Shown here: positions 1 to 64,000 of the stretch, one piece after another | Layout: every line of letters begins with the position of its first letter | Numbering within the stretch: position 1 is the first letter of the stretch | NCBI GenBank assembly: GCA_964643615.1 | Contig: CAZXTR010000001.1 | Coordinates: 1,923-65,922, forward strand | Origin: an uncultured Lactobacillales bacterium | GTDB taxonomy: Bacteria > Pseudomonadota > Alphaproteobacteria > CAAHEQ01 > UBA3637 | Length of the DNA: 64,000 bases | Reading direction: 5' to 3' | Translations under genes and position numbers: made by a program | The notes under the pieces: generated by a model | What the model was told of the DNA's origin: nothing | Database searches by the model: none | Seen by the model: the letters and a program-made list of their open reading frames with translations, nothing else

Positions 1-879
1 GTCTGGAGAAAAACAAGGACTTGTATCAATCATCGGGTGATTAGTTAATCTTTTCTTTTCGCTTTTAACAATATCATAAAGATAAATTTCAGAGTTGCCA
101 TTTTCCGAAAAACTCATAATCAATTGTTGGCTATCTGGAGAAAAACGCGGGGCAAAAGTCATTCCCGAAAAATAGCCAAGAGGTTCTTCTTTGCCTGTCT
201 GGACATCCATTAAATAAACCCTCGGCTTTCCTTTTTTAAAAGATAAATACGCAATTTTTTGCATGTTCGGAGCAAAACGCGGTGTTACCACTAAATCTTT
301 TCCGTCTGTCAAAAAAGTGTGTTGTGCTCCATCTTGATCCATAATAGCCAGCCGTTTAATTTTTCTTGCACTTTTCCCCGATTCGTTAATATATACTATT
401 TTACTGTCAAAATAACCTTTTTCCCCTGTAATACGGCTATAAACCATATCCGAAATAATATGCCCCAGGCGTCTTTTTTCCTTTTCTGGCAAAGATATTT
501 CCTTTGATTCCATGGACTGCCCAGAAAAAACATCCCACAAACGAAAAGAAACTTTTATCCAGCCATCGGGTTGATTATTCGTTTCCCCTTGCACCAAAGC
601 TTGCACATTAATAGCTTGCCAATCCGAAAATCGAGGCAATGTACGAATATTAGGCAACTCTTGTAAAAAAGCGTCCGCATTTACCAAACGAAACAATCCA
701 GAATTTTCCAAATCAGATCTTACTATTTGCGTAATTTCTTCAAATGAATCTCCAGCAAAAGGAGCAACCGCCAACGGAATAGGCTCAAAACCAGCCCCAG
801 TAACATCAATTTTAAGCTCAGCTTTCCCACTCATAGGAAATAACAATATCATCCACAATAAAAAAAATACTCGTTTCAT
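1..879 (-). CDS. tolB: TolB periplasmic beta-propeller protein, N-terminal ~290 aa; the 3' end runs off the window
   Basis: Reverse-strand translation from ATG at 877-879 (RBS AGGAG at 886-890) gives MKMKRVFFLLWMILLFPMSGKA..., a signal peptide followed by TolB-like repeats (FAPRFSPDSQQL). It sits downstream of tolQRA in the canonical order. Confidence 0.85.
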   Translation of the reverse strand, partial: MKRVFFLLWMILLFPMSGKAELKIDVTGAGFEPIPLAVAPFAGDSFEEITQIVRSDLENSGLFRLVNADAFLQELPNIRTLPRFSDWQAINVQALVQGETNNQPDGWIKVSFRLWDVFSGQSMESKEISLPEKEKRRLGHIISDMVYSRITGEKGYFDSKIVYINESGKSARKIKRLAIMDQDGAQHTFLTDGKDLVVTPRFAPNMQKIAYLSFKKGKPRVYLMDVQTGKEEPLGYFSGMTFAPRFSPDSQQLIMSFSENGNSEIYLYDIVKSEKKRLTNHPMIDTSPCFSPD

Positions 880-888
880 TTTCATCTC

Positions 889-1785
889 CTAAAAAACAGT
901 GCTGTCCAATGGATTAAATCGAAAAACAATATCCTTCCAAACGGAATAAGTATCTGATCGCTTTTGTGCTAGTATTCTAAACGGAGAATCATTTCCTTGT
1001 CCATCACAAATATAAACCGCACGTCTTGCACTGTCTGCAACCGACTGAAAAGCTTTATCAGATCTATAACGAGCCATATCCAAAAATTCAACTTGATATA
1101 CTTTGCCCGTTTTGTCTAATAAAACACGTAATTCGACAATCATTTTATCAATCCCTTCAACACCTAAATCAACATTCCAATGACTACGGATGCCTTGGGA
1201 TAAAAAATCCAATTCGCTGATTGTTAAAGGTTGCGATAAATCGGGTCGACTTTCTCCATGAATCCCTTGTTTAACAACATTTGTGTTGGAGGTTATTGTT
1301 TCAGACATTTTATCAACTTTCGCTAATAATTTTTTTAAATCTTCTTGCGACGAAGGTTGTGTTTTTAATGTTTTTTTAGTCACATCTTTTATTTTTTGAT
1401 GTAACTTTTCTATTTTTTGAGTTTCTGCTTTAAACGGTTTCTTCAACGTTTCTTTTATAGGAATGGCGGTCGGATCAGGTTTTGCCTCTTTTGGATTTGG
1501 CGTAGGCGGCGGTGTTTGTTTTTTTTCTGATCTTCTAGGTGATTTTTTTGGGGCAACAGATGCTTTTACCACTGGCGCTTTCTGGGAACTTAGATTCTCC
1601 TTACTGAGACTCTCTGCGGCAGGAAGATTCGTTTTAGATGTAATTTGTACATTCTTTAAATCAATAATAATGGGGGTAGAAATAACTTCTTCTCTTTGAT
1701 GTATCATCCAATTTGGTAATTGAACAAACAATAAAAGAAAAATCAACAAATGCCCCAATAAAGAATAAAAAAAAGATATGGACAC
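889..1785 (-). CDS. tolA: TolA-like membrane-anchored protein with a Lys/Pro-rich extended region
   Basis: N-terminal TM segment (ISFFYSLLGHLLIFLLLFV) followed by a K/P/E-rich low-complexity region and a C-terminal globular domain, at the tolQ-tolR-tolA-tolB position. The likely start is GTG at 1783-1785 with RBS AAGGAAAG, 4 nt past the tolR stop. The ORF-track ATG at 1833 would overlap tolR by 47 nt. Confidence 0.7.
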   Translation of the reverse strand: MSISFFYSLLGHLLIFLLLFVQLPNWMIHQREEVISTPIIIDLKNVQITSKTNLPAAESLSKENLSSQKAPVVKASVAPKKSPRRSEKKQTPPPTPNPKEAKPDPTAIPIKETLKKPFKAETQKIEKLHQKIKDVTKKTLKTQPSSQEDLKKLLAKVDKMSETITSNTNVVKQGIHGESRPDLSQPLTISELDFLSQGIRSHWNVDLGVEGIDKMIVELRVLLDKTGKVYQVEFLDMARYRSDKAFQSVADSARRAVYICDGQGNDSPFRILAQKRSDTYSVWKDIVFRFNPLDSTVF

Positions 1786-1786
1786 T

Positions 1787-2233
1787 CTACTTTCCTTTTT
1801 TACTTGATGATGACAATCGCACGACTTGAGCATCTGTTTTTAAACCAACCTGCGAATATCCGGCAGTCCGCAACAAAGCCATAACTTCAATAACTTTACC
1901 ATAAGGTGCTTTTTCATCAGCGCTAATCATTATTCGAATTTTTGGATTTTCAGCAACAACCGCTTGAACCTTTGGCAACAACTTATCTAACGAAATCGAA
2001 GTTGAAGCAATAAAAATTTGGCCTTGTGCATTTACGCTTAAATCCAACGTTTTGTCTTGACCTTGAATTTGTTTGCCATCACCTTTGGGTAAGTTTAATG
2101 GAATCCCCGTCGTCAACATTGGCGCAGTAATCATAAAAATAGCCAACAAAGACATCATCACGTCAATCAACGGTGTTAAATTGACATCACTTCGTACTTT
2201 GCTTTTGCGCCGAGTTTTTTGCCTTATTGACAT
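1787..2233 (-). CDS. tolR: TolR (ExbD/TolR family)
   Basis: 148 aa with a single TM (LIDVMMSLLAIFMITAPM), typical ExbD/TolR size, immediately after tolQ. Confidence 0.85.
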   Translation of the reverse strand: MSIRQKTRRKSKVRSDVNLTPLIDVMMSLLAIFMITAPMLTTGIPLNLPKGDGKQIQGQDKTLDLSVNAQGQIFIASTSISLDKLLPKVQAVVAENPKIRIMISADEKAPYGKVIEVMALLRTAGYSQVGLKTDAQVVRLSSSSKKGK

Positions 2234-2950
2234 TTATTCACGCCCCCCAACTTGTTCAATTTGGCGACTAATAATAGCACTTAATTCACCCATAAAAGTT
2301 TCCATCCGGTTGGTAATATGATCGATATCGCTGGAAAATTTATTATATGCTATCAAGGCGGGAATTGCGGCAATCAACCCTATCGCTGTTGTCAATAAAG
2401 CTTCTGCCACCCCAGGAGCGACAGCAACAATATTTGTGTTTTGAGACAAACCAATGGATTGAAAGCTATCCATAATACCCCACACAGTACCAAACAATCC
2501 AACCAACGGAGAAACAGACCCTACGGACGCTAAAAAAATCATGTGAGATTCAAGCCTTTCTGCTTCACGATCTATAGTAATTTGCATAACTTTATCAATA
2601 CGTTCTTGAACATCAATTCCTTTTGTTTTCATTTCTTTTTTACCTAAAGAACGTTTCCATTCTTTTATCGCTGAACAAAAAATTGCTGCCAAGGGGGAGG
2701 AAGGCTTCCCCGCTATTTTTTCGTACAAAATATCAAAAGATGAACCGCCCCAAAATTGTTCTTCAAAAGATTTTGAATTATCTTTAACGCGCCGGAATTT
2801 CCCCATTTTATCTAGTATAATTGACCACGACCAAATAGATGCTAAAATCATAGCAATCATCAACAATTTCATAAAAATATCCGAATGTTCAAACATCCCC
2901 CAAATCGACAATGTTTGACGCGCTGTTTCCATAGCCACTTGTTCTTTCAT
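2234..2950 (-). CDS. tolQ: TolQ (MotA/TolQ/ExbB proton-channel family)
   Basis: 238 aa with three TM segments and the conserved C-terminal motif (GLFGTVWGIM...IVAVAPGVAEALLTTAIGLIAAIP). The true start may be an internal Met. Confidence 0.85.
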   Translation of the reverse strand: MKEQVAMETARQTLSIWGMFEHSDIFMKLLMIAMILASIWSWSIILDKMGKFRRVKDNSKSFEEQFWGGSSFDILYEKIAGKPSSPLAAIFCSAIKEWKRSLGKKEMKTKGIDVQERIDKVMQITIDREAERLESHMIFLASVGSVSPLVGLFGTVWGIMDSFQSIGLSQNTNIVAVAPGVAEALLTTAIGLIAAIPALIAYNKFSSDIDHITNRMETFMGELSAIISRQIEQVGGRE

Positions 2951-2971
2951 TTTATTTTACTTCCTTTACTT

Positions 2972-3391
2972 TTATTTTTTGTCTTTTTCTATAAAGTGTT
3001 CAAAAACCGTTTTTAAATCCTCTGGCAAACGTGTTGGCTTTAATTTTTGAACATCAACAAAGACGACATGTATCTTCATTTCCACCAAAATCAAATCTTC
3101 TTTTTTAACAATTTGGTTCATCACCACTGAAGCCCCGCCAAGCGAATCAATAGATGTATAGACGTAAATTAAATCTTCCAATCTTGCGGAGGCTTTAAAT
3201 TCCATTTCTGCCCGTCGTATCATTAGCCCAATGCCGCGTTCTTTCAATCCCAAATTTGTCAATCCTGCTTTGTATAAAAAATCGGATCGAGCACGTTCGG
3301 CATAACGCAAATAATTGGCATGGTAAACAACTCCACCGGCATCTGTATCTTCGTAATAAATACGCACTGGTAATTTATGAACCATTAACAA
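2972..3391 (-). CDS. ybgC: YbgC-type acyl-CoA thioesterase (4HBT fold) of the Tol-Pal cluster
   Basis: 139 aa, RIYYEDTDAGGVVYHANYLRY hot-dog thioesterase signature, positioned between ruvB and tolQ. Confidence 0.8.
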   Translation of the reverse strand: MLMVHKLPVRIYYEDTDAGGVVYHANYLRYAERARSDFLYKAGLTNLGLKERGIGLMIRRAEMEFKASARLEDLIYVYTSIDSLGGASVVMNQIVKKEDLILVEMKIHVVFVDVQKLKPTRLPEDLKTVFEHFIEKDKK

Positions 3392-3429
3392 ACCTCTTTA
3401 TAAAAATTGTTTTTACGCCACATGGGTAA

Positions 3430-4479
3430 TTATATTTTCCCTTCTTTGTCAAATAAAGTCATAACAGTCGAAGACGGTTGAACCCCCAAATGATGAAAGC
3501 CCGCCAAAGACAATACACGGCCTCGTGGTGTTCTTTGAACAAGTCCTTCTTGCATTAAATAGGGTTCAACCACTTCTTCGATAGTATCTCTTTCTTCAGC
3601 CAATGCCGCAGACAATGTATCTGCGCCTACAGGACCACCACCATACTTATCGGCGATACATTTTAAATAACGTCTATCTTGAGCATCTAATCCTGATTTA
3701 TCTACCTCTAATAGACTTAATGCTTTATCCGCTATTTCCCGATCGATTTCGGTTTTTTTTTCAACCAAAGCAAAATCTCGCACGCGACGAAGCAATCGAC
3801 CCGCAACTCGAGGTGTTCCTCGCGCCCTTTTTGCAATTTCATGTGCCCCTTCTTGAGTAATTTTGACTTTCAAAATCCTCGCTGCACGTTCCACAATTTT
3901 TTCCAGATCCTCAACATTATAAAAATTTAATCGTAAAGGAATTCCAAAACGTTCTCGCAACGGCGTTGTCAACAAGCCTGAACGCGTCGTCGCACCAACG
4001 AGCGTAAAAGGTTGTAAATCTATCCGCACCGACCTTGCCGCAGGCCCTTCACCAATAATTAGATCCAATTGAAAATCTTCCATCGCTGAATAAAGAACTT
4101 CTTCTATCAATGGGTTTAAACGGTGAATTTCATCAATAAACAGCACATCATTTTTTTCTAGATTCGTTAAAATCGCTGCTAAATCTCCAGATTTTGAAAT
4201 CATCGGTGCCGATGTTGGACGAAACCCAACCGCTAATTCTTTGGATATAATTTGAGCCAAAGTCGTTTTCCCTAACCCCGGAGGACCAAATAATAATACG
4301 TGATCTAAAGATTCTGCGCGTTCTTTCGCCGAATGAATAAATACGCGCAAATTATTACAAGTCTGTGTTTGCCCTACAAATTCGGATAACGTTTGAGGAC
4401 GAAGACCTGTGTATAATTCTTCGTCTCCACTGATAGCCTTTGGTGTAATAATTCTTTCGTCAACCATTATTCTTTCCAA
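3430..4479 (-). CDS. ruvB: Holliday junction branch-migration helicase RuvB
   Basis: Walker [14 protein letters not shown] plus RuvB-specific motifs; about 20 nt overlap with the ruvA stop. Confidence 0.95.
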
Positions 4480-5068
4480 TCTCCTTCAAAGACATACGTA
4501 TCAAATCTGCGGTTTGAATATCGGAATTGTTTTGGTATAGAGTTCCTACAACCATGCCCGCTTCACTACGTCCATACCCCAAGTTTGTCAAAGCAGAAAT
4601 TGCTTCGCTTAGCACATTTCCTATTTTTGAATCATCTGAAACAATAAAATCAGAAGAGCGACTAAAAACAGTAGCTTTCTCTTTTAATTCTGTCACTATG
4701 CGTAAAGCAAGCTTGGGGCCAACGCCCGAAGCTCTTATTAAAGCCTTAGAATCTCCAGTTGCCAAAGCAAGTTTTAAATCTTGTGGTTTAAGTACAGATA
4801 AAATTGCTAACCCCACCTTTGCTCCAACACCTTGAACACTCGTCAACAACCCAAAACTTTCCTTTTCTATCGCATCTGCAAAACCAAAAAGGTGAATATG
4901 GTCTTCACGCACTTGGGTTTCAATTAACAAGCTCGTACTTAAGCCTTTATTTGAACACCGCGCCAACGTTTGTGACGAACAAAATACTCGATACCCAACG
5001 CCGTGAACATCCAAAATCACGTAATCCACCCCCACAAAGTCAACCAAGCCCGTTAATTTTGCAATCAT
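4460..5068 (-). CDS. ruvA: Holliday junction DNA-binding protein RuvA
   Basis: 202 aa with N-terminus MIAKLTGLV...[12 protein letters not shown] and HhH motifs. Confidence 0.9.
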
Positions 5069-5195
5069 ATTTTGTCCTTTCCTATTCCATCATACTCAAA
5101 AAGAACAAAAATGCAAATTAAACTAGCTTTTTTCGAAAAAAGGTTCTATAAAGCAAAAGTCATGACTGTAAAGATTAGATGAAAAGGAGAAAAAT

Positions 5196-6203
5196 ATGAC
5201 AACTCGTGTTGCGATTAACGGTTTCGGACGGATTGGCCGTTTGGTATACCGTGCATTTATTGAATCAGGTCGTAAAGATCTGGAAATTGTCGCTATCAAT
5301 GACTTAGGTGACGCTACTGCAAATGCGTATTTATTAAAATATGATTCTATTCACCGCATGATGAACGTCGATGTTTATGCGGATGGTGAATATTTAGTTG
5401 CTGGGAATTATCGAACAAAGGTAATTGCACAGAAAGACCCTACTCAATTACCCTGGAAAGAAATGGGCATCGATATCGTCATGGAATGTACTGGCATTTT
5501 TTCGGCAAAAGAAAAAGCCATAGTCCATATCGACGCAGGGGCAAAACGCGTTTTAGTTTCTGCTCCTTCAGAAGGGGCCGATAAAACAATCGTTTACGGC
5601 GTTAACCAAAATACATTAACCGACAAAGATTTGGTTGTTTCAAATGCTTCGTGCACAACAAATTGTTTGGCTCCTGTTGTTTATGTTTTGGACAAAGAAT
5701 TTGGCATTAAACAAGGCTTTATGACCACTATCCATAGCTATACGAATGATCAAAAGATTTTGGATCAATTACACAAAGACCTTTATCGCGCTAGAGCCGC
5801 AGCAATGAGTATGATCCCCACAAAAACAGGAGCTGCCAAAGCAATCGGGTTGGTTTTACCCCAAATGGCTGGCAAGTTAGATGGAGTTTCTATTCGTGTG
5901 CCGACTCCCGACGTTTCATTAGTTGATGCTAACTTCATCATGGACAAAGATGTCACGGTCGATGCGGTTAATGCAAAAATGAAAGAATACGCCAATGGCG
6001 AATTAAAGGGCATTTTGGGTTATAATGATTTGAAGCTAGTTTCCATTGATTTCACACATGATCCATCTTCATCAACTTTTGATGCAAATGGCACAAAAGT
6101 TATGGGGGGAACTCAATTGCGGATCATGAGCTGGTATGACAATGAATGGGGATTTTCAAACCGCATGTTGGATACCGCCGTCGCAATGGGCAAACTTGTG
6201 TAA
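5196..6203 (+). CDS. gap: Glyceraldehyde-3-phosphate dehydrogenase
   Basis: NGFGRIGR Rossmann motif, active-site SNASCTTNCLAP, 335 aa. Confidence 0.95.
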   Translation: MTTRVAINGFGRIGRLVYRAFIESGRKDLEIVAINDLGDATANAYLLKYDSIHRMMNVDVYADGEYLVAGNYRTKVIAQKDPTQLPWKEMGIDIVMECTGIFSAKEKAIVHIDAGAKRVLVSAPSEGADKTIVYGVNQNTLTDKDLVVSNASCTTNCLAPVVYVLDKEFGIKQGFMTTIHSYTNDQKILDQLHKDLYRARAAAMSMIPTKTGAAKAIGLVLPQMAGKLDGVSIRVPTPDVSLVDANFIMDKDVTVDAVNAKMKEYANGELKGILGYNDLKLVSIDFTHDPSSSTFDANGTKVMGGTQLRIMSWYDNEWGFSNRMLDTAVAMGKLV

Positions 6204-6218
6204 AAGAATATCAAAATT

Positions 6219-6246
6219 AAAGGGGGCTTTTCGCCCCTTTTTTTTA
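6219..6246 (+). terminator. Rho-independent terminator of gap
   Basis: GC-rich hairpin AAGGGGGC-TTTT-CGCCCCTT followed by a T8 run, 15 nt after the gap stop. Confidence 0.75.
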
Positions 6247-6565
6247 ACCCATCAACCACTATAAATGCCCGTTTTACATTCCACCTTCTTTATTTTGTTT
6301 TGTCTTCAAAAACTGATTGAGCATTTACGTTTTATTCATTCTTAAAAGTGATGGTATTTTTTCGTGCATCTGCCGATTCTAATGACACTTGTCATTTTTG
6401 TTGTTTCCGTTTTTGTTCAACAGATTTTCTTTTTGCACTTCAAAAATTTTCTTTTCTTACTCGTATGGAATTTTATATTTTCTGACAAAAATAATATCTA
6501 AAACATCCATAGTTCTAAGAGTTTTTTGAATTTTTTAACACGTCGTATTTTCTTTTTTATGCAAT

Positions 6566-7501
6566 TTATTGATTATCTCGACCTCTATCGTGCACAAAGA
6601 CATTGACCACAGAAGGCCTTTGGCGCTGGGGCTGGGGTTTATGTCTTCCTTTATTGATAATTTCGCTTTTTTTTAACTGTTTTTTCAACCTGTTTGATAA
6701 TGAATCGTTTTTCGGTTTTCGTTTTACTAAACGAATCTGTCGATAATAATTACATACGTTTTTTTGTTCGATTTCTTCGTATATCATATTTTTTATCAAT
6801 GGTTTCATCTTTTTATAATTACCAATTCCTTTTTTCCCAGCACTTGCAAGAAAAAAACCTCCTACAGCAAGACCTATAAGGACAGGGAACGACGTTGCAA
6901 AAGAAACTCCAGCCAAAATAAAACCTATACCAAGCAATGCATATTTTGCAATATCAAGCTCATTATCAGCACGAGCTTTTAATACCAAATTGCGAGAGTT
7001 ATCCATTTTTTTTGGATTCATAGCACTATCATCAATCAACTGTACATTCTTTTGTATTTGGAAACGAGTTTTTGAATCAAGTTGAGCTACATACGACATT
7101 TGTTCGGATATAACCTTTTGATACTTTGCCATTTCCAATTTTGCACGCATTTCTTTATTAAATGCTCGGCACGTCATAAAAAACCCAACAATTGCAAAAA
7201 ACTCGATTGTTATTAAAGGCGTAAATGGTAGCCCTAGCATTGATCCTAAAACAACCATTCCTCCAAGGCCAAGCGTAGTCAAAGAATACATGGCGGATTT
7301 TATTTTTTGTTGTTCCTTTTGTGCTTTTTCATTTCTCAAAGTCCTTTGAGATACGCTTAAAGCAATAGCTTTGTCCATGGGAGATAAATAACATTTTAGA
7401 GGATCCAATTTAACAAAATCTGCATGTAAAATATCATAATAATTTAGGGCAATCGACTTTTCAAATTCATTCGTGTTTTTCTTAGTGGGCATTACAAACA
7501 T
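6566..7501 (-). CDS. Hypothetical inner-membrane protein with a polybasic C-terminal tail
   Basis: 311 aa with 3-4 predicted TM helices in the middle (LGGMVVLGSMLGLPFTPLITIEFFAIVGFF; LLGIGFILAGVSFATSFPVLIGLAVGGFFLA) and a K/R-rich C-terminus. No family recognised. Confidence 0.5.
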   Translation of the reverse strand: MFVMPTKKNTNEFEKSIALNYYDILHADFVKLDPLKCYLSPMDKAIALSVSQRTLRNEKAQKEQQKIKSAMYSLTTLGLGGMVVLGSMLGLPFTPLITIEFFAIVGFFMTCRAFNKEMRAKLEMAKYQKVISEQMSYVAQLDSKTRFQIQKNVQLIDDSAMNPKKMDNSRNLVLKARADNELDIAKYALLGIGFILAGVSFATSFPVLIGLAVGGFFLASAGKKGIGNYKKMKPLIKNMIYEEIEQKNVCNYYRQIRLVKRKPKNDSLSNRLKKQLKKSEIINKGRHKPQPQRQRPSVVNVFVHDRGRDNQ

Positions 7502-7679
7502 TCCTTTTCCGAAAACAATGATGTGTATTCTAATATCTTATTAAGAAAAATCAATACTATTTTGTTCAAATCAAATCCTGAACAATCTATATAAATTGAC
7601 AAAACAGCGAAAAGGAAAGTAATTCAAAAATAGAAGATACGTAAGTGCTTCTATTTAAGCGGAGCTTTTATGTATCCGT

Positions 7680-7952
7680 TTATACTTTTTCATGAAATTT
7701 ACTATTCACAAGACTTGTCAATACTTGACACACTATTTTTTCATCTACGCCAGAGCAAGAAACAGATATTGTTGTTCCTTTAGAAGCCCCCAACATCATC
7801 AACCCCATAATAGATCGACCAGATACTTTCTGGCCATCTTTTTCAACCCAAACATCAGATTGGAAAGCGCCAACTTCCTTTACGAAATAAGATGCTGCTC
7901 GCGCATGCAACCCTTTTAAATTTTGAATTTGCAATTTAAAAACAACAGCCAT
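7680..7952 (-). CDS. ptsH: HPr/NPr phosphocarrier protein of the regulatory PTS
   Basis: 90 aa with the active-site region GLHARAAS and HPr fold pattern, downstream of EIIA-Man and hprK. Confidence 0.85.
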   Translation of the reverse strand: MAVVFKLQIQNLKGLHARAASYFVKEVGAFQSDVWVEKDGQKVSGRSIMGLMMLGASKGTTISVSCSGVDEKIVCQVLTSLVNSKFHEKV

Positions 7953-7955
7953 TAT

Positions 7956-8348
7956 TTATTTCAACAACCCCGAAGCAACATTGATATATTTTCGTCCTGA
8001 TTCTTTGGCCTCCTCAATTGCTATGCGCAAAGGTTTATTCCGCACTTGAACCAATTTAATTAACATCGGTAAATTTAATCCAGCCAAAACTTCAACAGAA
8101 CGCTCTTCCATAACAGAAATTGCTAAATTCGAAGGTGTCCCCCCAAACATGTCTGTCAAAATAGCTACACCTGACCCGGTATCCAATTTTTTCACTTTTC
8201 CCAAAATTTCAAGGCGCTTTTGCTCAATGTCTTCGGTTGCTAAAATGCAAACAGCATCAATTCCTTGTTGCATACCAACAACATGTTCCATTGCTATAAT
8301 CATTTCTTCTGCAACATGTCCATGAGAAACAACTAAAATTCCTATCAT
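7956..8348 (-). CDS. PTS EIIA component, mannose/fructose family
   Basis: 130 aa beginning MIGILVVSHGHVAEE, the phospho-His motif of EIIA-Man. Confidence 0.8.
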   Translation of the reverse strand: MIGILVVSHGHVAEEMIIAMEHVVGMQQGIDAVCILATEDIEQKRLEILGKVKKLDTGSGVAILTDMFGGTPSNLAISVMEERSVEVLAGLNLPMLIKLVQVRNKPLRIAIEEAKESGRKYINVASGLLK

Positions 8349-8387
8349 TTTTTATCCTTTTTTTTGAAATATACACTGTTTTTTATT

Positions 8388-8813
8388 TTATTCAAGAAAA
8401 AATGTCTCTGATTGTTGTAATGCCAACTCTATTTTAAAAATTGCCGATACATCAAATGCATTAATTTGAACAATAGGAACACGACAATTTGCCATTTCAA
8501 AAAAATAAAAAACAGGCATTCTTTCAACTTTTGACCGCGGAACAAGATCGATAATCAATGATAATTTTGTTAAAGGTTTAAACGGAACGCGTACAATCCC
8601 TAAACCACGCACTTCTATTTGACCTTGAATGGTCTTTGGACAAGAGGCCCACAAAATACCATCTTTTTCATCAAGCACAACTTGATCGTCCGCCACCAAT
8701 CGGTGACCTTCGCGCATAAAGCGCAAACATAAATCCGTTTTGCCAGAACCCGATTTCCCTCGGATTAAAACACCTTTGTCATCAACATCAATACACGACG
8801 CATAAAGTAGCAT
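8388..8813 (-). CDS. hprK: HPr kinase/phosphorylase, short alphaproteobacterial form (C-terminal catalytic domain only)
   Basis: 141 aa with Walker A GKSGSGKT and the HprK C-domain motifs LVADD...EVRGLG. Confidence 0.85.
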   Translation of the reverse strand: MLLYASCIDVDDKGVLIRGKSGSGKTDLCLRFMREGHRLVADDQVVLDEKDGILWASCPKTIQGQIEVRGLGIVRVPFKPLTKLSLIIDLVPRSKVERMPVFYFFEMANCRVPIVQINAFDVSAIFKIELALQQSETFFLE

Positions 8814-8902
8814 TTTTTATTTCCTCTATTTTTAAAATAACTCTTTTAAAAACACTTGTCAAAAAGAACGTGATTATGTATGATGAACGTTAGGAGATAT
8901 AA

Positions 8903-8979
8903 GTTCGTGTAGCTCAGCAGGATAGAGCGCAGGATTCCTAATCCTGAGGTCGTGGGTTCGACTCCCGCCACGAACACCA
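8903..8979 (+). tRNA. tRNA-Arg (anticodon CCT)
   Basis: Hand-folded cloverleaf. Acceptor GTTCGTG/CACGAAC is fully paired, D-stem GCTC/GAGC, anticodon stem CAGGA/TCCTG, loop TTCCTAA, T-arm GTGGG-TTCGACT-CCCGC, discriminator A, encoded CCA. Confidence 0.9.
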
Positions 8980-8991
8980 TAGGGGCAATAG

Positions 8992-10263
8992 ATGTTAGCA
9001 ACAAAACCAGAAGAAAATTTGATTAATGCCTTGGATCGCATAAGGGGCGTTTCTACTCCTTTTTTGGGGATTTACATTGCAATGTCAAAATTAACCCCAA
9101 ACAACCGAGGCTATCGTCAATTGGAAATTGTATCCCGATTATTTAAATCCTTGACAACCACAGAACAAAGTCGCTTATTTTTGCTTTCCAACAAAGATAT
9201 AGCCTTTATTACACCGAAATCTTCGCTAAACACTGTTGAAGAAATTTTATACCAAATTCGAACTTTATTCGCAGACGATCCTTTTTTGACAGAAAAAAAC
9301 AAAACCTCTTTTCAACACGTTTTTTTCTTGGACAATGAATTGGATGCGTTTAAACAATTGGTGTTTCAAAAAAATAAAGAGTCGGATAGAATACTGTCGC
9401 CCTCAAAGGAAATCAACCCCCTCTCTCCAGAAATATTAGAATCTGTTGTTAATCGTTTGGAAAAATTAGAGGCCATCCACTTTATTCGTCGGCAATCCGT
9501 TTTGTCTTTCCACCCCAAGTTTGGAAATCATTTTTTATTTCAAGAATTTTATACTTCTATCTCTCATTTGCAACAAAAGCTGTGCCCAGCGTATAGCTTG
9601 CTGGCTGAAAAGTCTTTATTTTTTCAATTAACGCAAACTTTGGATAAGCAGACGTTGCTCGCTTTAACTCATTTTAATTTAAACGAATATCCACCAGCCA
9701 TCAGTCTCAATTTAAACATATCGAGTTTGTATACTGCGGTTTTTCAAGAATTGTCCCGAGTATGGCCTACACCATTGATTATTGAATTACAACTTGCAGA
9801 TATTTTTCACAACTTAAAAACATATCAAGATGCCTATAAAAAAATGCACGAAATGGGGCATCAAATATTGATCGATGGATTGTCGCCTTTGGATTTAGAT
9901 TGTTTGGATTTTTCGATTTTACAACCCGATTATTTAAAAATCAATTGGGACCCAGAGTGGAAAAAAGAAGGTAAAGCCGAGTTGTTAAAACCTTATATTA
10001 ACAAAACTTATTTAACTATTGTGTTGACACATTGTAGTTCTGAAGATGCTTTAATGTGGGGGCAAAAAGCGGGCGTTTTTTCTTTCCAAGGGCATTACGT
10101 TGATGCTATCTTGGGAGCGATGATTAAAAATAGTTGCACTTTTGGCCAAGAATGTACACTTGCTTCATGCATGACGTGTCGACGTTCTTTGTCGCCACAA
10201 GTCCGCAGCCAATGTGTCCATTTGAAACATTTAGACGCCAACCCAAAAATGAAGGCGATTTAG
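8992..10263 (+). CDS. Hypothetical protein with a truncated GGDEF-like region and a degenerate EAL-like domain (paralogue 1)
   Basis: 423 aa. C-terminal half aligns by eye to the EAL fold, with QGHYV ending in place of QGY, but the catalytic motifs are replaced. N-terminal region resembles the distal half of a GGDEF domain (LFLLSNKDIAF in place of RxGGDEF). Paralogous to the next ORF. Confidence 0.5.
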   Translation: MLATKPEENLINALDRIRGVSTPFLGIYIAMSKLTPNNRGYRQLEIVSRLFKSLTTTEQSRLFLLSNKDIAFITPKSSLNTVEEILYQIRTLFADDPFLTEKNKTSFQHVFFLDNELDAFKQLVFQKNKESDRILSPSKEINPLSPEILESVVNRLEKLEAIHFIRRQSVLSFHPKFGNHFLFQEFYTSISHLQQKLCPAYSLLAEKSLFFQLTQTLDKQTLLALTHFNLNEYPPAISLNLNISSLYTAVFQELSRVWPTPLIIELQLADIFHNLKTYQDAYKKMHEMGHQILIDGLSPLDLDCLDFSILQPDYLKINWDPEWKKEGKAELLKPYINKTYLTIVLTHCSSEDALMWGQKAGVFSFQGHYVDAILGAMIKNSCTFGQECTLASCMTCRRSLSPQVRSQCVHLKHLDANPKMKAI

Positions 10264-11466
10264 ATGATTTCAACGCGCGAAGAATTTGTTTCTTTTTTAG
10301 AAAAAACACAAATGACATCAGCCAAATGGTGGATTTTACACATCCGTATGAGACAGTTGGAAAAAGTGTTAGAAAGCGGACGACTTTTGGACGTAGCACA
10401 AATGTTGCGTACTTTCGAAAAAGGTAAACTGGGTCGGCTATTTGAAATAGGGGGAGATATTTTTATTTATTTTCCTCAAACACGCGAAGACGATATGCTG
10501 GCTTTAATCGTCAAAATTAAGTTTTTGTCGGGACCTCGTCTTAAGGATAAATTCGCATTTTATACCATTTACCAACTACAAACGCAAATGGATGATTTGC
10601 TTGATTTATTAAAACCTCAAGAAGAGAAAAAAGAAGTGGAGGCCTCCACTTTGCAAACAACGCCTTCCTCCACTGTCACAACCCCGATTTTCCAAGAACC
10701 TCCATCATTTATGCCATTTCGCCCAATTTTGTTGGCTCAATTAGAAAAAACGTTACTTCAAGCAGACTTGTCCAACATTATACGCAACCAACCAGTTTGT
10801 GCAATTGTTGGGAAATCACCCCCTTTAGAATTGTTTAAAGAAGTTTATGTTGCTATCACCGATTTGATAAAAACTTTGTGCCCCAACGTTGATGTGCGTC
10901 GTTCTCCGCACTTATTCAATCGATTGATGGAAACTTTGGATAAGCGTGTTTTAGAAAATGTTGCCCACCACGATGGGGGAGCTTACCGTAAAAATTTCAG
11001 TTTAAATTTATCTGTCAAGAGTTTATCCACTGAAGATTTCCTTCGTTTTGACGAAAGTTTAACTGCTGCGAATAAAGAAACTATTTTGTTGGAAATTAAA
11101 CAAAGCGATATTTGTACAAACCTAGCTTCTTTTTTGTCTGTACGAGAAAAAATACAGCGAAAAGGATATCGTTTTTGTATGGACCTTGTCACCTTTGATT
11201 CTTTAGCGTTAGTACAAAGAGAAAAATTAGGCCTCGACATGATAAAAATCATTTGGTCTGCTGATATATTGAATAAACCATTATTGGATTTGTCCAAAAA
11301 AGCCATTCAAAAAACTAATCCGGAAAGGTTAATCCTTTGCCATGTTGACGACAAAAGAGCCATTGACTTCGCCCAAAATCTTGGCATTTCAATATTCCAA
11401 GGTTACTATATCCAAAAACTTTTGTACAAAACGCCTAAAGCCGTACGCATTAATCGACCTACATAA
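10264..11466 (+). CDS. Hypothetical protein with a degenerate GGDEF (GGDIF) region and a degenerate EAL-like domain (paralogue 2)
   Basis: 400 aa. [13 protein letters not shown] matches the RxGGDEF strand with E replaced by I. An EAL-like block is present: QPVCAIVG...[24 protein letters not shown] in place of EGVE, and QGYYI. The start ATG abuts the stop of the previous ORF (TAGATG). Confidence 0.55.
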
Positions 11467-14071
11467 AATCAATTGAACCGTGACAATGTTTAAATTTTTT
11501 GCCACTTTCGCACGGACACAAATCATTACGTCCTATTTTGGAAAGGTCAATATTTTCTGGCAAGAAATGTATTTGATTAGGCTTTTTTTGTTCTGGTTCT
11601 GGAGTTGCAACACTCATTTGGGCATGTGTCAAAACAAATGTCACACGTCCTCGCACTGTTTTCAACATATCCGAAAATAATGTGAACGATTCCCTTTTAT
11701 ATTCATTCAAAGGATCCCTTTGTCCATACGCACGTAACCCTATCGCATGTTTTAAAAAACTTAAAACTTGCAAATGTTCTTTCCACGATTGATCTAACAT
11801 CTGTAATAAAACACTTTTTTCCAAAGACCAAACCATATTCTTTTCAAAATCCTGATATTTTTGCTGAATCATTGTATCCGATTCTTGACAAATACGCTCT
11901 ATCATGAGCTCGACAGATAAATCATCTTGTTCTACCCATTGTTCAATGGGTAAAGAAATTGCCAACAAACGATTGCATTCTTTTTGCAACGTTTTTAAAT
12001 CCCATTCCTCGGCGTTTGTTTTGGGAGGCATTGTTGATAAAGCCATATCTTCAATTACTTGGTGACGCATACTTATAACCATATCCGAAACTTGTTTGGA
12101 TTGTAGCAATTCGCAACGTTGCGAGTAAATGACTTTGCGTTGATCATTCATCACATCGTCATACTTTAATAAATTTTTCCGAATGTCAAAATGATACGAT
12201 TCAACTTTTTGTTGTGCTTTAGCAATTGCTTTTGAAATAAGAGGGCTTTTAATGGCTTCATCTTCTTTGAATCGAAATGTTTTTAACAAACCTTTCAACC
12301 TTTCTGCTCCAAAAATACGCATTAAGTCATCTTCTAAAGAAACATAAAACTTAGAACGTCCAGGATCGCCTTGACGGCCAGAACGTCCGCGCAATTGATT
12401 ATCAATGCGTCGGTTTTCATGACGCTCTGTCCCAATAACGTAAAGTCCTCCAGCTTCTAGAACAATTTGACGCCCCTCTTTAACCTCGTCTTTTATTTTT
12501 TTTGTAATACGGTTAATGTCTTGTTCATCTGTAATTCCAACAAGTTCTTCTTTAAGACGCATTTCAACGTTTCCACCTAATTGAATGTCTGTTCCTCTCC
12601 CTGCCATATTTGTTGCAATTGTCACCGCATCAGGGGCCCCCGCTTGAGCTATAATAAACGCTTCTCTTTCATGATTTTTTGCATTCAAAATTTCGAATCT
12701 CAAATTCGTTCGCTGACGTAACATTTCTGCTAAACATTCAGATCGTTCAATTGATGCCGTCCCGACCAAAATGGGTTGGTGCTTCGCATGGGCTTTTTCG
12801 ATCTCACGAATAATCGCTTTATATTTTTCTAAAGCCGTTCCATAAATTTCATCATTAAAATCATCACGTGCCAAAGGTCTGTTCGTCGGGATTTCAATTA
12901 CCCGTAAACTATAGGTGTTTTCTAACTCACCAGCCTCAGTCATCGCAGTTCCTGTCATCCCTGCCAATTTTGGATACATTCGAAAATAATTTTGAAAAGT
13001 AATAGAAGCCAATGTTTGATTTTCTGCCTGAATCGTCACATTCTCTTTAGCCTCTAACGCTTGATGTAAACCGTCCGAATAACGACGCCCTTCCATCATG
13101 CGCCCCGTAAATTCATCAATAATAACAACCTTGTCATCTTTCACAATATAATCGACATCGCGCGTAAACATAAAATGTGCTTTTAACGCTTGCTCTGTGT
13201 GATGGACAAAAGAAACGTTTGCTAAATCATATAAGCCCCCTTGGATTAATCCCGCCTCTTGTAACAGTTGTTCTATATAAACATTGCCTACTTCTGTAAA
13301 GGTGATTTGTTTGTTTTTTTCATCTTTTTCATAATGTTCAGAGTGGATTTTACACATCAATTTATCTACTAATCGGTAACGCTCTGAAGAATCTTCCGCA
13401 GCACCTGATATAATTAAAGGAGTACGTGCCTCATCAATTAAAATACTATCGACTTCGTCAACAATAGCATAATAAAAAGGTCTTTGAACCATTTCTTGGA
13501 TTGAAAAACGCATATTGTCTCGTAAATAATCAAAACCTAACTCATTATTCGTACAATAAGTGACGTCACAAGCATACGCATTTTGCCGTTCGGCCGTTTC
13601 TAATTCATGATAGACACACCCTACCGTTAATCCTAAAAAGCGATAAACTTGGCCCATCCAATCTGCATCACGCCTTGCCAAATAATCGTTTACCGTAACA
13701 ACATGAACCCCTTTCCCCGCCAACGCGTTTAAATAAACAGCCAAGGTTGCTACCAACGTTTTACCTTCGCCCGTTTTCATTTCAGCGATTTGACCTTTGT
13801 GCAAAACTATACCGCCAATTAGTTGAACATCAAAGTGGCGTTGTCCCAGTGTCCTTTTAGAGGCCTCTCGCACCGTTGCGAAAGCGTCAACTAACAAATC
13901 ATCCAACATTTCCCCTTTAGCAAGACGTTCTTTAAACCAAGGGGTCCGCGCACGCAAATCTTCATCCGAAAGTCTTTCCATTTCAGGTTCAAGCGCATTG
14001 ATTTTTTGAATTGTTTTCTTTAATTTTTTAATATATCGATCATTCGATGAACCCAGAACCTTTTTGAACAT
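11459..14071 (-). CDS. secA: Preprotein translocase ATPase SecA
   Basis: 870 aa with the DEAD-like motor motifs ([10 protein letters not shown]) and a C-terminal zinc-binding [14 protein letters not shown]. Confidence 0.95.
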
Positions 14072-14300
14072 AAAGCGCGTAACCTTTCCAAAATAAAATG
14101 TTATTCGTTAATAGATATAGTCTTTATAAGTAAAAGTCAAGAAATCTCTTTGAAATGAATTGGCAACAACGCACTTTTATATCAGCACTTTTCCAAAACA
14201 AGTCAAAGAAATATTGCTATTTCGCATAAAAACGTTTAATACCCTTTTTATTCAAATAATCTCCAACTTGTTTTCATTAAATGAGATAACAACGTAAGCC

Positions 14301-15110
14301 CTATCCTTTAAGATATTCGGCGATTTTCAAAACATCTCCGCTGGCTTCAGCATTAGGATACGCAGACAAAATAGAACTTTGTGCACGAATACTATCCCGT
14401 ACGCGCGTATCACGTCTAATAATCCCCGCCAATTCAGGTGAAATTTTCAAAAATCCTTGGCACGCTTTTAACAGCGTGGAATAAGTCTTTTCTCCCTCAC
14501 GGTAAGTATTCGCCGAATTAATGACAATTTTTATTGTAATATCTGGATTTTCTTTAGATATGATTTTAATAAAAGCATAAGCATCTGTCAATGAAGTTGG
14601 TTCGTCAGTACATACGACTAACAAAGTTCCTGCATTCTCGGCAAAAAGACGCACTGCTTTTTCAACGCCTGCACCCAAATCAATAATTACCTTGTCGTAT
14701 CTAGACGCCAACAATTGTAAATCATCAAAAATTATTTGCAATCGAGATAAAGGTATGTTTGCCAAACTCCCCGAACCAGACCGCCCAGCAACAACATCAA
14801 ATCCATACTCTGGGCATGGGATAATCGCCTGAGTCAAAGGAACTCGCCCTGTAATTACAGACCCCAAATCAAAAGGCGTCACCAGTCCCAATTGAATGTC
14901 CACATTAGCCAAACCTAAATCTCCATCAAACAATAATGTTTTCGTTCCGTCCATTGCTAATGCGTGTGCCAGAGAAATAGAAAACCATGTTTTACCAACA
15001 CCTCCTTTGCCTGAAGCTATAGCAATCATATTACGTCCCTTATGGCGCTCTGACGCTTTGGGTGCCATTTTCAATTTTTGCGGTAAAGAAAGAATGCGTG
15101 AAATATTCAT
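14301..15110 (-). CDS. flhG: MinD/ParA-family ATPase of the FlhG (FleN/YlxH) type
   Basis: Deviant Walker A SGKGGVGKT; 269 aa; immediately downstream of flhF, as in flhF-flhG pairs. Confidence 0.7.
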   Translation of the reverse strand: MNISRILSLPQKLKMAPKASERHKGRNMIAIASGKGGVGKTWFSISLAHALAMDGTKTLLFDGDLGLANVDIQLGLVTPFDLGSVITGRVPLTQAIIPCPEYGFDVVAGRSGSGSLANIPLSRLQIIFDDLQLLASRYDKVIIDLGAGVEKAVRLFAENAGTLLVVCTDEPTSLTDAYAFIKIISKENPDITIKIVINSANTYREGEKTYSTLLKACQGFLKISPELAGIIRRDTRVRDSIRAQSSILSAYPNAEASGDVLKIAEYLKG

Positions 15111-15119
15111 TTTCCCCTC

Positions 15120-16064
15120 TTATTCTTTTGATAACATCATTTGAGCCAAAGATTGTGCGTCTATCGGACAAAGGCCTTGAGAAACATGTGGGCTTATTCC
15201 TGCATCACACAAACCTAACGAATGCACTTGAGCTGCATATAAAACACTGCCAAACCGTCTTGCTAAATCTAACCGCGTTGCTAATAACCGCTTACATCCT
15301 AATGGTAAAAAAGCTTCCACCATATCTATCGATTCAAAAGCGTCCATTCCTGCCGACATCACTAAAACAGGTTCTAACCCATTGATGTCTTTTTTCATGT
15401 TTTTTAAAAACTCAATATCAAATGACGAAAATGGATTAATTCCTGGGCTGTCAATCACTATCATGTCTACATTTTGACGCACATTTTCAATTGTTTCTTT
15501 TAAAAGTTCTGGCTTTTGAATTTTTATCAATTCAACCTCTAAAATTTGGGTAAAAGCAGACAATTGTTCTACTGCTCCTGCGCGTTTCATATCTGTTGTA
15601 ATAACAGCTACTTTTCTCCCAGAAATTTTAGCTCTGACAGCCATTTTTGCTACTGCAATAGTTTTACCAGAACCGCTAGATCCAACCAACATAAACGCCC
15701 TTTTCGCAGTGTGCGAAGGCAATGGATAAAATTTGAAAACTCGTTCTAATCCCATACTCAACAGCGCCGTTTCATCTTTTTTTTCACAACCATAGCAAGC
15801 CAATAAAATACGTTCTATTAAAATATCTGGGACACGATGAAATTCAAGATTTTCACGAATAGTGTGTAATGATTTTTCCTCTGCAGGACCAAACAAAGCT
15901 TCTTCAATTTCTTTTTCGCTGGTAGTTTCTTCAACCCCAACGGTTAAACGTACACCATCTTTCACATGTTGATTGGATATAATTAAAACATCACTACCGA
16001 AATCTTTTCGAATATTCTCCATAGCCGAGGCCACTGACTGTGCAACGTATGTTTTAATCTTCAT
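15120..16064 (-). CDS. flhF: Flagellar-type SRP-like GTPase FlhF
   Basis: 314 aa with GTPase motifs G1 GSSGSGKT, DTDMKRAG and an NG-domain layout like FtsY/Ffh. Paired with a MinD-like gene. Confidence 0.75.
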   Translation of the reverse strand: MKIKTYVAQSVASAMENIRKDFGSDVLIISNQHVKDGVRLTVGVEETTSEKEIEEALFGPAEEKSLHTIRENLEFHRVPDILIERILLACYGCEKKDETALLSMGLERVFKFYPLPSHTAKRAFMLVGSSGSGKTIAVAKMAVRAKISGRKVAVITTDMKRAGAVEQLSAFTQILEVELIKIQKPELLKETIENVRQNVDMIVIDSPGINPFSSFDIEFLKNMKKDINGLEPVLVMSAGMDAFESIDMVEAFLPLGCKRLLATRLDLARRFGSVLYAAQVHSLGLCDAGISPHVSQGLCPIDAQSLAQMMLSKE

Positions 16065-16070
16065 AACATG

Positions 16071-16877
16071 CTATCCTTTTTGTCTTTTAAAATAAACAAT
16101 CCTTTCCGAAGCTGGCAAAAGGCTGTTCATTTCGGCTTCTGTGCGTCTGGGGTTTTCCTTTTTATCAATAGAAACTAACCCCACAAGGCATAATTGATTC
16201 AATTTTAATTTTTCTTGTGCGTCTTTTTCCAATCTTGAAGCTAAAGGGAAAAAGACAACATATGCCAATACTGCCCCATAAAATGTAGTCAACAAAGCAA
16301 CCGCCATTGAAGGTCCGACGGTTGTAGGATCTGACAAAGAAGACAACATTTGAACCAATCCTATCAATGTCCCAATTAATCCCATCGCAGGAGCAATTTC
16401 TCCGGCTTTAGACATCACCAACACCGATTGCATTTGAGTTTCATACAAAGCATCCATGCGGTGGCGCATTATTTCTTGACATTCTTTACCTGTCATGCCA
16501 TCAATTAAGCAAGATACTCCTTCCTTTAAAAAAGGAAAGCTTTTTAGTGATTCTATATAGTTTTGACGCAGTTGCAAAATCCCACTTGTATAGGCAATTT
16601 CCGAGCCACGAACCACTTGTAATGCAACGCTACTTGGATGGCGAGATTGATGTACAAAAAGCCTCAACACAGATTGCATACTTTGACCAATTTCTCGCAA
16701 AGAGAAACTAATTAAACAGGCAAAAAACGTACCACCCAAAACAATCCAAAGAGCGGGTTTGTTGATAAAGGAGCCAAAATGGCCACTCATCATAATCGCG
16801 CATCCAATCAAAAAGAAAACGCCAAATAATCCAAGCAATACAGAAATATCAACAAGCGAAAAATTTGAATGTTTCAT
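16071..16877 (-). CDS. motA: MotA/PomA-family stator protein
   Basis: 268 aa with four TM helices. The TM3-4 motif AVALLTTFYGAVLAYVVFFPLASRLE matches the MotA/PomA plug and channel region. No motB is adjacent. Confidence 0.7.
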   Translation of the reverse strand: MKHSNFSLVDISVLLGLFGVFFLIGCAIMMSGHFGSFINKPALWIVLGGTFFACLISFSLREIGQSMQSVLRLFVHQSRHPSSVALQVVRGSEIAYTSGILQLRQNYIESLKSFPFLKEGVSCLIDGMTGKECQEIMRHRMDALYETQMQSVLVMSKAGEIAPAMGLIGTLIGLVQMLSSLSDPTTVGPSMAVALLTTFYGAVLAYVVFFPLASRLEKDAQEKLKLNQLCLVGLVSIDKKENPRRTEAEMNSLLPASERIVYFKRQKG

Positions 16878-16893
16878 TTTTACCCTCTTTTCG

Positions 16894-17217
16894 TTAAGGT
16901 TTTACAATTTCTGTCATTGTCACACACAATTTTTCCCCTCGGTTTACCAATTCACCTTTGGCTATTAAATGATTATTGACATAAATGTCGATTTGTTCTC
17001 CCGCTTGTTTATCCAACTCGACAACAGAATCTGGACCCATTTTCAACAATTCATGCATTGGCATAACTGCTTTTCCCAAAACTGCCGTCACACAAACGGG
17101 AATATTGAAAAGCGCATTTGACGAAGTTATTTCTTCTTGAAACGTATTTGTTATTTTCCCCGTTTGGAGCGTTTTTTCTGCCAATTTTAAAAAATCTGCT
17201 TTTTGTTTTTCATTCAT
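16894..17217 (-). CDS. fliN: Flagellar motor switch protein FliN (SpoA domain)
   Basis: 107 aa; C-terminal SpoA signature VVELDKQAGEQIDIYVNNHLIAKGELV. Confidence 0.8.
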   Translation of the reverse strand: MNEKQKADFLKLAEKTLQTGKITNTFQEEITSSNALFNIPVCVTAVLGKAVMPMHELLKMGPDSVVELDKQAGEQIDIYVNNHLIAKGELVNRGEKLCVTMTEIVKP

Positions 17218-17226
17218 AACCTTTTC

Positions 17227-18243
17227 CTACTCTATCATTTCTTCGGTATCTTCACCTTGAGATAAAATAACATCCCCTTTTAATGCCAAATCTTTAGCAA
17301 TTGCTACAACATCCGACTGAGCTTGGTCCACATCACGCAACCGAACGGCTCCCAAGGCTTCCATATCTTCGGTCAAAATCAATCTGGCTTGCGGAGATAA
17401 ATTGCCCATAAAAGCTTCAACCACACTATCGGAAACTCCTTTTAAGGCTATTGCCATTTTTTGACGTTCTACAGCTCTTAAAACATTTTGAATGGAAGAG
17501 GAATCCAACAAAGCTATATCTTCAAATGTAAACATCATAGAACGCACTTGTTCGGCCACATCACGGTTACGTTCAAACAAAGCCGTCATCAACCGATTTT
17601 CCGTTTTCCTATCTAAATAATTAAAAACGTCGGCAATACGTTCGTGACCTTCCTTACCATCCGATTGTGCTAAAGTGTTCATGAAATCATCATGCAAAGT
17701 TTGTTCAACCTCTTGTAACACATCTTTTTTTACATGCTCTAAACGAAGAAGTCGCATAATAATATCCATGACAAAATCTTCGGGCAAAAATGAAATAACT
17801 TTTGCTACATAATCTGGATTTAATCGCGATAAAATAACGGCGCCTGTTTGCGGATATTCGTTTTTCAAATAGCCCGCTAAAACATCTGCATTAACATTTT
17901 CCAATTTTTCCCACACCGTCCCTCCTGCAGGGCCTTTTATTTCATCTAAAATATTTTTTTGGCGTAAGCCTGGCAACACTTTTTGCAATAACTTTTCCGT
18001 TCTTTCAAATCCTCCACTTAATGACCGTGGTTTATCAAAACTATCCAAAAAATCTTCTAACACTTTTTGCGTCAAAGCCGAATCAACATTACCCAAATTT
18101 GCCATAGTAATTGAAACTTCACGAACTTCATTGTCGTCAAATTGTTCGAATATTTTTTTGACGAAACTTTCTCCTATGGCCAACAAAAAAATAGCAATTT
18201 TTTGACGTCCTGTCAATGTTTCATAAGTCAGAGATTCTGGCAT
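17227..18243 (-). CDS. fliG: Flagellar motor switch protein FliG
   Basis: FliG N, middle and C-terminal domain pattern (MPESLTYETLTGRQKIAIFLLAIGE...). The start is taken at ATG 18241-18243 with RBS AGGAGG 9 nt upstream, 1 nt after the fliF-like stop. The ORF-track start at 18318 would overlap the upstream gene. Confidence 0.85.
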   Translation of the reverse strand: MPESLTYETLTGRQKIAIFLLAIGESFVKKIFEQFDDNEVREVSITMANLGNVDSALTQKVLEDFLDSFDKPRSLSGGFERTEKLLQKVLPGLRQKNILDEIKGPAGGTVWEKLENVNADVLAGYLKNEYPQTGAVILSRLNPDYVAKVISFLPEDFVMDIIMRLLRLEHVKKDVLQEVEQTLHDDFMNTLAQSDGKEGHERIADVFNYLDRKTENRLMTALFERNRDVAEQVRSMMFTFEDIALLDSSSIQNVLRAVERQKMAIALKGVSDSVVEAFMGNLSPQARLILTEDMEALGAVRLRDVDQAQSDVVAIAKDLALKGDVILSQGEDTEEMIE

Positions 18244-18244
18244 G

Positions 18245-19126
18245 TTAGAATCCCTCCTTTGGATCTTGATAAAACCATGAACACAAAACGTTAACCGTTT
18301 CAGACATGTCATTTTCAACTCGCTGATGGACTTTTTTCATTAACGGGGTTTTAAGTTCAACTCTTGTTGGAGATTCTTTTAATAAATCACTCACCACTTC
18401 GGCATTCGCAAAAGCAGGCAAAGACGATTGACTTTCTAAAGGCGTTTTCGACAAAAACCTTTTCCAAACAATCCAAATAAAGCCAATAACAACAGCAAAA
18501 ATTAAAAGGGCAAACTCGGCAAAACGAACCCATGTCGGCGACAATAATGTTTTAGGGACAGAAACATTTTTGAATGGCGTTGTTAAAAATTCAATTTTAT
18601 CGCCTCTTTTCACATCAAAACCAATTGCTGTTTTGATTAATGAATACAAGTTTTCTTTGTCTATCACAGCCCCCGACGAATCAATTAAAACGGCCACTGA
18701 TAATTTTTTAACTACGCCGCCGTTTTGGATTTGTTGAATGTTTTTTTTGGAAAAAATATATGTAATTTCTTCGGCAGTGTTGTTCGTTTTAGACGTTTGC
18801 ACAATCGGCATATCCGAATCTAAAACTTCACGGTTGATAATATTTTGGTTAAAGTCGATATCTGCTTGCACAGAAACCGTAACATTTCCCACTCCGACAA
18901 CTTTTTCTAACATTTGTTGGACAGAACCTGCCAACCTTGTTTCATAAGATTTGCGGACATTTTCAAATGCGAGCACAGAGGCGGACAAGTCACCGTTTTT
19001 ATTGTTTGTAAAGGATTCTTGCGCCTGTGCGGACGAAAAACAAAGGCCAACAAACATTAAAAATGCAATGCTTTTTAACCCTTGTACGCTTATTTTTAAA
19101 CATTTCTTCAAGCACAACCAGAGCAC
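18245..19126 (-). CDS. fliF: FliF-like MS-ring protein, short form. An N-terminal signal/TM is followed by the C-terminal half of the FliF periplasmic domain, a second TM and the cytoplasmic FliG-binding tail
   Basis: 293 aa with FliF-like blocks: VGVGNVTVSVQADIDF, KKLSVAVLID, AIGFDVKRGDKIEF, then TM2 FAEFALLIFAVVIGFIWIVW and a roughly 70-aa tail. About 250 aa of N-terminal periplasmic sequence expected in FliF is absent. Only 120 bp separate this ORF from divergent rluD. Confidence 0.6.
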   Translation of the reverse strand: MLWLCLKKCLKISVQGLKSIAFLMFVGLCFSSAQAQESFTNNKNGDLSASVLAFENVRKSYETRLAGSVQQMLEKVVGVGNVTVSVQADIDFNQNIINREVLDSDMPIVQTSKTNNTAEEITYIFSKKNIQQIQNGGVVKKLSVAVLIDSSGAVIDKENLYSLIKTAIGFDVKRGDKIEFLTTPFKNVSVPKTLLSPTWVRFAEFALLIFAVVIGFIWIVWKRFLSKTPLESQSSLPAFANAEVVSDLLKESPTRVELKTPLMKKVHQRVENDMSETVNVLCSWFYQDPKEGF

Positions 19127-19246
19127 AGACTTTACCTTTCCTTTAAAGACGTTTGTTTATTATGAATAGGCAATGGTGAATTTTTGGTTAAAAAATCAAA
19201 AAATAACCCATTGCAAAAACGATAAAAAAATGGTACAAAGCAAACT

Positions 19247-20179
19247 ATGGAAAAACAAAAAATAATATGCCCTCCTGTTGATGCAACCCAACAAGGTATG
19301 CGATTGGATAAATTTTTGGCAATGTCTTGTGATTTATCTAGAACACGCTTGTCGACTCTAATCAATCAGGGTTTTATCTCCCCGCCACAAGCAAGCGATT
19401 CAAAAGTTTGTGTCGGACAAATTTTCACAATCAACGTCCCCGAATCTGCCCCAGCCATTCCAACAGCCGAAAAAATAAAATTAGACATTTTATACGAAGA
19501 TGACGATTTGATAGTTATTAATAAACAAGCAGGAATGGTTGTCCATCCTGGAGCTGGAAATTTTTCTGGCACATTAGTGAATGCTTTGTTGGCGCACTGT
19601 AGGGATTCTTTATCGGGGATAGGTGGGGTTAAACGACCTGGAATCGTTCACCGCATCGATAAAGAAACCAGCGGTGTTTTAGTCATCGCAAAAAATGATA
19701 AATCGCATCAACACTTAAGTGACCAATTTGCACTTCACAGCATTCAAAGAACATATATAGCTATTGTTTATGGCATCCCTTTACCTAAAGGAACCATCAC
19801 AGGGAACATTGGACGTAACGCGACTAACCGTCAAAAAATGGACATAGTTTCGGGACGAGGCAAACCAGCTATCACGCATTATCATTTGATTAAACCGTTG
19901 TTTAACGGAAAAGCTTCATTAATTGAATGTCAATTGGAAACTGGGAGAACTCATCAAATTCGAGTTCACATGACGTCTATTCAACATCCTTTGGTGGGGG
20001 ATAAAATTTACGGCAATAAGCCGAAGGGAACACCTCCTATCTTAGGGCTTTTCCCACGTCAAGCATTGCACGCGCAATCTTTGGGCTTTATCCACCCAAG
20101 ATTTAATAGATTTGTATCATTTATTGCCCCTCTACCGAAAGATATAGACCTTTTATTACAAGCTTCAGAAGTTTTATAA
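19247..20179 (+). CDS. rluD: 23S rRNA pseudouridine synthase, RluD/RluA family, with S4 domain
   Basis: N-terminal S4 domain (MRLDKFLA...) and catalytic [12 protein letters not shown] motif. Confidence 0.85.
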
Positions 20180-20243
20180 AACCCTTTGATTTTTACGAAA
20201 AAAAGCGTATAATTTTTCTTCGAAAAAATAAAAGAGAAAAAAT

Positions 20244-23033
20244 ATGTCAGAATTTCTTAAAATCAGAGGCGCCCGAGAACATAATCTTAAAAATGTGAAT
20301 GTCGATATTCCACGCAACAAATTGATTGTTATAACAGGATTGTCAGGTTCTGGAAAATCGTCACTTGCTTTCGATACTATTTATGCCGAAGGGCAACGCC
20401 GATATGTAGAAAGCTTATCAGCCTATGCCCGCCAGTTTTTGGATTTGATGAAAAAACCGGACGTTGATTCAATCGAAGGCCTCTCTCCCGCTATTTCTAT
20501 TGAACAGAAAACGACATCACAAAACCCACGCTCCACAGTCGGAACGATCACGGAAATTTATGATTACATGCGACTTTTATGGGCACGTATAGGAGTGCCT
20601 TATTCTCCAACAACAGGATTGCTCATTCAAAGTCAAACAATCACTCAAATGGTTGACCGCATTACCGCCTTGCCCGCTGGAACAAAAATTTATATTCTTG
20701 CTCCTATCATTCGTGGGCGCAAAGGCGAATACAAAAAAGAATTTAGCTCATGGCAAAAAAAAGGCTTTACTCGGGCTAAAGTTGACGGAATACTTTACGA
20801 TTTTAATGAAATCCCCAAATTAAACAAAAACAACGAGCATGATATCGAAATCGTTGTAGACCGAATTGTCGTCAAACCCAATATTCAAAAACGATTAGCC
20901 GATTCTCTAGAAACGACATTAAATTTATCGGATGGATTAGTAAAAATTGAAAACATATCTGACAAAAATGATTTTTTATTGTCTTCAAAGTTCGCCTGCC
21001 CCGTCAGCGGTTTTTCTATATCAAATATAGAACCTCGTTTGTTTTCATTTAACAATCCTCAAGGTGCTTGCCCAGCTTGTGGAGGATTGGGGGTTAAACT
21101 TTACATTGACCCTGAATTAGTCATTCCTGACAAAACAAAATCATTAAGAAGGGGCGCTATTGCTCCATGGACTTCCGCTAACGGAGATTTATATCAATGG
21201 TACGAATATGCCCTTAATTGCATGATACATACGTTAAATATTGATATCAACCAATCTTGGCAAGATTTACCTCTTGCTATTCAACAAGCCGTTTTATACG
21301 GGGTTAAAGGAAACAAGCGATTCGAAGGTGTGATCCCCAACATGGAACGCCGTTATTTAGAAACGGATTCAGAATGGATGCGAGAAGAAATTACAAAATA
21401 CCAAAACAATTCTCTATGTGAAATTTGCCATGGAGAACGACTTACTCCTGAAGCCTTATGCATTAAAATTAACGAAAAAAATATATCCGAAACAACCCAT
21501 CAATCCATTACAAGTGCTCTTAAGTGGTTTAAAGAAATTCAATTATCCCAAAAAGATTCCCAAATTGCCGAACGTATTTTGAAAGAGATTGTTGAACGAT
21601 TAACTTTTTTGAATAATGTTGGTTTAGGCTATTTAACTCTGGATCGTATCAGCGGAACACTTTCTGGTGGAGAAAGTCAACGTATTCGTTTAGCTTCGCA
21701 AATTGGTTCTGGATTGGCGGGGGTTTTGTATGTTTTAGATGAACCATCTATTGGGCTTCATCAACGGGATAATCAACAATTACTCGACACTTTAGGACAT
21801 TTGAAGGAATTAGGGAATACCGTTATTGTTGTTGAACACGATGAAGAAGCTATACGCCTAGCCGATTACGTTATTGATATGGGGCCCAAGGCAGGATTAA
21901 AGGGGGGAGAAATCATCGCACAAGGAACGCCTAAAGAAATTATAGCAAACCCCAACAGTATCACAGGACAATACTTATCGGGAGCCAAGGAAGTTAAAGT
22001 GCCAACAAAACGGCGTAAAGGAAATGGGCAAAAAATTACTATTACCGGCGCTAAAATGAATAATTTAAAAAATATTAGTGTTGATTTTTCTTTGGGTACA
22101 TTTACTTGCGTCACAGGCGTTTCTGGTGGAGGGAAATCATCACTTGTCATTGAAACGCTTTATAAAGGCATTGCAAAAATTTTGAATAAATCTCGGGAAA
22201 AGGCAGGATTACACGATTCTATTATCGGTGTTGGGTTAATTGACAAAATTATTGATATTAATCAAACGCCAATTGAACGAACACCTCGTTCTAATCCGGC
22301 AACATATACTGGTATGTTTGCGCCTATTCGCGATTGGTTCGCAGGGCTGCCCGAATCAAAATCTCGGGGATATAAGGCTGGACGTTTTTCGTTTAACGTC
22401 AAAGGCGGACGTTGCGAAGCTTGTCAAGGCGATGGCATTATTAAAATAGAAATGCATTTTTTGCCAGACGTATACGTTCAATGTGACCAATGCCATGGGA
22501 AACGCTATAATCAAGAAACTCAAGAAATTACATTTAAAGATAAATCGATCGCTGATATTCTAGAAATGACTGTCGATGAAGCCTGTGACTTTTTTGAAGC
22601 TATGCCCTCTATTCGTGATAAATGCGATTTGTTGCGCAAAGTTGGTTTAGGATATATTCAATTGGGTCAATCTGCTTCCACTTTATCTGGCGGAGAAGCC
22701 CAGCGCATCAAGCTGGCAAAAGAATTATCAAAACGCGCTACAGGGAAAACGTTGTATATTTTAGACGAACCAACAACAGGATTGCACTTCGCAGACATTC
22801 AAAAATTGTTGAATGTGTTGCAGGCTTTGGTTGACCAAGGCAATACTGTTGTTGTTATTGAACATAATTTAGATGTTATTAAAACGGCTGATTATATTAT
22901 TGACTTAGGTCCAGAAGGAGGCGACAAAGGCGGAAACATAGTTGCTACGGGGACCCCCGAAGAAATTGCTTTATGCGAAAAAAGTTATACAGGGCAATAT
23001 TTGAAAAAGGTATTGAAAAATGCCCACATTTGA
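20244..23033 (+). CDS. uvrA: Excinuclease ABC subunit A
   Basis: 929 aa with two ABC ATPase modules ([23 protein letters not shown]) and zinc-finger cysteines. Confidence 0.95.
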
Positions 23034-23655
23034 TATTGAAACATCTTTAGGAATACATGGTTTTATCGCAGGAGTTGACGAAGCGGGACGAGGACCTTGG
23101 GCTGGTCCTGTTGTAGCAGGCGCTGTTGTTTTCCCAAATTTAAAAATTGCATCTAAATTGGCTTGTCAAATTAATGATTCAAAAAAATTAAACCGTCAAA
23201 AAAGGGAAAGTTTGTTTGAAGCATTATTTCAAAGTGGCGCTTTAATCGGGGTAGGACAATCGTCGGTGAAAGAAATTGATTCTCTCAACATTTTACAAGC
23301 TACCTTTTTAGCAATGCATCGTGCCGTAGAACAAATAGAACTCCAAAACCCTGTTGCTTTTACTTTAATTGACGGCAACCGATTACCAAAACACAATTGG
23401 GAATGGCCATCCAAGCCCGTTATCAAAGGCGACTCTATTTGTCTTTCCATTTCTGCAGGATCTATTATTGCAAAAGTCTCTCGGGACAGAATTATGGCTC
23501 AACTAGCTATACAATACCCTTATTATGCATGGGAGAAAAATGCGGGGTATGGCGTCCCCACACATATCGAAGGGCTTATTAAATACGGGGTTTCGCCATA
23601 TCATCGCCGTTCTTATGCCCCTATTGCAAAATTTCTTTCAAAGGAATCAATTTAA
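23020..23655 (+). CDS. rnhB: Ribonuclease HII
   Basis: [15 protein letters not shown] active-site motif; 211 aa; 14-nt overlap with uvrA. Confidence 0.9.
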
Positions 23656-24821
23656 TCACGCTCATGTACTTGATTATTCCTACCATCTAAAAAAGGATTG
23701 CCGGGCCAAACAACTTTTTTCTTTTGAGACAACTGGCACCCTCTTAAAGCCCTAGAAGAAGTTAGCACTTCTATAACCTCATTAAGGCTGTCACGCGGGG
23801 AAACAAGATTGGCAATAACATTATGGCTACAAATAAAATCATTTCCTTGACGTCCATATTCTTTATTAAGCTTCCCCTTTATTTTGTCTCGGCACGCAGA
23901 GGCATAATCCATCAAAGTTAATCCGCTTTGATTTGTGTAATTAATATTGTTTAAACAGGGTAAAAACTTTTTAAAGGTTGATAAATCAGAATTTTTAATT
24001 GATTTTTTTAAACAATTAAAAAAGTTATTATTGACTTTTAAACACAACGGTTCTTGCATTGTTTGTTTAAAATCTTTTCCCCCTTGAAAAGCTTGACGAA
24101 TTTGGTTTAACTTTGCTATTTCAAATCCCAACTTATATGCATCTTTAGAACGTGTTGTTTCCCTTTTTCTTTGCGCCTCTGCTTCCTTCAATGTTTGGGT
24201 TTTTGTTGTTAAAGTTCTTTGGGCTTTTTTTTCAAAAATTCTTTGAGCTTTTGCTCTTTGTTCCCTCATTATTTTTGAAATAATATAGACAAATCTTTTT
24301 ATTGTATTTGGGGAAAGAGTTTTGCTGTACATGGCAACTTTTTTTGTGTCGAATTCTCGAACATTCAACAATTCCAATTTCTTTTCTAAATCTTCGACCT
24401 CCGTCGCAGTTAGAGGAATAATAGTCTCTTCTTTTCGTTGCGGAATAGGACTGTCATTAGACAAATGTGGATACCGATAACATTTTCCATATCCATTAAT
24501 ATATTTTGAAATACCAATATCGTCCAACACTTTTTGAATCCTTAAAAAGGCTCCTTTTTTCTTGCCCAATTCAAATGCCAGCTTCGAATTTCTTTCATAA
24601 ATAGCTTCCTTCAATTCTTTGTCATATTGAATTGAAAAGATCGCCATGTGATCCAACAACGTTTTGCAAGTATAAAGTTTATTCTTTATTTGTGGTGCAT
24701 ATGCCAAAAAAGCATTTGATTCAAAAAGGGAATAATTCCCTGCCTTAACGGCTTTCAATAAATTTTGAAAGGAAAAAACACATTGCGATTTTAATGGTAC
24801 AACAACCTGTTTATCTAACAT
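23652..24821 (-). CDS. Hypothetical protein with a coiled-coil/basic central region and an ankyrin-like C-terminal segment
   Basis: Start taken at the internal Met (RBS AGAGG) to avoid overlap. C-terminal NNINYTNQSGLTLMDYASA resembles an ankyrin repeat core; the central region is K/E/R/Q-rich. No family recognised. Confidence 0.45.
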   Translation of the reverse strand: MLDKQVVVPLKSQCVFSFQNLLKAVKAGNYSLFESNAFLAYAPQIKNKLYTCKTLLDHMAIFSIQYDKELKEAIYERNSKLAFELGKKKGAFLRIQKVLDDIGISKYINGYGKCYRYPHLSNDSPIPQRKEETIIPLTATEVEDLEKKLELLNVREFDTKKVAMYSKTLSPNTIKRFVYIISKIMREQRAKAQRIFEKKAQRTLTTKTQTLKEAEAQRKRETTRSKDAYKLGFEIAKLNQIRQAFQGGKDFKQTMQEPLCLKVNNNFFNCLKKSIKNSDLSTFKKFLPCLNNINYTNQSGLTLMDYASACRDKIKGKLNKEYGRQGNDFICSHNVIANLVSPRDSLNEVIEVLTSSRALRGCQLSQKKKVVWPGNPFLDGRNNQVHERD

Positions 24822-24853
24822 TTTTACCTCTATTTTCAATAAGTTACAAAATT

Positions 24854-25246
24854 TTACACAATTACGCGCCCATGCCCACAATCCTGCCGCATGGGATATT
24901 TCTTGTGACAAACTGTCGATATTTTTGGTGGCAGTTGAGGGCCTTGTTTCGCTCCGCTAGCTTCCAACATTTTTCTTATTATCGTTAATTGTCCGATAGT
25001 AAAACCTATCCTATAAAGAGCGTTTAAATCATTTTCTTTTTGTAACATATCGGCGAGTTTATTTTTCAAATTCTGATTTCTAAAATCAACATAATCCAAT
25101 AACGTCCAGCCGTTGGCATCTCGATGATTAATATCTTTTACAGATGTTAATGCATATTCAAATGGATTTGAATTTCCACGTATGATATTTGCCTTTAACA
25201 TTTGAAATATTCTATCTTGCGTACCACTTTTATTTAATTTTTTCAT
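24854..25246 (-). CDS. Small hypothetical protein with an ankyrin-like motif
   Basis: Start at ATG 25244-25246 with RBS AAGGAA. DINHRDANGWTLLDYVDF fits the ankyrin D-x-x-G-x-T-x-L core. Divergent from ccrM. Confidence 0.45.
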   Translation of the reverse strand: MKKLNKSGTQDRIFQMLKANIIRGNSNPFEYALTSVKDINHRDANGWTLLDYVDFRNQNLKNKLADMLQKENDLNALYRIGFTIGQLTIIRKMLEASGAKQGPQLPPKISTVCHKKYPMRQDCGHGRVIV

Positions 25247-25539
25247 TTTAATTTCCTTTTTTATTCTTTTATATGTTGGCGTCATTTTTGTTTTTCAATA
25301 AAAACTTACTTATCCCCTCTGACAATTGCCTCTTTTAATTTCCATATAAAGTACAATTGTGGAACCCTTGAGTTTATAAGATATTGCACTTCGATTGACG
25401 TCATTGTATCCCTTAAAAGTTAGGGAGTATATCATATATATTACAAAAACGCAACTTTTTTGTCCATATTTTTAATATTCTCACACAAAATTAACAAAAT
25501 AAAAAAAACGACTCGATCTGGATTTTATTAACAAAATAG

Positions 25540-26685
<1,146 letters not shown>

Positions 26686-27544
26686 AATAGTTAATTTTTA
26701 TTTTTTTGTACAAATCTTTTCGATATACGAGACAAAGAAATACTAGATATAAGTAGATTTAAGTTCTTTTAAGAATAACGTCTTAATTGGATTCCCCCCC
26801 CTTGTCGAAAGATTCTTTTTCTCGAATCGAGACATAAATTGAATCGAACAAATCAACAATATCTGGCTTTAATGTAAAATATTTTTTATGAAAGGACTCT
26901 AAATGATTGAGACACGTAAAATCTTAACTAAAAATTAAACCACAGATTAAAACAAGCCGTTTCTTGTTATAATCTTGATGCGATAACGTATGCTTTGATT
27001 TGAGGGCAAAAATTATCCTCCGTATCAAGATAGAGAAAAAACACCATTTTCGATATTACATTTCAGAGGTATCAAAAAGCAGCGGCGCTCCTGATAAAAG
27101 AATAGCTATAGAAATTTTAATTTGGCCTTTGGATGCGCAGAGGAATGCCTTATGACAAAAAGAAGTCTTTAGGGGAAAAGGATATTTTTTTGATTTGTTT
27201 AAACAAGCTATTTTTAAATAAAACCCAAAGATATTAGAAACCTTATATAAAAAAGATTTCATATACAAAAACTCATTAACAAAGAGAGGAAATCTTTACT
27301 AGATATCTCCATTCAACATCAACAATTCTTGGAACGTGCAAATAATGAATGGGAAAGGTTAGCTTTAGATTGCAGCTTTTTAAGAGAACAGTAATTCCAA
27401 ACATAAAAATAAACACACCCCAACGAAAAAATTATCTATCGCTAAAACAATTGATGATAGAATGCGCATATATTGAATTAGGTTGACTTTTTGCCTTTTT
27501 TATGTTATCATGCCTTCCTTGATAAACGAAGAGGACATTCTATA

Positions 27545-27853
27545 ATGTATAATGATAAAGTAACTCAAGATTTTGTCGCGCGTCTCTCTCTTTCGCCCAG
27601 GGAAACAAGCAACGAAGAAATTAAGATTGTCTTACAAGCTGTCCTCGACCTAAACAACCATCAAACCTTTGATACAATAGGAAGAACCTCCTTAATGCTT
27701 TTGGCAGGGGGAAAGCCTTCTGCTAAAAGCACCAAAACCAATCTTACTATTAGAAGGAAAACTTATGATTCTCTCTTCCCTTTAATCTATCCGAAAAAGG
27801 TTGTAACGAAAGAATCCTCCTATCAATCAAACAATAAAATTCTAACAAGATAA
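27545..27853 (+). CDS. Small ankyrin-like protein, family member A
   Basis: Start MYNDKVTQDF, paralogous to the next ORF (KYNDEVTSAF). Ankyrin-like core GRTSLMLLAGG. RBS GAGGA. Confidence 0.45.
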   Translation: MYNDKVTQDFVARLSLSPRETSNEEIKIVLQAVLDLNNHQTFDTIGRTSLMLLAGGKPSAKSTKTNLTIRRKTYDSLFPLIYPKKVVTKESSYQSNNKILTR

Positions 27854-27865
27854 ATAAGGATTTTT

Positions 27866-28348
27866 ATGACGCACTGTAATAAAAGAAAATACAATGATGA
27901 AGTAACGTCTGCGTTCATCGCACTTTGTTCCAATCCGAATGCAAAAATCGATGGAAAAATCATTAAAAATGCCCTAAGAAATGGGTTCAATCCAAACAGT
28001 CAAGAATTTGATTGTCAAAAAAGAACACCTTTAATGCTTTTAATAGAAAAGCATGCCGAAGTTGTCGAGGTCTTTATAAAGGTTTGTAAAATCAAGGGAC
28101 AGACTTTAGACACAACGAAATGTGATACCTTTGGATTTGACACAAAGGATTATGCAAAGGTCACGCGTTCCGTCTTAACAGATCAAGAAATAGGAAATAA
28201 AGTTTACGATACAATCTCAACTTTAATAAGTTCAGAATCCCAAATTGACCAAAAAATGCGACAACATTCATCAATTCCAGTGCAGAATATTGTATATAAA
28301 CCACGCAACGGACTTAACCAACAACACAAGAGATCGTTGCAAAGATAG
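27866..28348 (+). CDS. Small ankyrin-like protein, family member B
   Basis: 160 aa; NGFNPNSQEFDCQKRTPLMLLIEKHAEVVEVFIK fits an ankyrin repeat. RBS TAAGGA 6 nt upstream. Confidence 0.5.
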   Translation: MTHCNKRKYNDEVTSAFIALCSNPNAKIDGKIIKNALRNGFNPNSQEFDCQKRTPLMLLIEKHAEVVEVFIKVCKIKGQTLDTTKCDTFGFDTKDYAKVTRSVLTDQEIGNKVYDTISTLISSESQIDQKMRQHSSIPVQNIVYKPRNGLNQQHKRSLQR

Positions 28349-28429
28349 ATCAAACTATTAACTCAATTTACCCACACGCTCCAATGGTGCGCGATTGCGG
28401 TGTTTTTATTTTTAAAAAGGACAAAACGT

Positions 28430-28780
28430 ATGATCCCGGATCAAAGAACAAAAATACAAAAAACAACAGAGGAAATAACTACCCTTTATAATTTATCACA
28501 AGAAGATAGGCAAAAATTACAACGAATCAGAAAATCAGATGGGCAATTGCAAGTATTTTTAACAAATCTCATTATATGGAACGCTCTTGGGCACATCCAA
28601 TACTTTTTAAGCAAATATCCAGAAGCAACTGATGTCGCACCTAAAAACCGCAGAACATGGGCTCAAGAAGCAAAAGAATATAGCAGAAACCCAGAAATCG
28701 TAGAGTTTTTAAACTCTCACATTCAACAACGAGAACAATTAAAAAGAAAGACTCGAACGTTCGAAAAACAAAAAGAATAG
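28430..28780 (+). CDS. Small hypothetical protein, same array, weak ankyrin-like segment
   Basis: Start at internal ATG with RBS AAGGA. NALGHIQYFLSKYPEATD resembles an ankyrin helix-turn. Weak. Confidence 0.35.
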   Translation: MIPDQRTKIQKTTEEITTLYNLSQEDRQKLQRIRKSDGQLQVFLTNLIIWNALGHIQYFLSKYPEATDVAPKNRRTWAQEAKEYSRNPEIVEFLNSHIQQREQLKRKTRTFEKQKE

Positions 28781-29020
28781 AAAACTATTCGTAACGCCTC
28801 TGCGATATCTTCTAAAGAAAAAATCAACCACCTTCATAAAAAGCACAACGGCTGATCAAACGAACAACCATCCATCGATGCCTGTCGAAATTTTGTTCCA
28901 TAGTATGCATAATAAAACATAAATTTATTATAAAATCCTTTGTTGTAAATTTTGTTTGATTTTTTCTATTTTTTAAAGTACAGTGTGAATAGGATTTCGT
29001 TCTATTTAAAGGAGATACCT

Positions 29021-29347
29021 ATGCAACAAAAAACTTTAAATGAAAAGAAAAATAAACTAAACCACTTGAAATGCCAAGTAGATTTATGGAGAGCGGTTCA
29101 GTTGAACAACCCTTATTTGTTAAAAATATCTTTAGACGGCAGGAAGCCCTATATTGATATTAATGAAAAAATGGGAAATGAAACCCTTTTGGATAGAGCC
29201 AAATCTTACAAAAAAAATCGAGTTATCCCTATTTTAGTTCGTTATGGCGCAATAACGAGTGACGAGATTCGTCGTATTCAACGACATAATAAAAATATTG
29301 ACCTTCAAAAAGGCCAAACGGAAATAAGGTATAAAACATTAAATTAA
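29021..29347 (+). CDS. Small ankyrin-like protein, family member D
   Basis: Start MQQKTLNE with strong RBS AAAGGAG. GNETLLDRAKSYKKNRVIPILVRYGA fits an ankyrin repeat. Confidence 0.45.
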   Translation: MQQKTLNEKKNKLNHLKCQVDLWRAVQLNNPYLLKISLDGRKPYIDINEKMGNETLLDRAKSYKKNRVIPILVRYGAITSDEIRRIQRHNKNIDLQKGQTEIRYKTLN

Positions 29348-29528
29348 TGAAATGGTTATGAAAAGTTCAAGGAGCTCAACAAAAAAAATCGGTGCCAAAG
29401 AGATTGTACATTTCCTTCGAAAAAAAGAATCAAGAACAACTTTTAAATTAATGCCGAAAGCGCATCTAACAAATCGCGGGCCCCATTATCGGCCTACCAG
29501 CTCTCTCAAATATAGTTAAGGACAATTG

Positions 29529-29927
29529 ATGGAACAACAAACTGATGATTTTAATGAAAAACAAACACGAAAAATGGCTAGATGGCTTTCTTTCAGAGGA
29601 AAGATTCCTCCCAATAAAATTTCCGAATGTATTCATTTAAAAGGAAACCCAAATGGACACATTAAAGATTTAAGCTTTTTAACAGTTGCTATTGTTTGGC
29701 ATCCTGAAGTTTTCTATGAATTTATAAATGGTGGAGCCAACATCAACGAAGAAAATATTTTCGGGCGCACTCCTTTAGATAATGCAAACCAATGTTTTCT
29801 TACGTCGTTGAACACACCTGCTCGTGATACCTATAGAAAAATTATCGATGTTTTAAAGAAAAACGGCGCAAAAAGCAAAGTAGCAGAAAGACAGGTTTTG
29901 GCGATTCTTTCGGGAAAAGGAAGATGA
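29529..29927 (+). CDS. Small ankyrin-like protein, family member E (about 1.5 repeats)
   Basis: LTVAIVWHPEVFYEFINGGANINEENIFGRTPLDNA matches the ankyrin consensus closely. RBS TAAGGA. Its stop lies 3 nt before the rlmE start. Confidence 0.55.
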   Translation: MEQQTDDFNEKQTRKMARWLSFRGKIPPNKISECIHLKGNPNGHIKDLSFLTVAIVWHPEVFYEFINGGANINEENIFGRTPLDNANQCFLTSLNTPARDTYRKIIDVLKKNGAKSKVAERQVLAILSGKGR

Positions 29928-29930
29928 TAA

Positions 29931-30614
29931 ATGCCATCCTCTTCCCACCTTCACACCCGCTTAAAAACAGCAAAAGGTCGTAAACCATCGTCCATTCGGT
30001 GGCTACAACGGCAATTAAATGACCCCTATGTAGAAGAAGCAAAAAAACAAGGGTACCGTGGGAGAGCTGCCTTTAAAATTATTGAATTAGACGACCAATT
30101 CCATTTTTTTAAACAAGGTGCATGTATTGTAGATTTGGGCTGTGCCCCCGGTGGCTGGACACAAGTGGCCGTTCAACGGACTCTTTCGACCAACGCAAGG
30201 CCAAATATCTTTGGTATTGACATTTTGCCCACAAAATCCATAGAAGGAGCGGTTCTTTTGCAGATGGACTTTACCGACAATAACGCCTCTAAAGCCTTAA
30301 AAGATTTAATGCCTGGCTCGGGGGCCGACGTTGTTATGAGTGATATGGCAGCCAACACCACAGGCATTACTTCTATTGATCACTTAAGAACTATGCATTT
30401 AATCGAAATAGCGTATGATTTTGCTTGCCAAGTTTTAAAACCTAAGGGATGGTTTATTGCTAAAATTTTTGCAGGGGGAACAGATTCTTCTTTGTTAAAA
30501 AACATGAAGCAAAATTTTGCTTTAGTTAAACATATCAAACCTTCAGCAAGTCGTAAACAATCTGTGGAATACTATGTAGTAGCAAAGGGTTTTAAATGCA
30601 CCTTGAAGAAATAA
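29931..30614 (+). CDS. rlmE: 23S rRNA (uridine-2'-O)-methyltransferase RlmE (FtsJ/RrmJ)
   Basis: FtsJ motifs GYRGRAAFKIIELD, VVDLGCAPGGW, and K-D-K-E catalytic residues. Confidence 0.9.
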   Translation: MPSSSHLHTRLKTAKGRKPSSIRWLQRQLNDPYVEEAKKQGYRGRAAFKIIELDDQFHFFKQGACIVDLGCAPGGWTQVAVQRTLSTNARPNIFGIDILPTKSIEGAVLLQMDFTDNNASKALKDLMPGSGADVVMSDMAANTTGITSIDHLRTMHLIEIAYDFACQVLKPKGWFIAKIFAGGTDSSLLKNMKQNFALVKHIKPSASRKQSVEYYVVAKGFKCTLKK

Positions 30615-31663
30615 AAAAAGCTACCTTATCTTTATTGACGGAAATTTTTCAAAGCCGTTGTCCTGCATCAGAAATTATTTCTTGTTATACTCGATCAAGA
30701 CGCTATATCGGTTCAAAAGATCGCCATTTATTGACGGATATGGTATGGAAAGCCATTCGTTATCATGCGCACCTTGAATTTCAAACCCACAATTTCGAAG
30801 AACAACTTTGTTTATTGGATAATATTGAGAATTTACCCTCGATGCCCGATTGGGTCAAATGGGAATGTCCCGAATGGATCATTCCTCACATCCCCAATGC
30901 AGATAAAGAATTACCAGCCTTGATTTCTTCAGCTCCTATTGTTTTACGTGTTAATGGAGATAGGAATGCTGTTCAAAAAAAGTTGCATGACGAAGGAATT
31001 GAAACCGAATATACTTTACTTTCTCCGTTTGGGTTAGTTTTAAAAAAGCGCACAAATTTAGAGACTTCTGCGTGCTACAAACAAGGCTTGATAGAAATTC
31101 AAGACGAAGGTTCTCAATTGGTGGCAATCGAGGCAACCGTCAAACCAAATGAACATATTTTTGATATGTGTGCTGGCGCAGGAGGAAAAAGTTTAATTTT
31201 TTCTCAATTAATGCATAATAGAGGACATATCACCGCCTATGATATTTCATCCATAAGTTTATCCAAATTGCAAAAAAGGGCACAGCGTGCCCATGCTAGG
31301 AATATTTATATTACGCACACATTGCCATACACAATGTTTGACCTGGTCGTTGTAGATGCACCTTGCTCTGGAACAGGAACATGGCGTAGGTGCCCTGATG
31401 CTAAATGGAAAATCACTCCTGAACAATTAGCTTCGCTTGTAAAAAAACAATCTGAAATTTTGGACTTGGCTTGTACCTTGTCTAAAGAACGGCTTTGTTA
31501 TATAACATGTTCTTTGACTTTGGATGAAAACGAAAATCAAGTAGATTATTTTCTTAATCGCCACAAAGAATGGACATGTATTAAACAAAAACGTTTTTCT
31601 CCTTATTTTAACAATACTGATGGTTTTTTCGTTGCTGTTTTAAAAAGAAAAGAATCTGTATAG
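30596..31663 (+). CDS. RsmB/NOP2/Sun-family rRNA m5C methyltransferase with NusB-like N-terminal domain
   Basis: FDLVVVDAPCSGTGTWRR and PCS/TC motifs of the Sun family. Confidence 0.8.
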   Translation: MHLEEIKKATLSLLTEIFQSRCPASEIISCYTRSRRYIGSKDRHLLTDMVWKAIRYHAHLEFQTHNFEEQLCLLDNIENLPSMPDWVKWECPEWIIPHIPNADKELPALISSAPIVLRVNGDRNAVQKKLHDEGIETEYTLLSPFGLVLKKRTNLETSACYKQGLIEIQDEGSQLVAIEATVKPNEHIFDMCAGAGGKSLIFSQLMHNRGHITAYDISSISLSKLQKRAQRAHARNIYITHTLPYTMFDLVVVDAPCSGTGTWRRCPDAKWKITPEQLASLVKKQSEILDLACTLSKERLCYITCSLTLDENENQVDYFLNRHKEWTCIKQKRFSPYFNNTDGFFVAVLKRKESV

Positions 31664-31758
31664 CTCTATTTTTCGCTAACAGACAATAAAAAAAACTTGG
31701 CTTTTAAAACAAATCTTTGTAAGATGCTTCTATTGCATTTAATCAAGAAAGGAAAAAA

Positions 31759-32955
31759 ATGGCAAAATTTAAAACGCTTGACGATTTAGAAAACGTCAAA
31801 GGGCAAACGGTTTTTGTTCGTGCAGATTTAAATGTCCCCGCCAAAGACGGCATCGTTACGGACACAACACGTATTGACCGTTTTGTGCCTACAATGGTGG
31901 AATTGGCAAATAAAGGAGCGAAAGTCATTGTAGCTTCGCATTTTGGTCGTCCAAAAGGGCAAAAAAATGCTGAATTTTCTTTAGCCTTTATCACCCCCGT
32001 AATGGAAAAAGCATCCGGAAAAAAGATAACCTTTGTTGATGATTGTGTGGGTGAAATTGCTCAAACCGCCATCAATCATATGAACGATGGGGACATTGTT
32101 TTATTAGAAAATTTACGTTTCTATACAGGAGAAGAAGAAAATAATGCCACGTTTGCCGAAGCTTTAGCAAGCGAGATAGATATTTACGTTGATGATGCTT
32201 TTTCAACAGCACATCGGGCACATGCATCAACGGCAGGGATGACAGCATTTGTCCCCATTAAAGTGGCTGGGCGTTTAATGCAGGAAGAATTAGAAACACT
32301 TGATAAAGCATTGGGTAATCCTGTACGCCCATCAGCTGCCTTGGTTGGCGGGTCAAAGGTTTCTACAAAGTTGGATTTGTTATCTAACCTTGTTAAAAAA
32401 GTGGATTACTTGTTAATTGGCGGAGGTATGGCGCACACATTTTTAGCGGCAACTGGAATCCCTATGGGGGCAGGTTCTTTGGTTGAACCGAGTATGATTG
32501 ACACCGCTAAAAATATCATAGAAAATGCGGATAATTGCAAAATTGTTTTGCCCGTTGATATTGTTTGGGCGAATGCTTTTGGCGAAGGACAAACACCACA
32601 TACGTCGGACATTCATCACCTCCCCGAAGGCAAAGTCTTGCTCGACATCGGCCAAGAATCAATAAAGAAGTTTATTCGCGTAATTAAAGAATGCAAAACA
32701 TTGATTTGGAACGGGCCTGTGGGCGCTTTTGAAATTAAACCTTTTGATAAAGCAACTAATGAAATTGCAAAAGCTGTCGCCCAATTGACCATAGAAGGGA
32801 AATTAACGTCTGTAGCCGGCGGGGGAGATACTGTATCTGCTTTAAAAAAAGCCAAGGCTGACGCTCAATTGACTTATGTTTCGGCTGCCGGAGGTGCTTT
32901 CCTTGAGTGGATGGAAGGCAAAAATTTACCTGGCGTAAAAGTTTTGGAAAAATAA
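31759..32955 (+). CDS. pgk: Phosphoglycerate kinase
   Basis: RADLNVP N-terminal motif and C-terminal GGGDT motif. Confidence 0.95.
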   Translation: MAKFKTLDDLENVKGQTVFVRADLNVPAKDGIVTDTTRIDRFVPTMVELANKGAKVIVASHFGRPKGQKNAEFSLAFITPVMEKASGKKITFVDDCVGEIAQTAINHMNDGDIVLLENLRFYTGEEENNATFAEALASEIDIYVDDAFSTAHRAHASTAGMTAFVPIKVAGRLMQEELETLDKALGNPVRPSAALVGGSKVSTKLDLLSNLVKKVDYLLIGGGMAHTFLAATGIPMGAGSLVEPSMIDTAKNIIENADNCKIVLPVDIVWANAFGEGQTPHTSDIHHLPEGKVLLDIGQESIKKFIRVIKECKTLIWNGPVGAFEIKPFDKATNEIAKAVAQLTIEGKLTSVAGGGDTVSALKKAKADAQLTYVSAAGGAFLEWMEGKNLPGVKVLEK

Positions 32956-33551
32956 TTATTCTTTTTTAAACTATATGGGCAACCACAAAAGTTTTGATTA
33001 TACAAGTGAAATTCTTGGATGAGAGAGGAGCGGATTTCTTGCAAACCGCCTTTTCTCCAATTAAAACCAATGTAGGGAATGTTTGTTGAATGAAAAACTT
33101 TTTCTCCCACTGTATTGACTTGTTTCAAATCTTTGTATCTTGAAACGCCTAAAACAGACGTCACCGCATCAAACCCATTTTGACGAGCAAATTCATGAGC
33201 ACGTTGTAACCGCATTTCAAAACAAACCCAACATCTTTTCCCTCGTTCTGGTTCGTTTTCTAATCCCTTTACACAAGTCCGCCACGCATCATGATCGTAT
33301 TCCAATGAAATAAATGGCACGTTATACGATTCACACAAATGTTTATTTTCTTGACATCTTTTTTGATATTCTTCAACAGGAGCAATATTTGGATTGTAAA
33401 AAAGTACACTGAATTTTTGTCCTTGTTTTTTTAAAAAATCAATCACAGCACATGAACATGGGGCGCAACACGAAACAAGCAATAAATTTTTACAATTTAT
33501 CCATTTTTTTTTCAATTTTTTGCACTCCTTGATTTCTTTTTTATACCACAA
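32874..33551 (-). CDS. queH: Epoxyqueuosine reductase QueH (DUF208)
   Basis: CCAPCS cysteine cluster and DUF208-like length. Convergent 82-nt overlap with the pgk 3' end, so the exact C-terminus is uncertain. Confidence 0.6.
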   Translation of the reverse strand: MWYKKEIKECKKLKKKWINCKNLLLVSCCAPCSCAVIDFLKKQGQKFSVLFYNPNIAPVEEYQKRCQENKHLCESYNVPFISLEYDHDAWRTCVKGLENEPERGKRCWVCFEMRLQRAHEFARQNGFDAVTSVLGVSRYKDLKQVNTVGEKVFHSTNIPYIGFNWRKGGLQEIRSSLIQEFHLYNQNFCGCPYSLKKNNYFSKTFTPGKFLPSIHSRKAPPAAET

Positions 33552-33649
33552 AATATCTCAACGTTCAACAAAACGATTAAAATAGATTGCATCAAAAAAA
33601 GTTTTTCTTTATCATAGTTGAGTACCCAGTTTTAAGAAAGGACTGAAAA

Positions 33650-34192
33650 ATGGAATTTAAAGGAAGTAAAACAGAAAAAAATTTAATGACCGCTTTTGCA
33701 GGGGAATCCGAAGCAAGGAATAAATACACCTACTTCGCGAGCAAAGCAAAAAAAGAGGGGTATAATCAAATCGCTGATTTGTTCGAAACGACTGCGAACA
33801 ACGAAAAAGAACATGCTAAATTATGGTTCAAAGCCCTGCAAAAAGGCGGCGAAATAGCTAATACTGAAAGCAATTTACAATCGGCAGCTGATGGCGAAAA
33901 TTATGAATGGACAGATATGTATGCCACCTTTGCCAAAGAAGCGAGAGACGAAGGATTTATTGCATTAGCTAAACAGTTCGAACTTGTCGCAGAAATTGAA
34001 AAGCGGCATGAAGAACGTTACCGTAAATTACTTGCAAATATTCAAAAAGGTGAGGTGTTTAAAAAGGGAAGCTCCGTTATTTGGGAATGTGCGAATTGCG
34101 GGCATATCCATGTGGGAGAATCTGCGTTAGACGTTTGCCCAACATGCAAACATCCAAAGGCCTATTTCTTTATCCACACAGATAATTTTTAA
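33650..34192 (+). CDS. rbr: Rubrerythrin (ferritin-like diiron domain plus C-terminal rubredoxin-like Cys4 domain)
   Basis: E...EXXH diiron motifs ([29 protein letters not shown]) and a C-terminal CANCGH...CPTCKH. Confidence 0.85.
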
Positions 34193-34902
34193 AAAAAATC
34201 TTGATACGCGCCTGCTACAGCATTCAATCTTGCTAAAAAAGATTTGTCCTGTGCTGGGTGTTTTGTATTTTGAGGATATGGGTTTTTTAACAAATGCTCA
34301 ATATCTTCATCCATACTGACTCTTTCTGGCATAAAGCGCCGATAAAAAGCATAAGCTGCCGCTACCAAATTTTGTGTATCATATCCGATAGTTTTTAAAG
34401 ATTCTGCAACATCTGCGCAAGGGAAACCGACTCCTTTTGGAAATAAACCTATCCCCGCTTTGGCCAAAAAAGACCATGGGAAAGCTTTTCCTGGATCAGG
34501 TTTCCGTGTAGGGGCAACATCACTATGTCCCACAACGTTTTGAGGGGCAATTTGGTGCCGAACTATAATATCCCGCGCCAAAAACTTCAAGGATTCTATT
34601 TGCTCTGATGCATAGGGGGTTTGACCTAATGCCATGTGTTGCAATTCGACACCAACAGATGGAGAGTTTAAGCTACCAATCCCGCGCCAAGAACCTTTTC
34701 CCACATGAAAAGCCTCTTTATCTTCTGGAACAAGCCGAATTATTTGCCCTTTCAAATCAATAATATAATGCACGCTGATTTTATTGGTCATCAGGCACGC
34801 AATCATCTCGTCCAAAGGCAAAGCAAAACAATGAAAAACTAAAAATTGAACGGGCGATGACCTTTCTTTAAAATCGGGTAAAAAATGTTCTATTATTTCC
34901 AT
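34189..34902 (-). CDS. ampD: AmpD-type anhydro-N-acetylmuramoyl-L-alanine amidase (Amidase_2)
   Basis: [10 protein letters not shown]...[11 protein letters not shown] and [14 protein letters not shown] motifs. Confidence 0.8.
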
Positions 34903-34917
34903 TGGCCTAACCTTTTT

Positions 34918-35979
34918 TTACTCTTGCATTTCATGAAGCGTTTCAACAGCATCATAATCCGTGCCCAAGGCACGCGTTTGAACGGCTAATTGTGCATAGT
35001 GCACTGAATCGCTTGCTATATCCGTCAAAACAGGAGTCGATGCAATAATCCTTTGTATTTTTTCAAAACGTTCCAACGCTTTATCTGTCAAAGGACGACA
35101 ATTTGAAACAACATCTATCAATTCATTTGGTTTGGCAAAACAGTAACACACAGCATCACACCCCGCCTCCAATGAAGCTTTTGCCTTTTGTCCAGCAGGA
35201 CCTTTCAACGCTTGCATGTCGATAGCGTCCGTAATTAATAAACCATCATACCCAAACAATCCACGAATAATTTCTTGAATGGCTTTTTTAGATTGCGTCA
35301 CGGGTTTATCGTCTATTTCCGCAATTACAATATGTGCCGTCATCATCGCGGGTGCAATAGGTGCTAATTTTTGAAACGGATAAAAATCTTTTTCTAATTC
35401 TTTTAAACCTTGGGACAAAATCGGCAAATTCAAATGCGGATCAGTTGTCGCTCGCCCATGCCCAGGAGCATGTTTAATACAAGGACAAATCCCCTGTTCT
35501 TTATATGTTTCCAACAAAACTTGTCCTAAACTGGCTACCGTTTTTTCATTTTCTCCAAAACATCTGTTTTTCAACGCCATCGTTGTGCTTTCAAAAGCAA
35601 CGTCTATTGATGGGGCATAAACCCAATTTAATCCCATTTGACGTAAATCATCAGAGATTAAAACCCCATGTAACCGCGTTATTTCTTTGGCTTGTATTTC
35701 TGGCAAACTAGCCAAAGACCACTGTGATACGTATGGTTTGAATTCTGGCGGGATAAAACGACAAACACGTCCACCTTCTTGGTCAACTGCAATTAAGACA
35801 TCAGCCCGACCTATTACCTGTTTAATTTCAAAACAAAGGTCTGCCACTTGTTTTTTGTTTTGAACATTACGTGCAAATAAAGTCAATCCCATTGGGTTAG
35901 ATTGCTCCAACATTTTTTTTTCAAAATCCGTTAATTTAAAGCCACTTATAGATAACATACATGATAAAACTGGCCGCAT
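34918..35979 (-). CDS. nagZ: Beta-N-acetylhexosaminidase NagZ (GH3)
   Basis: GH3 motifs LIAVDQEGGRV and KHAPGHG; muropeptide recycling partner of ampD. Confidence 0.85.
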   Translation of the reverse strand: MRPVLSCMLSISGFKLTDFEKKMLEQSNPMGLTLFARNVQNKKQVADLCFEIKQVIGRADVLIAVDQEGGRVCRFIPPEFKPYVSQWSLASLPEIQAKEITRLHGVLISDDLRQMGLNWVYAPSIDVAFESTTMALKNRCFGENEKTVASLGQVLLETYKEQGICPCIKHAPGHGRATTDPHLNLPILSQGLKELEKDFYPFQKLAPIAPAMMTAHIVIAEIDDKPVTQSKKAIQEIIRGLFGYDGLLITDAIDMQALKGPAGQKAKASLEAGCDAVCYCFAKPNELIDVVSNCRPLTDKALERFEKIQRIIASTPVLTDIASDSVHYAQLAVQTRALGTDYDAVETLHEMQE

Positions 35980-36106
35980 ATTTTTCTTCTCTTTTTGAAT
36001 AATTTTCTATTAAAAAGCTACCGCAAAAAATAAAAAATAGCAACATAAATAAATGTTTGCTTTTTATGTAAATTTAAGGTACCCTTTGTTTTAAAAGGAA
36101 TAAACG

Positions 36107-37258
36107 ATGGTGAATCTTCCAAATAATGAAGCTCGCAAACGTCGATTAACAAAAGATATTCTTTTATTATATCAAATTAAAGAATCTATTTTACAGGGAA
36201 AATCTGTTTCCCAATCTGATAAAAATAAACTTAATAAAGAAAATCTTGAACATTTAAAAAATAATTTTGTTTATCCAAAATATAAACTTAACGAAGCTTT
36301 AGCAGGGATAGAACTAATTAACGCAACACACCGACTTTTTGATGAGTGGAATAAACGTGTTTGTCTTACCCAAAAACACGTCAAGCGATTATTTAAAGAC
36401 AAAAAACATTTTAATAAAATTATCAATATTATTCAAATGGCTTTGCAAGCCAAAAAGCGGCCAAATTCTAAAGCAGATGCATACTGTTTTGTCGAATCTA
36501 CACTTTTAGAGGAAAAGCTTCGATTTTCAAAGGAAAATATTAACGAACTTGCCGACTTTATTCCAAATATTGATGAAAAATTATATGATAATGAATCTCG
36601 TTTCAATCCTTTCTTTATTTTAGAGCAAGAAAAGGCATATGTTTCACAAAATGAAAATTTGGAAAATAATAAAAGTTATAGAGACTTTGTCAAATTACGG
36701 GATGAATATGCCATCGAGACTTTTACAAAATTAGTAGCCCATTTTATCATTACAAAGTATGCAAAAAAATATTTTGACCCTATAAATAAAACTGAAGTTG
36801 GTCATTGCCTTTCTTCTATTTTAAAAGCCTTGGAACACATAAATGTCAATGGGCGTTTTGATACTTTATTAAAGAACAAGAGTATGCGCAATTTATCGAC
36901 TCCTCAAAAATTCATTAATATTGTGAAAAAAATAGATCCTAAAAACGTTCGTTTCGTCAAACGTTATGTTTTAGAACAAAACATAACACCAGGTTCATTG
37001 CTAATCACGACACGTCGAAGATATACTCGTTTTGTTGCTCTTCATGCCATGATTTGTGTTGGACATGATAGTGAAGGAAAACATTTTTTTACGTCATTTA
37101 ACGGGGAAAAGAAAAATTTTTACCCATCCGGAATATACGAAGATTGCTACATTATAAACTTACCCCGATTAATGGTACAAATGGAGCGTTCATTCATTCA
37201 AAAACAAAGTGAAAAAATACGTATACAAGCTAAAACAAAAGCAGCTTCTCGTTGTTGA
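36107..37258 (+). CDS. Hypothetical soluble protein (orphan), K/N-rich, with a possible Cys/His pair near the C-terminus
   Basis: 383 aa with no recognised motifs except ALHAMICVGHDSEGKHFF near the C-terminus. No TM. Lies upstream of tRNA-Arg(TCT). Confidence 0.45.
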   Translation: MVNLPNNEARKRRLTKDILLLYQIKESILQGKSVSQSDKNKLNKENLEHLKNNFVYPKYKLNEALAGIELINATHRLFDEWNKRVCLTQKHVKRLFKDKKHFNKIINIIQMALQAKKRPNSKADAYCFVESTLLEEKLRFSKENINELADFIPNIDEKLYDNESRFNPFFILEQEKAYVSQNENLENNKSYRDFVKLRDEYAIETFTKLVAHFIITKYAKKYFDPINKTEVGHCLSSILKALEHINVNGRFDTLLKNKSMRNLSTPQKFINIVKKIDPKNVRFVKRYVLEQNITPGSLLITTRRRYTRFVALHAMICVGHDSEGKHFFTSFNGEKKNFYPSGIYEDCYIINLPRLMVQMERSFIQKQSEKIRIQAKTKAASRC

Positions 37259-37263
37259 AATCA

Positions 37264-37291
37264 TTGACAAATATTTTTTTTAGGTATAAAA
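37264..37291 (+). promoter_or_regulatory. Putative sigma70-like promoter for tRNA-Arg(TCT)
   Basis: TTGACA at 37264-37269, followed 15-17 nt later by TATAAA/TAAAAG, about 18 nt before the tRNA 5' end. Confidence 0.4.
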
Positions 37292-37308
37292 GGGATGCGT
37301 CTTGACAT

Positions 37309-37385
37309 GGTCTCGTAGCTCAGCTGGATAGAGCAACAGCCTTCTAAGCTGTGGGTCGGGCGTTCGAATCGCCCCGAGATCACCA
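37309..37385 (+). tRNA. tRNA-Arg (anticodon TCT)
   Basis: Hand-folded. Acceptor GGTCTCG/CGAGATC with one G-U pair, D-arm GCTC-AGCTGGATA-GAGC, anticodon stem ACAGC/GCTGT with loop CTTCTAA, T-arm GGGCG-TTCGAAT-CGCCC, encoded CCA. Confidence 0.9.
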
Positions 37386-37389
37386 ATAT

Positions 37390-37429
37390 AAAAACTGCCT
37401 TTTTAGTAAAAAGGCAGTTTTTGTTTTTT
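37390..37429 (+). terminator. Rho-independent terminator after the tRNA
   Basis: Perfect inverted repeat AAAAACTGCCTTTTT / AAAAAGGCAGTTTTT with a 3-nt loop, then TTGTTTTTT. Confidence 0.8.
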
Positions 37430-37486
37430 CCTATTTCAAAACAGTTTTACTACTTGCAAATTCAATAAGGACAGTCTAACTTAATA

Positions 37487-37975
37487 ATGAAAAAAGGGGT
37501 TTATATGCAAAAAGGTATTTTAACATTAGATTATAACAAAGAACAATGGCAAGGCATGATTTTATTGTCTCTTATTTTATCCGCACTCTCGGGGCTATTA
37601 GCTTGGATGTGGGGCACTTTTTTGAGTGTGTTGTTTTTTGTGATCGTCATATTATTTTGCGCCGAGAAAATTAATTTCTTTTATTCGCGCATTGCCAAAG
37701 GCATCCCCTATATTAAAATTACTGCAAAAGAAATACAAATTGACGGCGAACCCACATTTAAAAAGGCAGACGTAATTCGTGTTCAAAAATTGGGTTTTAG
37801 GATGATTGGTTTCCAATTAAAACCTATGAAGAACAAAATTTTTTCGCGACGTAGTCGTATAGATCAAATATTTTTTCATCGTCAATGTCCGTGCTTTGTG
37901 GCCGTTCAAATGTTAAACGAAAAAAGCAAAAAAGCCTTTGGTGATTTTTTAAAAAAAGAATATAAATTCAAATAA
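37487..37975 (+). CDS. Hypothetical small membrane protein
   Basis: 162 aa with two adjacent TM helices near the N-terminus and a basic C-terminal half. No family recognised. Confidence 0.45.
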   Translation: MKKGVYMQKGILTLDYNKEQWQGMILLSLILSALSGLLAWMWGTFLSVLFFVIVILFCAEKINFFYSRIAKGIPYIKITAKEIQIDGEPTFKKADVIRVQKLGFRMIGFQLKPMKNKIFSRRSRIDQIFFHRQCPCFVAVQMLNEKSKKAFGDFLKKEYKFK

Positions 37976-38468
37976 CAATCGCCTTTTTATTGCATTATCT
38001 TTTAATGCATCTTTCAACCCTTAATACGCTTTGCCATTTTTTAAAATAGGGTCATTCAAAGTTGTGGCTTTATCTTTGAATCCCCTTATATGTGTCCTAT
38101 CACAAAAGCCACCACACTATCTTCCGCATCCGCACAAAACGACAAACTTTTTATCGGGCATAGAACATCTTACCTTTTTTATAACATTAAAAATCCCCCC
38201 TTATCTATTTCGTATAATGATTTCTTTTTAAATAAGAGAATCTCCAAAAACTAAATAAGGATCATCTTTGCTCACTTGAATGCAAGTGTCTTATTGTTTT
38301 GCCTCGCTCACCTTCCTTTTTTATAAAAACAGGAGATGCATAATGATTTTCAATCCATGGTTGTTATTTCTTTCATTGTTTTATGCAAAATAAATGAAAA
38401 GCCTTGAAAAAAATATTAAAAAGCGTATAAAGAAAGTAGTTTTTTCAATATAAGGAGTTGGTCCTGTT

Positions 38469-40202
38469 ATGCGTATGAGTTTTCTTGTTGGCCGCCGACA
38501 CAAAGAAAAGCCGGCTGAAGCGTCTTTAATTAGTCATATTTATTTGCTTCGCGGAGGATATATTCGCCCCGTCGCGAATGGGATTTATTCTTTGCTTCCG
38601 CCTACCGTTCGTATTCAAGAGAAAATAGAATCGATTATTCGCACTGAAATGAATGCTATCGAAGGACAAGAGGTCAAAATGCCGGTCGTTCTTCCACGAG
38701 AATTATGGGACGAAACAAAACGTTATGACACAGTAGGTTCTGAATTACTTCGCCTTGAAGACAGAACTCATCATGGCATGTTGTTGGCGATGACACATGA
38801 AGAAGCCGCTGTCCATTTGGCGCGCACTGAAACTTCAAGTTATAAAGATTTTCCTTTCGTATTATACCAAATTCAAACAAAATTCAGAGATGAAGCGCGG
38901 TCTAGAGGCGGATTAATTCGTGTGCGTGAATTTACGATGAAAGATGCTTACTCTTTCCACACATTCCAGGCAGATTTAGACGCGTATTATGACCAATGCG
39001 CCGAAGCATATCACCGCATTTTCGCGCGCTGCGGAATTCCTGAAGTTCTCTCTATCCAATCAGACAACGGTATGATGGGTGGGAAGGAAGCTCACGAATA
39101 CATGTTTGTAACAAGCGCAGGCGAAGACAAAATCGTCAGTTGTGATCATTGCCGTTATACTGCAAATCAAGAAGTAGCTTCTTCGTTAGTGGCGTCTGAA
39201 CCCACGGGGGAAGCCTTGCCTTTACAGCGCGTTGAAACACCGAAAATTTCGTCAATTCCTGACTTAGTTCAGTTTTTTAATTTGCCTCCATTTTGTTTCG
39301 CAAAATCTGTGTTTTACAAAACATCTTCGGGTAAGCTAATTTGTTGTATTATTCGTGGCGATATTGATATTAACGAAATCAAATTGTCTAAAATATTAAA
39401 AGAAACTTTTGAGTTTGCATCCGATATAGAAATTCAATTAACAGGAGCTGTCCCCGGTTTTGCTGGAGCGGTGGGATTGGAAAATTGTTCTGTGCTTGTT
39501 GATAAATCGGCGGCAACTGCAACTAACCTTATTTGTGGTGCGAATAAAAAAGACGAACATTTCAAAAACTTCAATGTGTTTCGTGATATACCTTCTGCAA
39601 AAATTGTGGATATTGCCACGGTTAAAGAAGGTGATACTTGCCCCCATTGTGGCAAAGGGCACATCACAATGAAACGAGGAATCGAAGTCGGAAATATATT
39701 TAAGTTAGGTACATTTTACACAGAACGCATGCACATGACTTACACCAATGAAGAAGGTAATGAAAAAAATCCTATCATGGGTTGCTATGGCATTGGAATT
39801 GGTCGTTTAATCGGCTGTATTATTGAAGCAAGACATGACGATTTTGGACCTATTTGGCCGATGAGCGTCAGCCCATGGCAAGTCCACTTGAATGTTTTAC
39901 AAGCAGATAAGGCAAACGCACTTCAAATTGCCAATAACACATATCAAGAAATGGAAAGAAATGGTATTGAAGTTTTGTTTGATGATCGCAATCTTTCCGC
40001 AGGGACACAGTTTGCCGAAGCCGATTTAATGGGAATTCCCTTGCGTTTGATTTTAAGCCCGAGGAACCTTGGAAAAGGGATGGTCGAATATAAAGTCCGC
40101 GGATCACAAGAACAAGGATTTATTCCTATTGTTGAAATAGTTTCTTTTTGTAAAAAATTTATTCAACAAGAAATGGAAAAATTGAACACACCTCTGTTAT
40201 AA
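38469..40202 (+). CDS. proS: Prolyl-tRNA synthetase, bacterial type with full INS editing domain
   Basis: 577 aa; N-terminus MRMSFLVGRRHKEKPAEASLISH parallels E. coli ProRS. Class II motifs and an inserted roughly 180-aa INS domain between motifs 2 and 3. RBS AAGGAG. Confidence 0.9.
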   Translation: MRMSFLVGRRHKEKPAEASLISHIYLLRGGYIRPVANGIYSLLPPTVRIQEKIESIIRTEMNAIEGQEVKMPVVLPRELWDETKRYDTVGSELLRLEDRTHHGMLLAMTHEEAAVHLARTETSSYKDFPFVLYQIQTKFRDEARSRGGLIRVREFTMKDAYSFHTFQADLDAYYDQCAEAYHRIFARCGIPEVLSIQSDNGMMGGKEAHEYMFVTSAGEDKIVSCDHCRYTANQEVASSLVASEPTGEALPLQRVETPKISSIPDLVQFFNLPPFCFAKSVFYKTSSGKLICCIIRGDIDINEIKLSKILKETFEFASDIEIQLTGAVPGFAGAVGLENCSVLVDKSAATATNLICGANKKDEHFKNFNVFRDIPSAKIVDIATVKEGDTCPHCGKGHITMKRGIEVGNIFKLGTFYTERMHMTYTNEEGNEKNPIMGCYGIGIGRLIGCIIEARHDDFGPIWPMSVSPWQVHLNVLQADKANALQIANNTYQEMERNGIEVLFDDRNLSAGTQFAEADLMGIPLRLILSPRNLGKGMVEYKVRGSQEQGFIPIVEIVSFCKKFIQQEMEKLNTPLL

Positions 40203-40240
40203 ATCTTACATTAAAAATTCATGAGATTTTAAACGTTTGG

Positions 40241-41914
40241 TTACCGCGTCAAAGGTTTGTATTTAATACGATGAGGCCTATCTGAATCCGCACCTAAACG
40301 ACGACGTTTGTCTGCTTCATATTCGGCATAATTACCTTCGAACCAAACAACTTGGCTGTCCCCTTCGAAAGCTAAAATGTGTGTTGCAAGTCGGTCTAAA
40401 AACCAACGATCGTGGGAAGTAATAACGGCGCACCCTGCAAAATCCATTAATGCTTCTTCCAGCGCCCGCAAAGTATCTACATCCAAATCATTTGTAGGTT
40501 CGTCCAACAATAAAACATTCGCACCACATTTTAACATTTTGGCTAAATGCACACGGTTACGTTCCCCCCCAGATAATTGCCCAACTTTTTTTTGTTGATC
40601 CGCACCTTTGAAATTAAATTGTGCAACATAGGAACGCGAGGCGATATCTCTTTTGCCTAACGTAATTATATCCTTACCGTCTGATATTTCTTGCCATACT
40701 GTTAAGTTGGGGTTCAACGCATCTCGGCTTTGATCGACATAGCCTAACTTAACCGTTTCTCCCAACCGAAAATTCCCATCATCAGGTTTTTCTTGCCCTG
40801 TAATAATACGTAACAAAGTCGTTTTCCCCGCTCCATTTGGACCAACAACACCAACTATACCGCCTGCTGGTAAATTAAAAGATAAATCATCAAATAATAA
40901 TTTATCCATAAAGGCTTTTTTCAAATGTTCGGCTTGAATAACAACGTCACCTAATCTTTCCGCTACAGGGATTATAATTTTTGCTGCCGTCACCACACTG
41001 TTTCCAGCCTTTTTCAACAATTCATCATAAGCCACAATACGAGCTTTAGATTTAGCCTGTCTTGCTTTAGGGGATTGACGTATCCATTCTAATTCTTCTT
41101 TAATCGTGCGTTGACGTGCATTTTCTTCACGCTCTTCTTGAGCTAATCTCTTTTCCTTTTGCTCTAACCAAGATGAATAATTGCCTTCATAGGGAATACC
41201 TTCACCTCTATCCAATTCCAAAATCCAGCTCGTGACATTATCCAAAAAGTAACGGTCGTGCGTCACCATAACAACCGTTCCAACGTAATCTTTTAAAAAT
41301 TGTTGCAACCAAGACACACTTTCGGCATCCAAATGATTCGTCGGCTCATCAAGCAACAATAATTCAGGTTTAGAAAGTAATAACCGACATAAAGCAACGC
41401 GCCTTTTTTCTCCTCCTGATAATTCATCCACATTCCAATCTCCTGGAGGGCATCGTAAAGCATCCATTGCAATTTCAACAGTTCTGTCCAATTCCCAACC
41501 ATTACAAGCATCTATTTTTTCTTGAAGTTCAGCCTGCTTCATTAACAATGCATCCATATCAACATCAGGGTTTGCAAATTGCATATTAATGTCTTCAAAT
41601 TGCTTTAATAAATTCCGGACATGACCAACACCGTCCATTACATTTTCTAAAACGTTTTTGGTTTTATCTAATTGAGGTTCTTGTGCTAAATAGCCTACAC
41701 TCACACCATCTGCTGCCCAAGCTTCCCCACGATAATCGTTGTCTAATCCCGCCATAATCTTTAACAAAGTTGACTTTCCCGCGCCATTCACACCCAAAAC
41801 ACCAATTTTTGCCCCTGGTAAAAAAGAAAGCCAAATATGTTTTAAAACCTCTTTCCCTCCAGGCCAAGTTTTGCATAAATCTTTCATTACGTATGAATAT
41901 TGGTAACTAGGCAT
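40241..41914 (-). CDS. ettA: ABC-F translational throttle ATPase EttA (YjjK)
   Basis: 557 aa with two ABC domains ([24 protein letters not shown]) and a linker of EttA length. The C-terminal KYKPL resembles the EttA C-terminal motif. Confidence 0.85.
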
Positions 41915-41915
41915 A

Positions 41916-42701
41916 TTAAAAGCTCCCTTTCCCTGTCATTTTTACCTTTAAAATATCAAACACTTGTTCAGGCGAGAAAAATTGTGGTGCCTTTTTAGTT
42001 AACCCCTCTCGTGTTAAGCGTATTGATTTTTGATATTCTTTTATCATAAACTCATAATATTTATTTTGATTTTCATGATCTTGAACAACCTCTACTGCAA
42101 GGCGTGTTATTTCATCTTTCCCTAACACGTCTAAAAAGAAAGGAGCATAACCTTCTTTAATAAGAAGTAAATTCATCATTAAATTCGCAGTGCGCTTATT
42201 CATATCAGGAAAAGGTTGTGTCAATACAATCCCCTTATAAGTAGAAAAAACTCGTTTTAAAAAGGGTTGTTTTTCGTCAAATTGATTATTAACAATTAGC
42301 CTCATTTGATGCGGGATTTGGCTCGCTTCAACAGGTAAATAGTCCCTTATTTTTTCGCCAGACTTTCTATATTCACCACTTACCGAAATACTTCTTTGTG
42401 AAACCAAAAGTCTTTCTACAATCGTCCCTTTCATCAAAAGTGCATTAATTTCTCGAATGGTACATTCGGCCACAAAATCGTTTGAAGCAATATTATCACG
42501 AATGTAGGCAACGCCATTTTTTAAATTGCGACTAGTAATTGTAATTTCATGTCGCAATTCTTCGCTTAAATCATTATTTTTTATATTCTCTTGACACGAT
42601 TGTTGAAAAAAATCATCCAACAAAACAAAAACAGCCGCTTTTCCTTGTTCGGTCAACGAACTTTTAAATAATTCGCATTCTTTCTGTAACTTAGAAAACA
42701 T
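41916..42701 (-). CDS. Fic/Doc-fold protein with a non-canonical Fic motif ([12 protein letters not shown] in place of HPFx[DE]GNGRxxR)
   Basis: 261 aa. The block [30 protein letters not shown] aligns without gaps to the Fic core [27 protein letters not shown]. The flanking helices are conserved, but the catalytic His and both Gly residues are replaced. Its stop lies 1 nt from the ettA start and its start 3 nt from the dut stop. Confidence 0.6.
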
Positions 42702-42704
42702 ACT

Positions 42705-43157
42705 TTACACTCCCGAACTGCCAAAACCTGTCGTCCCCCGGACAGTTGTTGACAACTCTTGCGTTTCAATAAGTTTAGGACGTATAATAGGACAAACAAC
42801 CATTTGGCAAACTCTATCGCCAGGATTAATTATAAAATCTTTATCCCCTGAATTCAACAAAATCGTACGAATTTCTCCACGATAACCCCAATCAATCGTA
42901 CCCGGAGTGTTTACAACCATAATACCATAATTAAACGCCAAACCCGAACGCGGGCGAATTTGAATTTCAAAAGAATCGCAATCCCCAATCAATTCACATT
43001 GAATACCATTAGGGACTAACACCCTTTGACCTGCCGGAATAACGACTTGTTCACAAATCGCAGCACGTAAATCAATACCAGAATCATTAGGTTTTGCATA
43101 TTCTAACGTGCCCCATTTTTTGTTGTAATGAGATAGATATTTAATTTTTAATTGCAT
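42705..43157 (-). CDS. dut: dUTP diphosphatase
   Basis: Dut motifs SGIDLRA, RSGLA, GTIDWGYRGEI. Start taken at the Met with RBS AGAGG. The ORF-track start is 18 nt further upstream. Confidence 0.9.
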   Translation of the reverse strand: MQLKIKYLSHYNKKWGTLEYAKPNDSGIDLRAAICEQVVIPAGQRVLVPNGIQCELIGDCDSFEIQIRPRSGLAFNYGIMVVNTPGTIDWGYRGEIRTILLNSGDKDFIINPGDRVCQMVVCPIIRPKLIETQELSTTVRGTTGFGSSGV

Positions 43158-43418
43158 GCTAACCTCTGTTATCATTTTATAGCTGGAACATTGTACCTAA
43201 AAAAAAAGAAAAAGCAACTTCTTCTTTCAATGTTTACATAAAGAGTTTTGATGATAGCCTTGTAATCACTTTACGATAAATTCATCGCACTTAATTATTA
43301 CGATGACAATTATGTTTTCAGAAAACTCTACTTTTTCATATTGATTTTTTTATCTTCACATATAAAAACATTTTCTTTCTTTTTTGACTTTTAAACAAAA
43401 CCTACGTATATTTCAATC

Positions 43419-45272
43419 ATGATTGATTTAAACGATGTTACTTTACGAATTGCCGGAAAAACGTTATTAGAAAATGCAAACGCACATTTGCCTAGCCGTA
43501 AAAAAGTTGGCTTCGTCGGATTTAACGGATGCGGGAAGTCAACACTTTTCAAAGCAATTCAAGATGAAATTTCTTTAGAATGCGGAACTATTTCTAAACC
43601 AAAAAATGACAAATTGGTTTTTATGACTCAAGAAATAAAGGATACTACCGTCCTTTTATTGCCTTTCATTTTATCGCAAGATAAGGAAAGAACTGAACTT
43701 TTAAAAAAACTGGAAACAGCTTCAAATATAGAACTACCTGGGATCTATGAACGTTTGTACGCCATTGGGGCCAGCAGTGCCGAAGCAAGGGCTTGTCATA
43801 TATTAAAAGGGTTGGGATTTATTGAAAAAGAGTTCAATCGACCATTAAGTGAATTTTCTGGTGGATGGCAAATGCGTGTTGTTTTGGGAGCAACATTATT
43901 CCAACCTTCGGATATTTTATTATTGGATGAACCTACTAATCATTTAGATTTAGAAAGTGCACTTTGGTTAATGAGCTTTTTACAAAAATACAAAGGGACT
44001 TTGTTGTTGATTTCTCATGACCGCTCTTTTTTAAACCAACTGTGCAATATAATTGTCCATTTCGAAAGCAAAAAATTATTTACTTATAGTGGCAATTACG
44101 ATTGCTATATTCGCACACGATCCGAACAAAAAAACTTACAACAAAAGATGCTTGAAAAACAAAAAGCTAAGCAGGCGCATTTAAAATCTTTCATCGACCG
44201 TTTCAGATACAAAGCAACAAAAGCAAAGCAAGCTCAAAGCCGGATCAAGCAATTGGAAAAAATATCTTTGGACCTTGTCGAATATGAAACTGCGTTTACG
44301 CATTTTGAATTCCCAGAACCATCCGATTTGAGTTCGCCTATTGTTCACATGGATACCGTATCAACAGGTTATGACGATAAAATCGTTTTAAAAAATTTGA
44401 ACTTGAAAATCGATAAAGACGATAAAATTGCATTACTTGGCGCGAACGGAAACGGGAAATCCACTTTGGCAAAATTAATCAATGGATTATTACCAGTCAA
44501 AGAAGGGAAAATGAGCATTGCTCCGAAATTAAGAATCGGTTATTTTGCACAACACCAAACCGAGGTTTTGCCATTCGGGGAAACACCTGTTTCTTACATT
44601 GCTTCTTTAATGCCCTTAACAAACGAAACAAAAATCAGAACGCATTTGGCTCGTTTTGGACTTGGCGATCAAAAGGCATTAACCGTCATCAGCCAACTTT
44701 CTGGCGGAGAAAAAGCACGCTTGCTTTTTGCGGGGATTACATGTAACAACCCTCAATTATTGATTTTAGACGAACCTAGCAACCATTTAGATATTGAATC
44801 TCGAGAGGGGTTAATGGAGGCTTTAAATATTTACAAAGGTGCTGTATTATTAGTGACGCACGATTTACATTTGATTGAAACCGTGGCCGATAGATTGTGG
44901 GTTGTTAATCATCAAACATGCGTGCCTTTTGATGAGGATATTTCTGCATATCAAAAAAATATCTCGGACGAAAATAGAACTCCTTCGACTTTAAAAGTCG
45001 TTAACAAAAATTCTTCCACTCCGAAGGAAAAACGTCGACAACAAACTTTAAAATTTCAAACCTTAAAACCAATAAAAGATAAAATTGAAAAGCTGGAAAC
45101 AGAAATGGAATATAATCAAACAAGACAAAAAGAAATTGAAAAAGCTTTCCTAAATACGCCAACACCAAAGCAAATAGTCGAATTGCAAAAAGAATTGTCT
45201 TTGTTAAAAAAACGTCAATCTGAAAAAGAAAATCAATGGATACTTTTAAACGAAAAATTGGAAATAGAATAA
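43419..45272 (+). CDS. ABC-F family ATPase (two ABC domains, no TM domain)
   Basis: 617 aa with tandem Walker A motifs (GFNGCGKST, GANGNGKST), ABC signature LSGGWQMR / LSGGEKAR, and a coiled-coil C-terminal extension. Confidence 0.8.
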   Translation: MIDLNDVTLRIAGKTLLENANAHLPSRKKVGFVGFNGCGKSTLFKAIQDEISLECGTISKPKNDKLVFMTQEIKDTTVLLLPFILSQDKERTELLKKLETASNIELPGIYERLYAIGASSAEARACHILKGLGFIEKEFNRPLSEFSGGWQMRVVLGATLFQPSDILLLDEPTNHLDLESALWLMSFLQKYKGTLLLISHDRSFLNQLCNIIVHFESKKLFTYSGNYDCYIRTRSEQKNLQQKMLEKQKAKQAHLKSFIDRFRYKATKAKQAQSRIKQLEKISLDLVEYETAFTHFEFPEPSDLSSPIVHMDTVSTGYDDKIVLKNLNLKIDKDDKIALLGANGNGKSTLAKLINGLLPVKEGKMSIAPKLRIGYFAQHQTEVLPFGETPVSYIASLMPLTNETKIRTHLARFGLGDQKALTVISQLSGGEKARLLFAGITCNNPQLLILDEPSNHLDIESREGLMEALNIYKGAVLLVTHDLHLIETVADRLWVVNHQTCVPFDEDISAYQKNISDENRTPSTLKVVNKNSSTPKEKRRQQTLKFQTLKPIKDKIEKLETEMEYNQTRQKEIEKAFLNTPTPKQIVELQKELSLLKKRQSEKENQWILLNEKLEIE

Positions 45273-45371
45273 TAAAATTTTGTACCCATACGCTTTATTT
45301 TTCACCACTACAACAAGCAAAACTTAAAGCGTTATCGTTTTTCTTATTGTAGATTCTTTTGAATAAAAATT

Positions 45372-46061
45372 TTATGGTAATTTTCTTTTCATTTGATGGT
45401 GTTGAACCAAAGCAATTATAAACAAAAGGGGTAACATCACTTCTAGTCCCTCTTCAATCCAGGCGAAAAAAAAGAACACTTCCGGAGAAAGGTGGTTGCC
45501 CGTTTTCTTTACAAAATGAGAAGGGAACCTATCCGCGAATTTACACACCACTAACGCCCCAAAAAAACACCATAATGTCCACGCAATCGGATTTAATTTG
45601 AAAAAGTTTTTCCAAATCCACGGCACGTACTTTATCAACAAATAGACAATTATCGACAAAACAACCAATAACAAAACAAGGGTAAAAATCTTTTCTTCCA
45701 ATGGGTTTTCTGGGTTCGTAAAAAATCGAATCTTAATGGCGGTTGTATCTTTTGACGGAATCCAATGTTGGATGCCCGCCTCTCGCAAAAGCGCACAAAG
45801 CCATAAAAAGAAGAACATCACATAATTACGTCGTAAAGTGGGGGTATCAAAATCACGATACAATACCAACATAACAAGCAATGCAAAGCCGTAACTTATA
45901 TATGTTAAAAAGTCGCAAAATTGCCAATCTTCAAAAAAATGAGTATATCCTTTTACAAAAGAAAAAAATGCAATACCTCCCAAGCATAGCATAAAAAATA
46001 CCATAACAATTGGGGAGAAGAAAGAGCTTAAAATATATTTTTTCATTTTCCCAGATTTCAT
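45372..46061 (-). CDS. Hypothetical polytopic membrane protein
   Basis: 229 aa with about 6 hydrophobic helices. No family recognised. Confidence 0.5.
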   Translation of the reverse strand: MKSGKMKKYILSSFFSPIVMVFFMLCLGGIAFFSFVKGYTHFFEDWQFCDFLTYISYGFALLVMLVLYRDFDTPTLRRNYVMFFFLWLCALLREAGIQHWIPSKDTTAIKIRFFTNPENPLEEKIFTLVLLLVVLSIIVYLLIKYVPWIWKNFFKLNPIAWTLWCFFGALVVCKFADRFPSHFVKKTGNHLSPEVFFFFAWIEEGLEVMLPLLFIIALVQHHQMKRKLP

Positions 46062-46150
46062 AACTCGTTATATTATGTAGCATTTTTTTGCTATCTTGCC
46101 AAGGGAAAAAGAAACTTATTAAAGATTCTTTTTCCCTTAAACCCAATTAA

Positions 46151-47410
46151 CTAAAAAGAATATTGATATTGAATACCAATTAAACTAGATTGCAAATGTT
46201 TGTATTTAACTTTTGTCGCCGTTGAATCACTTGTTTCCAAAGCTGTTGCTGTCCTTCCAAACATGTGCGCATATGCAAAATCCAATTGCCAATTATCTTG
46301 CATGTAGGAAAATCCTGCGCTGATCCACCAACGATCATTATCTGGAATGCGAACTGTCCGCGATATATTGTTGTGAGCAGGACTTTCATCCCAACCCGTA
46401 CCACAACGCAACGTCCAATTTTCGTTTTTATAATAATCCAACCCTGCTGTCAACGTCCAGGTGTTATCATAATTATAATTTGACCGTTTCCCCGATTTTA
46501 AAGTAGGCACTGCTTGAAAAAGACGACTTTCAGAACTCATTACAAATTCCGGGAAAGATTGGCTCCAATGCGTCCATCTAGCCGTTCCAGAAAAGCCATA
46601 CCTATCATATTTTTGGTACGCTGATAAAGTGACTGTTTCTGGTAAAGCTGGCGATGCACGACCTGTCGCTGTTTGATTAAAGAGGTCAACCAAAGAAGGA
46701 TTCGACGTTAAAACCGAACCATCATTCCCTTTGATTTCATGATCTCCCTTGACTTGTTGTGTCGAACGAAGCCGATAAGATAATCCTATCCTTGTATCTT
46801 TGGCTGGTCTATAAATAACGCCAAACGCCGCCGTTTTTGTCCAACCATCTAACTCAAAATCGCTATATCCGCCCCCCAAAGCGGACAACAAAGTGTTTGT
46901 CATATGCCCGTAAATGTAACGTGCGATTAAGCTTACACCTATAGACCATTGATCATTGACTTGATATGAAATAGCCGGAGCAATATCAATAATATCCAAT
47001 TTTGATAAAATAGCCGTGTCGTGGCCAAACCAATCTGCATTATATTGCGTTTTCAAACCAAACGGCGCATAAACGCCAAGACCGACTGTCCAATTATTAT
47101 TTAATTTATATTGCGCAAAAATATTAGGAATCGGCGCCCAAAAATTCATTTTTTCTTCATTGTTATTACCAATCTCATGGACCTCTGCCCTAATATTTAC
47201 CATTGTCAGTCCTAATTGTGCACCAGATCCTTTTAATCCCATTCCGGCAGGGTTGAATACAATTGCTGAAAAATCATCTCCGACAACACCTGCGCCTGCA
47301 TAAGCACGACCAAGTCCCGTCACAGAGTAATCATTTAATTGATAACTCCCAGCTATCGCGGGCAAAGAACAGCATGTTGCTAAAAGCACAACCAAACATT
47401 TTTTAATCAT
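46151..47410 (-). CDS. FadL/TodX-family outer-membrane hydrophobic-compound transporter
   Basis: Signal peptide MIKKCLVVLLATCCSLPAIA, N-terminal hatch motif and an amphipathic beta-strand pattern. The C-terminal Phe (QYQYSF) is typical of OM beta-barrels. Start set at ATG 47408-47410 with RBS AAGGAG. Confidence 0.7.
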   Translation of the reverse strand: MIKKCLVVLLATCCSLPAIAGSYQLNDYSVTGLGRAYAGAGVVGDDFSAIVFNPAGMGLKGSGAQLGLTMVNIRAEVHEIGNNNEEKMNFWAPIPNIFAQYKLNNNWTVGLGVYAPFGLKTQYNADWFGHDTAILSKLDIIDIAPAISYQVNDQWSIGVSLIARYIYGHMTNTLLSALGGGYSDFELDGWTKTAAFGVIYRPAKDTRIGLSYRLRSTQQVKGDHEIKGNDGSVLTSNPSLVDLFNQTATGRASPALPETVTLSAYQKYDRYGFSGTARWTHWSQSFPEFVMSSESRLFQAVPTLKSGKRSNYNYDNTWTLTAGLDYYKNENWTLRCGTGWDESPAHNNISRTVRIPDNDRWWISAGFSYMQDNWQLDFAYAHMFGRTATALETSDSTATKVKYKHLQSSLIGIQYQYSF

Positions 47411-48043
47411 ATAAAACTCCTTTTTAAAAAATAACACCTCATTTTATGTAATCGAAAAAAGATTGCAACCATTTTGTCACAAAAGCGTCATACAAAATGA
47501 CAATTCCTTCAATATGAACACTTAACAAAATAGATAAAAGTCCTAGCTTCTATATTAAATCTTTTTTTATAGAGGATATATAGCGGGAAAACAATCTTTG
47601 AGCATCGTCTTCTTTATTAAATTAAAAGTATCGAATTTTGAATAGCTGTAGATACTAGATAACCTCATCAATCAATAGATGTTGTTTATTTACCTCAAGA
47701 TGGCTCACAAGCTTTATTTTTTGCAAAAAGAAATGCCGTCTATTGGATAAATGCTTTTCAAAAACAATACATTTTTGTCCAGGGTTTTCATCCTTTAACC
47801 AAAGGGCTTTGAATAATTTTTCAGCACAAATATACGAAACCGATTTTAACAAATTCAGATAAAAAGGCTTTAGCCCTAAAAAAGTAATTATATTGTTGCG
47901 TTATAAAATCCTCAATAAGATTTTCGCTCGCACTTTATGTAGGTGCATCTGTTAAGATAATTTTTATTTTTTAACTAAATATTCATAAAATTCACACTAT
48001 CCTTAGCGGAGGCAGTAGCTTTTCAAATAAGAAAGGATGAGAA

Positions 48044-48922
48044 ATGACTGGCAATGATGTAAAACCATTTGGGATGCCTGAAGAAAATAAAAATGAACAG
48101 ACGGCATCTCCTGAAGTAGAAAAATCTGAAGAAAAAAAGGGTTTCAAAAAAGAGCTGAATAAAAAAATTTTTAGTCAGTTAAGAAAAAAATGGGCCGTTT
48201 GGGTTGCTGCAGTTGGGGTCGCTGTGGGTGGTATAGCTCTTTTGAATAAAGATAAGGGAGATGAAAATACAAACACCCCAAAAGAATCTATGACGGGGAA
48301 AAGTTTTGAAATGAACGGAGCTGAAGGCAATTTAGATGCACTTGTGGGCAATACAACCACAAACTCAACAACCATCATACCAGAAGTTGTTCAACCGGAA
48401 ACAATGGCAACCAATGCCACAACCATCACACCAGAGGTCATTCACCCAGAAACCATTACAAACAACGTAATAACTGTTATGCCAGATATTGCTCAATCGA
48501 TGGAGAATGTAGCGCCGGAAGTGAATGCCAATATGCCCGACTTTGATCAAAGAGATCTTAAGGACCAGCAGATTGAACGTCCATCACCTCGAGAGCGTTA
48601 TTTATCACAGAGAATTGAAGGTCCGTCGCTTCGAGAGCGTTATTTGTCACAGCGAATTGAACGTCCATCACCTCGAGAGCGTTATTCATCGCTTAAAGAT
48701 CTACGGATTGAGCAGGCTAATAATCCTCAAGTAAATGGGATACTAGTCCCTATACAGGAAGAAACAAAAGAAAAATATAACGAAAGATTAGAACGACACA
48801 ATACATTTTTAAATGGAGCAAATAGAAATCCTGTCCGATCCTATTTTGAATTGACACCGCAAGAACAAACGGATTTTAACACTACCCTTCGTCAATTAGT
48901 TCAATCACCTAGAACAAGGTAA
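48044..48922 (+). CDS. Hypothetical secreted/membrane-anchored protein with two blocks of in-frame tandem repeats
   Basis: N-terminal charged region then a TM/signal (AVWVAAVGVAVGGIALL). Roughly 17-aa repeats (TTI[IT]PEV[VI][QH]PET...) and three 14-aa repeats (IERPSPRERYLSQR). Confidence 0.55.
   Translation: MTGNDVKPFGMPEENKNEQTASPEVEKSEEKKGFKKELNKKIFSQLRKKWAVWVAAVGVAVGGIALLNKDKGDENTNTPKESMTGKSFEMNGAEGNLDALVGNTTTNSTTIIPEVVQPETMATNATTITPEVIHPETITNNVITVMPDIAQSMENVAPEVNANMPDFDQRDLKDQQIERPSPRERYLSQRIEGPSLRERYLSQRIERPSPRERYSSLKDLRIEQANNPQVNGILVPIQEETKEKYNERLERHNTFLNGANRNPVRSYFELTPQEQTDFNTTLRQLVQSPRTR
48572..48697 (+). repeat. Three 42-bp in-frame tandem repeats inside the preceding CDS
   Basis: The repeat ATTGAACGTCCATCACCTCGAGAGCGTTATTTATCACAGAGA occurs three times with a few substitutions, encoding IERPSPRERYLSQR, IEGPSLRERYLSQR and IERPSPRERYSSLK. 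Confidence 0.8.
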
Positions 48923-48940
48923 ATGAAAGGAGTTTTTATT

Positions 48941-49441
48941 ATGAATGATAAAAAAACAAATAAAGTGCCTCAAAAAGCATCTCGATTAAAAGGAGCTTTA
49001 GCTGCCGCTTTGATTACCGCAAGTAGTTTCCTTCCACAAGGAAATGCTGAAGCTAGTGATGCGGACACAAAGCCTTTGCCTCCAGATAATACCACACAAA
49101 CTACGCAAAACAGCCCCTCAGATCAAGGTGAGGTCCTTCCCCAAAACCCAGGGGAGTCGGAAAAAGATTACAATAAGCGATTAGAAAAAGAAAACAAGCA
49201 ACGTAAAAAATTGGGGCTAAATCTTCATATTTCAGCTTTCATCAATTTGAATTGTCACCCTCGTATGCCTCGTCCACGAATCGTCCGAGCCGTTCCAGCA
49301 CCGCGCCCACGAATCCTCCACACTGTTCCAACACCACATGCTATTCCCATGGTTGGAGCACAAGTTGTCGTTCAAGGAAAAGACACTACTGTTGCTGTAG
49401 GGGCTACTTTTATTAACAAAACCAGAAAAGGAAGGCGATAG
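48941..49441 (+). CDS. Hypothetical secreted protein with a Pro/Arg-rich repeat C-terminus
   Basis: Signal peptide (KGALAAALITASSFLPQGNAEA) and repeated PRPRIVRAVPA / PRPRILHTVPT. Start at the Met with RBS AAAGGAG. Confidence 0.5.
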   Translation: MNDKKTNKVPQKASRLKGALAAALITASSFLPQGNAEASDADTKPLPPDNTTQTTQNSPSDQGEVLPQNPGESEKDYNKRLEKENKQRKKLGLNLHISAFINLNCHPRMPRPRIVRAVPAPRPRILHTVPTPHAIPMVGAQVVVQGKDTTVAVGATFINKTRKGRR

Positions 49442-49547
49442 TCTTCCCCTCTTCAAAAAAAGAGCTCTTGTCATCAAGGATTTTTTCCCTTGCTTTTTCT
49501 TAAAAAAAAAGCACTATACTTACTTATCAAGTTTGAAAGGATAAATT

Positions 49548-50408
49548 ATGGGAGAAAAAGCAATTCATGGTGAAGAATATGAAGTATTAAAACAAAAATC
49601 AACACCAAAAAAAGTTGCACGTATTTTCATTTTTATTTGGATGATTTTCGTGATGACACCTGTTCTTTCTTTTTTAATCACGCAAAATGTTAAAATTAAA
49701 GAATACCTAATCGTTCGAAGCATTTATGAGCTGCATCATTCCTTAATGCAACAATATCAGGACTTTTCAAGTGAAATTATTAATAAAATAGATATTTCAA
49801 AGTATGTTGAAAAAATTGAAGTTCCTGATATTAAATTAGATGCCGTTTCTAAAACAACAACTAAAGTTCAACAAACAACACAAGTCCTTGCTCAATTAGG
49901 CATAAAACAGGCAGATTATATCGAACAAAAGACAAATCAGCTACAAAAACAAATAGACTTGGTTAACCAACAAATTCAACAGAAAACCGCTACTATTCAA
50001 AAAACTTTACAATTAGACATTCAGACAGCTTTAAAAAAAGAAGTTTCTGAATTCGCAGATTTGCAAATCAAAAAACAGATACGTTTAACCGATTCGGCTT
50101 ATGATAATTTAATACACAACCGCTTTGGATTTATAAATAATAAAGATGTAACGCATTCTATATATCAAGAACTTGAAAAAAACAGTTTTAGCACAATGGG
50201 CAAAATAATTTCCATCACTAATATAGCTTTTCTTTGGATTTCTTTAGGGGTAATTTTGGTTGCTTTTACTTTGTTACTTCTTCCTATTATTGCTAGTTGG
50301 TGGTTGGCCAAAAAATTATCGAGCAATTTCACCCAATGCCCTTATTGCAGAAAAGTGTTTTTATCTACACAAGGCAAGTTTAATTTCATCAAATTATTAA
50401 AGGGTTAA
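49548..50408 (+). CDS. Hypothetical membrane protein with a central Q/K-rich coiled-coil
   Basis: TM helices near both ends (IFIFIWMIFVMTPVLSFLI; IAFLWISLGVILVAFTLLLLPIIASWWL) and a central heptad-like Q/K/L-rich region. A C-terminal CPYC pair is present. Confidence 0.5.
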   Translation: MGEKAIHGEEYEVLKQKSTPKKVARIFIFIWMIFVMTPVLSFLITQNVKIKEYLIVRSIYELHHSLMQQYQDFSSEIINKIDISKYVEKIEVPDIKLDAVSKTTTKVQQTTQVLAQLGIKQADYIEQKTNQLQKQIDLVNQQIQQKTATIQKTLQLDIQTALKKEVSEFADLQIKKQIRLTDSAYDNLIHNRFGFINNKDVTHSIYQELEKNSFSTMGKIISITNIAFLWISLGVILVAFTLLLLPIIASWWLAKKLSSNFTQCPYCRKVFLSTQGKFNFIKLLKG

Positions 50409-51034
50409 TCCTCTAGCCAAATACTGCTGAATTGACGCTCTGTGTTCAAAGGATCTCGGCGATAGCTATTGTATTTAACATTAGGATAGGTATCTATATC
50501 GATAATGTCAATATTTTTAATCCCCGCCAAGGTTAATCGATAGGCTGCATAAGCGGGCAAATTAAAATGTTCGGCATCTAGATATTTTTTAAAAAAAGGA
50601 CTTTCATCCATGGAAAAAAGTGTTTTCATATATTCAGTAATGGGATAACTTTCTTCGTGGATACAGGGGCCTATAGCTACCACTATGTTTTCTATCTTTG
50701 CACCCAGACGCACCATAGCTAACAATGTTTGATCTGTCACCCCTTTTAAACACCCTTTCCAACCTGCATGCGCAGCACCAACAACTTTATTTTGGACATC
50801 TGCGAATAAAACTGGGGCGCAATCCGCGGTCCTCAAAGTCAATGGGATACCCTTTTGTTTTGTCACTAAAGCATCTGCCGACGGAAATTGTTGTTGAAGG
50901 GGATTCATCACTTCAACAACCCTAAATGAATGTATTTGCGTTAACATTAATGGGTTTTTTAATTGTGATGAATCTATTGCGTCAAAAAATCCGTGACCGA
51001 TGCCTTTTTGATCCAAAATGAAACTTTTTTCCAT
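50405..51034 (-). CDS. pgeF: Purine nucleoside phosphorylase/laccase-domain protein YfiH (PgeF)
   Basis: DUF152 motifs ADALVT, LRTADCAPVLFAD, GAAHAGWKGCLKGV. The start is uncertain; an internal Met was chosen because the long ORF overlaps the upstream gene. Confidence 0.7.
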   Translation of the reverse strand: MEKSFILDQKGIGHGFFDAIDSSQLKNPLMLTQIHSFRVVEVMNPLQQQFPSADALVTKQKGIPLTLRTADCAPVLFADVQNKVVGAAHAGWKGCLKGVTDQTLLAMVRLGAKIENIVVAIGPCIHEESYPITEYMKTLFSMDESPFFKKYLDAEHFNLPAYAAYRLTLAGIKNIDIIDIDTYPNVKYNSYRRDPLNTERQFSSIWLED

Positions 51035-51701
51035 GACGTTTTTTCCTTTTTTTCTTATGTTTTTTCCGATGTAAGATTTGTGGGATATGCGGATGAATGA
51101 TAGATTGCGTTGCCGACACCAATTTTTGTCGCCAATAATGCCTTTTTTCTTGGGCATGGCCCCTTTTTTCTTGCCACTTTGTGATAAATTTTAAACTCCA
51201 TCGATAACTAAGCCACCCCAAAATAACTGCCCATGGTAAGCATCCTAATGCCATCGCCAACCCCCAATCTTGCAATAACATTTTAAAAAAAAGAGATATC
51301 GATTCCCATGCCGAATAATCTCCCATAAAGGTTTCTTGCGTAATGGCTTTTACTTTATTCCATCCTGTGATATTTGTCCAGTCCCCCATCATGATTTTAC
51401 CCGTTACGTAAAAAACATAATAAAAAGGAATCATTGTAAAAACATTCGTTACCCATGTAAAGGCAATCGCTATCGGCAACGAAAAATGCCATTTAAAACA
51501 TTTTTTAGCAACAATCCACGTCAAAAAAACTGTCGTCATTTGAATACCCACTAAAGGGGTAAATGCCCACATCATGCCGACTAAAACTCCGCGAGCTAAC
51601 ACCACCGGATCTTGTACACTTCGTTTCAAAGGGACAACTAACCGAAACCGAACAGGGCGAATTATCCTTACAAATAAAGAAATGTCTTTTTCTTTTTTCA
51701 T
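50982..51701 (-). CDS. DUF2062-like membrane protein with a His/Lys/Arg-rich C-terminal tail
   Basis: RGVLVGMMWAFTPLVGIQ...NVFTMIPFYY pattern as in DUF2062. Roughly 50-aa polybasic C-terminus. It lies between lgt and pgeF. Confidence 0.5.
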   Translation of the reverse strand: MKKEKDISLFVRIIRPVRFRLVVPLKRSVQDPVVLARGVLVGMMWAFTPLVGIQMTTVFLTWIVAKKCFKWHFSLPIAIAFTWVTNVFTMIPFYYVFYVTGKIMMGDWTNITGWNKVKAITQETFMGDYSAWESISLFFKMLLQDWGLAMALGCLPWAVILGWLSYRWSLKFITKWQEKRGHAQEKRHYWRQKLVSATQSIIHPHIPQILHRKKHKKKRKKRHGKKFHFGSKRHRSRIF

Positions 51702-52534
51702 GACTTATCCTTTCGTTCTAAAACTTGACGAAAACGTGTCCGTGGAGATGAACGATATACAAGCCATATGCCAAATAAAAGCATAGGAACACACAACCAT
51801 TGTCCCATTGTTAAATGAGCCGTTAAAAAACCTAAATGTGCGTCTGGTTGACGGAAAAATTCTAAACCAAAACGCATAACGCTATACAAAACAAAAAAAA
51901 GACCGCATGTGAGCCCGTATCTATCTCTATATTTTTTTACTCCCCACCAAAGGATGTTTAAAATAACAAATAATAATAGACCTTCGCAAAGAGCTTCGTA
52001 TAATTGACTGGGATGGCGCGGAATATCTCCACCTAGTGGGAAAATAATTGCCCATGGGACAACATGTGTTGGCCGACCAAACAATTCTCCGTTAGAAAAA
52101 TTAGCAAGACGTCCTAAAAACAAACCTATAGGCGCGACAACGGATAACATATCTCCTACCATGAACATATTGATACCTTTTTTTTTCGCAAAAAGATAGG
52201 TCATAACAATCATACCAACCAATCCACCATGGAATGACATGCCCCCTTCCCACAAATATAAAATATGCCACGGATATTCCCAATAATACATTGCTTGGTA
52301 AAACAAAACATATCCCAAGCGACCACCCAATATAATACCTCCAATGGACCAAACCAAAAAATCATCTATTTTCAATACCGTAAATTCCGAATGCATCTTT
52401 TGTGACATAAAACGGAGTAATCCCCAAGCTCCTAATAACCCAAAGATATACGCTAACGAATACCAACGAATAGCAAAAAAACCTATTTGAAAAGCCACAG
52501 GGTCTATATCGGGGAAAATGATTCCTTCATACAT
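51698..52534 (-). CDS. lgt: Prolipoprotein diacylglyceryl transferase
   Basis: N-terminal IDPVAFQIGFFAIRWYSLAYIFG, the Lgt signature region (GGRLGYVLFYQ), 278 aa. Confidence 0.9.
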   Translation of the reverse strand: MYEGIIFPDIDPVAFQIGFFAIRWYSLAYIFGLLGAWGLLRFMSQKMHSEFTVLKIDDFLVWSIGGIILGGRLGYVLFYQAMYYWEYPWHILYLWEGGMSFHGGLVGMIVMTYLFAKKKGINMFMVGDMLSVVAPIGLFLGRLANFSNGELFGRPTHVVPWAIIFPLGGDIPRHPSQLYEALCEGLLLFVILNILWWGVKKYRDRYGLTCGLFFVLYSVMRFGLEFFRQPDAHLGFLTAHLTMGQWLCVPMLLFGIWLVYRSSPRTRFRQVLERKDKS

Positions 52535-52657
52535 ACTTTTTCCTTTCTTTTTACATTATATTGTGAAACAAAAATACTCGCAAGAATTTTATCTTTGAAA
52601 ACTGACTTGATTTTTTCATTTCAAACGTATAGCTTAGAAGAATAATAGGAGGTAGCT

Positions 52658-53653
52658 ATGACAAAAAAAACATCTGTGATAGGCGTGGGTATTTGGGGAA
52701 CCGCTTTAGCCATCACAGCACAAAGAGCGGGCAACGAAGTGCTTTGTTGGGCTCGAGAAGACGAAGTCGTGCAATCTATTAACAACCAACATGTTAATCA
52801 TTTGTTTTTACCAGACATTCCCTTACCAGAGCACATCCAAGCAACTTCAGACATTCAAAAAGCGATTGAATTTTCTGATATTTTGTTGTTGGTTGTTTCG
52901 TCGCAACATACGCGTTCAATTTTAGAAACTATAAAACCTTTTATAGGGAACAATAAAACTATTGTGCTTTGTGCCAAGGGTATCGAAATTAAAACTGGTT
53001 GCATTTTAAGTGAAGTTCTTCAACAAGTCATGCCTGGCCAAATTTGCGCTGTATTGTCCGGAGGTGGTTTTGCTTATGAAGTCGCTTTAAAAAAGCCAAC
53101 CGCCGTTACCATAGCTTGCCCTGAAAAGGGATGCACACAAAAATTGGTTGAAACAATGGGAAGTCAATATTTTCGACCTTATTCTTCCAACGATATTATA
53201 TCTCCGCAAATTGGCGGTAGTGTGAAAAATGTCATTGCTATTGCATCAGGGTGCGTTGAAGGTCTGAACTTAGGCGATAATGCTCGCGCAGCATTAATTA
53301 CTCGCGGGTTAAGCGAAATGACACGACTTGCCAAAGCTTTGGGTGGGCATATGCACACCATGATGGGTATGTGTGGGTTAGGCGATTTAATTTTAACAGC
53401 GAATTGCACACAGAGTCGTAATTTTTCTTTCGGATTTGAACTTGGGCAAAAAGGTAATGCTCAAGAAATATTGCAAAATAATACACGAACGATAGAAGGT
53501 ATTTATACCGCGCCTGCCGTATTGAAAAGAGCTCATGAATTAAATGTAGAAATGCCTATTTGTGAAATGGTAAATGCCGTATTGAATGGAAAGCCTTTGG
53601 AAAGGGCAATAGATGAATTATTGTCTCGCCCTTTTAAAAACGAAGACATTTAA
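52658..53653 (+). CDS. gpsA: NAD(P)H-dependent glycerol-3-phosphate dehydrogenase
   Basis: N-terminal Rossmann GVGIWGTALA and GpsA C-terminal domain motifs. Confidence 0.9.
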   Translation: MTKKTSVIGVGIWGTALAITAQRAGNEVLCWAREDEVVQSINNQHVNHLFLPDIPLPEHIQATSDIQKAIEFSDILLLVVSSQHTRSILETIKPFIGNNKTIVLCAKGIEIKTGCILSEVLQQVMPGQICAVLSGGGFAYEVALKKPTAVTIACPEKGCTQKLVETMGSQYFRPYSSNDIISPQIGGSVKNVIAIASGCVEGLNLGDNARAALITRGLSEMTRLAKALGGHMHTMMGMCGLGDLILTANCTQSRNFSFGFELGQKGNAQEILQNNTRTIEGIYTAPAVLKRAHELNVEMPICEMVNAVLNGKPLERAIDELLSRPFKNEDI

Positions 53654-53674
53654 TCCAATTACACCAATTACATC

Positions 53675-53706
53675 AAAAAAGCCCCTTTACTAGGGGCTTT
53701 TTTATT
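53675..53706. terminator. Bidirectional rho-independent terminator between convergent gpsA and pnp
   Basis: AAAAAAGCCCCT-TTAC-TAGGGGCTTTTTT: an 8-bp GC-rich stem flanked by an A-run and a T-run. Confidence 0.8.
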
Positions 53707-53719
53707 AGGCTTTTTCCGT

Positions 53720-64000: not shown

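Follow-up and report, generated by a model that had tools for sequence, protein, structure and literature searches.

Tandem degenerate GGDEF-like/EAL-like proteins next to tRNA-Arg(CCT) as candidate subunits of a catalytically inactive c-di-GMP-type sensor

The window analyzed here, meaning the whole 64,000-nt stretch of DNA, carries two adjacent protein-coding genes, P1 and P2, situated between a tRNA gene and secA. The features of the locus are as follows.

7680-7952, minus strand: npr/HPr (ORF; Pfam labels in relatives)
7956-8348, minus strand: EIIA-Man (ORF; Pfam labels in relatives)
8388-8813, minus strand: truncated HprK (ORF; Pfam labels in relatives)
8856..8884, plus strand: TTGTCA-17-TATGAT, a promoter-like site preceding the tRNA (consensus scan)
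8903..8979, plus strand: tRNA-Arg(CCT) with an encoded CCA end (ARAGORN)
8980..8991, plus strand: tRNA-P1 spacer TAGGGGCAATAG with a Shine-Dalgarno-like AGGGG
8992..10263, plus strand: P1, the "type A" subunit, 423 aa (ORF call), with a GGDEF-like N-domain, an EAL-like domain and a Cys/His tail
10264..11466, plus strand: P2, the "type B" subunit, 400 aa (ORF call)
14301-15110, minus strand: fleN/MinD-like flagellar number/placement gene (Pfam)
15120-16064, minus strand: flhF, flagellar number/placement gene (Pfam)

P1 and P2 are paralogues from end to end (BLASTP: 395 aa aligned at 24% identity, E 2e-26), and the homologues collected number 34 for P1, about 30 of which are orthologues, and 47 for P2. 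The TAG stop codon of P1 directly abuts the ATG of P2, and secA is convergent with P2, its 3' end overlapping the last 8 nt of that gene. The npr-EIIA-hprK cluster (7680..8813, minus strand) is divergent from P1-P2 and always adjoins the pair in this clade according to tblastn synteny, and the fleN-flhF block (14301..16064) lies 2.8 kb from P2 on the far side of secA. An earlier sequence-only reading of this DNA had already described the abutting plus-strand ORFs of 423 and 400 aa, their paralogy, the tRNA directly before P1, secA downstream and flagellar genes close by, all of which were confirmed. It had also described TAGATG read-through spacing at both genes; before P1, the TAG belongs to the tRNA-P1 spacer and ends no ORF, and no read-through is involved there.

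The gap between the tRNA and the start codon of P1 is 12 nt, and the P1 orthologue starts 14-15 nt after the same tRNA in loci L006-L011 and L015. A purine-rich run occupies the spacer position in seven species. The -35 element of the site at 8856..8884 sits within ACTTGTCAAA, which is invariant in the seven species together with the TAT of the -10 element, and this site probably functions as a promoter. On the minus strand, the same interval reads TTGACA-17-TATTTT and is directed at hprK. A sequence scan revealed no terminator-like site between the tRNA and P1, and the two genes and tRNA-Arg(CCT) appear to form one shared transcript.

At the fold level, both proteins were expected from the sequence-only reading to be degenerate GGDEF-like and degenerate EAL tandems, and structural modeling bears this out. 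The AF2 model of P1 has a pLDDT of 86.6, and the best Foldseek matches of the full-length model are the GGDEF-EAL tandems RbdA, MorA, LapD, PA0575 and DosP, with E values of 1e-12 to 1e-9 and more than 410 aligned columns. The parts of the two proteins are as follows.

8992..9375, plus strand: P1 N-domain, residues 1-128, a truncated GGDEF-like fold
9427..10134, plus strand: P1 EAL-like domain, residues 146-381
10135..10260, plus strand: P1 C-terminal tail, C382-x5-C388-x4-C393-(C396)-x11-C408-V-H410-x2-H413-L-D
10264..10617, plus strand: P2 N-domain, residues 1-118, homologous to the P1 N-domain (alignments)
10720..11439, plus strand: P2 EAL-like domain, residues 153-392 (Pfam EAL; alignment to RbdA)

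The C-terminal domains have the EAL-type TIM-like barrel fold and can be recognized by sequence. The Pfam EAL model (PF00563), proposed earlier as a check, matches P2 with 45.2 bits, above the gathering threshold of 31.3, and P1 with 29.1 bits, just under this threshold (E 8e-7); among 84 members of the wider family, 60 match at E<=0.01. The motif at the EAL position is EFY in P1 (E185) and EVY in P2 (E193), rather than ELF as first read. Furthermore, the statement that every catalytic signature is substituted does not hold, as all 58 sequences compared share Q168, E185, N240, E265, D270, D295, K316, Q366 and G367 (P1 numbering) without exception, in a set whose EAL domains show only 26-36% identity from group to group. 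The equivalent residues retained in P2 are Q176, E193, N248, E277, D282, D307, K328 and Q379-G380, and most of the invariant pocket residues are still at least 90% conserved among the 84 more diverse members. We take the retained Glu, Asn, Glu and Asp to be those that serve the first metal in EAL enzymes. The extra Asp (D270/D282) is close to the lost second Glu of ExxE; in the Lmo0131 PDB alignment, the ExxE register is off by two residues. Neither P1 nor P2 has the full catalytic set of an active EAL phosphodiesterase, which comprises the Glu and Arg of EALxR, the Asn, ExxE, the DD pair, the KxD Lys, the EGVE Glu, the Gln and the loop-6 motif. In the DD pair, the second Asp (G296 in P1), and likewise the Glu of EGVE (T346-H-C-S in P1, C359-H-V-D362 in P2), is replaced in P1, P2 and the single-copy relatives, and both paralogues have also lost the EALxR Arg (S189 in P1), the second Glu of ExxE and the loop-6 DFG(T/A)GYSS motif.

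That degenerate GGDEF-EAL proteins can serve as c-di-GMP effectors is well established. P1 and P2 lack residues that either catalysis requires, so a role as receptor or adaptor is the natural reading, and the earlier suggestion of a LapD/FimX-type function is supported in this respect. We give about an even chance to the explanation that P1 and P2 are the two subunits from which a soluble sensor without catalytic activity is built, most likely one that serves as receptor or adaptor for c-di-GMP in the manner of TipF, LapD or FimX. The EAL pocket would bind a nucleotide without cleaving it, probably c-di-GMP together with a divalent cation, as suggested by the invariant pocket residues and the precedent of TipF, and binding would alter the contacts of the complex with a partner. 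Gene neighborhood offers two candidates for this partner, the polar-flagellum proteins FlhF/FleN or the HprK/EIIA/NPr regulatory phosphotransfer system.

TipF of Caulobacter has ESF in place of EAL and D-K in place of DD, needs E211, D331 and K352, and binds c-di-GMP at 0.4 uM without phosphodiesterase activity, none being seen in 24 h (PMC3792480). Like P1 and P2, it is alphaproteobacterial, keeps the Glu of a non-EAL triplet (ESF versus EFY/EVY) and the Lys, and keeps the first Asp while the second is lost (D-K versus D-G/M in P1/P2). TipF positions the flagellum, and the flagellar context of P1/P2 in the window and of single-copy relatives in one soil clade hints at a similar role. TipF retains the EALxR Arg and the EGVE Glu, both of which are lost in the P1/P2 family and both of which are dispensable for TipF function (PMC3792480). 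Its EAL domain is preceded by two transmembrane segments and a coiled coil (PMC3792480), not by a GGDEF-like domain; in the AF2 model, the GGDEF-like domain begins at residue ~5 with no N-terminal extension ahead of it, which does not match the layout of TipF, and Pfam gives no other domain. In addition, TipF is encoded by a single gene, has the partners TipN/PflI and occurs in bacteria without FlhF/FleN; the relationship is known at the level of the EAL fold.

The tandem of inactive GGDEF and EAL domains that characterizes LapD and FimX is present in P1/P2 at fold level only (Foldseek). The GGDEF domains of LapD and FimX are full length and HMM-detectable, unlike the N-domains of P1/P2, and the periplasmic domain, transmembrane helices and HAMP domain of LapD and the REC and PAS domains of FimX have no counterpart in P1/P2. 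LapD and FimX are known to bind c-di-GMP without the metal-ligand set that P1/P2 retain. A further comparison is offered by CmrA (CCNA_02061), a soluble "hypothetical" protein whose tandem degenerate GGDEF/EAL domains were seen only by structure prediction, whose function needs the EAL-pocket residues E292, D344 and Q376, and whose behavior is tied to the flagellar motor, leading to its proposal as a c-di-GMP effector (bioRxiv 10.64898/2026.08.21.746235). Compared by published description only, the spacing of the numbered residues of CmrA gives no obvious match to P1/P2; unlike them it is a single gene, and a Cys/His tail is not reported. If CmrA is a member, a genetic foothold for the family already exists.

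The sequence-only reading had allowed that nucleotide binding may have been lost. This is less likely than was then supposed, since the residues that contact metal and substrate do not vary. The corresponding alternative is that P1 and P2 are ligand-independent adaptors like YdiV/STM1697, which act against FlhDC, or CsrD, binding no nucleotide and working through protein-protein or protein-RNA contacts. These EAL-like proteins, which do not bind c-di-GMP, resemble P1/P2 in that their EAL domain is degenerate and their role regulatory rather than enzymatic, and YdiV and STM1697 control flagellar gene expression; we regard this alternative as credible yet somewhat unlikely. The loss of the EALxR Arg in the P1/P2 family speaks against c-di-GMP binding; from work on RocR and BlrP1, this Arg reportedly touches a c-di-GMP phosphate in active enzymes.

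Why would a receptor be encoded by two paralogues? In relatives whose junction is fixed by gene calls or full-length matches, the stop-start spacing between P1 and P2 is -4 to +1 nt, and by this measure translation of the two genes is coupled. Further A-B pairs occur in high-GC lineages unrelated to this one, with overlapping reading frames in L031, L072 and L101 and adjoining frames in L085 and L104, where possible starts lie a few codons downstream. P0118 is a natural fusion with the layout N-domain-EAL-EAL, in which the A-B order is kept and the second N-domain is missing. The neighbor in L004 was considered as a second paralogue and rejected, as it is not a paralogue. Within each type, the two domains have decayed in a complementary manner: N-domain identity is 59% within P1 versus 36% within P2, EAL identity is 65% within P2 versus 45% within P1, and N-domain identity to the single-copy relatives is 25% for P1 versus 13% for P2. 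The single-copy relatives are P1-like in their N-domain and P2-like in their EAL domain. By these comparisons, P1 is the copy that holds the ancestral N-domain and P2 the copy that holds the ancestral EAL domain. The gene arrangement and the fusion suggest that P1 and P2 form a heteromer. In the proposed mechanism, they would associate via their EAL domains in a complex derived from an ancestral homodimer, with a functional N-domain kept in P1 and the less decayed EAL pocket in P2. The A-B pair, the complementary domain decay and the fusion together would make a clear example of a homodimer evolving into a heterodimer, and the decay pattern yields a direct hypothesis on which subunit binds the ligand.

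The Cys/His tail is a second distinction between the subunits. It is conserved in 27 aligned tail-bearing sequences of the P1 family (24 classed as P1), occurs also in the distant type-A members P0098, P0111, P0140 and P0170, and is absent from P2 and the single-copy members. The tail is a candidate metal or Fe-S site and might add a metal- or redox-dependent input to the complex. A more elaborate proposal is that of an obligate A-B heterodimeric receptor, in which the C-x5-C-x4-C...C-x-H tail of type A holds an Fe-S cluster or metal, redox, oxygen or iron status is integrated with c-di-GMP or another nucleotide, FlhF/FleN placement or HprK/EIIA/NPr is controlled, and expression is driven from the tRNA promoter as a tRNA-mRNA co-transcript. 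As a whole this proposal is unlikely; if true, it would be the founding example of a large, HMM-invisible family of alphaproteobacterial effectors. Complementary decay, the tail and the recurrence of pairs elsewhere had all been missed in the sequence-only reading.

The N-domain of P1 has the order alpha-beta-alpha-beta-beta-alpha-beta-alpha and the conserved residues S32, N38-R39, Q43, N67-x-D69 and D95-D96-P, with N67-x-D69 occupying the hairpin that carries GGDEF in cyclases. P1 has L-S-N-x-D at this hairpin, and in P2 the hairpin sequence varies; the P2 N-domain has lost every family-wide motif. The GGDIF that had been noticed in P2 is indeed present (IGGDIF, 10447-10464), but it is unique to P2 of this genome, its orthologues having DDDAF, NEDAF, DQDVY and similar sequences. 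With neither a GG(D/E)EF hairpin nor, five residues upstream of it, the RxxD I-site that mediates feedback inhibition, the domain does not qualify as an active diguanylate cyclase. The suggested search with Pfam GGDEF (PF00990) gave no match at E<=10 for P1 or P2 and none for 84 relatives, and the N-domain profile, run against the PDB at E<=10, matched none of its GGDEF chains. Pfam, NCBIfam and PDB profile searches provide no sequence route to GGDEF, and fold comparison alone worked. It is conceivable that the domain is an unrelated ferredoxin-like alpha/beta domain that is GGDEF-like in appearance only. We consider this quite unlikely. The fold is GGDEF/nucleotidyl-cyclase-like and the match spans the GGDEF core over 103-115 of 128 residues; the likeness, which is at fold level only, is also not confined to the second half of GGDEF as had been proposed. 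As for whether these organisms make c-di-GMP, the sole match in a GGDEF-motif scan is a chance match in IF-2, and no GGDEF-motif protein is encoded in the window or in loci L001-L028, which cover a small part of each genome and so carry little information on this point.

A residual enzymatic role is very unlikely. In work on RocR, BlrP1 and TBD1265, the second metal and catalysis are said to depend on the second Asp and the EGVE Glu. P1 and P2 could nevertheless be weak or conditional phosphodiesterases, using a one-metal mechanism or activated in the heterodimer, or could hydrolyze another nucleotide, as they keep the four residues assigned to the first metal, the catalytic-site Lys and the invariant extra Asp near the lost second Glu of ExxE, and certain EAL proteins accept a broad range of cyclic dinucleotides (6ifq is among the matches). 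Against this, neither the second Asp nor the EGVE Glu survives in P1, P2 or the single-copy relatives, and the loop-6 motif is missing. Both residues are required for the second metal and catalysis, as cited in PMC3792480, and TipF, likewise without the second Asp, was inactive over 24 h (PMC3792480). For annotation, P1/P2-type genes are better called inactive c-di-GMP-type sensor subunits than phosphodiesterases.

The family to which the putative sensor subunits belong comprises 808 clusters at 50% identity, mostly single-copy, and is found in Magnetospirillum, Azospirillum, Oceanibaculum and uncultured gut and soil Alphaproteobacteria. Its members are annotated as "hypothetical" or plainly as "EAL domain-containing", none has a named function, and we found no characterized member from Magnetospirillum or Rhodospirillales in the literature. 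As Pfam never detects the GGDEF-like domain and misses the EAL domain in about a quarter of members, Pfam-based censuses of c-di-GMP signaling mostly overlook this family. Gene neighborhoods vary by lineage: the hprK cluster here, fleN-flhF in a soil clade, regA/regB and hldE in another lineage, and ppx-ppk in Azospirillum. In the soil alphaproteobacterial loci, single-copy relatives lie ~1.5 kb from fleN in 10 of 13, with flhF next beyond in nine; in L019, the gene that separates fleN from the homologue has no Pfam match. One further flagellar link is a flgMN-fliDST operon. The proximity to a flagellar module noted earlier thus stands for the window and one distant clade; as a family-wide rule it was dropped, since 80 further metagenomic loci lack flagellar neighbors, as does Azospirillum, which has aspS and ppx-ppk in their place. 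RegA/RegB-like genes and hldE next to the P0084-like group (neighbor clustering) are treated as lineage synteny and not as proof of a functional link.

The position of the pair directly 3' of a tRNA gene, with secA adjoining, had suggested an accessory insertion. The same two genes are present at the tRNA-Arg(CCT) locus of relatives, the very finding that the sequence-only reading had named as arguing against recent insertion: tRNA-Arg(CCT)-P1-P2 lies beside hprK-EIIA(Man)-npr in seven other species, whose proteins are 47-55% identical to P1/P2, together with the promoter-like site and the Shine-Dalgarno run. Since this synteny is conserved, and since the family is ancient, the GC content of the pair equals that of its neighbors and no integrase is found among the flanking ORFs or called genes, a recently acquired island at tRNA-Arg(CCT) is scarcely tenable, and a tRNA-adjacent gene should not automatically be annotated as part of one. 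Judged by synteny and composition, the P1-P2 pair is a vertically inherited, old part of the genome. In three further loci from two species (L003 duplicates L001), the pair lies on the opposite side of the same hprK cluster, which also speaks against an island.

Degenerate GGDEF-EAL proteins are a familiar class, and P1 and P2, the two adjoining proteins under study, represent an HMM-invisible, widespread family of this class, which here takes the form of a coupled, subfunctionalised heteropair with a metal-binding-like tail. The locus contains the following features:

8903-8979, plus strand, tRNA-Arg(CCT), 12 nt upstream of P1
8992-10263, plus strand, P1, ORF of 423 aa
10135-10260, plus strand, Cys/His tail of P1 (residues 382-423)
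10264-11466, plus strand, P2, ORF of 400 aa

P2 and P1 are full-length paralogues (395 residues at 24% identity, E 2e-26), as a sequence-only reading had recognised for these tandem ORFs. The ATG of P2 directly abuts the TAG stop of P1. The 'TAGATG read-through' spacing proposed for both genes is confined to this junction, because the TAG in the spacer before P1 terminates no reading frame. At the other end, P2 and the convergent secA share 8 nt at their 3' ends (11459-11466), between which no intrinsic terminator-like site was found.

EAL was the sole domain found by Pfam search in both proteins, with P2 exceeding the 31.3-bit threshold (45.2 bits) and P1 falling slightly under it (29.1 bits, E 8e-7). 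The GGDEF domain that had also been proposed gave no Pfam match in P1 or P2 even at E<=10 and none in 84 relatives, and a profile run against PDB sequences found no GGDEF either. An NCBIfam search returned CsrD alone, as a negligible match. An AlphaFold2 model of P1 (28 family sequences as input; pLDDT 86.6) comprises, from the N-terminus, an alpha/beta domain (residues ~5-128), a disordered linker, a barrel of the EAL type (residues 146-381) and a short, helical C-terminal tail. On this model the N-domain is a shortened GGDEF-like fold that is undetectable by sequence models. A conserved N-x-D occupies the GGDEF hairpin position in P1 and in single-copy relatives (members without a tandem partner). 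The 'GGDIF' of P2 is present but is not a conserved motif, as it occurs in the window's genome only and orthologues have DDDAF, NEDAF, DQDVY and similar.

The family was aligned to RbdA, LapD, Lmo0131 and BlrP1, and alignment columns were counted in 58 sequences. Invariant positions (P1/P2) are Q168/Q176 of the QP motif, the 'EAL' Glu E185/E193 (in EFY and EVY, respectively), N240/N248, E265/E277, D270/D282, D295/D307, K316/K328 and Q366-G367/Q379-G380. For the ExxE register, one of three alignments (Lmo0131) was off by two residues; the register adopted here is that of the remaining two, guided also by E265 being invariant. At the replaced positions, S or A takes the place of the EALxR Arg, and G, A or M that of the second Asp in the DD pair, while EGVE reads T-H-C-S in P1 and C-H-V-D in P2, without its first Glu. 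The loop-6 motif, the KxD Asp and the second Glu of ExxE are likewise replaced. The earlier statements that every catalytic signature is substituted and that ELF replaces EAL are therefore incorrect. We take the Glu, Asn, Glu and Asp that persist to be first-metal ligands, and the lost Asp and Glu to have served the second metal and catalysis, as in the work on RocR, BlrP1 and TBD1265.

Caulobacter TipF is the closest functional precedent for P1/P2. TipF has ESF in place of EAL and D-K in place of DD, requires E211, D331 and K352, binds c-di-GMP at 0.4 uM, is inactive as a phosphodiesterase, and governs where the flagellum is placed (PMC3792480). Like P1/P2 it retains E/D/K and has lost the second Asp; unlike them it keeps the Arg of EALxR and the Glu of EGVE, each dispensable there (PMC3792480), and has another N-terminal architecture. 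Caulobacter CmrA, a 'hypothetical' protein whose degenerate GGDEF/EAL was recognised by structure prediction only, needs its pocket residues and is tied to the flagellar motor (2026 preprint, bioRxiv 10.64898/2026.08.21.746235); compared by its published description, it may be related to the P1/P2 family. LapD and FimX arrange their domains in the same order as P1/P2 but differ by extra modules and HMM-detectable GGDEFs. A rival explanation is a ligand-free role modelled on YdiV, STM1697 and CsrD; the receptor-type role proposed earlier is a reasonable reading.

P1 and P2 form separate orthologue sets in uncultured, mostly gut-derived Alphaproteobacteria. In loci L006-L011 and L015 (47-55% identity), the minus-strand npr-EIIA(Man)-hprK genes are followed by tRNA-Arg(CCT), P1 and P2, with 14-15 nt between tRNA and P1. 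L001, L003 and L013 have the pair on the opposite side of the same hprK cluster, with the tRNA still by hprK, and this hprK-EIIA-npr cluster is the constant neighbour of the pair in the window's clade. The tRNA-P1 spacer of the window, TAGGGGCAATAG, includes a Shine-Dalgarno-like AGGGG and no terminator. Within 8853-8991 of the window, the promoter-like site of the tRNA has the invariant ACTTGTCAAA as its -35, which on the opposite strand is a TTGACA -35 directed at hprK. This element, the -10 and, directly 3' of the tRNA CCA end, a purine-rich ribosome-binding-like run are kept in all seven aligned species. Together with the missing terminator they suggest that the tRNA and the P1/P2 mRNA are co-transcribed and that a divergent control region, conserved across these species, is shared with hprK. 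An accessory insertion at the tRNA is ruled out by the shared locus order, the conserved control elements and the flank-like GC content of the pair region (35-39%); the same two genes at this locus in relatives were what the sequence-only reading itself had named as an argument against recent insertion. Its observation is real, although several details were wrong and the insertion interpretation does not hold.

Tightly coupled tandem pairs recur outside the window's clade (L031, L072, L101, L085 and L104). For example, L031 has a Cys-tailed P1-like (type A) gene and a P2-like (type B) gene overlapping by 4 bp, the former matching P1 best (E 3e-76, vs 7e-31 for P2) and the latter P2 (E 9e-72, vs 3e-53 for P1). 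P0118 (712 aa; L032 4406-6544) is a natural N-domain-EAL-EAL fusion in the order of the pair, its second unit lacking an N-domain. The pairs of L085 and L104 resemble an unfused P0118 and have no Cys tail. In the window's clade, constraint on P1 and P2 is complementary: within the family, N-domain identity is 59% for P1 and 36% for P2, and EAL identity 45% and 65%; to single-copy relatives the values are 25% and 13% (N-domain) and 30% and 36% (EAL). Where the junction is readable in relatives, stop and start codons lie -4 to +1 nt apart. From the recurring pairs, the fusion, the complementary constraint and the tight spacing, we infer that P1/P2 form a heteromer descended from a homodimer. In this plausible mechanism, the working N-domain would be that of P1 and the better-preserved pocket that of P2.

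All P1 orthologues conserve the P1 tail, C-x5-C-x4-C-(x2-C)-x11-C-V-H-x2-H-L-D, and it recurs in more remote type-A proteins: P0098, P0111, P0140, P0170 and the products of the upstream gene in the L072 and L101 pairs. Neither P2 nor the single-copy proteins carry it. The tail may be a site for Fe-S or zinc, its spacing being reminiscent of the CX5CX5C(+His) Fe-S ligands in Rrf2/IscR regulators.

An N-domain profile matched 808 clusters, formed at 50% identity, with E<=1e-3, of which 481 also passed E<=1e-10. In nearly all cases the domain lies at the N-terminus of a 400-450 aa protein. Oceanibaculum, Magnetospirillum, Terasakiella, Fodinicurvata, Stellaceae and Azospirillum are among the named carriers; every copy is annotated either 'hypothetical' or 'EAL domain-containing', and literature searches turned up no characterised member. 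The gene is single-copy in 73 of 80 metagenomic loci. In the window, flagellar genes lie just past secA:

14301-15110, fleN
15120-16064, flhF
16071-19126, minus strand, unusually compact cluster of fliF-like, fliG, fliN-like and motA, with flhF, fleN and secA following outside this interval

The 'FliF' ORF (293 aa) matches only the YscJ_FliF_C part in Pfam, and a pseudouridine synthase gene begins right after it, too close for a full-length FliF to fit; the fliN-like ORF has 107 aa, and flhA is absent ahead of flhF. At 10 of 13 soil alphaproteobacterial loci a single-copy relative lies ~1.5 kb from fleN, and in nine of these flhF comes immediately past fleN. The homologue is convergent to fleN-flhF in the soil/Geminicoccaceae-like clade (L016, L019-L024, L026-L028), where a ~430-aa Pro/Ala-rich ORF without Pfam match intervenes before fleN. 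In L005 the homologue (X, 1402-2631) sits within a flgM-flgN-X-fliD-fliS-fliT operon. Flagellar neighbours were found in none of 80 other loci. In the P0084-like group (L033-L112), RegA/ActR/PrrA-like response regulators are the most frequent neighbours (in 37 of 97 loci), followed by a RegB-like multi-pass histidine kinase (29) and an HldE-like bifunctional kinase/adenylyltransferase (28), which could reflect lineage synteny or a redox link. Azospirillum neighbours are aspS and ppx-ppk. Elsewhere in the window, the neighbourhood's stretch of lowest GC (31-34%) holds a minus-strand 311-aa ORF (6566-7501), flanked by gap (GAPDH) and npr. Membrane-spanning segments are predicted in its product, and Pfam gave no meaningful match. 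In addition, ORF 25546-26685 encodes a CcrM-type N6-adenine DNA methyltransferase (N6_N4_Mtase and RAMA domains), consistent with an alphaproteobacterial origin of the window.

Follow-up and report, generated by a model that had tools for sequence, protein, structure and literature searches.

A conserved six-gene rotor and placement block, probably a streamlined derivative of an alphaproteobacterial polar-flagellum operon

Six intact, tightly packed minus-strand genes lie between secA and rluD in the 64-kb window, the whole stretch of DNA from an uncultured alphaproteobacterium analysed here. They encode a short FliF, FliG, FliN, a stator subunit of the MotA/PomA type, FlhF and FlhG, and occupy positions 14301-19126. 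On balance, we favour the view that selection has maintained here a streamlined derivative of the early (class II) polar-flagellum operon of Alphaproteobacteria, limited to the inner-membrane and cytoplasmic rotor, one stator subunit and the FlhF/FlhG placement switch, the type III export apparatus and all that is built by way of it being gone from the operon. The product would be a CtrA-controlled polar rotor scaffold, positioned by FlhF and FlhG and having neither export apparatus nor axle. If this is true, the flagellar motor's core has possibly been reused for a purpose other than swimming. The features are, in order of position:

11459-14071, minus strand, secA (flanking gene)
14301-15110, minus strand, flhG, 269 aa
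15120-16064, minus strand, flhF, 314 aa
16071-16877, minus strand, motA/pomA-like gene, 268 aa
16894-17217, minus strand, fliN, 107 aa
17227-18243, minus strand, fliG, 338 aa when started at the ATG; as called mechanically, the ORF extends to a TTG at 18318
18245-19126, minus strand, short fliF (FliF'), 293 aa, GTG start preceded by the ribosome-binding site GGAAAGG; TM1 or signal peptide, RBM3 and beta-collar, TM2, FliG-binding tail
19176-19191, minus strand, conserved promoter motif TTAACCAAAAATTCAC, TTAA-N7-TTCA, CtrA-box-like
19247-20179, plus strand, rluD (flanking gene, divergent)

From flhG to the short fliF, the genes are separated by 9, 6, 16, 9 and 1 nt. The initial annotation had described a six-gene flagellar block at this place, made of intact ORFs with short or coupled junctions, and both the coordinates and the conservation of the junctions in relatives agree with it. 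It had also placed the start and the ribosome-binding site of fliG inside fliF. Only the ribosome-binding site falls there, the ATG being 1 nt past the fliF stop; in relatives, fliF and fliG share 1-14 nt. When all ORFs of at least 110 aa were read, no further flagellar gene was found in the 64 kb, as had been claimed, and flhA/B, fliPQR, fliI, fliM, motB and flg genes were absent from about 122 kb of context in five lineages. Evidence for ankyrins in the window, which would bear on the possibly non-motile, host-associated lineage raised by the initial annotation, is weak.

The short FliF has neither RBM1 nor RBM2. Its sole Pfam match is YscJ_FliF_C (1.3e-19), it covers residues 213-509 and 222-539 in alignments with full-length FliFs, and TM2 (around residues 197-225) is followed by a cytoplasmic tail that ends in the FliG-binding helix. 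In a Foldseek search with its AF2 model, the RBM3/collar chains of Salmonella and Vibrio FliF came first (E 1e-12, TMt 0.55-0.61), and SpoIIIAG next. Homologues (n=10) measure 254-318 aa, and relative to FliG the protein evolves no faster than canonical FliF does in its C-terminal half. Short FliFs form a conserved family, and that of the window is neither a fragment nor a one-off truncation.

These properties bear on a first alternative, in which the organism has a complete, motile flagellum and the block is simply its early fliF operon. The other genes (flhA/B, fliPQR, fliHIJ, fliM, motB, and those for rod, hook and filament) would be scattered, and RBM1-RBM2 would be supplied by a separate SctJ-like protein, as a "split FliF", or be dispensable. 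Scattered flagellar genes are common in Alphaproteobacteria, and the part of the genome seen here amounts to 64 kb. However, FliF is short in every carrier, and the 120-bp gap between the short fliF and rluD is too small for an adjacent N-terminal half. RBM2 encircles the type III export gate in canonical motors, and we know of no functional flagellum with a FliF lacking RBM1 and RBM2.

In FliG, the N, M and C domains were all found (FliG_N, M and C, 2e-31 to 2e-35), and the match to TIGR00207 (231 bits) is above cut-off. Equivalents of K264, D288/D289 (E-D here) and R297 are kept, and R281 varies. Its FliM-binding motif, EYPQT...R, is identical to that of flagellated relatives, so that FliM may exist elsewhere, as a complete flagellum would have it. 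FliN consists of a SpoA domain (FliMN_C, 1.4e-21; TIGR02480, 85.1 bits, above cut-off) and an N-terminal helix, MNEKQKAxFLKLAEK, that is clade-conserved in five lineages.

MotA matched MotA_ExbB (1e-22), the Vibrio PomA structure 8bri (3.4e-42) and, as best NCBIfam model, NF006527 PomA (6.7e-57). No motB follows motA in the operon. Channel residues P151, T158, T185/T186 and P199 (PomA numbering) are all conserved, hence a MotB/PomB-type partner should be needed outside the operon, which again suits a complete flagellum. Together with the FliM-binding motif of FliG, this intact channel makes it in part likely that partner genes are located elsewhere in the genome. In Caulobacter, motA and motB indeed carry distant locus tags (PMC7885107). 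Against a complete flagellum, the canonical rotor-facing residues R88/K89/E96/E97 are replaced clade-wide by T/S, S/G, R/Q and Q/K.

FlhF, an SRP-type GTPase, matched SRP54 (1.6e-24) and, below cut-off, TIGR03499 (1e-38). These FlhF sequences share a conserved N-terminus, MKIKTY...FGSD, at the position of the FliG-interaction domain of studied FlhFs. FlhG belongs to the CbiA/ParA/MinD family and has the deviant Walker A motif SGKGGVGKT; its closest solved relatives are FleN 5j1j (142 bits) and FlhG 4rz2 (125 bits), MinD scoring 71 bits. Two usual traits are missing: the DQAxxLR enhancer motif of FlhG, replaced by a clade-specific N-terminus MNISRILSLP, and the Arg of DTAGR in FlhF. Both are also missing in a flagellated relative, L095. 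The HMM searches on the six ORFs thus support the FliG, FliN, MotA, FlhF and FlhG family calls made initially.

The operon of L095 reads fliF (540 aa, with RBM1/2)-fliG-fliH-fliN-sigma54 activator-flhA-flhF-flhG, and flhF of the window is orthologous by synteny with the flhF of the flhA-flhF-flhG units present there and in L096 and L157. Compared to L095, the reduced operon lacks fliH, the sigma54 activator, flhA and, of fliF, the 5' half (the first ~220 residues, RBM1/2), and has motA in addition. Given these differences, it looks like an L095-type operon stripped of genes for export and late regulation, plus motA. The absence of fliH, flhA and the activator from positions held in L095 is a further argument against a complete flagellum. 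The absence of fliM and motAB partners from the block says little, because the L095 operon also has neither fliM nor motAB.

Two sister variants, L093 and L174, encode a short-FliF::FliG(M+C) fusion without FliG-N, then fliN, flhF and flhG, and their clusters contain no motA. The L093 module occupies the same rluD locus, and that of L174 lies between sciP and ctrA-chpT, where it adjoins flaF, a flagellin-synthesis regulator, and a gene with a weak FliJ-like match (20.7 bits, below cut-off). From these neighbours, L174 may still build a flagellum. Nevertheless, the variants have dispensed with FliG-N and with motA in the cluster, and in the L093 fusion the torque helix of FliG no longer has its acidic pair (ED has become RQ), whereas motA-bearing lineages keep it. 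Taking both sides together, we regard a complete flagellum as a serious but unlikely explanation.

The presence of motA raises a second alternative, an axle-less rotary or energy-sensing device, in which MotA and an unlinked MotB would turn or load the ring of short FliF, FliG and FliN, and stator engagement would give a signal, read out for instance by c-di-GMP enzymes, on the model of the Caulobacter rotor-stator-DgcB system; the ring would then be no passive landmark. In Caulobacter, signalling via rotor, MotAB and DgcB persists in mutants that have no outer flagellar parts (PMC7885107). The recruitment of motA into the operon, where the ancestral-type operon has flhA, the conserved channel, and the retention of the acidic pair only where the cluster has motA are in line with such a device. 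Two degenerate EAL-type genes adjoin secA in the window as well, but they do not adjoin the module in L085. No motB was seen, and MotA is without the canonical R90/E98-type charges. Moreover, the remainder of the module persists in L093 and L174 without motA, so that torque cannot be its core function. We find this alternative rather improbable.

At least four other lineages, L085 (GCA_965350215.1), L087 (GCA_964369135.1), L088 and L089, carry the six genes next to rluD in an unchanged order, and L086 has a partial copy of the locus. One relative comes from a human gut metagenome. Identity across lineages is 75-86% for FlhG, 57-74% for FlhF, 52-64% for FliG, 50-66% for FliN, 48-63% for MotA and 29-45% for the short FliF. 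For comparison, the neighbours SecA and RluD reach 71-80% and 67-73%, so FlhG is more conserved than either. Against close strains with 97.8-98.9% DNA identity, dN/dS was 0.10-0.34 per gene and 0.21 when pooled (binomial P = 1.5e-9), and the genes are clearly under selection.

An incomplete gene set and a FliF truncated relative to the canonical protein could be read as decay, the flagellum having been lost and what remains of it being without function today. Yet no frameshift or internal stop was found in 9 loci, gene order persists across lineages even where short FliF identity has fallen so low, FlhG is conserved beyond SecA, and promoter and coupled junctions are maintained. With the dN/dS value, gene order and the absence of frameshifts firmly exclude simple decay, against which the initial annotation was already leaning.

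Upstream of the short fliF, a -10-like CATAAT (19159-19164) lies 11 nt downstream of TTAACCAAAAATTCAC, which has no second exact copy in the 64 kb. The motif TTAAC-N5-ATTCAC, with the same spacing, precedes the short fliF in L085, L086, L087, L088, L093 and L174 (the last at 67% GC), and thus in 7/7 lineages, the window included. The Caulobacter CtrA consensus is TTAA-N7-TTAA, and this likeness suggests that the promoter responds to CtrA.

A possible working of the streamlined module is as follows. Transcribed from its CtrA-type promoter, it would produce an FlhF whose N-terminal FliG-interaction domain serves to capture, at a pole, both FliG and nascent short FliF; such a domain, and a FlhF-FliG diffusion-capture of FliF, have been described (PMC12826062). 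The RBM3/beta-collar would oligomerise the short FliF into an S-ring-like ring, anchored in the membrane by TM2, and its tail would bind FliG-N 1:1, a contact made outright by fusion in the two sister variants. FliN would be recruited by FliG, possibly via FlhG or a FliM encoded elsewhere, and FlhG would cycle on the rotor platform. Where motA is present, stator units engaging FliG-C could couple ion flow to ring rotation or signalling. The platform would then be a polar, cell-cycle-linked scaffold or regulatory device, not the base of a propeller. A repurposed minimal rotor or polar landmark was one of the options raised initially; the loss of RBM1/2, of fliH, flhA and the activator, and the natural fusions strongly support it, while its function we infer.

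Several known systems can be compared to the module. The closest in gene content is the alphaproteobacterial class II fliF operon represented by L095, of which the Caulobacter fliF-fliG-flbE-fliN-flbD operon is the counterpart. Both L095 and the window have the order fliF, fliG, fliN, flhF, flhG, with FliG 51% and FlhG ~58% identical, and they share the EYPQT motif of FliG, the D-x-x-G-V-N-P-F G3 motif of FlhF and the FlhG devoid of DQAxxLR; in the window, however, motA sits between fliN and flhF.

The stator subunit has the four-TM PomA-like fold and the channel residues of the PomAB/MotAB 5:2 units (PDB 8bri, 6ykm), but its cluster has no B subunit and the canonical rotor-facing residues are replaced. 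Similarly, the adjacent genes for an SRP-type GTPase and a MinD-type ATPase recall the FlhF/FlhG polar placement switch of monotrichous bacteria (reviewed in PMC12826062), although HubP, FimV and FipA were not seen here.

Buchnera-type reduced flagella, in which basal bodies are kept as export machines with no filament, are another case in which selection retains part of the flagellar genes of a reduced genome. The choice of genes is opposite: export apparatus, rod and hook-basal body are kept in Buchnera, whereas rotor, stator and placement genes are kept in the window and export genes have been dropped from the operon.

Chlamydiaceae, which have a working injectisome, also retain a short FliF fused to FliG-M, along with FlhA and further orphan flagellar genes (Bergeron 2016, PMC4768692). 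As in the window, FliF is shortened and no flagellum is evident, and in L093 and L174 the FliF-FliG link is covalent as well. This precedent leads to a last alternative, already proposed for the chlamydial fusion, in which the ring would assist some other machine of the envelope, such as an injectisome or a pilus. However, the Chlamydia protein retains RBM2 and a second RBM-like region, not RBM3, and only a FliG-M-like region is fused; the window keeps RBM3/collar and a complete FliG (M+C in the fusions). The constant partners in the present loci are FliN, FlhF and FlhG, the latter two specific to flagellar placement, and type III, type IV and pilus genes were found neither in the window nor in the flanks of related loci. 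An envelope-machine accessory is therefore highly unlikely.

The proposed scaffold and division-control output is drawn wholly by analogy with Campylobacter jejuni, where FlhG, FlhF, FliF, FliM and FliN control polar division by suppressing it, and where export apparatus, rod and sigma54-dependent genes are not required (Balaban and Hendrixson 2011, PMC3228812). There, the activity is moonlighting by a full flagellum, FliM is needed and fliG is largely dispensable; in the window, the operon has no fliM, and FliG is retained and conserved. The set required in C. jejuni nearly matches the genes retained here, and this system is the best-supported analogue of the module.

Between secA (11459-14071) and the divergent rluD (19247-20179) lie six co-directional minus-strand genes, whose ORFs are real and stand at the coordinates claimed for them in the initial annotation:

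14301-15110, minus strand, flhG
15120-16064, minus strand, flhF
16071-16877, minus strand, motA/pomA-like gene
16894-17217, minus strand, fliN
17227-18243, minus strand, fliG
18245-19126, minus strand, fliF-like gene (293 aa)

The tight packing described there was found again, gaps between the genes being only 9, 6, 16, 9 and 1 nt. Profile HMM searches back all of the gene calls, and FliG and FliN score above the curated NCBIfam cut-offs. The claim that nothing further flagellar is encoded in the 64 kb also held: all window ORFs of at least 110 aa were read, no other flagellar gene was seen, and rod, hook and filament genes were absent from this census. FlhA, FlhB, FliPQR and FliHIJ were found neither in the window nor in about 58 kb of flanks of four other lineages, and the 229 bp gap between flhG and secA held no convincing small motB-like ORF or terminator.

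The context of the block is alphaproteobacterial (tolQRA-ybgC-ruvAB, a short HprK/EIIA-Man/NPr set, a CcrM-type methylase), and among named relatives the nearest SecA sequences (62-65% identity) come from MAGs labelled "Alphaproteobacteria bacterium" and "Rhodospirillales bacterium". The idea of an intracellular symbiont, based on ankyrin-like ORFs, was rejected, as only a single weak Ank_2 match supports it; gut anaerobes are indicated instead by the rubrerythrin of the window and by a relative that occurs in a human gut metagenome. That match (27866-28348, E 0.005) lies in a row of small lineage-specific ORFs at 23652-29927, otherwise devoid of family matches, where GC goes down to 0.33-0.34 and amid which the methylase, with a RAMA domain, is encoded (25546-26685). 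Further on, a Fic/DOC-domain protein (41916-42701, minus strand, 1.3e-8) adjoins dut and an ABC-F ATPase. Beside secA, two plus-strand tandem paralogues (8992-10263 and 10264-11466) have EAL domains that are weak or degenerate (29 and 45 bits against a Pfam cut-off of 31.3); their products may bind or hydrolyse c-di-GMP. Two relatives with 63-70% SecA identity have no module at this place. In L090, from a Hadza human gut metagenome (6085-12622), a similar EAL gene pair and PTS genes adjoin secA; in L092, where SecA is 63% identical, rluD directly abuts secA (8915-12634), and this "Alphaproteobacteria bacterium" MAG also has an anaerobic ribonucleotide reductase.

The FliF-like protein is matched by PF08345 only, PF01514 giving no match, and is collinear with residues 213-509 of a 509-aa FliF and 222-539 of a 540-aa FliF. 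It starts with an N-terminal hydrophobic segment, continues with RBM3 and its beta-collar hairpin, then TM2, and ends with a C-terminal FliG-binding helix carrying an invariant W284. RBM1 and RBM2 are missing, and with them the three-RBM organization of a complete basal-body FliF. In established MS-ring structures it is RBM2 that makes up the inner ring, with the proximal rod and the type III export gate inside it. No remnant of the missing half was detected upstream, in a gap to rluD of only 120 bp that is conserved among strains.

With the family alignment as input, AlphaFold gave a model whose pLDDT is 87-95 in the core blocks (residues ~51-90 and ~141-180) and 68.6 on average overall. When it was submitted to Foldseek, its matches to FliF were confined to RBM3/collar chains; those of the Salmonella and Vibrio MS-rings came first, at E ~1e-12 and a TM-score to target of 0.55-0.61, and SpoIIIAG next. 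Loss of the beta-collar was considered and rejected, since the alignment spans the whole ordered RBM3/collar of Salmonella FliF, only the collar loop being shortened. In sequence comparisons with solved chains, a 144-residue "FliF" chain came first (E 1.1e-8), above Salmonella FliF (PDB 9yh6_Oj, 9ydx_Aa). A word-index search gave 3 matches, and the family surfaced in an exhaustive search of 1.84 billion representatives, with full-length matches of 254-318 aa. The short FliF is not a random fragment.

FliG has its N, M and C domains and the torque helix (TIGR00207, 231 bits versus a cut-off of 226.7); residues equivalent to K264, D288/D289 and R297 are retained, and the one at R281 varies. FliN scores 85.1 bits with TIGR02480, above its cut-off. 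Scanning the contig collection with exact 8-residue patterns of FliG returned distant FliGs only, at 40% identity (L002, an "Acetobacter sp." MAG) and ~31% (Campylobacterota). In L002 (1-12456) GC drops from 55% to 39.5% where a fliF-fliG-(218 aa)-fliN cluster begins; the assembly there may be chimeric, or the DNA foreign.

FlhF, an SRP-type NG domain preceded by the N-terminal B/FliG-interaction region, is recognized by TIGR03499 (1e-38, 134 bits, below the cut-off of 174) and SRP54 (1.6e-24); its N-terminus is conserved, and it is syntenic with its counterparts in flhA-flhF-flhG relatives. FlhG is an ATPase of the MinD type whose Walker A is deviant, and its closest solved structures are FleN (142 bits) and FlhG (125 bits), MinD itself scoring 71 bits. 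Its N-terminus (MNISRILSLP) does not contain the DQAxxLR enhancer helix, which is also missing in the flagellated relatives L095 and L096. Within the clade this N-terminus is co-conserved with that of FliN (MNEKQKAxFLKLAEK); one may speculate that the two are in direct contact, by analogy with FlhG binding the N-terminal motif of FliM/FliY. Three traits that could pass for degeneration, namely EYPQ for EHPQ in FliG, an FlhF without the DTAGR arginine and an FlhG without DQAxxLR, were rejected as such, all three being common to the flagellated L095 and L002.

The stator subunit is closest to PomA (6.7e-57; 3.4e-42 with the Vibrio PomA structure 8bri). Comparison with 8bri and with clade alignments indicates that the channel residues P151, T158, T185/T186 and P199 (PomA numbering) are conserved. 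Instead of the rotor-facing charges PomA R88/K89/E96/E97 (MotA R90/E98), the four motA-bearing lineages all have T/S, S/G, R/Q and Q/K; the rotor interface is remodelled rather than lost. A functional ion path requires a B subunit with a TM aspartate. No such subunit, with TM aspartate and peptidoglycan-binding domain, was found in the operon or the window, and the intact channel residues thus argue that a motB-type gene, and possibly the remaining flagellar partners, may be encoded elsewhere in the genome. The EYPQT...R motif by which FliG binds FliM, identical to that of flagellated relatives, likewise favours a FliM encoded elsewhere, none being present in the window or the related loci.

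The arrangement rluD, then divergent short fliF-fliG-fliN-motA-flhF-flhG, recurs in L085 (GCA_965350215.1), L087 (GCA_964369135.1), L088 and L089, and a partial copy of the module in L086. It is followed by secA in L085, and almost certainly in L088. In these related loci fliF and fliG overlap by 1-14 nt. The annotated start of short fliF in L088 (2537-2640, protein P0024) probably lies some 30 codons upstream of the true one: the called ORF encloses both the -10 element and the conserved promoter motif.

Identity of module and neighbouring proteins in related loci to those of the window
FlhG: 75-86%
FlhF: 57-74%
FliG: 52-64%
FliN: 50-66%
MotA: 48-63%
Short FliF: 29-45%
SecA (neighbour): 71-80%
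RluD (neighbour): 67-73%

The low value of the short FliF is not a sign of unusual relaxation, because in the canonical flagellated pair L095 and L002 the FliF C-half is 33% identical versus 48% for FliG, the same ratio as in the module. At shorter range, neither stop nor frameshift was present in four close strains (97.8-99.9% DNA identity, four sequencing runs). Against the three sufficiently divergent ones (97.8-98.9% DNA identity), dN/dS was 0.10-0.34 per gene and 0.21 when pooled (binomial P = 1.5e-9), in the same range as rluD and uvrA. The initial annotation had argued against simple decay from the intact ORFs; with these strains, simple decay of the block is excluded.

A metagenome scan seeded with the FlhG alignment led to flagellated relatives, and we rate the module as a derivative of the flagellar basal body. 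In one of them, L095, the operon reads fliF (540 aa, PF01514 and PF08345)-fliG-fliH-fliN-sigma54 activator-flhA-flhF-flhG, its FlhG and FliG being ~58% and 51% identical to those of the window; L096 and L157 have flhA-flhF-flhG. Compared with the L095 arrangement, the window operon is devoid of the 5' half of fliF, of fliH, of the late-gene activator and of flhA, and has gained motA. All export-related items of the L095 operon thus appear to have been lost. This weighs against the possibility that flagellar partners are simply encoded elsewhere, since fliH and flhA are gone from the very positions they hold in L095. The absence of fliM and motAB partners from the block is uninformative in this respect, as the ancestral-type operon of L095 already lacks them. 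A candidate for further reduction, the contiguous fliH-fliN-flhG of the GC-rich relative L094 (143-2490), without sigma54 activator, flhA or flhF between, was rejected: the upstream gene is fliH, which indicates an export-competent system with a rearranged operon (FlhG 63% identical to that of the window).

Natural fusions of 450-510 aa were also found, in which a short FliF (RBM3 and TM) is joined to FliG M+C, the FliG N domain being missing. In L093, rluD is followed by a divergent fusion-fliN-flhF-flhG cluster, at the locus of the six-gene form and without motA. The same four genes occur in L174 (GCA_023266845.1, 67% GC) between sciP and ctrA-chpT, with flaF beside (CtrA 417 bits, cut-off 350; SciP 134 bits). 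The order there (8886-16203) is flaF, sciP, fused module, a 134-aa ORF with a weak FliJ-like match (20.7 bits), ctrA, chpT. By its flaF and FliJ-like neighbours, L174 lends some weight to partners encoded elsewhere, and some carriers may still make flagella. Fusions of the L174 type form about ten 90%-identity clusters, one labelled as a "Rhodospirilla…" MAG and one on a 977-kb contig. As the clusters of L093 and L174 are without motA, the constant core consists of short FliF, FliG, FliN, FlhF and FlhG, and motA is optional. The acidic pair of the torque helix, kept as ED in motA-bearing lineages, is RQ in the motA-less L093 fusion, which suggests, in this small sample, that the MotA-FliG contact matters where motA is present. 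Further fusion architectures were a full FliF (PF01514 and PF08345) joined to a full FliG (P0295, 886 aa), a short FliF joined to FliG N+M+C (P0106, 648 aa), and those of P0296 (665 aa) and P0297 (575 aa).

Upstream of short fliF, a 16-nt motif, TTAAC-N5-ATTCAC (or TTAA-N7-TTCA), is present in seven of seven lineages, including the GC-rich L174, and is followed 10-11 nt downstream by a -10-like hexamer. The Caulobacter CtrA box is TTAA-N7-TTAA. From this likeness, and from the sciP/ctrA/chpT neighbourhood of L174, we infer that the module is under CtrA control. In the window the exact motif has a single occurrence (19176-19191); one-mismatch matches number 3 versus a chance mean of 2.4, hence no excess. 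One of the latter, TTAACTAAATATTCAT (47971-47986, plus strand), stands 58 nt before ORF 48044-48922, whose 292-aa product contains a TM segment and IERPSPRERYLSQR repeats and may be co-regulated with the module.

Assembly of a polar flagellum begins with steps that do not depend on export: the N-terminal domain of FlhF binds FliG and captures FliF at the pole, and FlhG acts afterwards, at the C-ring (PMC12826062). The retained proteins are exactly those of these steps. They would still build a polar ring of short FliF, FliG and FliN, which would be used as a scaffold or a regulatory platform. We propose, tentatively and with belief slightly outweighed by doubt, that in several lineages of Alphaproteobacteria the flagellum proper is gone but an export-less and axle-less RBM3-only-FliF/FliG/FliN ring is kept as an organelle in its own right, sometimes fused, sometimes with a stator, positioned by FlhF/FlhG and controlled by CtrA. 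This motor core would be in non-motility use, helping to control the cell cycle or polarity, for instance by preventing polar division, or acting as an energy or mechanical sensor.

If the carriers are truly devoid of the rest of the flagellum, the module would be a natural minimal rotor, showing which flagellar parts are able to assemble and remain useful without type III export, rod or filament. It would allow RBM3-only MS-rings, and a FliF-FliG stoichiometry fixed covalently at one to one, to be studied as a natural experiment, and make the proposed non-motility roles of FlhF/FlhG and of the MS/C-ring (division-site control, polarity, rotor-stator signalling) testable free of motility. It would also bear on how complex machines are dismantled: export genes were lost first here, whereas in insect endosymbionts flagellar loss runs the opposite way. 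Should a full flagellum be encoded elsewhere, it would be the first whose FliF lacks RBM1 and RBM2 or is split, which would surprise specialists as well.

The nearest functional precedent for the module is polar-division control in C. jejuni, where FlhF, FlhG, FliF, FliM and FliN keep division off the poles, and single mutants in export components, rod (fliE) or sigma54 have little or no polar-division defect (PMC3228812). A second one is Caulobacter, where the inner-membrane rotor with MotAB signals via DgcB without outer flagellar parts (PMC7885107). Our literature search found no description of an RBM3-only FliF family, of its FliG fusions, or of the six- or four-gene module, and no paper that mentions the sample accession SRR10769903. 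The nearest described oddity is the FliF-FliG fusion of Chlamydiaceae, which retains RBM2, not RBM3, and co-occurs with FlhA and an injectisome (PMC4768692). The window differs from this fusion to a FliG-M-like region in that RBM3 is kept and fliF and fliG are separate genes, and the fusions of L093 and L174 differ from it in combining RBM3 with FliG M+C instead.

Follow-up and report, generated by a model that had tools for sequence, protein, structure and literature searches.

The gene at positions 18245 to 19126 (minus strand) of the window, as the whole 64,000-nt stretch of DNA that was analyzed is called here, encodes the FliF of an uncultured alphaproteobacterial clade reduced to its outer half, consisting of a membrane segment, the RBM3 domain, a second transmembrane (TM) segment, and a tail of the FliG-docking type. 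Sequence comparisons indicate that this gene, referred to as fliF', is functional and under purifying selection, and that it heads a conserved operon behind a CtrA-box-like putative promoter element. Every flagellum has FliF as its first structural protein, and the RBM1-RBM2 half of FliF is presumably required for holding the export gate. An RBM3-only form maintained by natural selection amounts to a minimal MS ring of evolutionary origin, and indicates that RBM3, two predicted TM segments, and the FliG tail can stand apart as a self-sufficient module. FliF' would also offer a simple system for the study of S-ring assembly and of the 34:34 match between FliF and FliG without the symmetry mismatch of RBM2. 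The literature was searched for RBM3-only, short, or truncated FliF, remnant flagellar gene sets, and the flagella of Holosporales and Hepatincola, and no description of the FliF' family was found, the chlamydial case considered below being the only one retrieved. No member of the family was named in the sources searched, and annotation pipelines are therefore likely to miss or mislabel fliF'.

Coding region and boundaries

The open reading frame (293 aa) begins with a GTG codon preceded by AAGGAAAGG at 19135-19143 (spacing of 8 nt) and ends with TAA (18245-18247). One base separates this stop codon from the ATG of fliG (18243), which is itself preceded at a distance of 9 nt by AAGGAGG, and the tight coupling of the two genes described in the initial annotation was thus borne out. 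On the other side, the divergent rluD gene (19247-20179, plus strand), whose place at the left edge of the operon is conserved, is separated from the fliF' start by 120 bp (19127-19246), leaving no room to encode RBM1 and RBM2, as had been proposed. The possibility that an assembly gap in this interval hides the N-terminal half, which was raised at the same time, was rejected: the interval is free of Ns, a separate and independent Logan assembly, that of SRR22315505 (locus L001, 97% amino acid identity) has an identical 293-aa gene layout with the same upstream region and rluD start and is collinear through rluD, and at least 12 diverged loci are concordant, the short gene lying beside rluD in more than 12. 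A mis-called start was also rejected, since the alternative ATG (M24, giving the 270-aa gene call P0002) deletes a hydrophobic segment common to all orthologues. A plasmid search gave no match.

Domain architecture and predicted structure

In Pfam searches, PF08345 (YscJ_FliF_C) was the only domain found in FliF' (E=1.3e-19; 71.5 bits, cut-off 23.8), and PF01514 (YscJ_FliF) had no match at E<=0.1. The same was seen in the 11 aligned family members, of which all contained PF08345 and none matched PF01514 at E<=0.001. Residues 28-287 were aligned by BLASTP to residues 213-508 of a 509-aa FliF (E=5e-19), and a profile HMM constructed from 81 full-length FliF proteins (544 positions) was matched at positions 218-289 and 326-543 only, with positions 1-217 unmatched. 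The similarity to the distal periplasmic blocks of FliF, first noticed by eye, is therefore genuine, and the reported absence of RBM1 and RBM2 agrees with the missing PF01514 and the uncovered beginning of the HMM. Against the FliF equivalog TIGR00206, FliF' scored 29.7 bits (cut-off 129.75) and covered profile positions 229-284 only.

The N-terminal hydrophobic segment (aa 19-35, SIAFLMFVGLCFSSAQA; 19022-19072, minus strand), located by Kyte-Doolittle analysis, is either a first TM helix (TM1) or a cleavable signal peptide. Its score in a 19-residue window was 1.78 (measured on P0001, which is 97% identical to FliF') and an AQA-Q site can be read directly after it, for which reasons cleavage as a signal peptide is possible; in most of the other family members scanned the score was 2.0-2.8, indicative of a strong TM1. 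Residues 46-185 (18572-18991, minus strand) were assigned to a periplasmic RBM3, comprising the S-ring domain and a shortened beta-collar hairpin, on the basis of an AF2 model, Foldseek, and phmmer. The model comprises a helix (46-77), two strands (82-115 and 118-148), a second helix (157-168), and a last strand (177-182), pLDDT being 87-95 across the helix and the first strand. This prediction of the periplasmic domain, which the initial annotation had suggested, yielded the fold of the FliF RBM3/collar: in Foldseek searches the Salmonella and Vibrio FliF structures were matched at E~1e-12, SpoIIIAG at 1.7e-5, and PrgK/EscJ at 1e-3 to 1e-2. The RBM3 region was also aligned with FliF chains by phmmer against PDB, in which the beta-collar of FliF' is approximately 69 residues shorter than that of Salmonella.

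The second TM segment, TM2 (aa 199-222; 18461-18532, minus strand), had a Kyte-Doolittle score of 2.9, corresponds to an AF2 helix at 197-225, and aligns with TM2 of Salmonella FliF. It is followed by a cytoplasmic tail of 71 aa (aa 223-293; 18248-18460, minus strand) that matches the C-terminal end of full-length FliF in both the BLASTP and HMM comparisons. The overall layout first described, with a hydrophobic N-terminus, a periplasmic domain, a second hydrophobic helix, and a tail of about 70 aa, holds. A FliG_N-binding helix is predicted at aa ~261-288, ending in ETVNVLCSWFYQD. The C-terminal motif is VLCSWFYQ, corresponding to LRxWL in relatives, and across the family alignment W284 never varies, with L281 and R282 nearly invariant. 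Because of the alignment with the FliF C-terminus and the established interaction in which FliF_C residues 514-560 bind FliG_N (PMC11673145), the tail of FliF' is expected to bind FliG.

Distribution, gene order, and ancestry of the operon

Examination of orthologues for the same short form showed that fliF' belongs to a conserved family, that its six-gene operon is conserved, and that FliF-FliG fusions occur naturally, all of which had been overlooked when fliF' was treated as a single case. Stand-alone short forms with two predicted TM segments account for 14 or more representatives of 50% identity clusters (254-338 aa), and further members of 262-295 aa were identified. Carriers of the short form include GCA_965350215.1, GCA_964369135.1, CALGXF01, CALXXX01, CASECI01, CASDQF01, CALXUB01, CAKPYQ01, and a 225-kb scaffold of ERZ28593681; the genome scan for relatives used a 3-sequence alignment. 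Other 'short' matches in the representative search (340-420 aa) were discarded as N-terminally truncated fragments of full-length FliF in which the end of RBM2 is still present. In eight further representatives, the same RBM3-only module is joined directly to FliG, and seven of these fusions (452-507 aa) are without the FliF tail and FliG_N. The covalent link occurs in the sister lineages P0006, P0018, P0020, and P0030, and GCA_023266845.1 and the contigs of ERZ24773268 are among the carriers of fusions. Fusion-lineage loci consist of FliF'-FliG_MC, FliN, FlhF, and FlhG only, in housekeeping surroundings, and motA is not in the operon; at one of them (L007) the module adjoins flaF, a flagellin regulator, which hints that this organism may still make flagella.

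In the window, fliF' is followed on the minus strand by fliG (17227-18243; 338 aa with N, M, and C domains, supported by Pfam FliG_N/M/C matches with E of 1e-26 to 1e-34, PDB alignments, and a TIGR00207 score of 230.8 bits, cut-off 226.7), fliN (16894-17217; 107 aa; PF01052, E=1.4e-21; TIGR02480, 85.1 bits, cut-off 84.05), a motA/pomA-like stator subunit gene (16071-16877; 268 aa; PF01618, E=9.6e-23; PomA structures, E=3e-42), flhF (15120-16064; 314 aa, SRP-type GTPase; PF00448, E=1.6e-24; TIGR03499, E=1e-38, under the cut-off of that model), and flhG (14301-15110; 269 aa, MinD-type ATPase with ParA/MinD-type Pfam matches). This order is common to 14 loci. It was seen together with rluD in L004, L006, L010-L012, L014, L015, and L037/L038; in L001, rluD and the genes from fliF' to motA are followed by the contig end, and L013 begins at fliF', rluD not being covered. 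The rluD domain PseudoU_synth_2 adjoins fliF' in L004, L005, L006, L037, L010-L012, L014, and L015. Conservation within the operon is highest for flhG, at 75-88% identity across the clade compared with 72-80% for SecA.

Upstream of fliF', a conserved 16-nt motif, TTAACCAAAAATTCAC (19176-19191, minus strand), which is CtrA-box-like (TTAA-N7-TTCA), is followed by a -10-like CATAAT at 19159-19164. The motif occurs once in the window (0.12 occurrences expected by chance), and an exact TTAACNAAAAATTCAC match lies just upstream of fliF' in 11/11 short-form loci that have upstream sequence; CtrA may bind this motif. When the operon was scanned with promoter and terminator consensus sequences, sites were no commoner than in shuffled sequence.

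In a related Rhodospirillaceae MAG, the equivalent operon retains full-length fliF together with fliH, flbD, and flhA; at L019, full-length FliF (PF01514 and PF08345), FliH, a sigma54 activator, and FlhA are encoded between the same flanking genes. In every short-form lineage, fliH, flbD, and flhA are absent from the operon. The fliF' operon thus probably descends from a Rhodospirillales-type fliF-fliG-fliH-fliN-motA-flbD-flhA-flhG operon from which the RBM1-RBM2 half of fliF, fliH, flbD, and flhA appear to have been deleted. The parts presumed lost are those in which the type III export gate is housed or by which it is supplied or regulated.

The flagellar gene survey covered 64 kb of this genome and approximately 20 kb of each relative. 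When the ORFs of the window were compared with all ORFs of six complete flagellar clusters, only the six operon genes were matched, and no other flagellar gene was found in the window or within 10 kb on either side of 13 loci. Using the FliF profile, no RBM1/2-like ORF was detected among the ORFs of the same regions. The statement that the window holds no export-apparatus gene consequently stands. Elsewhere in the window, a CcrM-like ORF, in keeping with an alphaproteobacterium, was recognized by eye from its translation at 25546-26685, and ankyrin-like ORFs at 23.6-30 kb were dropped as a sign of host association, there being no Pfam match for 23652-24911.

The interface between rotor and stator has been remodelled. 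PomA residues R88/K89/E96/E97/E99 correspond to Y96/T97/R104/Q105/Y107 in the MotA of the window, and all five conserved rotor-facing charges are gone across the clade, with the channel motifs conserved. In FliG, the second acidic residue of the torque helix is lost and most torque-helix charges are kept, and the EHPQR-type FliM-binding motif is present as EYPQT. Strong purifying selection on motA was evident from dN/dS. The EYPQT motif, the retained torque-helix charges, and the selection on motA are equally compatible with a working motor.

Proposed function and alternative explanations

A conserved and selected fliF' that always occurs with five motor and positioning genes points to a stripped-down rotor with a job possibly other than flagellum building. 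On balance, we favor FliF' as an S-ring-only rotor scaffold that is positioned by FlhF/FlhG and no longer houses the export gate. FliG and FliF' would be brought to a pole by FlhF, and FliF' would self-assemble via RBM3 into an S-ring-only membrane ring carrying one FliG per subunit, a tether that may have been hard-wired by gene fusion in some lineages. A small C-ring would be completed by FliN, with FlhG cycling on it, and the complex could in this way act as an export-independent polar ring, the platform from which FlhG/FlhF would exert spatial control, for example of the division site or of polarity as in Campylobacter jejuni. In the clade of the window, the ring is perhaps also a rotor turned by the remodelled MotA stator. 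Docking of FliG is supported by the conserved FliG-binding tail motif and an intact FliG_N. FliG is bound by the N-terminal domain of FlhF before it engages FliF, and its interaction with FliM/N is modulated by FlhG (PMC11236974); in C. jejuni, restraint of polar division depends on FlhF, FlhG, FliF, FliM, and FliN but not on single T3SS components or on FliE, a rod protein (PMC3228812). Ring formation, FliG binding, polar localization, and a role of FliF' in division are what we infer from gene content and sequence comparisons.

With somewhat less confidence, and at slightly short of an even chance, this may be extended to the clade as a whole, which would be non-flagellated and probably host-associated. 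The export apparatus, rod, hook, and filament would have been discarded, and the RBM3-only MS ring, FliG/FliN, a recharged MotA, and FlhF/FlhG kept as a polar ring, possibly rotating, whose new role would be the control of the cell cycle, division, or polarity, or else some task in the periplasm, sister lineages being reduced further to FliF'-FliG with FliN, FlhF, and FlhG. If the rest of the flagellum is indeed absent, the rotor/positioning and export modules have been uncoupled in nature, which bears on the evolution of the flagellum, and MS/C-ring proteins with FlhF/FlhG would have a non-motility function hitherto known only from C. jejuni.

An unlikely explanation, which nevertheless retains some weight, is that FliF is split, the RBM1-RBM2 half being a separate SctJ-like gene beside export-gate genes elsewhere, whose product co-assembles with FliF' into the normal MS ring of a motile cell. 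Intact and strongly constrained FliG, FliN, and MotA, the conserved FliM-binding motif of FliG, flaF beside the module in L007, and the small part of each genome visible are all in keeping with it. However, no PF01514-like ORF was encountered in the regions surveyed, the three export-related genes of the ancestral-type operon are gone from every short-form lineage, the fusion lineages are also without motA in the operon, the rotor-facing charges of MotA have been lost, and no split FliF was reported in the literature examined. The same favorable observations apply to FliF' as the sole FliF of a complete flagellum, in which the gate and rod would assemble inside an RBM3-only MS ring with RBM1/2 nowhere in the genome, and a shortened beta-collar is still present, the structure that in Salmonella encircles the proximal rod (PMC11673145). 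This reading is considered improbable, because the collar is shorter by about 69 residues than in Salmonella, fliH and flhA have left the operon, and the MotA/FliG interface is altered.

Sequence constraint

FliF' is the fastest-evolving product of the operon, with identity across syntenic loci falling to 27-45% and dN/dS values of 0.03-0.37 (0.03-0.09 in better-resolved pairs) compared with 0.01-0.23 for the other operon genes. This rate, and a TIGR00206 score far under the equivalog cut-off, might be expected of a 5'-truncated fliF pseudogene decaying without function after flagellar loss. Such a remnant is very improbable and already contradicted, in that the reading frame is intact at all loci, architecture and length are unchanged in relatives down to 27% identity, the better-resolved dN/dS values are low, conservation extends to both predicted TM segments, the RBM3 core, and the FliG-binding motif, the putative promoter motif is maintained, and FliF'-FliG fusions exist in several lineages.

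Comparison with known systems

In canonical FliF (PF01514 and PF08345; TIGR00206), RBM3 builds the 33/34-mer S-ring and the beta-collar. FliF' shares with it RBM3 and the collar, TM2, the FliG-binding tail, and the place directly upstream of fliG and fliN, but is without RBM1 and RBM2 (~215 residues, forming the inner M-ring and cog structures around the export gate) and ~69 beta-collar residues, and is 293 aa long rather than ~510-570 aa.

SctJ-type proteins consist of RBM1 and RBM2 (PF01514) with a lipobox. The resemblance of FliF' to SctJ/YscJ/PrgK/EscJ is one of bare topology (an N-terminal export signal, one periplasmic ring domain, and a C-terminal TM), and the leaning of the initial annotation toward a YscJ/PrgK-type secretion-system inner-ring protein, now of negligible probability, is refuted by the domain assignment, since the retained domain is the FliF-specific, SpoIIIAG-like RBM3/beta-collar and the SctJ domains are precisely the missing part, the sole h-region Cys lies in FVGLC (Leu at -1; c-region SSAQA) and forms no lipobox on direct reading, Foldseek favors FliF by the E-values given above, and the FliG-binding tail and the neighbors fliG, fliN, motA, flhF, and flhG are flagellar, with no sctD, sctC, or sctRSTUV beside fliF'.

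SpoIIIAG, which forms a large ring, resembles FliF' in having an N-terminal membrane segment and just one RBM3-type domain, with a beta insertion. It differs in having no second TM segment or FliG-binding tail and in belonging to the firmicute spoIIIA operon, whereas fliF' has flagellar surroundings in an alphaproteobacterium, and the sequence similarity is far weaker than to FliF; with the equivalog TIGR02830, FliF' scored 27.7 bits (E=1.6e-6), under the cut-off of 147.7 bits.

The Chlamydiaceae FliF-FliG fusion (~330 aa; Bergeron 2016, PMC4768692; NF004606) is likewise a shortened FliF in host-associated bacteria with few flagellar genes, and its covalent link to FliG is paralleled in the sister lineages with fusions. 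It has been described as RBM2 plus one unassigned RBM-like domain without a SpoIIIAG-like RBM3, of which FliF' is the converse (PMC4768692). Unlike FliF', it includes a FliG_M-like region only and is encoded among fliI/flhA-type genes and an injectisome, and the NF004606 profile had no match to FliF' in an NCBIfam search. Engineered FliF-FliG fusions of Salmonella and Vibrio (reference list of PMC4768692; PMC10941966; PMC11481574) are alike in concept to seven of the eight natural fusions, in which the FliF tail and FliG_N are dropped, but the natural fusions are also without RBM1/2.

In the polar division control of C. jejuni (PMC3228812), the same set of FlhF, FlhG, FliF, and FliN operates without need of single T3SS components or the rod, and a role outside motility is thereby suggested for precisely those genes that have been retained here. 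The flagella of C. jejuni are complete, its FliF is full length, and FliM is needed for the control.

Gene and domain content of FliF'

Translation of the fliF' gene (18245-19126, minus strand) begins at a GTG codon, 8 nt after a Shine-Dalgarno-like AAGGAAAGG, and gives a product of 293 aa. A 120-bp intergenic region separates it from the divergent rluD, which runs from 19247, and the fliG ATG, with AAGGAGG in front, lies one base beyond its stop codon; both the spacing and the direct run into fliG had been described in the initial annotation. PF08345 (YscJ_FliF_C) was the sole Pfam match (E=1.3e-19), and PF01514 was not found in the Pfam search. The NCBIfam FliF model TIGR00206, whose cut-off is 129.75 bits, reached 29.7 bits and covered profile positions 229-284 only, while BLASTP aligned residues 28-287 to residues 213-508 of a 509-aa FliF. 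A full-length FliF profile of 544 positions, built from 81 full-length FliFs out of the library search, was matched only at positions 218-289 and 326-543. The three comparisons and this profile agree that the region from RBM3 to the tail is kept, and the earlier identification as a FliF homologue missing RBM1 and RBM2 is borne out.

Domains were laid out by the Salmonella FliF boundaries (RBM1 60-124, RBM2 125-215, RBM3 228-438, collar 271-381, FliF_C 514-560; PMC11673145). Near its N-terminus FliF' has a hydrophobic segment (aa 19-35); RBM3 (about aa 46-185) and then TM2 (about aa 199-222) follow, and a predicted FliG-binding tail lies C-terminal to TM2. Relative to Salmonella FliF, it is without RBM1, RBM2 and about 69 collar residues.

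Family, operon and selection

HMMER, run exhaustively over 1.84 billion representatives, returned 1189 matches at E<=1e-3, the top-ranked being short proteins aligned end to end, such as P0004 (281 aa, 45% identical) and P0005, P0007-P0010 and P0012-P0015 (254-318 aa). Classification against the full-length profile covered 151 proteins, essentially the listed matches of that search, and yielded at least 14 short representatives that stand alone and have two hydrophobic segments, plus eight that fuse the TM1-RBM3-TM2 module to FliG. In seven of the eight fusions the module is joined to FliG_M+C, and both the FliF tail and FliG_N are missing; the eighth, P0091, has a whole FliG attached. Matches of 340-420 aa were rejected as further short forms, being fragments of normal FliFs. 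A profile search added 13 further clusters (262-295 aa). Orthologues do share the short form, a point that the initial annotation had left for checking. PF08345 occurs alone in all 11 aligned family members, and no member of the family has a name in the sources searched.

The gene order rluD / fliF' fliG fliN motA flhF flhG, usually followed by secA, is common to 14 loci, among them the window, L001, L004 (GCA_965350215.1), L006 (GCA_964369135.1), L010-L015, L037 and L038; the L001 contig stops inside motA and L013 begins at fliF'. L010-L015 are from six GTDB-representative MAGs labelled 'uncultured Alphaproteobacteria bacterium', one of which comes from a data set on the Hadza gut. Across L004, L006 and L010-L015, identity to the window was 32-44% for FliF', 49-69% for FliN, 47-63% for MotA, 53-64% for FliG, 52-78% for FlhF, 72-81% for SecA and 75-88% for FlhG; L037 is more distant (FliF' 27%, SecA 65%). 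Nei-Gojobori dN/dS was 0.03-0.37 for fliF' (the two pairs with unsaturated dS gave 0.088 and 0.31) and 0.01-0.23 for the other operon genes. The operon is under purifying selection, more relaxed on fliF'. Between L011 and L013 (MAGs CALXXX01 and CASDQF01), secA is nearly identical (dS 0.067) and the adjoining fliF'-flhG genes are diverged (dS 0.4-1.5), which suggests recombination or a mosaic/chimeric contig.

Just upstream of fliF', TTAACNAAAAATTCAC followed by a CATAAT-like hexamer is present in all 11 loci whose sequence extends upstream of the gene. The window contains a single copy of the motif (19176-19191), which departs from the CtrA box TTAA-N7-TTAA at one position. On the strength of the Caulobacter class II flagellar promoters, we infer putative CtrA control of the operon. 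The public gene call at L037 10001-10957 (P0160/P0009, 318 aa) begins upstream of this motif and translates it as ...VNEKFT...; translation probably begins some 29 codons further on, at MQTIRNG....

Adjoining secA and the operon are tandem paralogous ORFs of 423 and 400 aa (8992-10263 and 10264-11466, plus strand), whose weak EAL domains (E=8e-7 and 1e-11) are probably degenerate and which may be c-di-GMP-related. Elsewhere in the window, 41916-42701 (minus strand) encodes a Fic/DOC-family protein (E=1.3e-8) between dUTPase-like and ABC-F (EttA-like) ORFs, both assigned by eye from translations. A further run comprises 23652-24911 (minus strand), which matched no Pfam family in the search that covered it, and small ORFs at 27.4-29.9 kb (27491-29927, plus strand); an ankyrin-like reading of the run was not confirmed.

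Components lost and retained

In the Rhodospirillaceae MAG locus L019, FliF is full-length (PF01514 and PF08345) and the order is fliK, flgE ... fliF, fliG, fliH, fliN, motA, a sigma54 activator, flhA and flhG. Compared with L019, the short-form clade of stand-alone FliF' has lost from the operon fliH, flhA, the activator and that half of fliF which codes for RBM1-2, and retains rotor, stator and positioning genes; the parts lost are those associated with the type III export gate. The fusion lineages (L005, L007, L039, L040, L041-43) hold only FliF'-FliG, FliN, FlhF and FlhG, with a DnaJ-domain gene added in one lineage, and their modules stand among housekeeping genes. That gene (382-383 aa; L040 8067-9215, L041 13421-14572) directly follows and overlaps flhG and is conserved between the two distinct loci.

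RBM3 is the domain that forms the S-ring and collar, and FliG_N is the binding partner of FliF_C (PMC11673145). FlhF binds FliG through its N-terminal domain, FliG then engages FliF at the pole, and FliG-FliM/N is modulated by FlhG (PMC11236974). In C. jejuni, polar division is restrained by FlhF, FlhG, FliF, FliM and FliN, single T3SS components and FliE not being needed (PMC3228812). By analogy, the observed domain content, conservation, operon and selection of fliF' point, with slightly better than even confidence, to a rotor scaffold at the pole, positioned by FlhF/FlhG and consisting of the S-ring only, that is retained for a role independent of export. FlhF and FlhG would place the scaffold at the pole, FliF' would build only the S-ring and no longer house an export gate, and the ring would serve spatial or cell-cycle control; in the window's clade, a remodelled stator might possibly allow rotation too.

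The best-surviving alternative, that the RBM1-2 half is encoded elsewhere and a complete flagellum is assembled from a split FliF, would suit the retained rotor and stator genes and is nonetheless unlikely. When all ORFs from six complete flagellar clusters served as queries, nothing beyond the six operon genes was matched in the window or 13 related loci, except that L007 also has flaF and a response regulator, and the initial view of a window without export apparatus stood. L007 (GCA_023266845.1; high-GC lineage) carries, at 8886-9278, flaF (flagellin-synthesis regulator) and a DUF1153 gene immediately upstream of its FliF'-FliG fusion, and downstream lie genes for a CtrA-like response regulator and a ChpT-like protein; these surroundings hint that the organism may still be flagellated.

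A complete flagellum on an RBM3-only ring is more doubtful still. Window FliG is canonical, with N, M and C domains, EYPQT and MFTFED motifs and torque helix GAVRLRDVDQAQ. The channel motifs and both prolines are conserved in MotA (16071-16877, minus strand), and at the MotA loop-charge site (aa 96-107) all five conserved rotor-facing charges of PomA (R88, K89, E96, E97, E99) are replaced, by Y, T, R, Q and Y. These positions are likewise uncharged or reversed throughout the short-form clade, and L019 retains R88 and E97. In parallel, the clade has Q, K or A where FliG of L019 and L007 carries the second acidic residue of its torque helix. Judged from these residues, the MotA-FliG interface looks remodelled, not decayed. 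FliN (16894-17217) and FlhG (14301-15110) carry N-terminal peptides, MNEKQKAEFLKLAEK and MNISRILSLPQKL, that are clade-specific, highly conserved and absent from L019; MNEKQKAEFLKLAEK vaguely resembles the EIDAL-type motif of FliM/FliY, a binding site for FlhG or CheY.

A decaying relic would fit the more relaxed selection on fliF' and is very improbable beside the rotor scaffold. The Logan assembly SRR22315505 (L001) contains a 293-aa gene 97% identical to fliF'; the region upstream of it is the same, and rluD again begins beyond. This independent assembly dispels the earlier concern over a hidden assembly gap. The gene is neither artefact nor pseudogene, but a family member.

Predicted fold

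An AlphaFold2 model was generated from the 11-sequence family alignment (mean pLDDT 68.6). It comprises helix 46-77, a long beta-hairpin (82-115/118-148), helix 157-168, strand 177-182, a TM helix (197-225) and tail helices; per-10-residue means of pLDDT were 87-95 over the first helix and first strand, about 70 mid-hairpin, and 80-92 at the end of the second strand, the second helix and the third strand. Foldseek against the PDB ranked Salmonella and Vibrio FliF RBM3/collar best (E~1e-12), followed by SpoIIIAG (E=1.7e-5) and, last, PrgK and EscJ (E 1e-3 to 1e-2 only). Given this order, the domain kept is read from the model as a FliF-specific, SpoIIIAG-like module. An SctJ-like secretion ring, in line with the initial placement of the protein closer to YscJ/PrgK than to FliF, can be set aside as the least probable reading, since that placement failed on the Foldseek values, no lipobox is present in FliF', and the SctJ-like modules are exactly those missing from it.

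Comparison with known systems

No account of an RBM3-only FliF family or of the six-gene operon turned up in the searchable literature. The nearest precedent for a short FliF is that of Chlamydiaceae (about 330 aa, fused to a FliG_M-like region), which is described as retaining RBM2 without RBM3 (PMC4768692); compared by that description, it is truncated oppositely to FliF', and the chlamydial NCBIfam model NF004606 did not match FliF'. Fusions of FliF to FliG made in the laboratory, in Salmonella and Vibrio, are a parallel to the natural FliF'-FliG fusions.

Follow-up and report, generated by a model that had tools for sequence, protein, structure and literature searches.

Fic enzymes use one fold for several post-translational modifications, in which AMP, UMP, phosphocholine, phosphate or rhamnose is transferred. 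In class II members an inhibitory Glu pairs with the second Arg of the active-site motif, and in Doc the Lys of the N-K-R triad is associated with inverted ATP and phosphoryl transfer. The His of the motif deprotonates the target hydroxyl, and Mg is bound by the Asp/Glu. The alpha- and beta-phosphates are held by the motif loop together with the first Arg, and the gamma-phosphate by the second Arg (PMC4454073). Doc of phage P1, with the motif HxFx(D/N)(A/G)NKR, is an EF-Tu kinase using inverted ATP according to (Castro-Roa et al., 2013), as that work is cited in PMC4454073. Two other reports (PMC5651007; bioRxiv 10.64898/2026.07.09.737422) have Doc and SoFic acting on EF-Tu, and Fic2 and Fic3 of C. 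fetus acting on ribosome function. C. fetus Fic2 reads G-N-T-R and has no last Arg, yet it acts as a toxin and disturbs translation or the assembly of ribosomes (PMC5651007).

(Khater and Mohanty, 2015) (Sci Rep 5:10804; PMC4454073) described in silico a class of Fic proteins with the motif Qx[F|Y]x[D|E][G|V]NKR, which they placed as clade D2 of Doc. This clade held 45 sequences, usually single-domain and only bacterial, and its retention was argued to imply that these proteins are possibly not catalytically dead (PMC4454073). In the literature we found no experimental studies of such Gln-type Fic proteins. Here we describe a member of this kind coded between dut and ettA, in a stretch of 64,000 nucleotides that we call the window. 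An initial annotation of the window had proposed a Fic-fold protein co-expressed with its neighbors and atypical both in motif and in placement. The fold, a motif unsuited to AMPylation and a probable co-expression stand after our analysis, and the atypicality was overstated.

The dut-fic-ettA locus

The features of the locus are collected in Table 1. The 261-aa ORF and the spacings first reported for it were recovered exactly: the TAA stop of dut (42705-42707) is followed by 3 nt (AGT) and by the ATG of fic (42699-42701), and the stop of fic (41916-41918) by 1 nt and the ATG of ettA (41912-41914). For dut itself, an ORF listing gave an ATG at 43175 (156 aa), and the gene calls in assemblies and in relatives gave 43157 (150 aa). 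An AGAGG is found 5 nt upstream of the ATG at 43157, which is most likely the real start, and not 43175.

Table 1. Coordinates of the features discussed in the text (positions in the window unless a relative is named)
Feature	Position	Strand	Remarks
fic-like ORF	41916..42701	minus	261 aa, ATG start; Gln-type, class II-like Fic fold
Core motif Q162-P-F-P-D166-M-N168-K169-R170-T-A-N173	42183..42218	minus	Residues 162-173; loop joining model helices 147-161 and 168-182
Equivalent of the class II inhibitory motif, residues 37-46	42564..42593	minus	Lys41 in the column of the inhibitory Glu (hhalign); tentative
G-x-Y-R and beta-hairpin "flap" region, residues 108-121	42339..42380	minus	R112 conserved; model strand residues 118, 121
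dut, dUTP diphosphatase, 150 aa	42705..43157	minus	NCBIfam NF001862, 153 bits
ettA, energy-dependent translational throttle, ABC-F, 557 aa	40241..41914	minus	TIGR03719, 964 bits; NF008775, 957 bits
GGGAG Shine-Dalgarno-like site of fic	42710..42714	minus	Within the last dut codons, 8 nt before the ATG; read from the sequence
GGGAG Shine-Dalgarno-like site of ettA	41923..41927	minus	Within the last fic codons (tail ...KGSF*), 8 nt before the ATG
Reverse-strand 232-aa gene in the dut-ettA slot of relatives	L127 4197-4895; L128 196-894		

A consensus scan of the coding strand gave no terminator-like site among dut, fic and ettA. Promoter-like sites were not more frequent in the cluster than in shuffled sequence, and an internal promoter of ettA is not supported. 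The DNA coding for the C-terminal tail of Fic (residues 254-261, pLDDT<50) overlaps the Shine-Dalgarno site of ettA. Co-transcription and translational coupling of the three genes are plausible, because they are co-directional, have spacers of 3 and 1 nt with a Shine-Dalgarno-like GGGAG 8 nt upstream, and are separated by no terminator-like site. The initial annotation had stated this co-expression outright; plausible is what the arrangement makes it, and the further step to a functional module is not supported by synteny (see below). In composition, fic has a GC content of 0.33 against 0.37 for the window, and its GC3 of 0.26 is close to that of its neighbors (0.28-0.33).

No second Fic paralogue was found within the 64-kb window. 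A second ABC-F ATPase of 617 aa is coded at 43419-45272 on the plus strand, divergent from dut (best NCBIfam match PRK10636, with 517 bits, below the cut-off of 917 bits), so that dut-fic is bracketed by two ABC-F paralogues. The only RNA genes detected in the 64 kb were two tRNA-Arg on the plus strand, at 8903-8979 and 37309-37385, with anticodons CCT and TCT; at gathering thresholds there were no further Rfam matches in the window.

Fold and class of the protein

Profile and structure comparisons agree with the Fic fold first proposed. The window protein matched the Pfam Fic model PF02661 over residues 81-180 with a score of 36 bits (cut-off 24; E 1.3e-8), and so did 29 of the 30 members of our alignment A1, made of Gln-type proteins of ~235-300 aa with a mean identity of 25%. 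When PDB sequences were searched with phmmer, C. elegans Fic-1 (7e-6) and human FICD were matched. The AlphaFold2 model (24 sequences; mean pLDDT 82, pTM 0.83) has the elements of the Fido core: an all-helical core, a beta-hairpin flap, here short and located at about residues 118-121, and the helix-loop-helix active-site element, with helices at 147-161 and 168-182. The first 23 Foldseek matches of this model were all FICD chains (E 2.5e-7 to 5e-6, TM 0.61-0.68). The family profile matched FICD at 2e-30 (profile positions 30-231) and matched no Doc chains at E<0.01. Besides, when 23 members of the family were compared by hhalign with 16 class II proteins of canonical motif, the probability was 99.95% (E 3e-38, 225 columns). 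By profile and by predicted fold, the window protein is thus a divergent member of the class II Fic proteins, those like FICD, BtFic and SoFic.

Doc of phage P1 has two traits in common with the window protein, N-K-R instead of N-G-R and the missing Arg at the last motif position (Asn173 here). Membership in the Doc family was rejected on the class II profile and fold matches together with the score of TIGR01550 (Doc), 15.8 bits against a cut-off of 38.65 (E 0.012). The protein also differs from Doc in having no catalytic His, in not being a single domain of ~125 aa and in lacking a Phd-type antitoxin gene upstream. Compared with the class II AMP-transferases (human FICD/HYPE, C. elegans Fic-1, BtFic 3CUC and SoFic), it lacks the catalytic His, the pair of anion-hole Gly, the second Arg and any strict (S/T)xxxE(G/N). 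A TPR or wHTH accessory domain is missing as well, and at the place of the inhibitory Glu there would be Lys41, by a tentative placement.

The active-site motif and the inhibitory region

HMMER aligned the motif of the window protein column for column with those of C. elegans Fic-1 and human FICD (HPFIDGNGRTSR). This confirms that the His and both Gly are replaced, as first noticed (His by Gln162, the Gly by Met167 and Lys169), and adds a change that had gone unmentioned, Asn173 for the last Arg. Of the residues that define an AMPylating Fic, the protein lacks the catalytic His (Gln162), the Gly-Asn-Gly anion hole (Met167-Asn168-Lys169) and the second Arg (Asn173), and keeps the metal-binding Asp166, Asn168 and the first Arg, Arg170; 4 of the 9 canonical motif residues are replaced, the general base included. 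Judging from the motif, canonical AMPylation is very unlikely, because the His that would act as base, the anion hole of Gly-Asn-Gly and the Arg that would hold the gamma-phosphate are all missing. A small misreading was corrected in the helix after the motif, which had been given as LLMNLLL....

Within A1, residues Q162, F164, N168, K169, R170, L180 and P187 are invariant and R112, D166 and N177 nearly so; R112 is also invariant in alignment A2. The second motif Arg is kept in 96% of 23 aligned family members and in 31 of the 39 Gln-type homologues. It is absent too in P0005 (QPFLDRNKRSSL), the nearest relative with 42% identity over 96 residues. The window protein retains 22 of the 35 strongly conserved family positions (>=70%). 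Among the family-conserved residues that it has lost are a His that is invariant in helix alpha3 (here N86) and the second Arg of the motif (here N173), besides His/Tyr155, Tyr198 and a semi-conserved Glu.

An inhibitory helix had not been obvious in the initial annotation, and we found no match to the strict (S/T)xxxE(G/N) anywhere in the window protein. In canonical relatives this element sits 126-131 residues upstream of the motif. In the hhalign comparison of the window protein with the 16 canonical class II proteins, Q37-E-N-I-K41-N42 occupies the inhibitory-motif columns, and N-I-K-N-N-D-L-S (39-46) is set against A-i-E-G-N-t-L-T, with Lys41 in the column of the Glu. The family consensus has a semi-conserved Glu in that column by the same method. 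Two MAFFT alignments, unlike hhalign, put there E18 or L27. The hhalign placement agrees with the model, which has the end of a helix at residue 42 and then a loop (43-46). If it is right, both partners of the Glu-Arg salt bridge would be changed (K41 and N173), a conclusion that we keep as tentative.

Spread of the Gln-type motif

We scanned 1.84 billion (1.84e9) cluster representatives with HMMER (E<=1e-3) and obtained 78 homologous proteins, including the window protein. The best match other than itself had an E of only 9.5e-13, so that the window protein is a distant outlier. Among the 77 other proteins, 39 had the motif Qx[FY]x[DEN]xNKR and 32 a canonical His. The residue preceding N-K-R, Met167 in the window protein, varies in the 39 Gln-type homologues (Phe in 9, Tyr in 9, Gly in 7, Ala in 4, Val in 4, and others). 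A protein search by word index matched only the window protein itself. As for other architectures, P0006 (441 aa) has two tandem canonical Fic domains, the second with the motif HPFQDGNGRTSR, and a hydrophobic N-terminus ahead of them, and P0048 (1700 aa) carries in one chain two different non-canonical motifs, QPFENGNTRTAS and HAFNDGNHRTAD.

The back-translated DNA pattern QPFxDxNKR(x6)N was then scanned over one genome per species and gave at least 120 loci with the Gln-type motif. The window's own genome was not among the matches listed. The 80 matches listed with titles belong to Bacteroidota, several classes of Proteobacteria, Patescibacteria, Verrucomicrobiota, Chlamydiota, Actinomycetota and others. 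Among the 120 matches listed there were 73 proteins of ~460 aa with YLQPFxDVNKR (in its fuller form YLQPFxDVNKRVSRLAAN), 38 of ~345 aa with Y[IL]QPFxDGNKR, which combine a wHTH with SYIQPFxDGNKRTARI, 2 of the ~240-aa type nearest to the window protein (L028 and L064, from gut or rumen MAGs) and 7 others. A strict (S/T)xxxE(G/N) is present upstream of the motif in 97 of these 120 listed matches, typically as S-x-x-x-E-G-N-T-Y-S-L-L-E-T, an extended class II form, from which it can be argued that in the wider Gln-type class some activity is left on which inhibition would act. None of the NCBIfam models covers these families, and annotation pipelines would label them just "Fic family protein".

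The window protein fits the D2 class in having Gln for His (Q162), a Phe/Tyr (F164), an Asp/Glu (D166) and N-K-R (N168-K169-R170). It differs in the residue before N-K-R, which is Gly or Val in D2, Met in the window protein and mostly Phe, Tyr, Gly or Ala in its nearest relatives; with the variation counted above, the published D2 consensus is too narrow for this family. The D2 set was also located inside the Doc clade (PMC4454073), whereas profile and fold comparisons put the window protein, together with its family, on the class II/FICD side. The change to Gln may have occurred several times, and inferences drawn from other Gln-type families may therefore not transfer. The initial annotation had treated the motif as a one-off. 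This is not supported, since the motif is shared by 39 of the 77 homologues and by at least 120 loci and was published in 2015. From these alignments, what we see is a conserved and widespread class already known in silico, and not a private degeneration.

Possible activity of the protein

The reading that we favor, and to which we give somewhat better than an even chance, is that of a functional, divergent Gln-type class II Fic protein that landed by chance between dut and ettA (see below) and whose pocket is probably still liganded. Asp166 (for the metal), Asn168, Lys169 (as in Doc), Arg170 and Arg112 of the flap are retained, all of them strongly conserved in the family, and would form this pocket. 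As these five residues are kept, the ligand of the pocket is most likely a nucleotide or a Mg-phosphate, and a protein target would dock. From there, the protein might either transfer a group by a chemistry that works without the His base or act by binding alone. In the case of transfer, the leading candidate would be a Doc-like phosphoryl transfer from inverted ATP, as the N-K-R triad and the lack of the last Arg suggest. Taken separately, a transferase or hydrolase activity of some kind is possible, although we put it appreciably below an even chance, and a protein that only binds and does not catalyze, whether its pocket is liganded or empty, comes close to even without reaching it (the ligand-free scaffold discussed below is counted here). 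The degenerate positions relative to the family (N86, Tyr155, N173 and the Glu) would also fit a binding-only role or a decaying one. C. fetus Fic2 is a useful comparison, since it has the anion-hole Gly replaced and the last Arg missing, as in the window protein. It is active with this degenerate motif, so that the loss of motif residues need not mean loss of function. However, Fic2 keeps the His and is neutralized by the neighboring Fic1, whereas the window protein has Gln and no such partner.

A catalytically dead scaffold would be a different outcome, with the fold kept as a structural or protein-binding pseudoenzyme and the former active site free of ligand. The replaced motif residues and general base, the additional losses with respect to its own family (N86, Y155, N173) and an inhibitory motif that is neither needed nor present are all what such a scaffold would have. 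We consider it rather unlikely, given that Q, F, D, N, K and R of the loop show little or no variation at a mean identity of 25%, which is unexpected for a pocket with no role, and that the larger Gln-type families, among the matches listed, mostly keep the auto-inhibitory Glu motif. A more speculative version of the functional Gln-type protein is one with an undescribed Fido-fold chemistry, in which the Gln/Asp/Asn/Lys/Arg pocket would work without a His base on a non-hydroxyl or low-pKa nucleophile, or as a hydrolytic "eraser", and would be wired through the coupling to ettA into the control of translation in this alphaproteobacterium. We regard this as improbable.

Insertion between dut and ettA

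The EttA proteins most similar to that of the window (86-88% identity) came from MAGs, and the named matches at 80-85% were titled "Alphaproteobacteria bacterium". Judged by these EttA names, the window comes from a low-GC alphaproteobacterial lineage of MAGs. We surveyed the content of the dut-ettA intergenic region in relatives, as had been proposed initially, and fic was absent from all those in which the two genes could be compared at this site (L127-L132). In L129-L132 (EttA 86-87% identical) ettA comes directly after dut on the same strand, across a spacer of 62-104 nt. In L127 and L128 (EttA 88% identical) the slot is filled by the 232-aa gene of Table 1, with faint MORN_2 matches. With this MORN-type gene in the same slot, the dut-ettA spacer seems to have received accessory genes repeatedly in the lineage. 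In the more distant L133 (84% EttA), ettA is found in another neighborhood, near dnaA and hsp20, and dut does not adjoin it. Further downstream, proS is convergent with ettA in the window and in L127, and it appears one or two genes further on, on the opposite strand, in L129-L131; in L132 it falls outside the stretch examined. Upstream of dut, L127-L132 have two unannotated genes (154 and ~250 aa) where the window has the ABC-F gene.

In the relatives, a TTTGC(A/T)-N17-TATAAT block is conserved within this spacer, and only that of L131 reached the threshold of the promoter scan. The spacer also has an AAGGAG at the same distance from ettA as the GGGAG of the window. In the window this spacer has been wholly replaced by fic, and, the insert occupying it entirely, fic is probably co-transcribed and translationally coupled with both neighbors. 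The homologues examined are solitary genes, each in a housekeeping context unrelated to this one: after accC (P0019), after the suf operon (P0053 and P0082), after a DUF2147 gene (P0005), near an ORF resembling ribosomal protein L25 (L028, by eye from its N-terminal sequence) and near an ogt/MGMT-like ORF (L064, by eye). At none of these six loci was there a dut or ABC-F gene adjoining fic, nor a conserved small partner gene. We also looked for the signature of a mobile element, and found only short imperfect repeats, none of them bracketing fic, and no integrase.

Gene order in the relatives shows a lineage-specific insertion of fic into a dut-ettA pair that was ancestrally adjacent. The insertion appears to be recent and has no conserved linkage; as far as synteny tells, fic came to lie beside dut and ettA by chance. 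A conserved dut-fic-ettA operon was ruled out by the synteny of the relatives together with the contexts of the homologues. The initial annotation had seen in the placement a hint of a functional module. In such a module Fic would modify or regulate EttA, the ribosome or the dUTPase, and the coupling would set their stoichiometry. It would be in keeping with the short spacers of 3 and 1 nt, with the Shine-Dalgarno sites inside the upstream genes and the lack of a terminator-like site between the genes, with the retention of the arrangement in a strain diverged by 2%, and with the precedents of Fic/Doc proteins acting on translation. Nevertheless, we find it very improbable, since fic is missing from the dut-ettA pair of the closest relatives, the slot is taken by an unrelated gene in another one, none of the six homologue loci places fic beside dut or an ABC-F gene, and in the more distant relative even the dut-ettA adjacency is missing. 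That a functional Gln-type, class II-like Fic was inserted by chance at this site is, on the other hand, highly probable.

Still less probable is a toxin of a toxin-antitoxin or anti-phage defense system (of the FicTA, Doc/Phd or SoFic type). The weak PADLOC matches to the SoFic and PDC-S04 models (E 1e-7 to 1e-8), the Doc-like N-K-R triad and the weak TIGR01550 match (E 0.012) point in that direction. However, we rejected such a system because the PADLOC matches are generic, at the level of Fic only, and a partner gene is absent: the neighbors are dut and ettA, with no small cognate antitoxin here and none conserved at the homologue loci.

Conservation among strains

The DNA of fic was 100% identical, in the same context, in Logan assemblies from six different runs. 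Over the region 37338-48601 of the window, the corresponding contigs of six SRA runs (L001-L006) were 99.96-100% identical along 1.5-11 kb, and this near-identity indicates one strain sampled repeatedly, from a common host-associated organism or a shared source. A second strain, diverged by ~2% (L140), retains the gene, its motif and both tight junctions. The two versions of fic differ by 8 synonymous and 3 non-synonymous changes (A23D, R50Q and Q246L, which leave the core untouched). The pN/pS was 0.09 (binomial P 2e-4 against the neutral expectation), a value based on 11 substitutions only. In the flanking dut and ettA fragments there were 12 synonymous and 0 non-synonymous changes. This pattern of substitutions shows that fic is under purifying selection and, as read from it, a functional gene. 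An artefact of assembly or sequencing, or a decaying pseudogene of a canonical Fic, has nothing in its favor except the non-canonical motif and can be excluded with practical certainty by the six identical independent runs, by the intact ORF and motif of the diverged strain at that pN/pS, and by the dozens of distant homologues sharing the variant motif. The initial annotation had considered that a gene with a canonical motif, universal at this position in the clade, would reveal sequencing errors; this is not what the relatives show.

Significance

The locus itself adds little beyond one more divergent member of a known but uncharacterized class, and it should not be taken as evidence of a Fic-EttA or a Fic-dUTPase pathway. 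It is, on the other hand, a clear example of a gene inserted exactly in the conserved dut-ettA spacer and translationally coupled on both sides. For the family, the large and conserved branch with Gln in place of His has been noted in silico, and any easily expressed member could tell enzymes with a new chemistry from binders. As an entry point to the chemistry of the Gln-type proteins, the ~460-aa and ~345-aa families seem better than the window protein.
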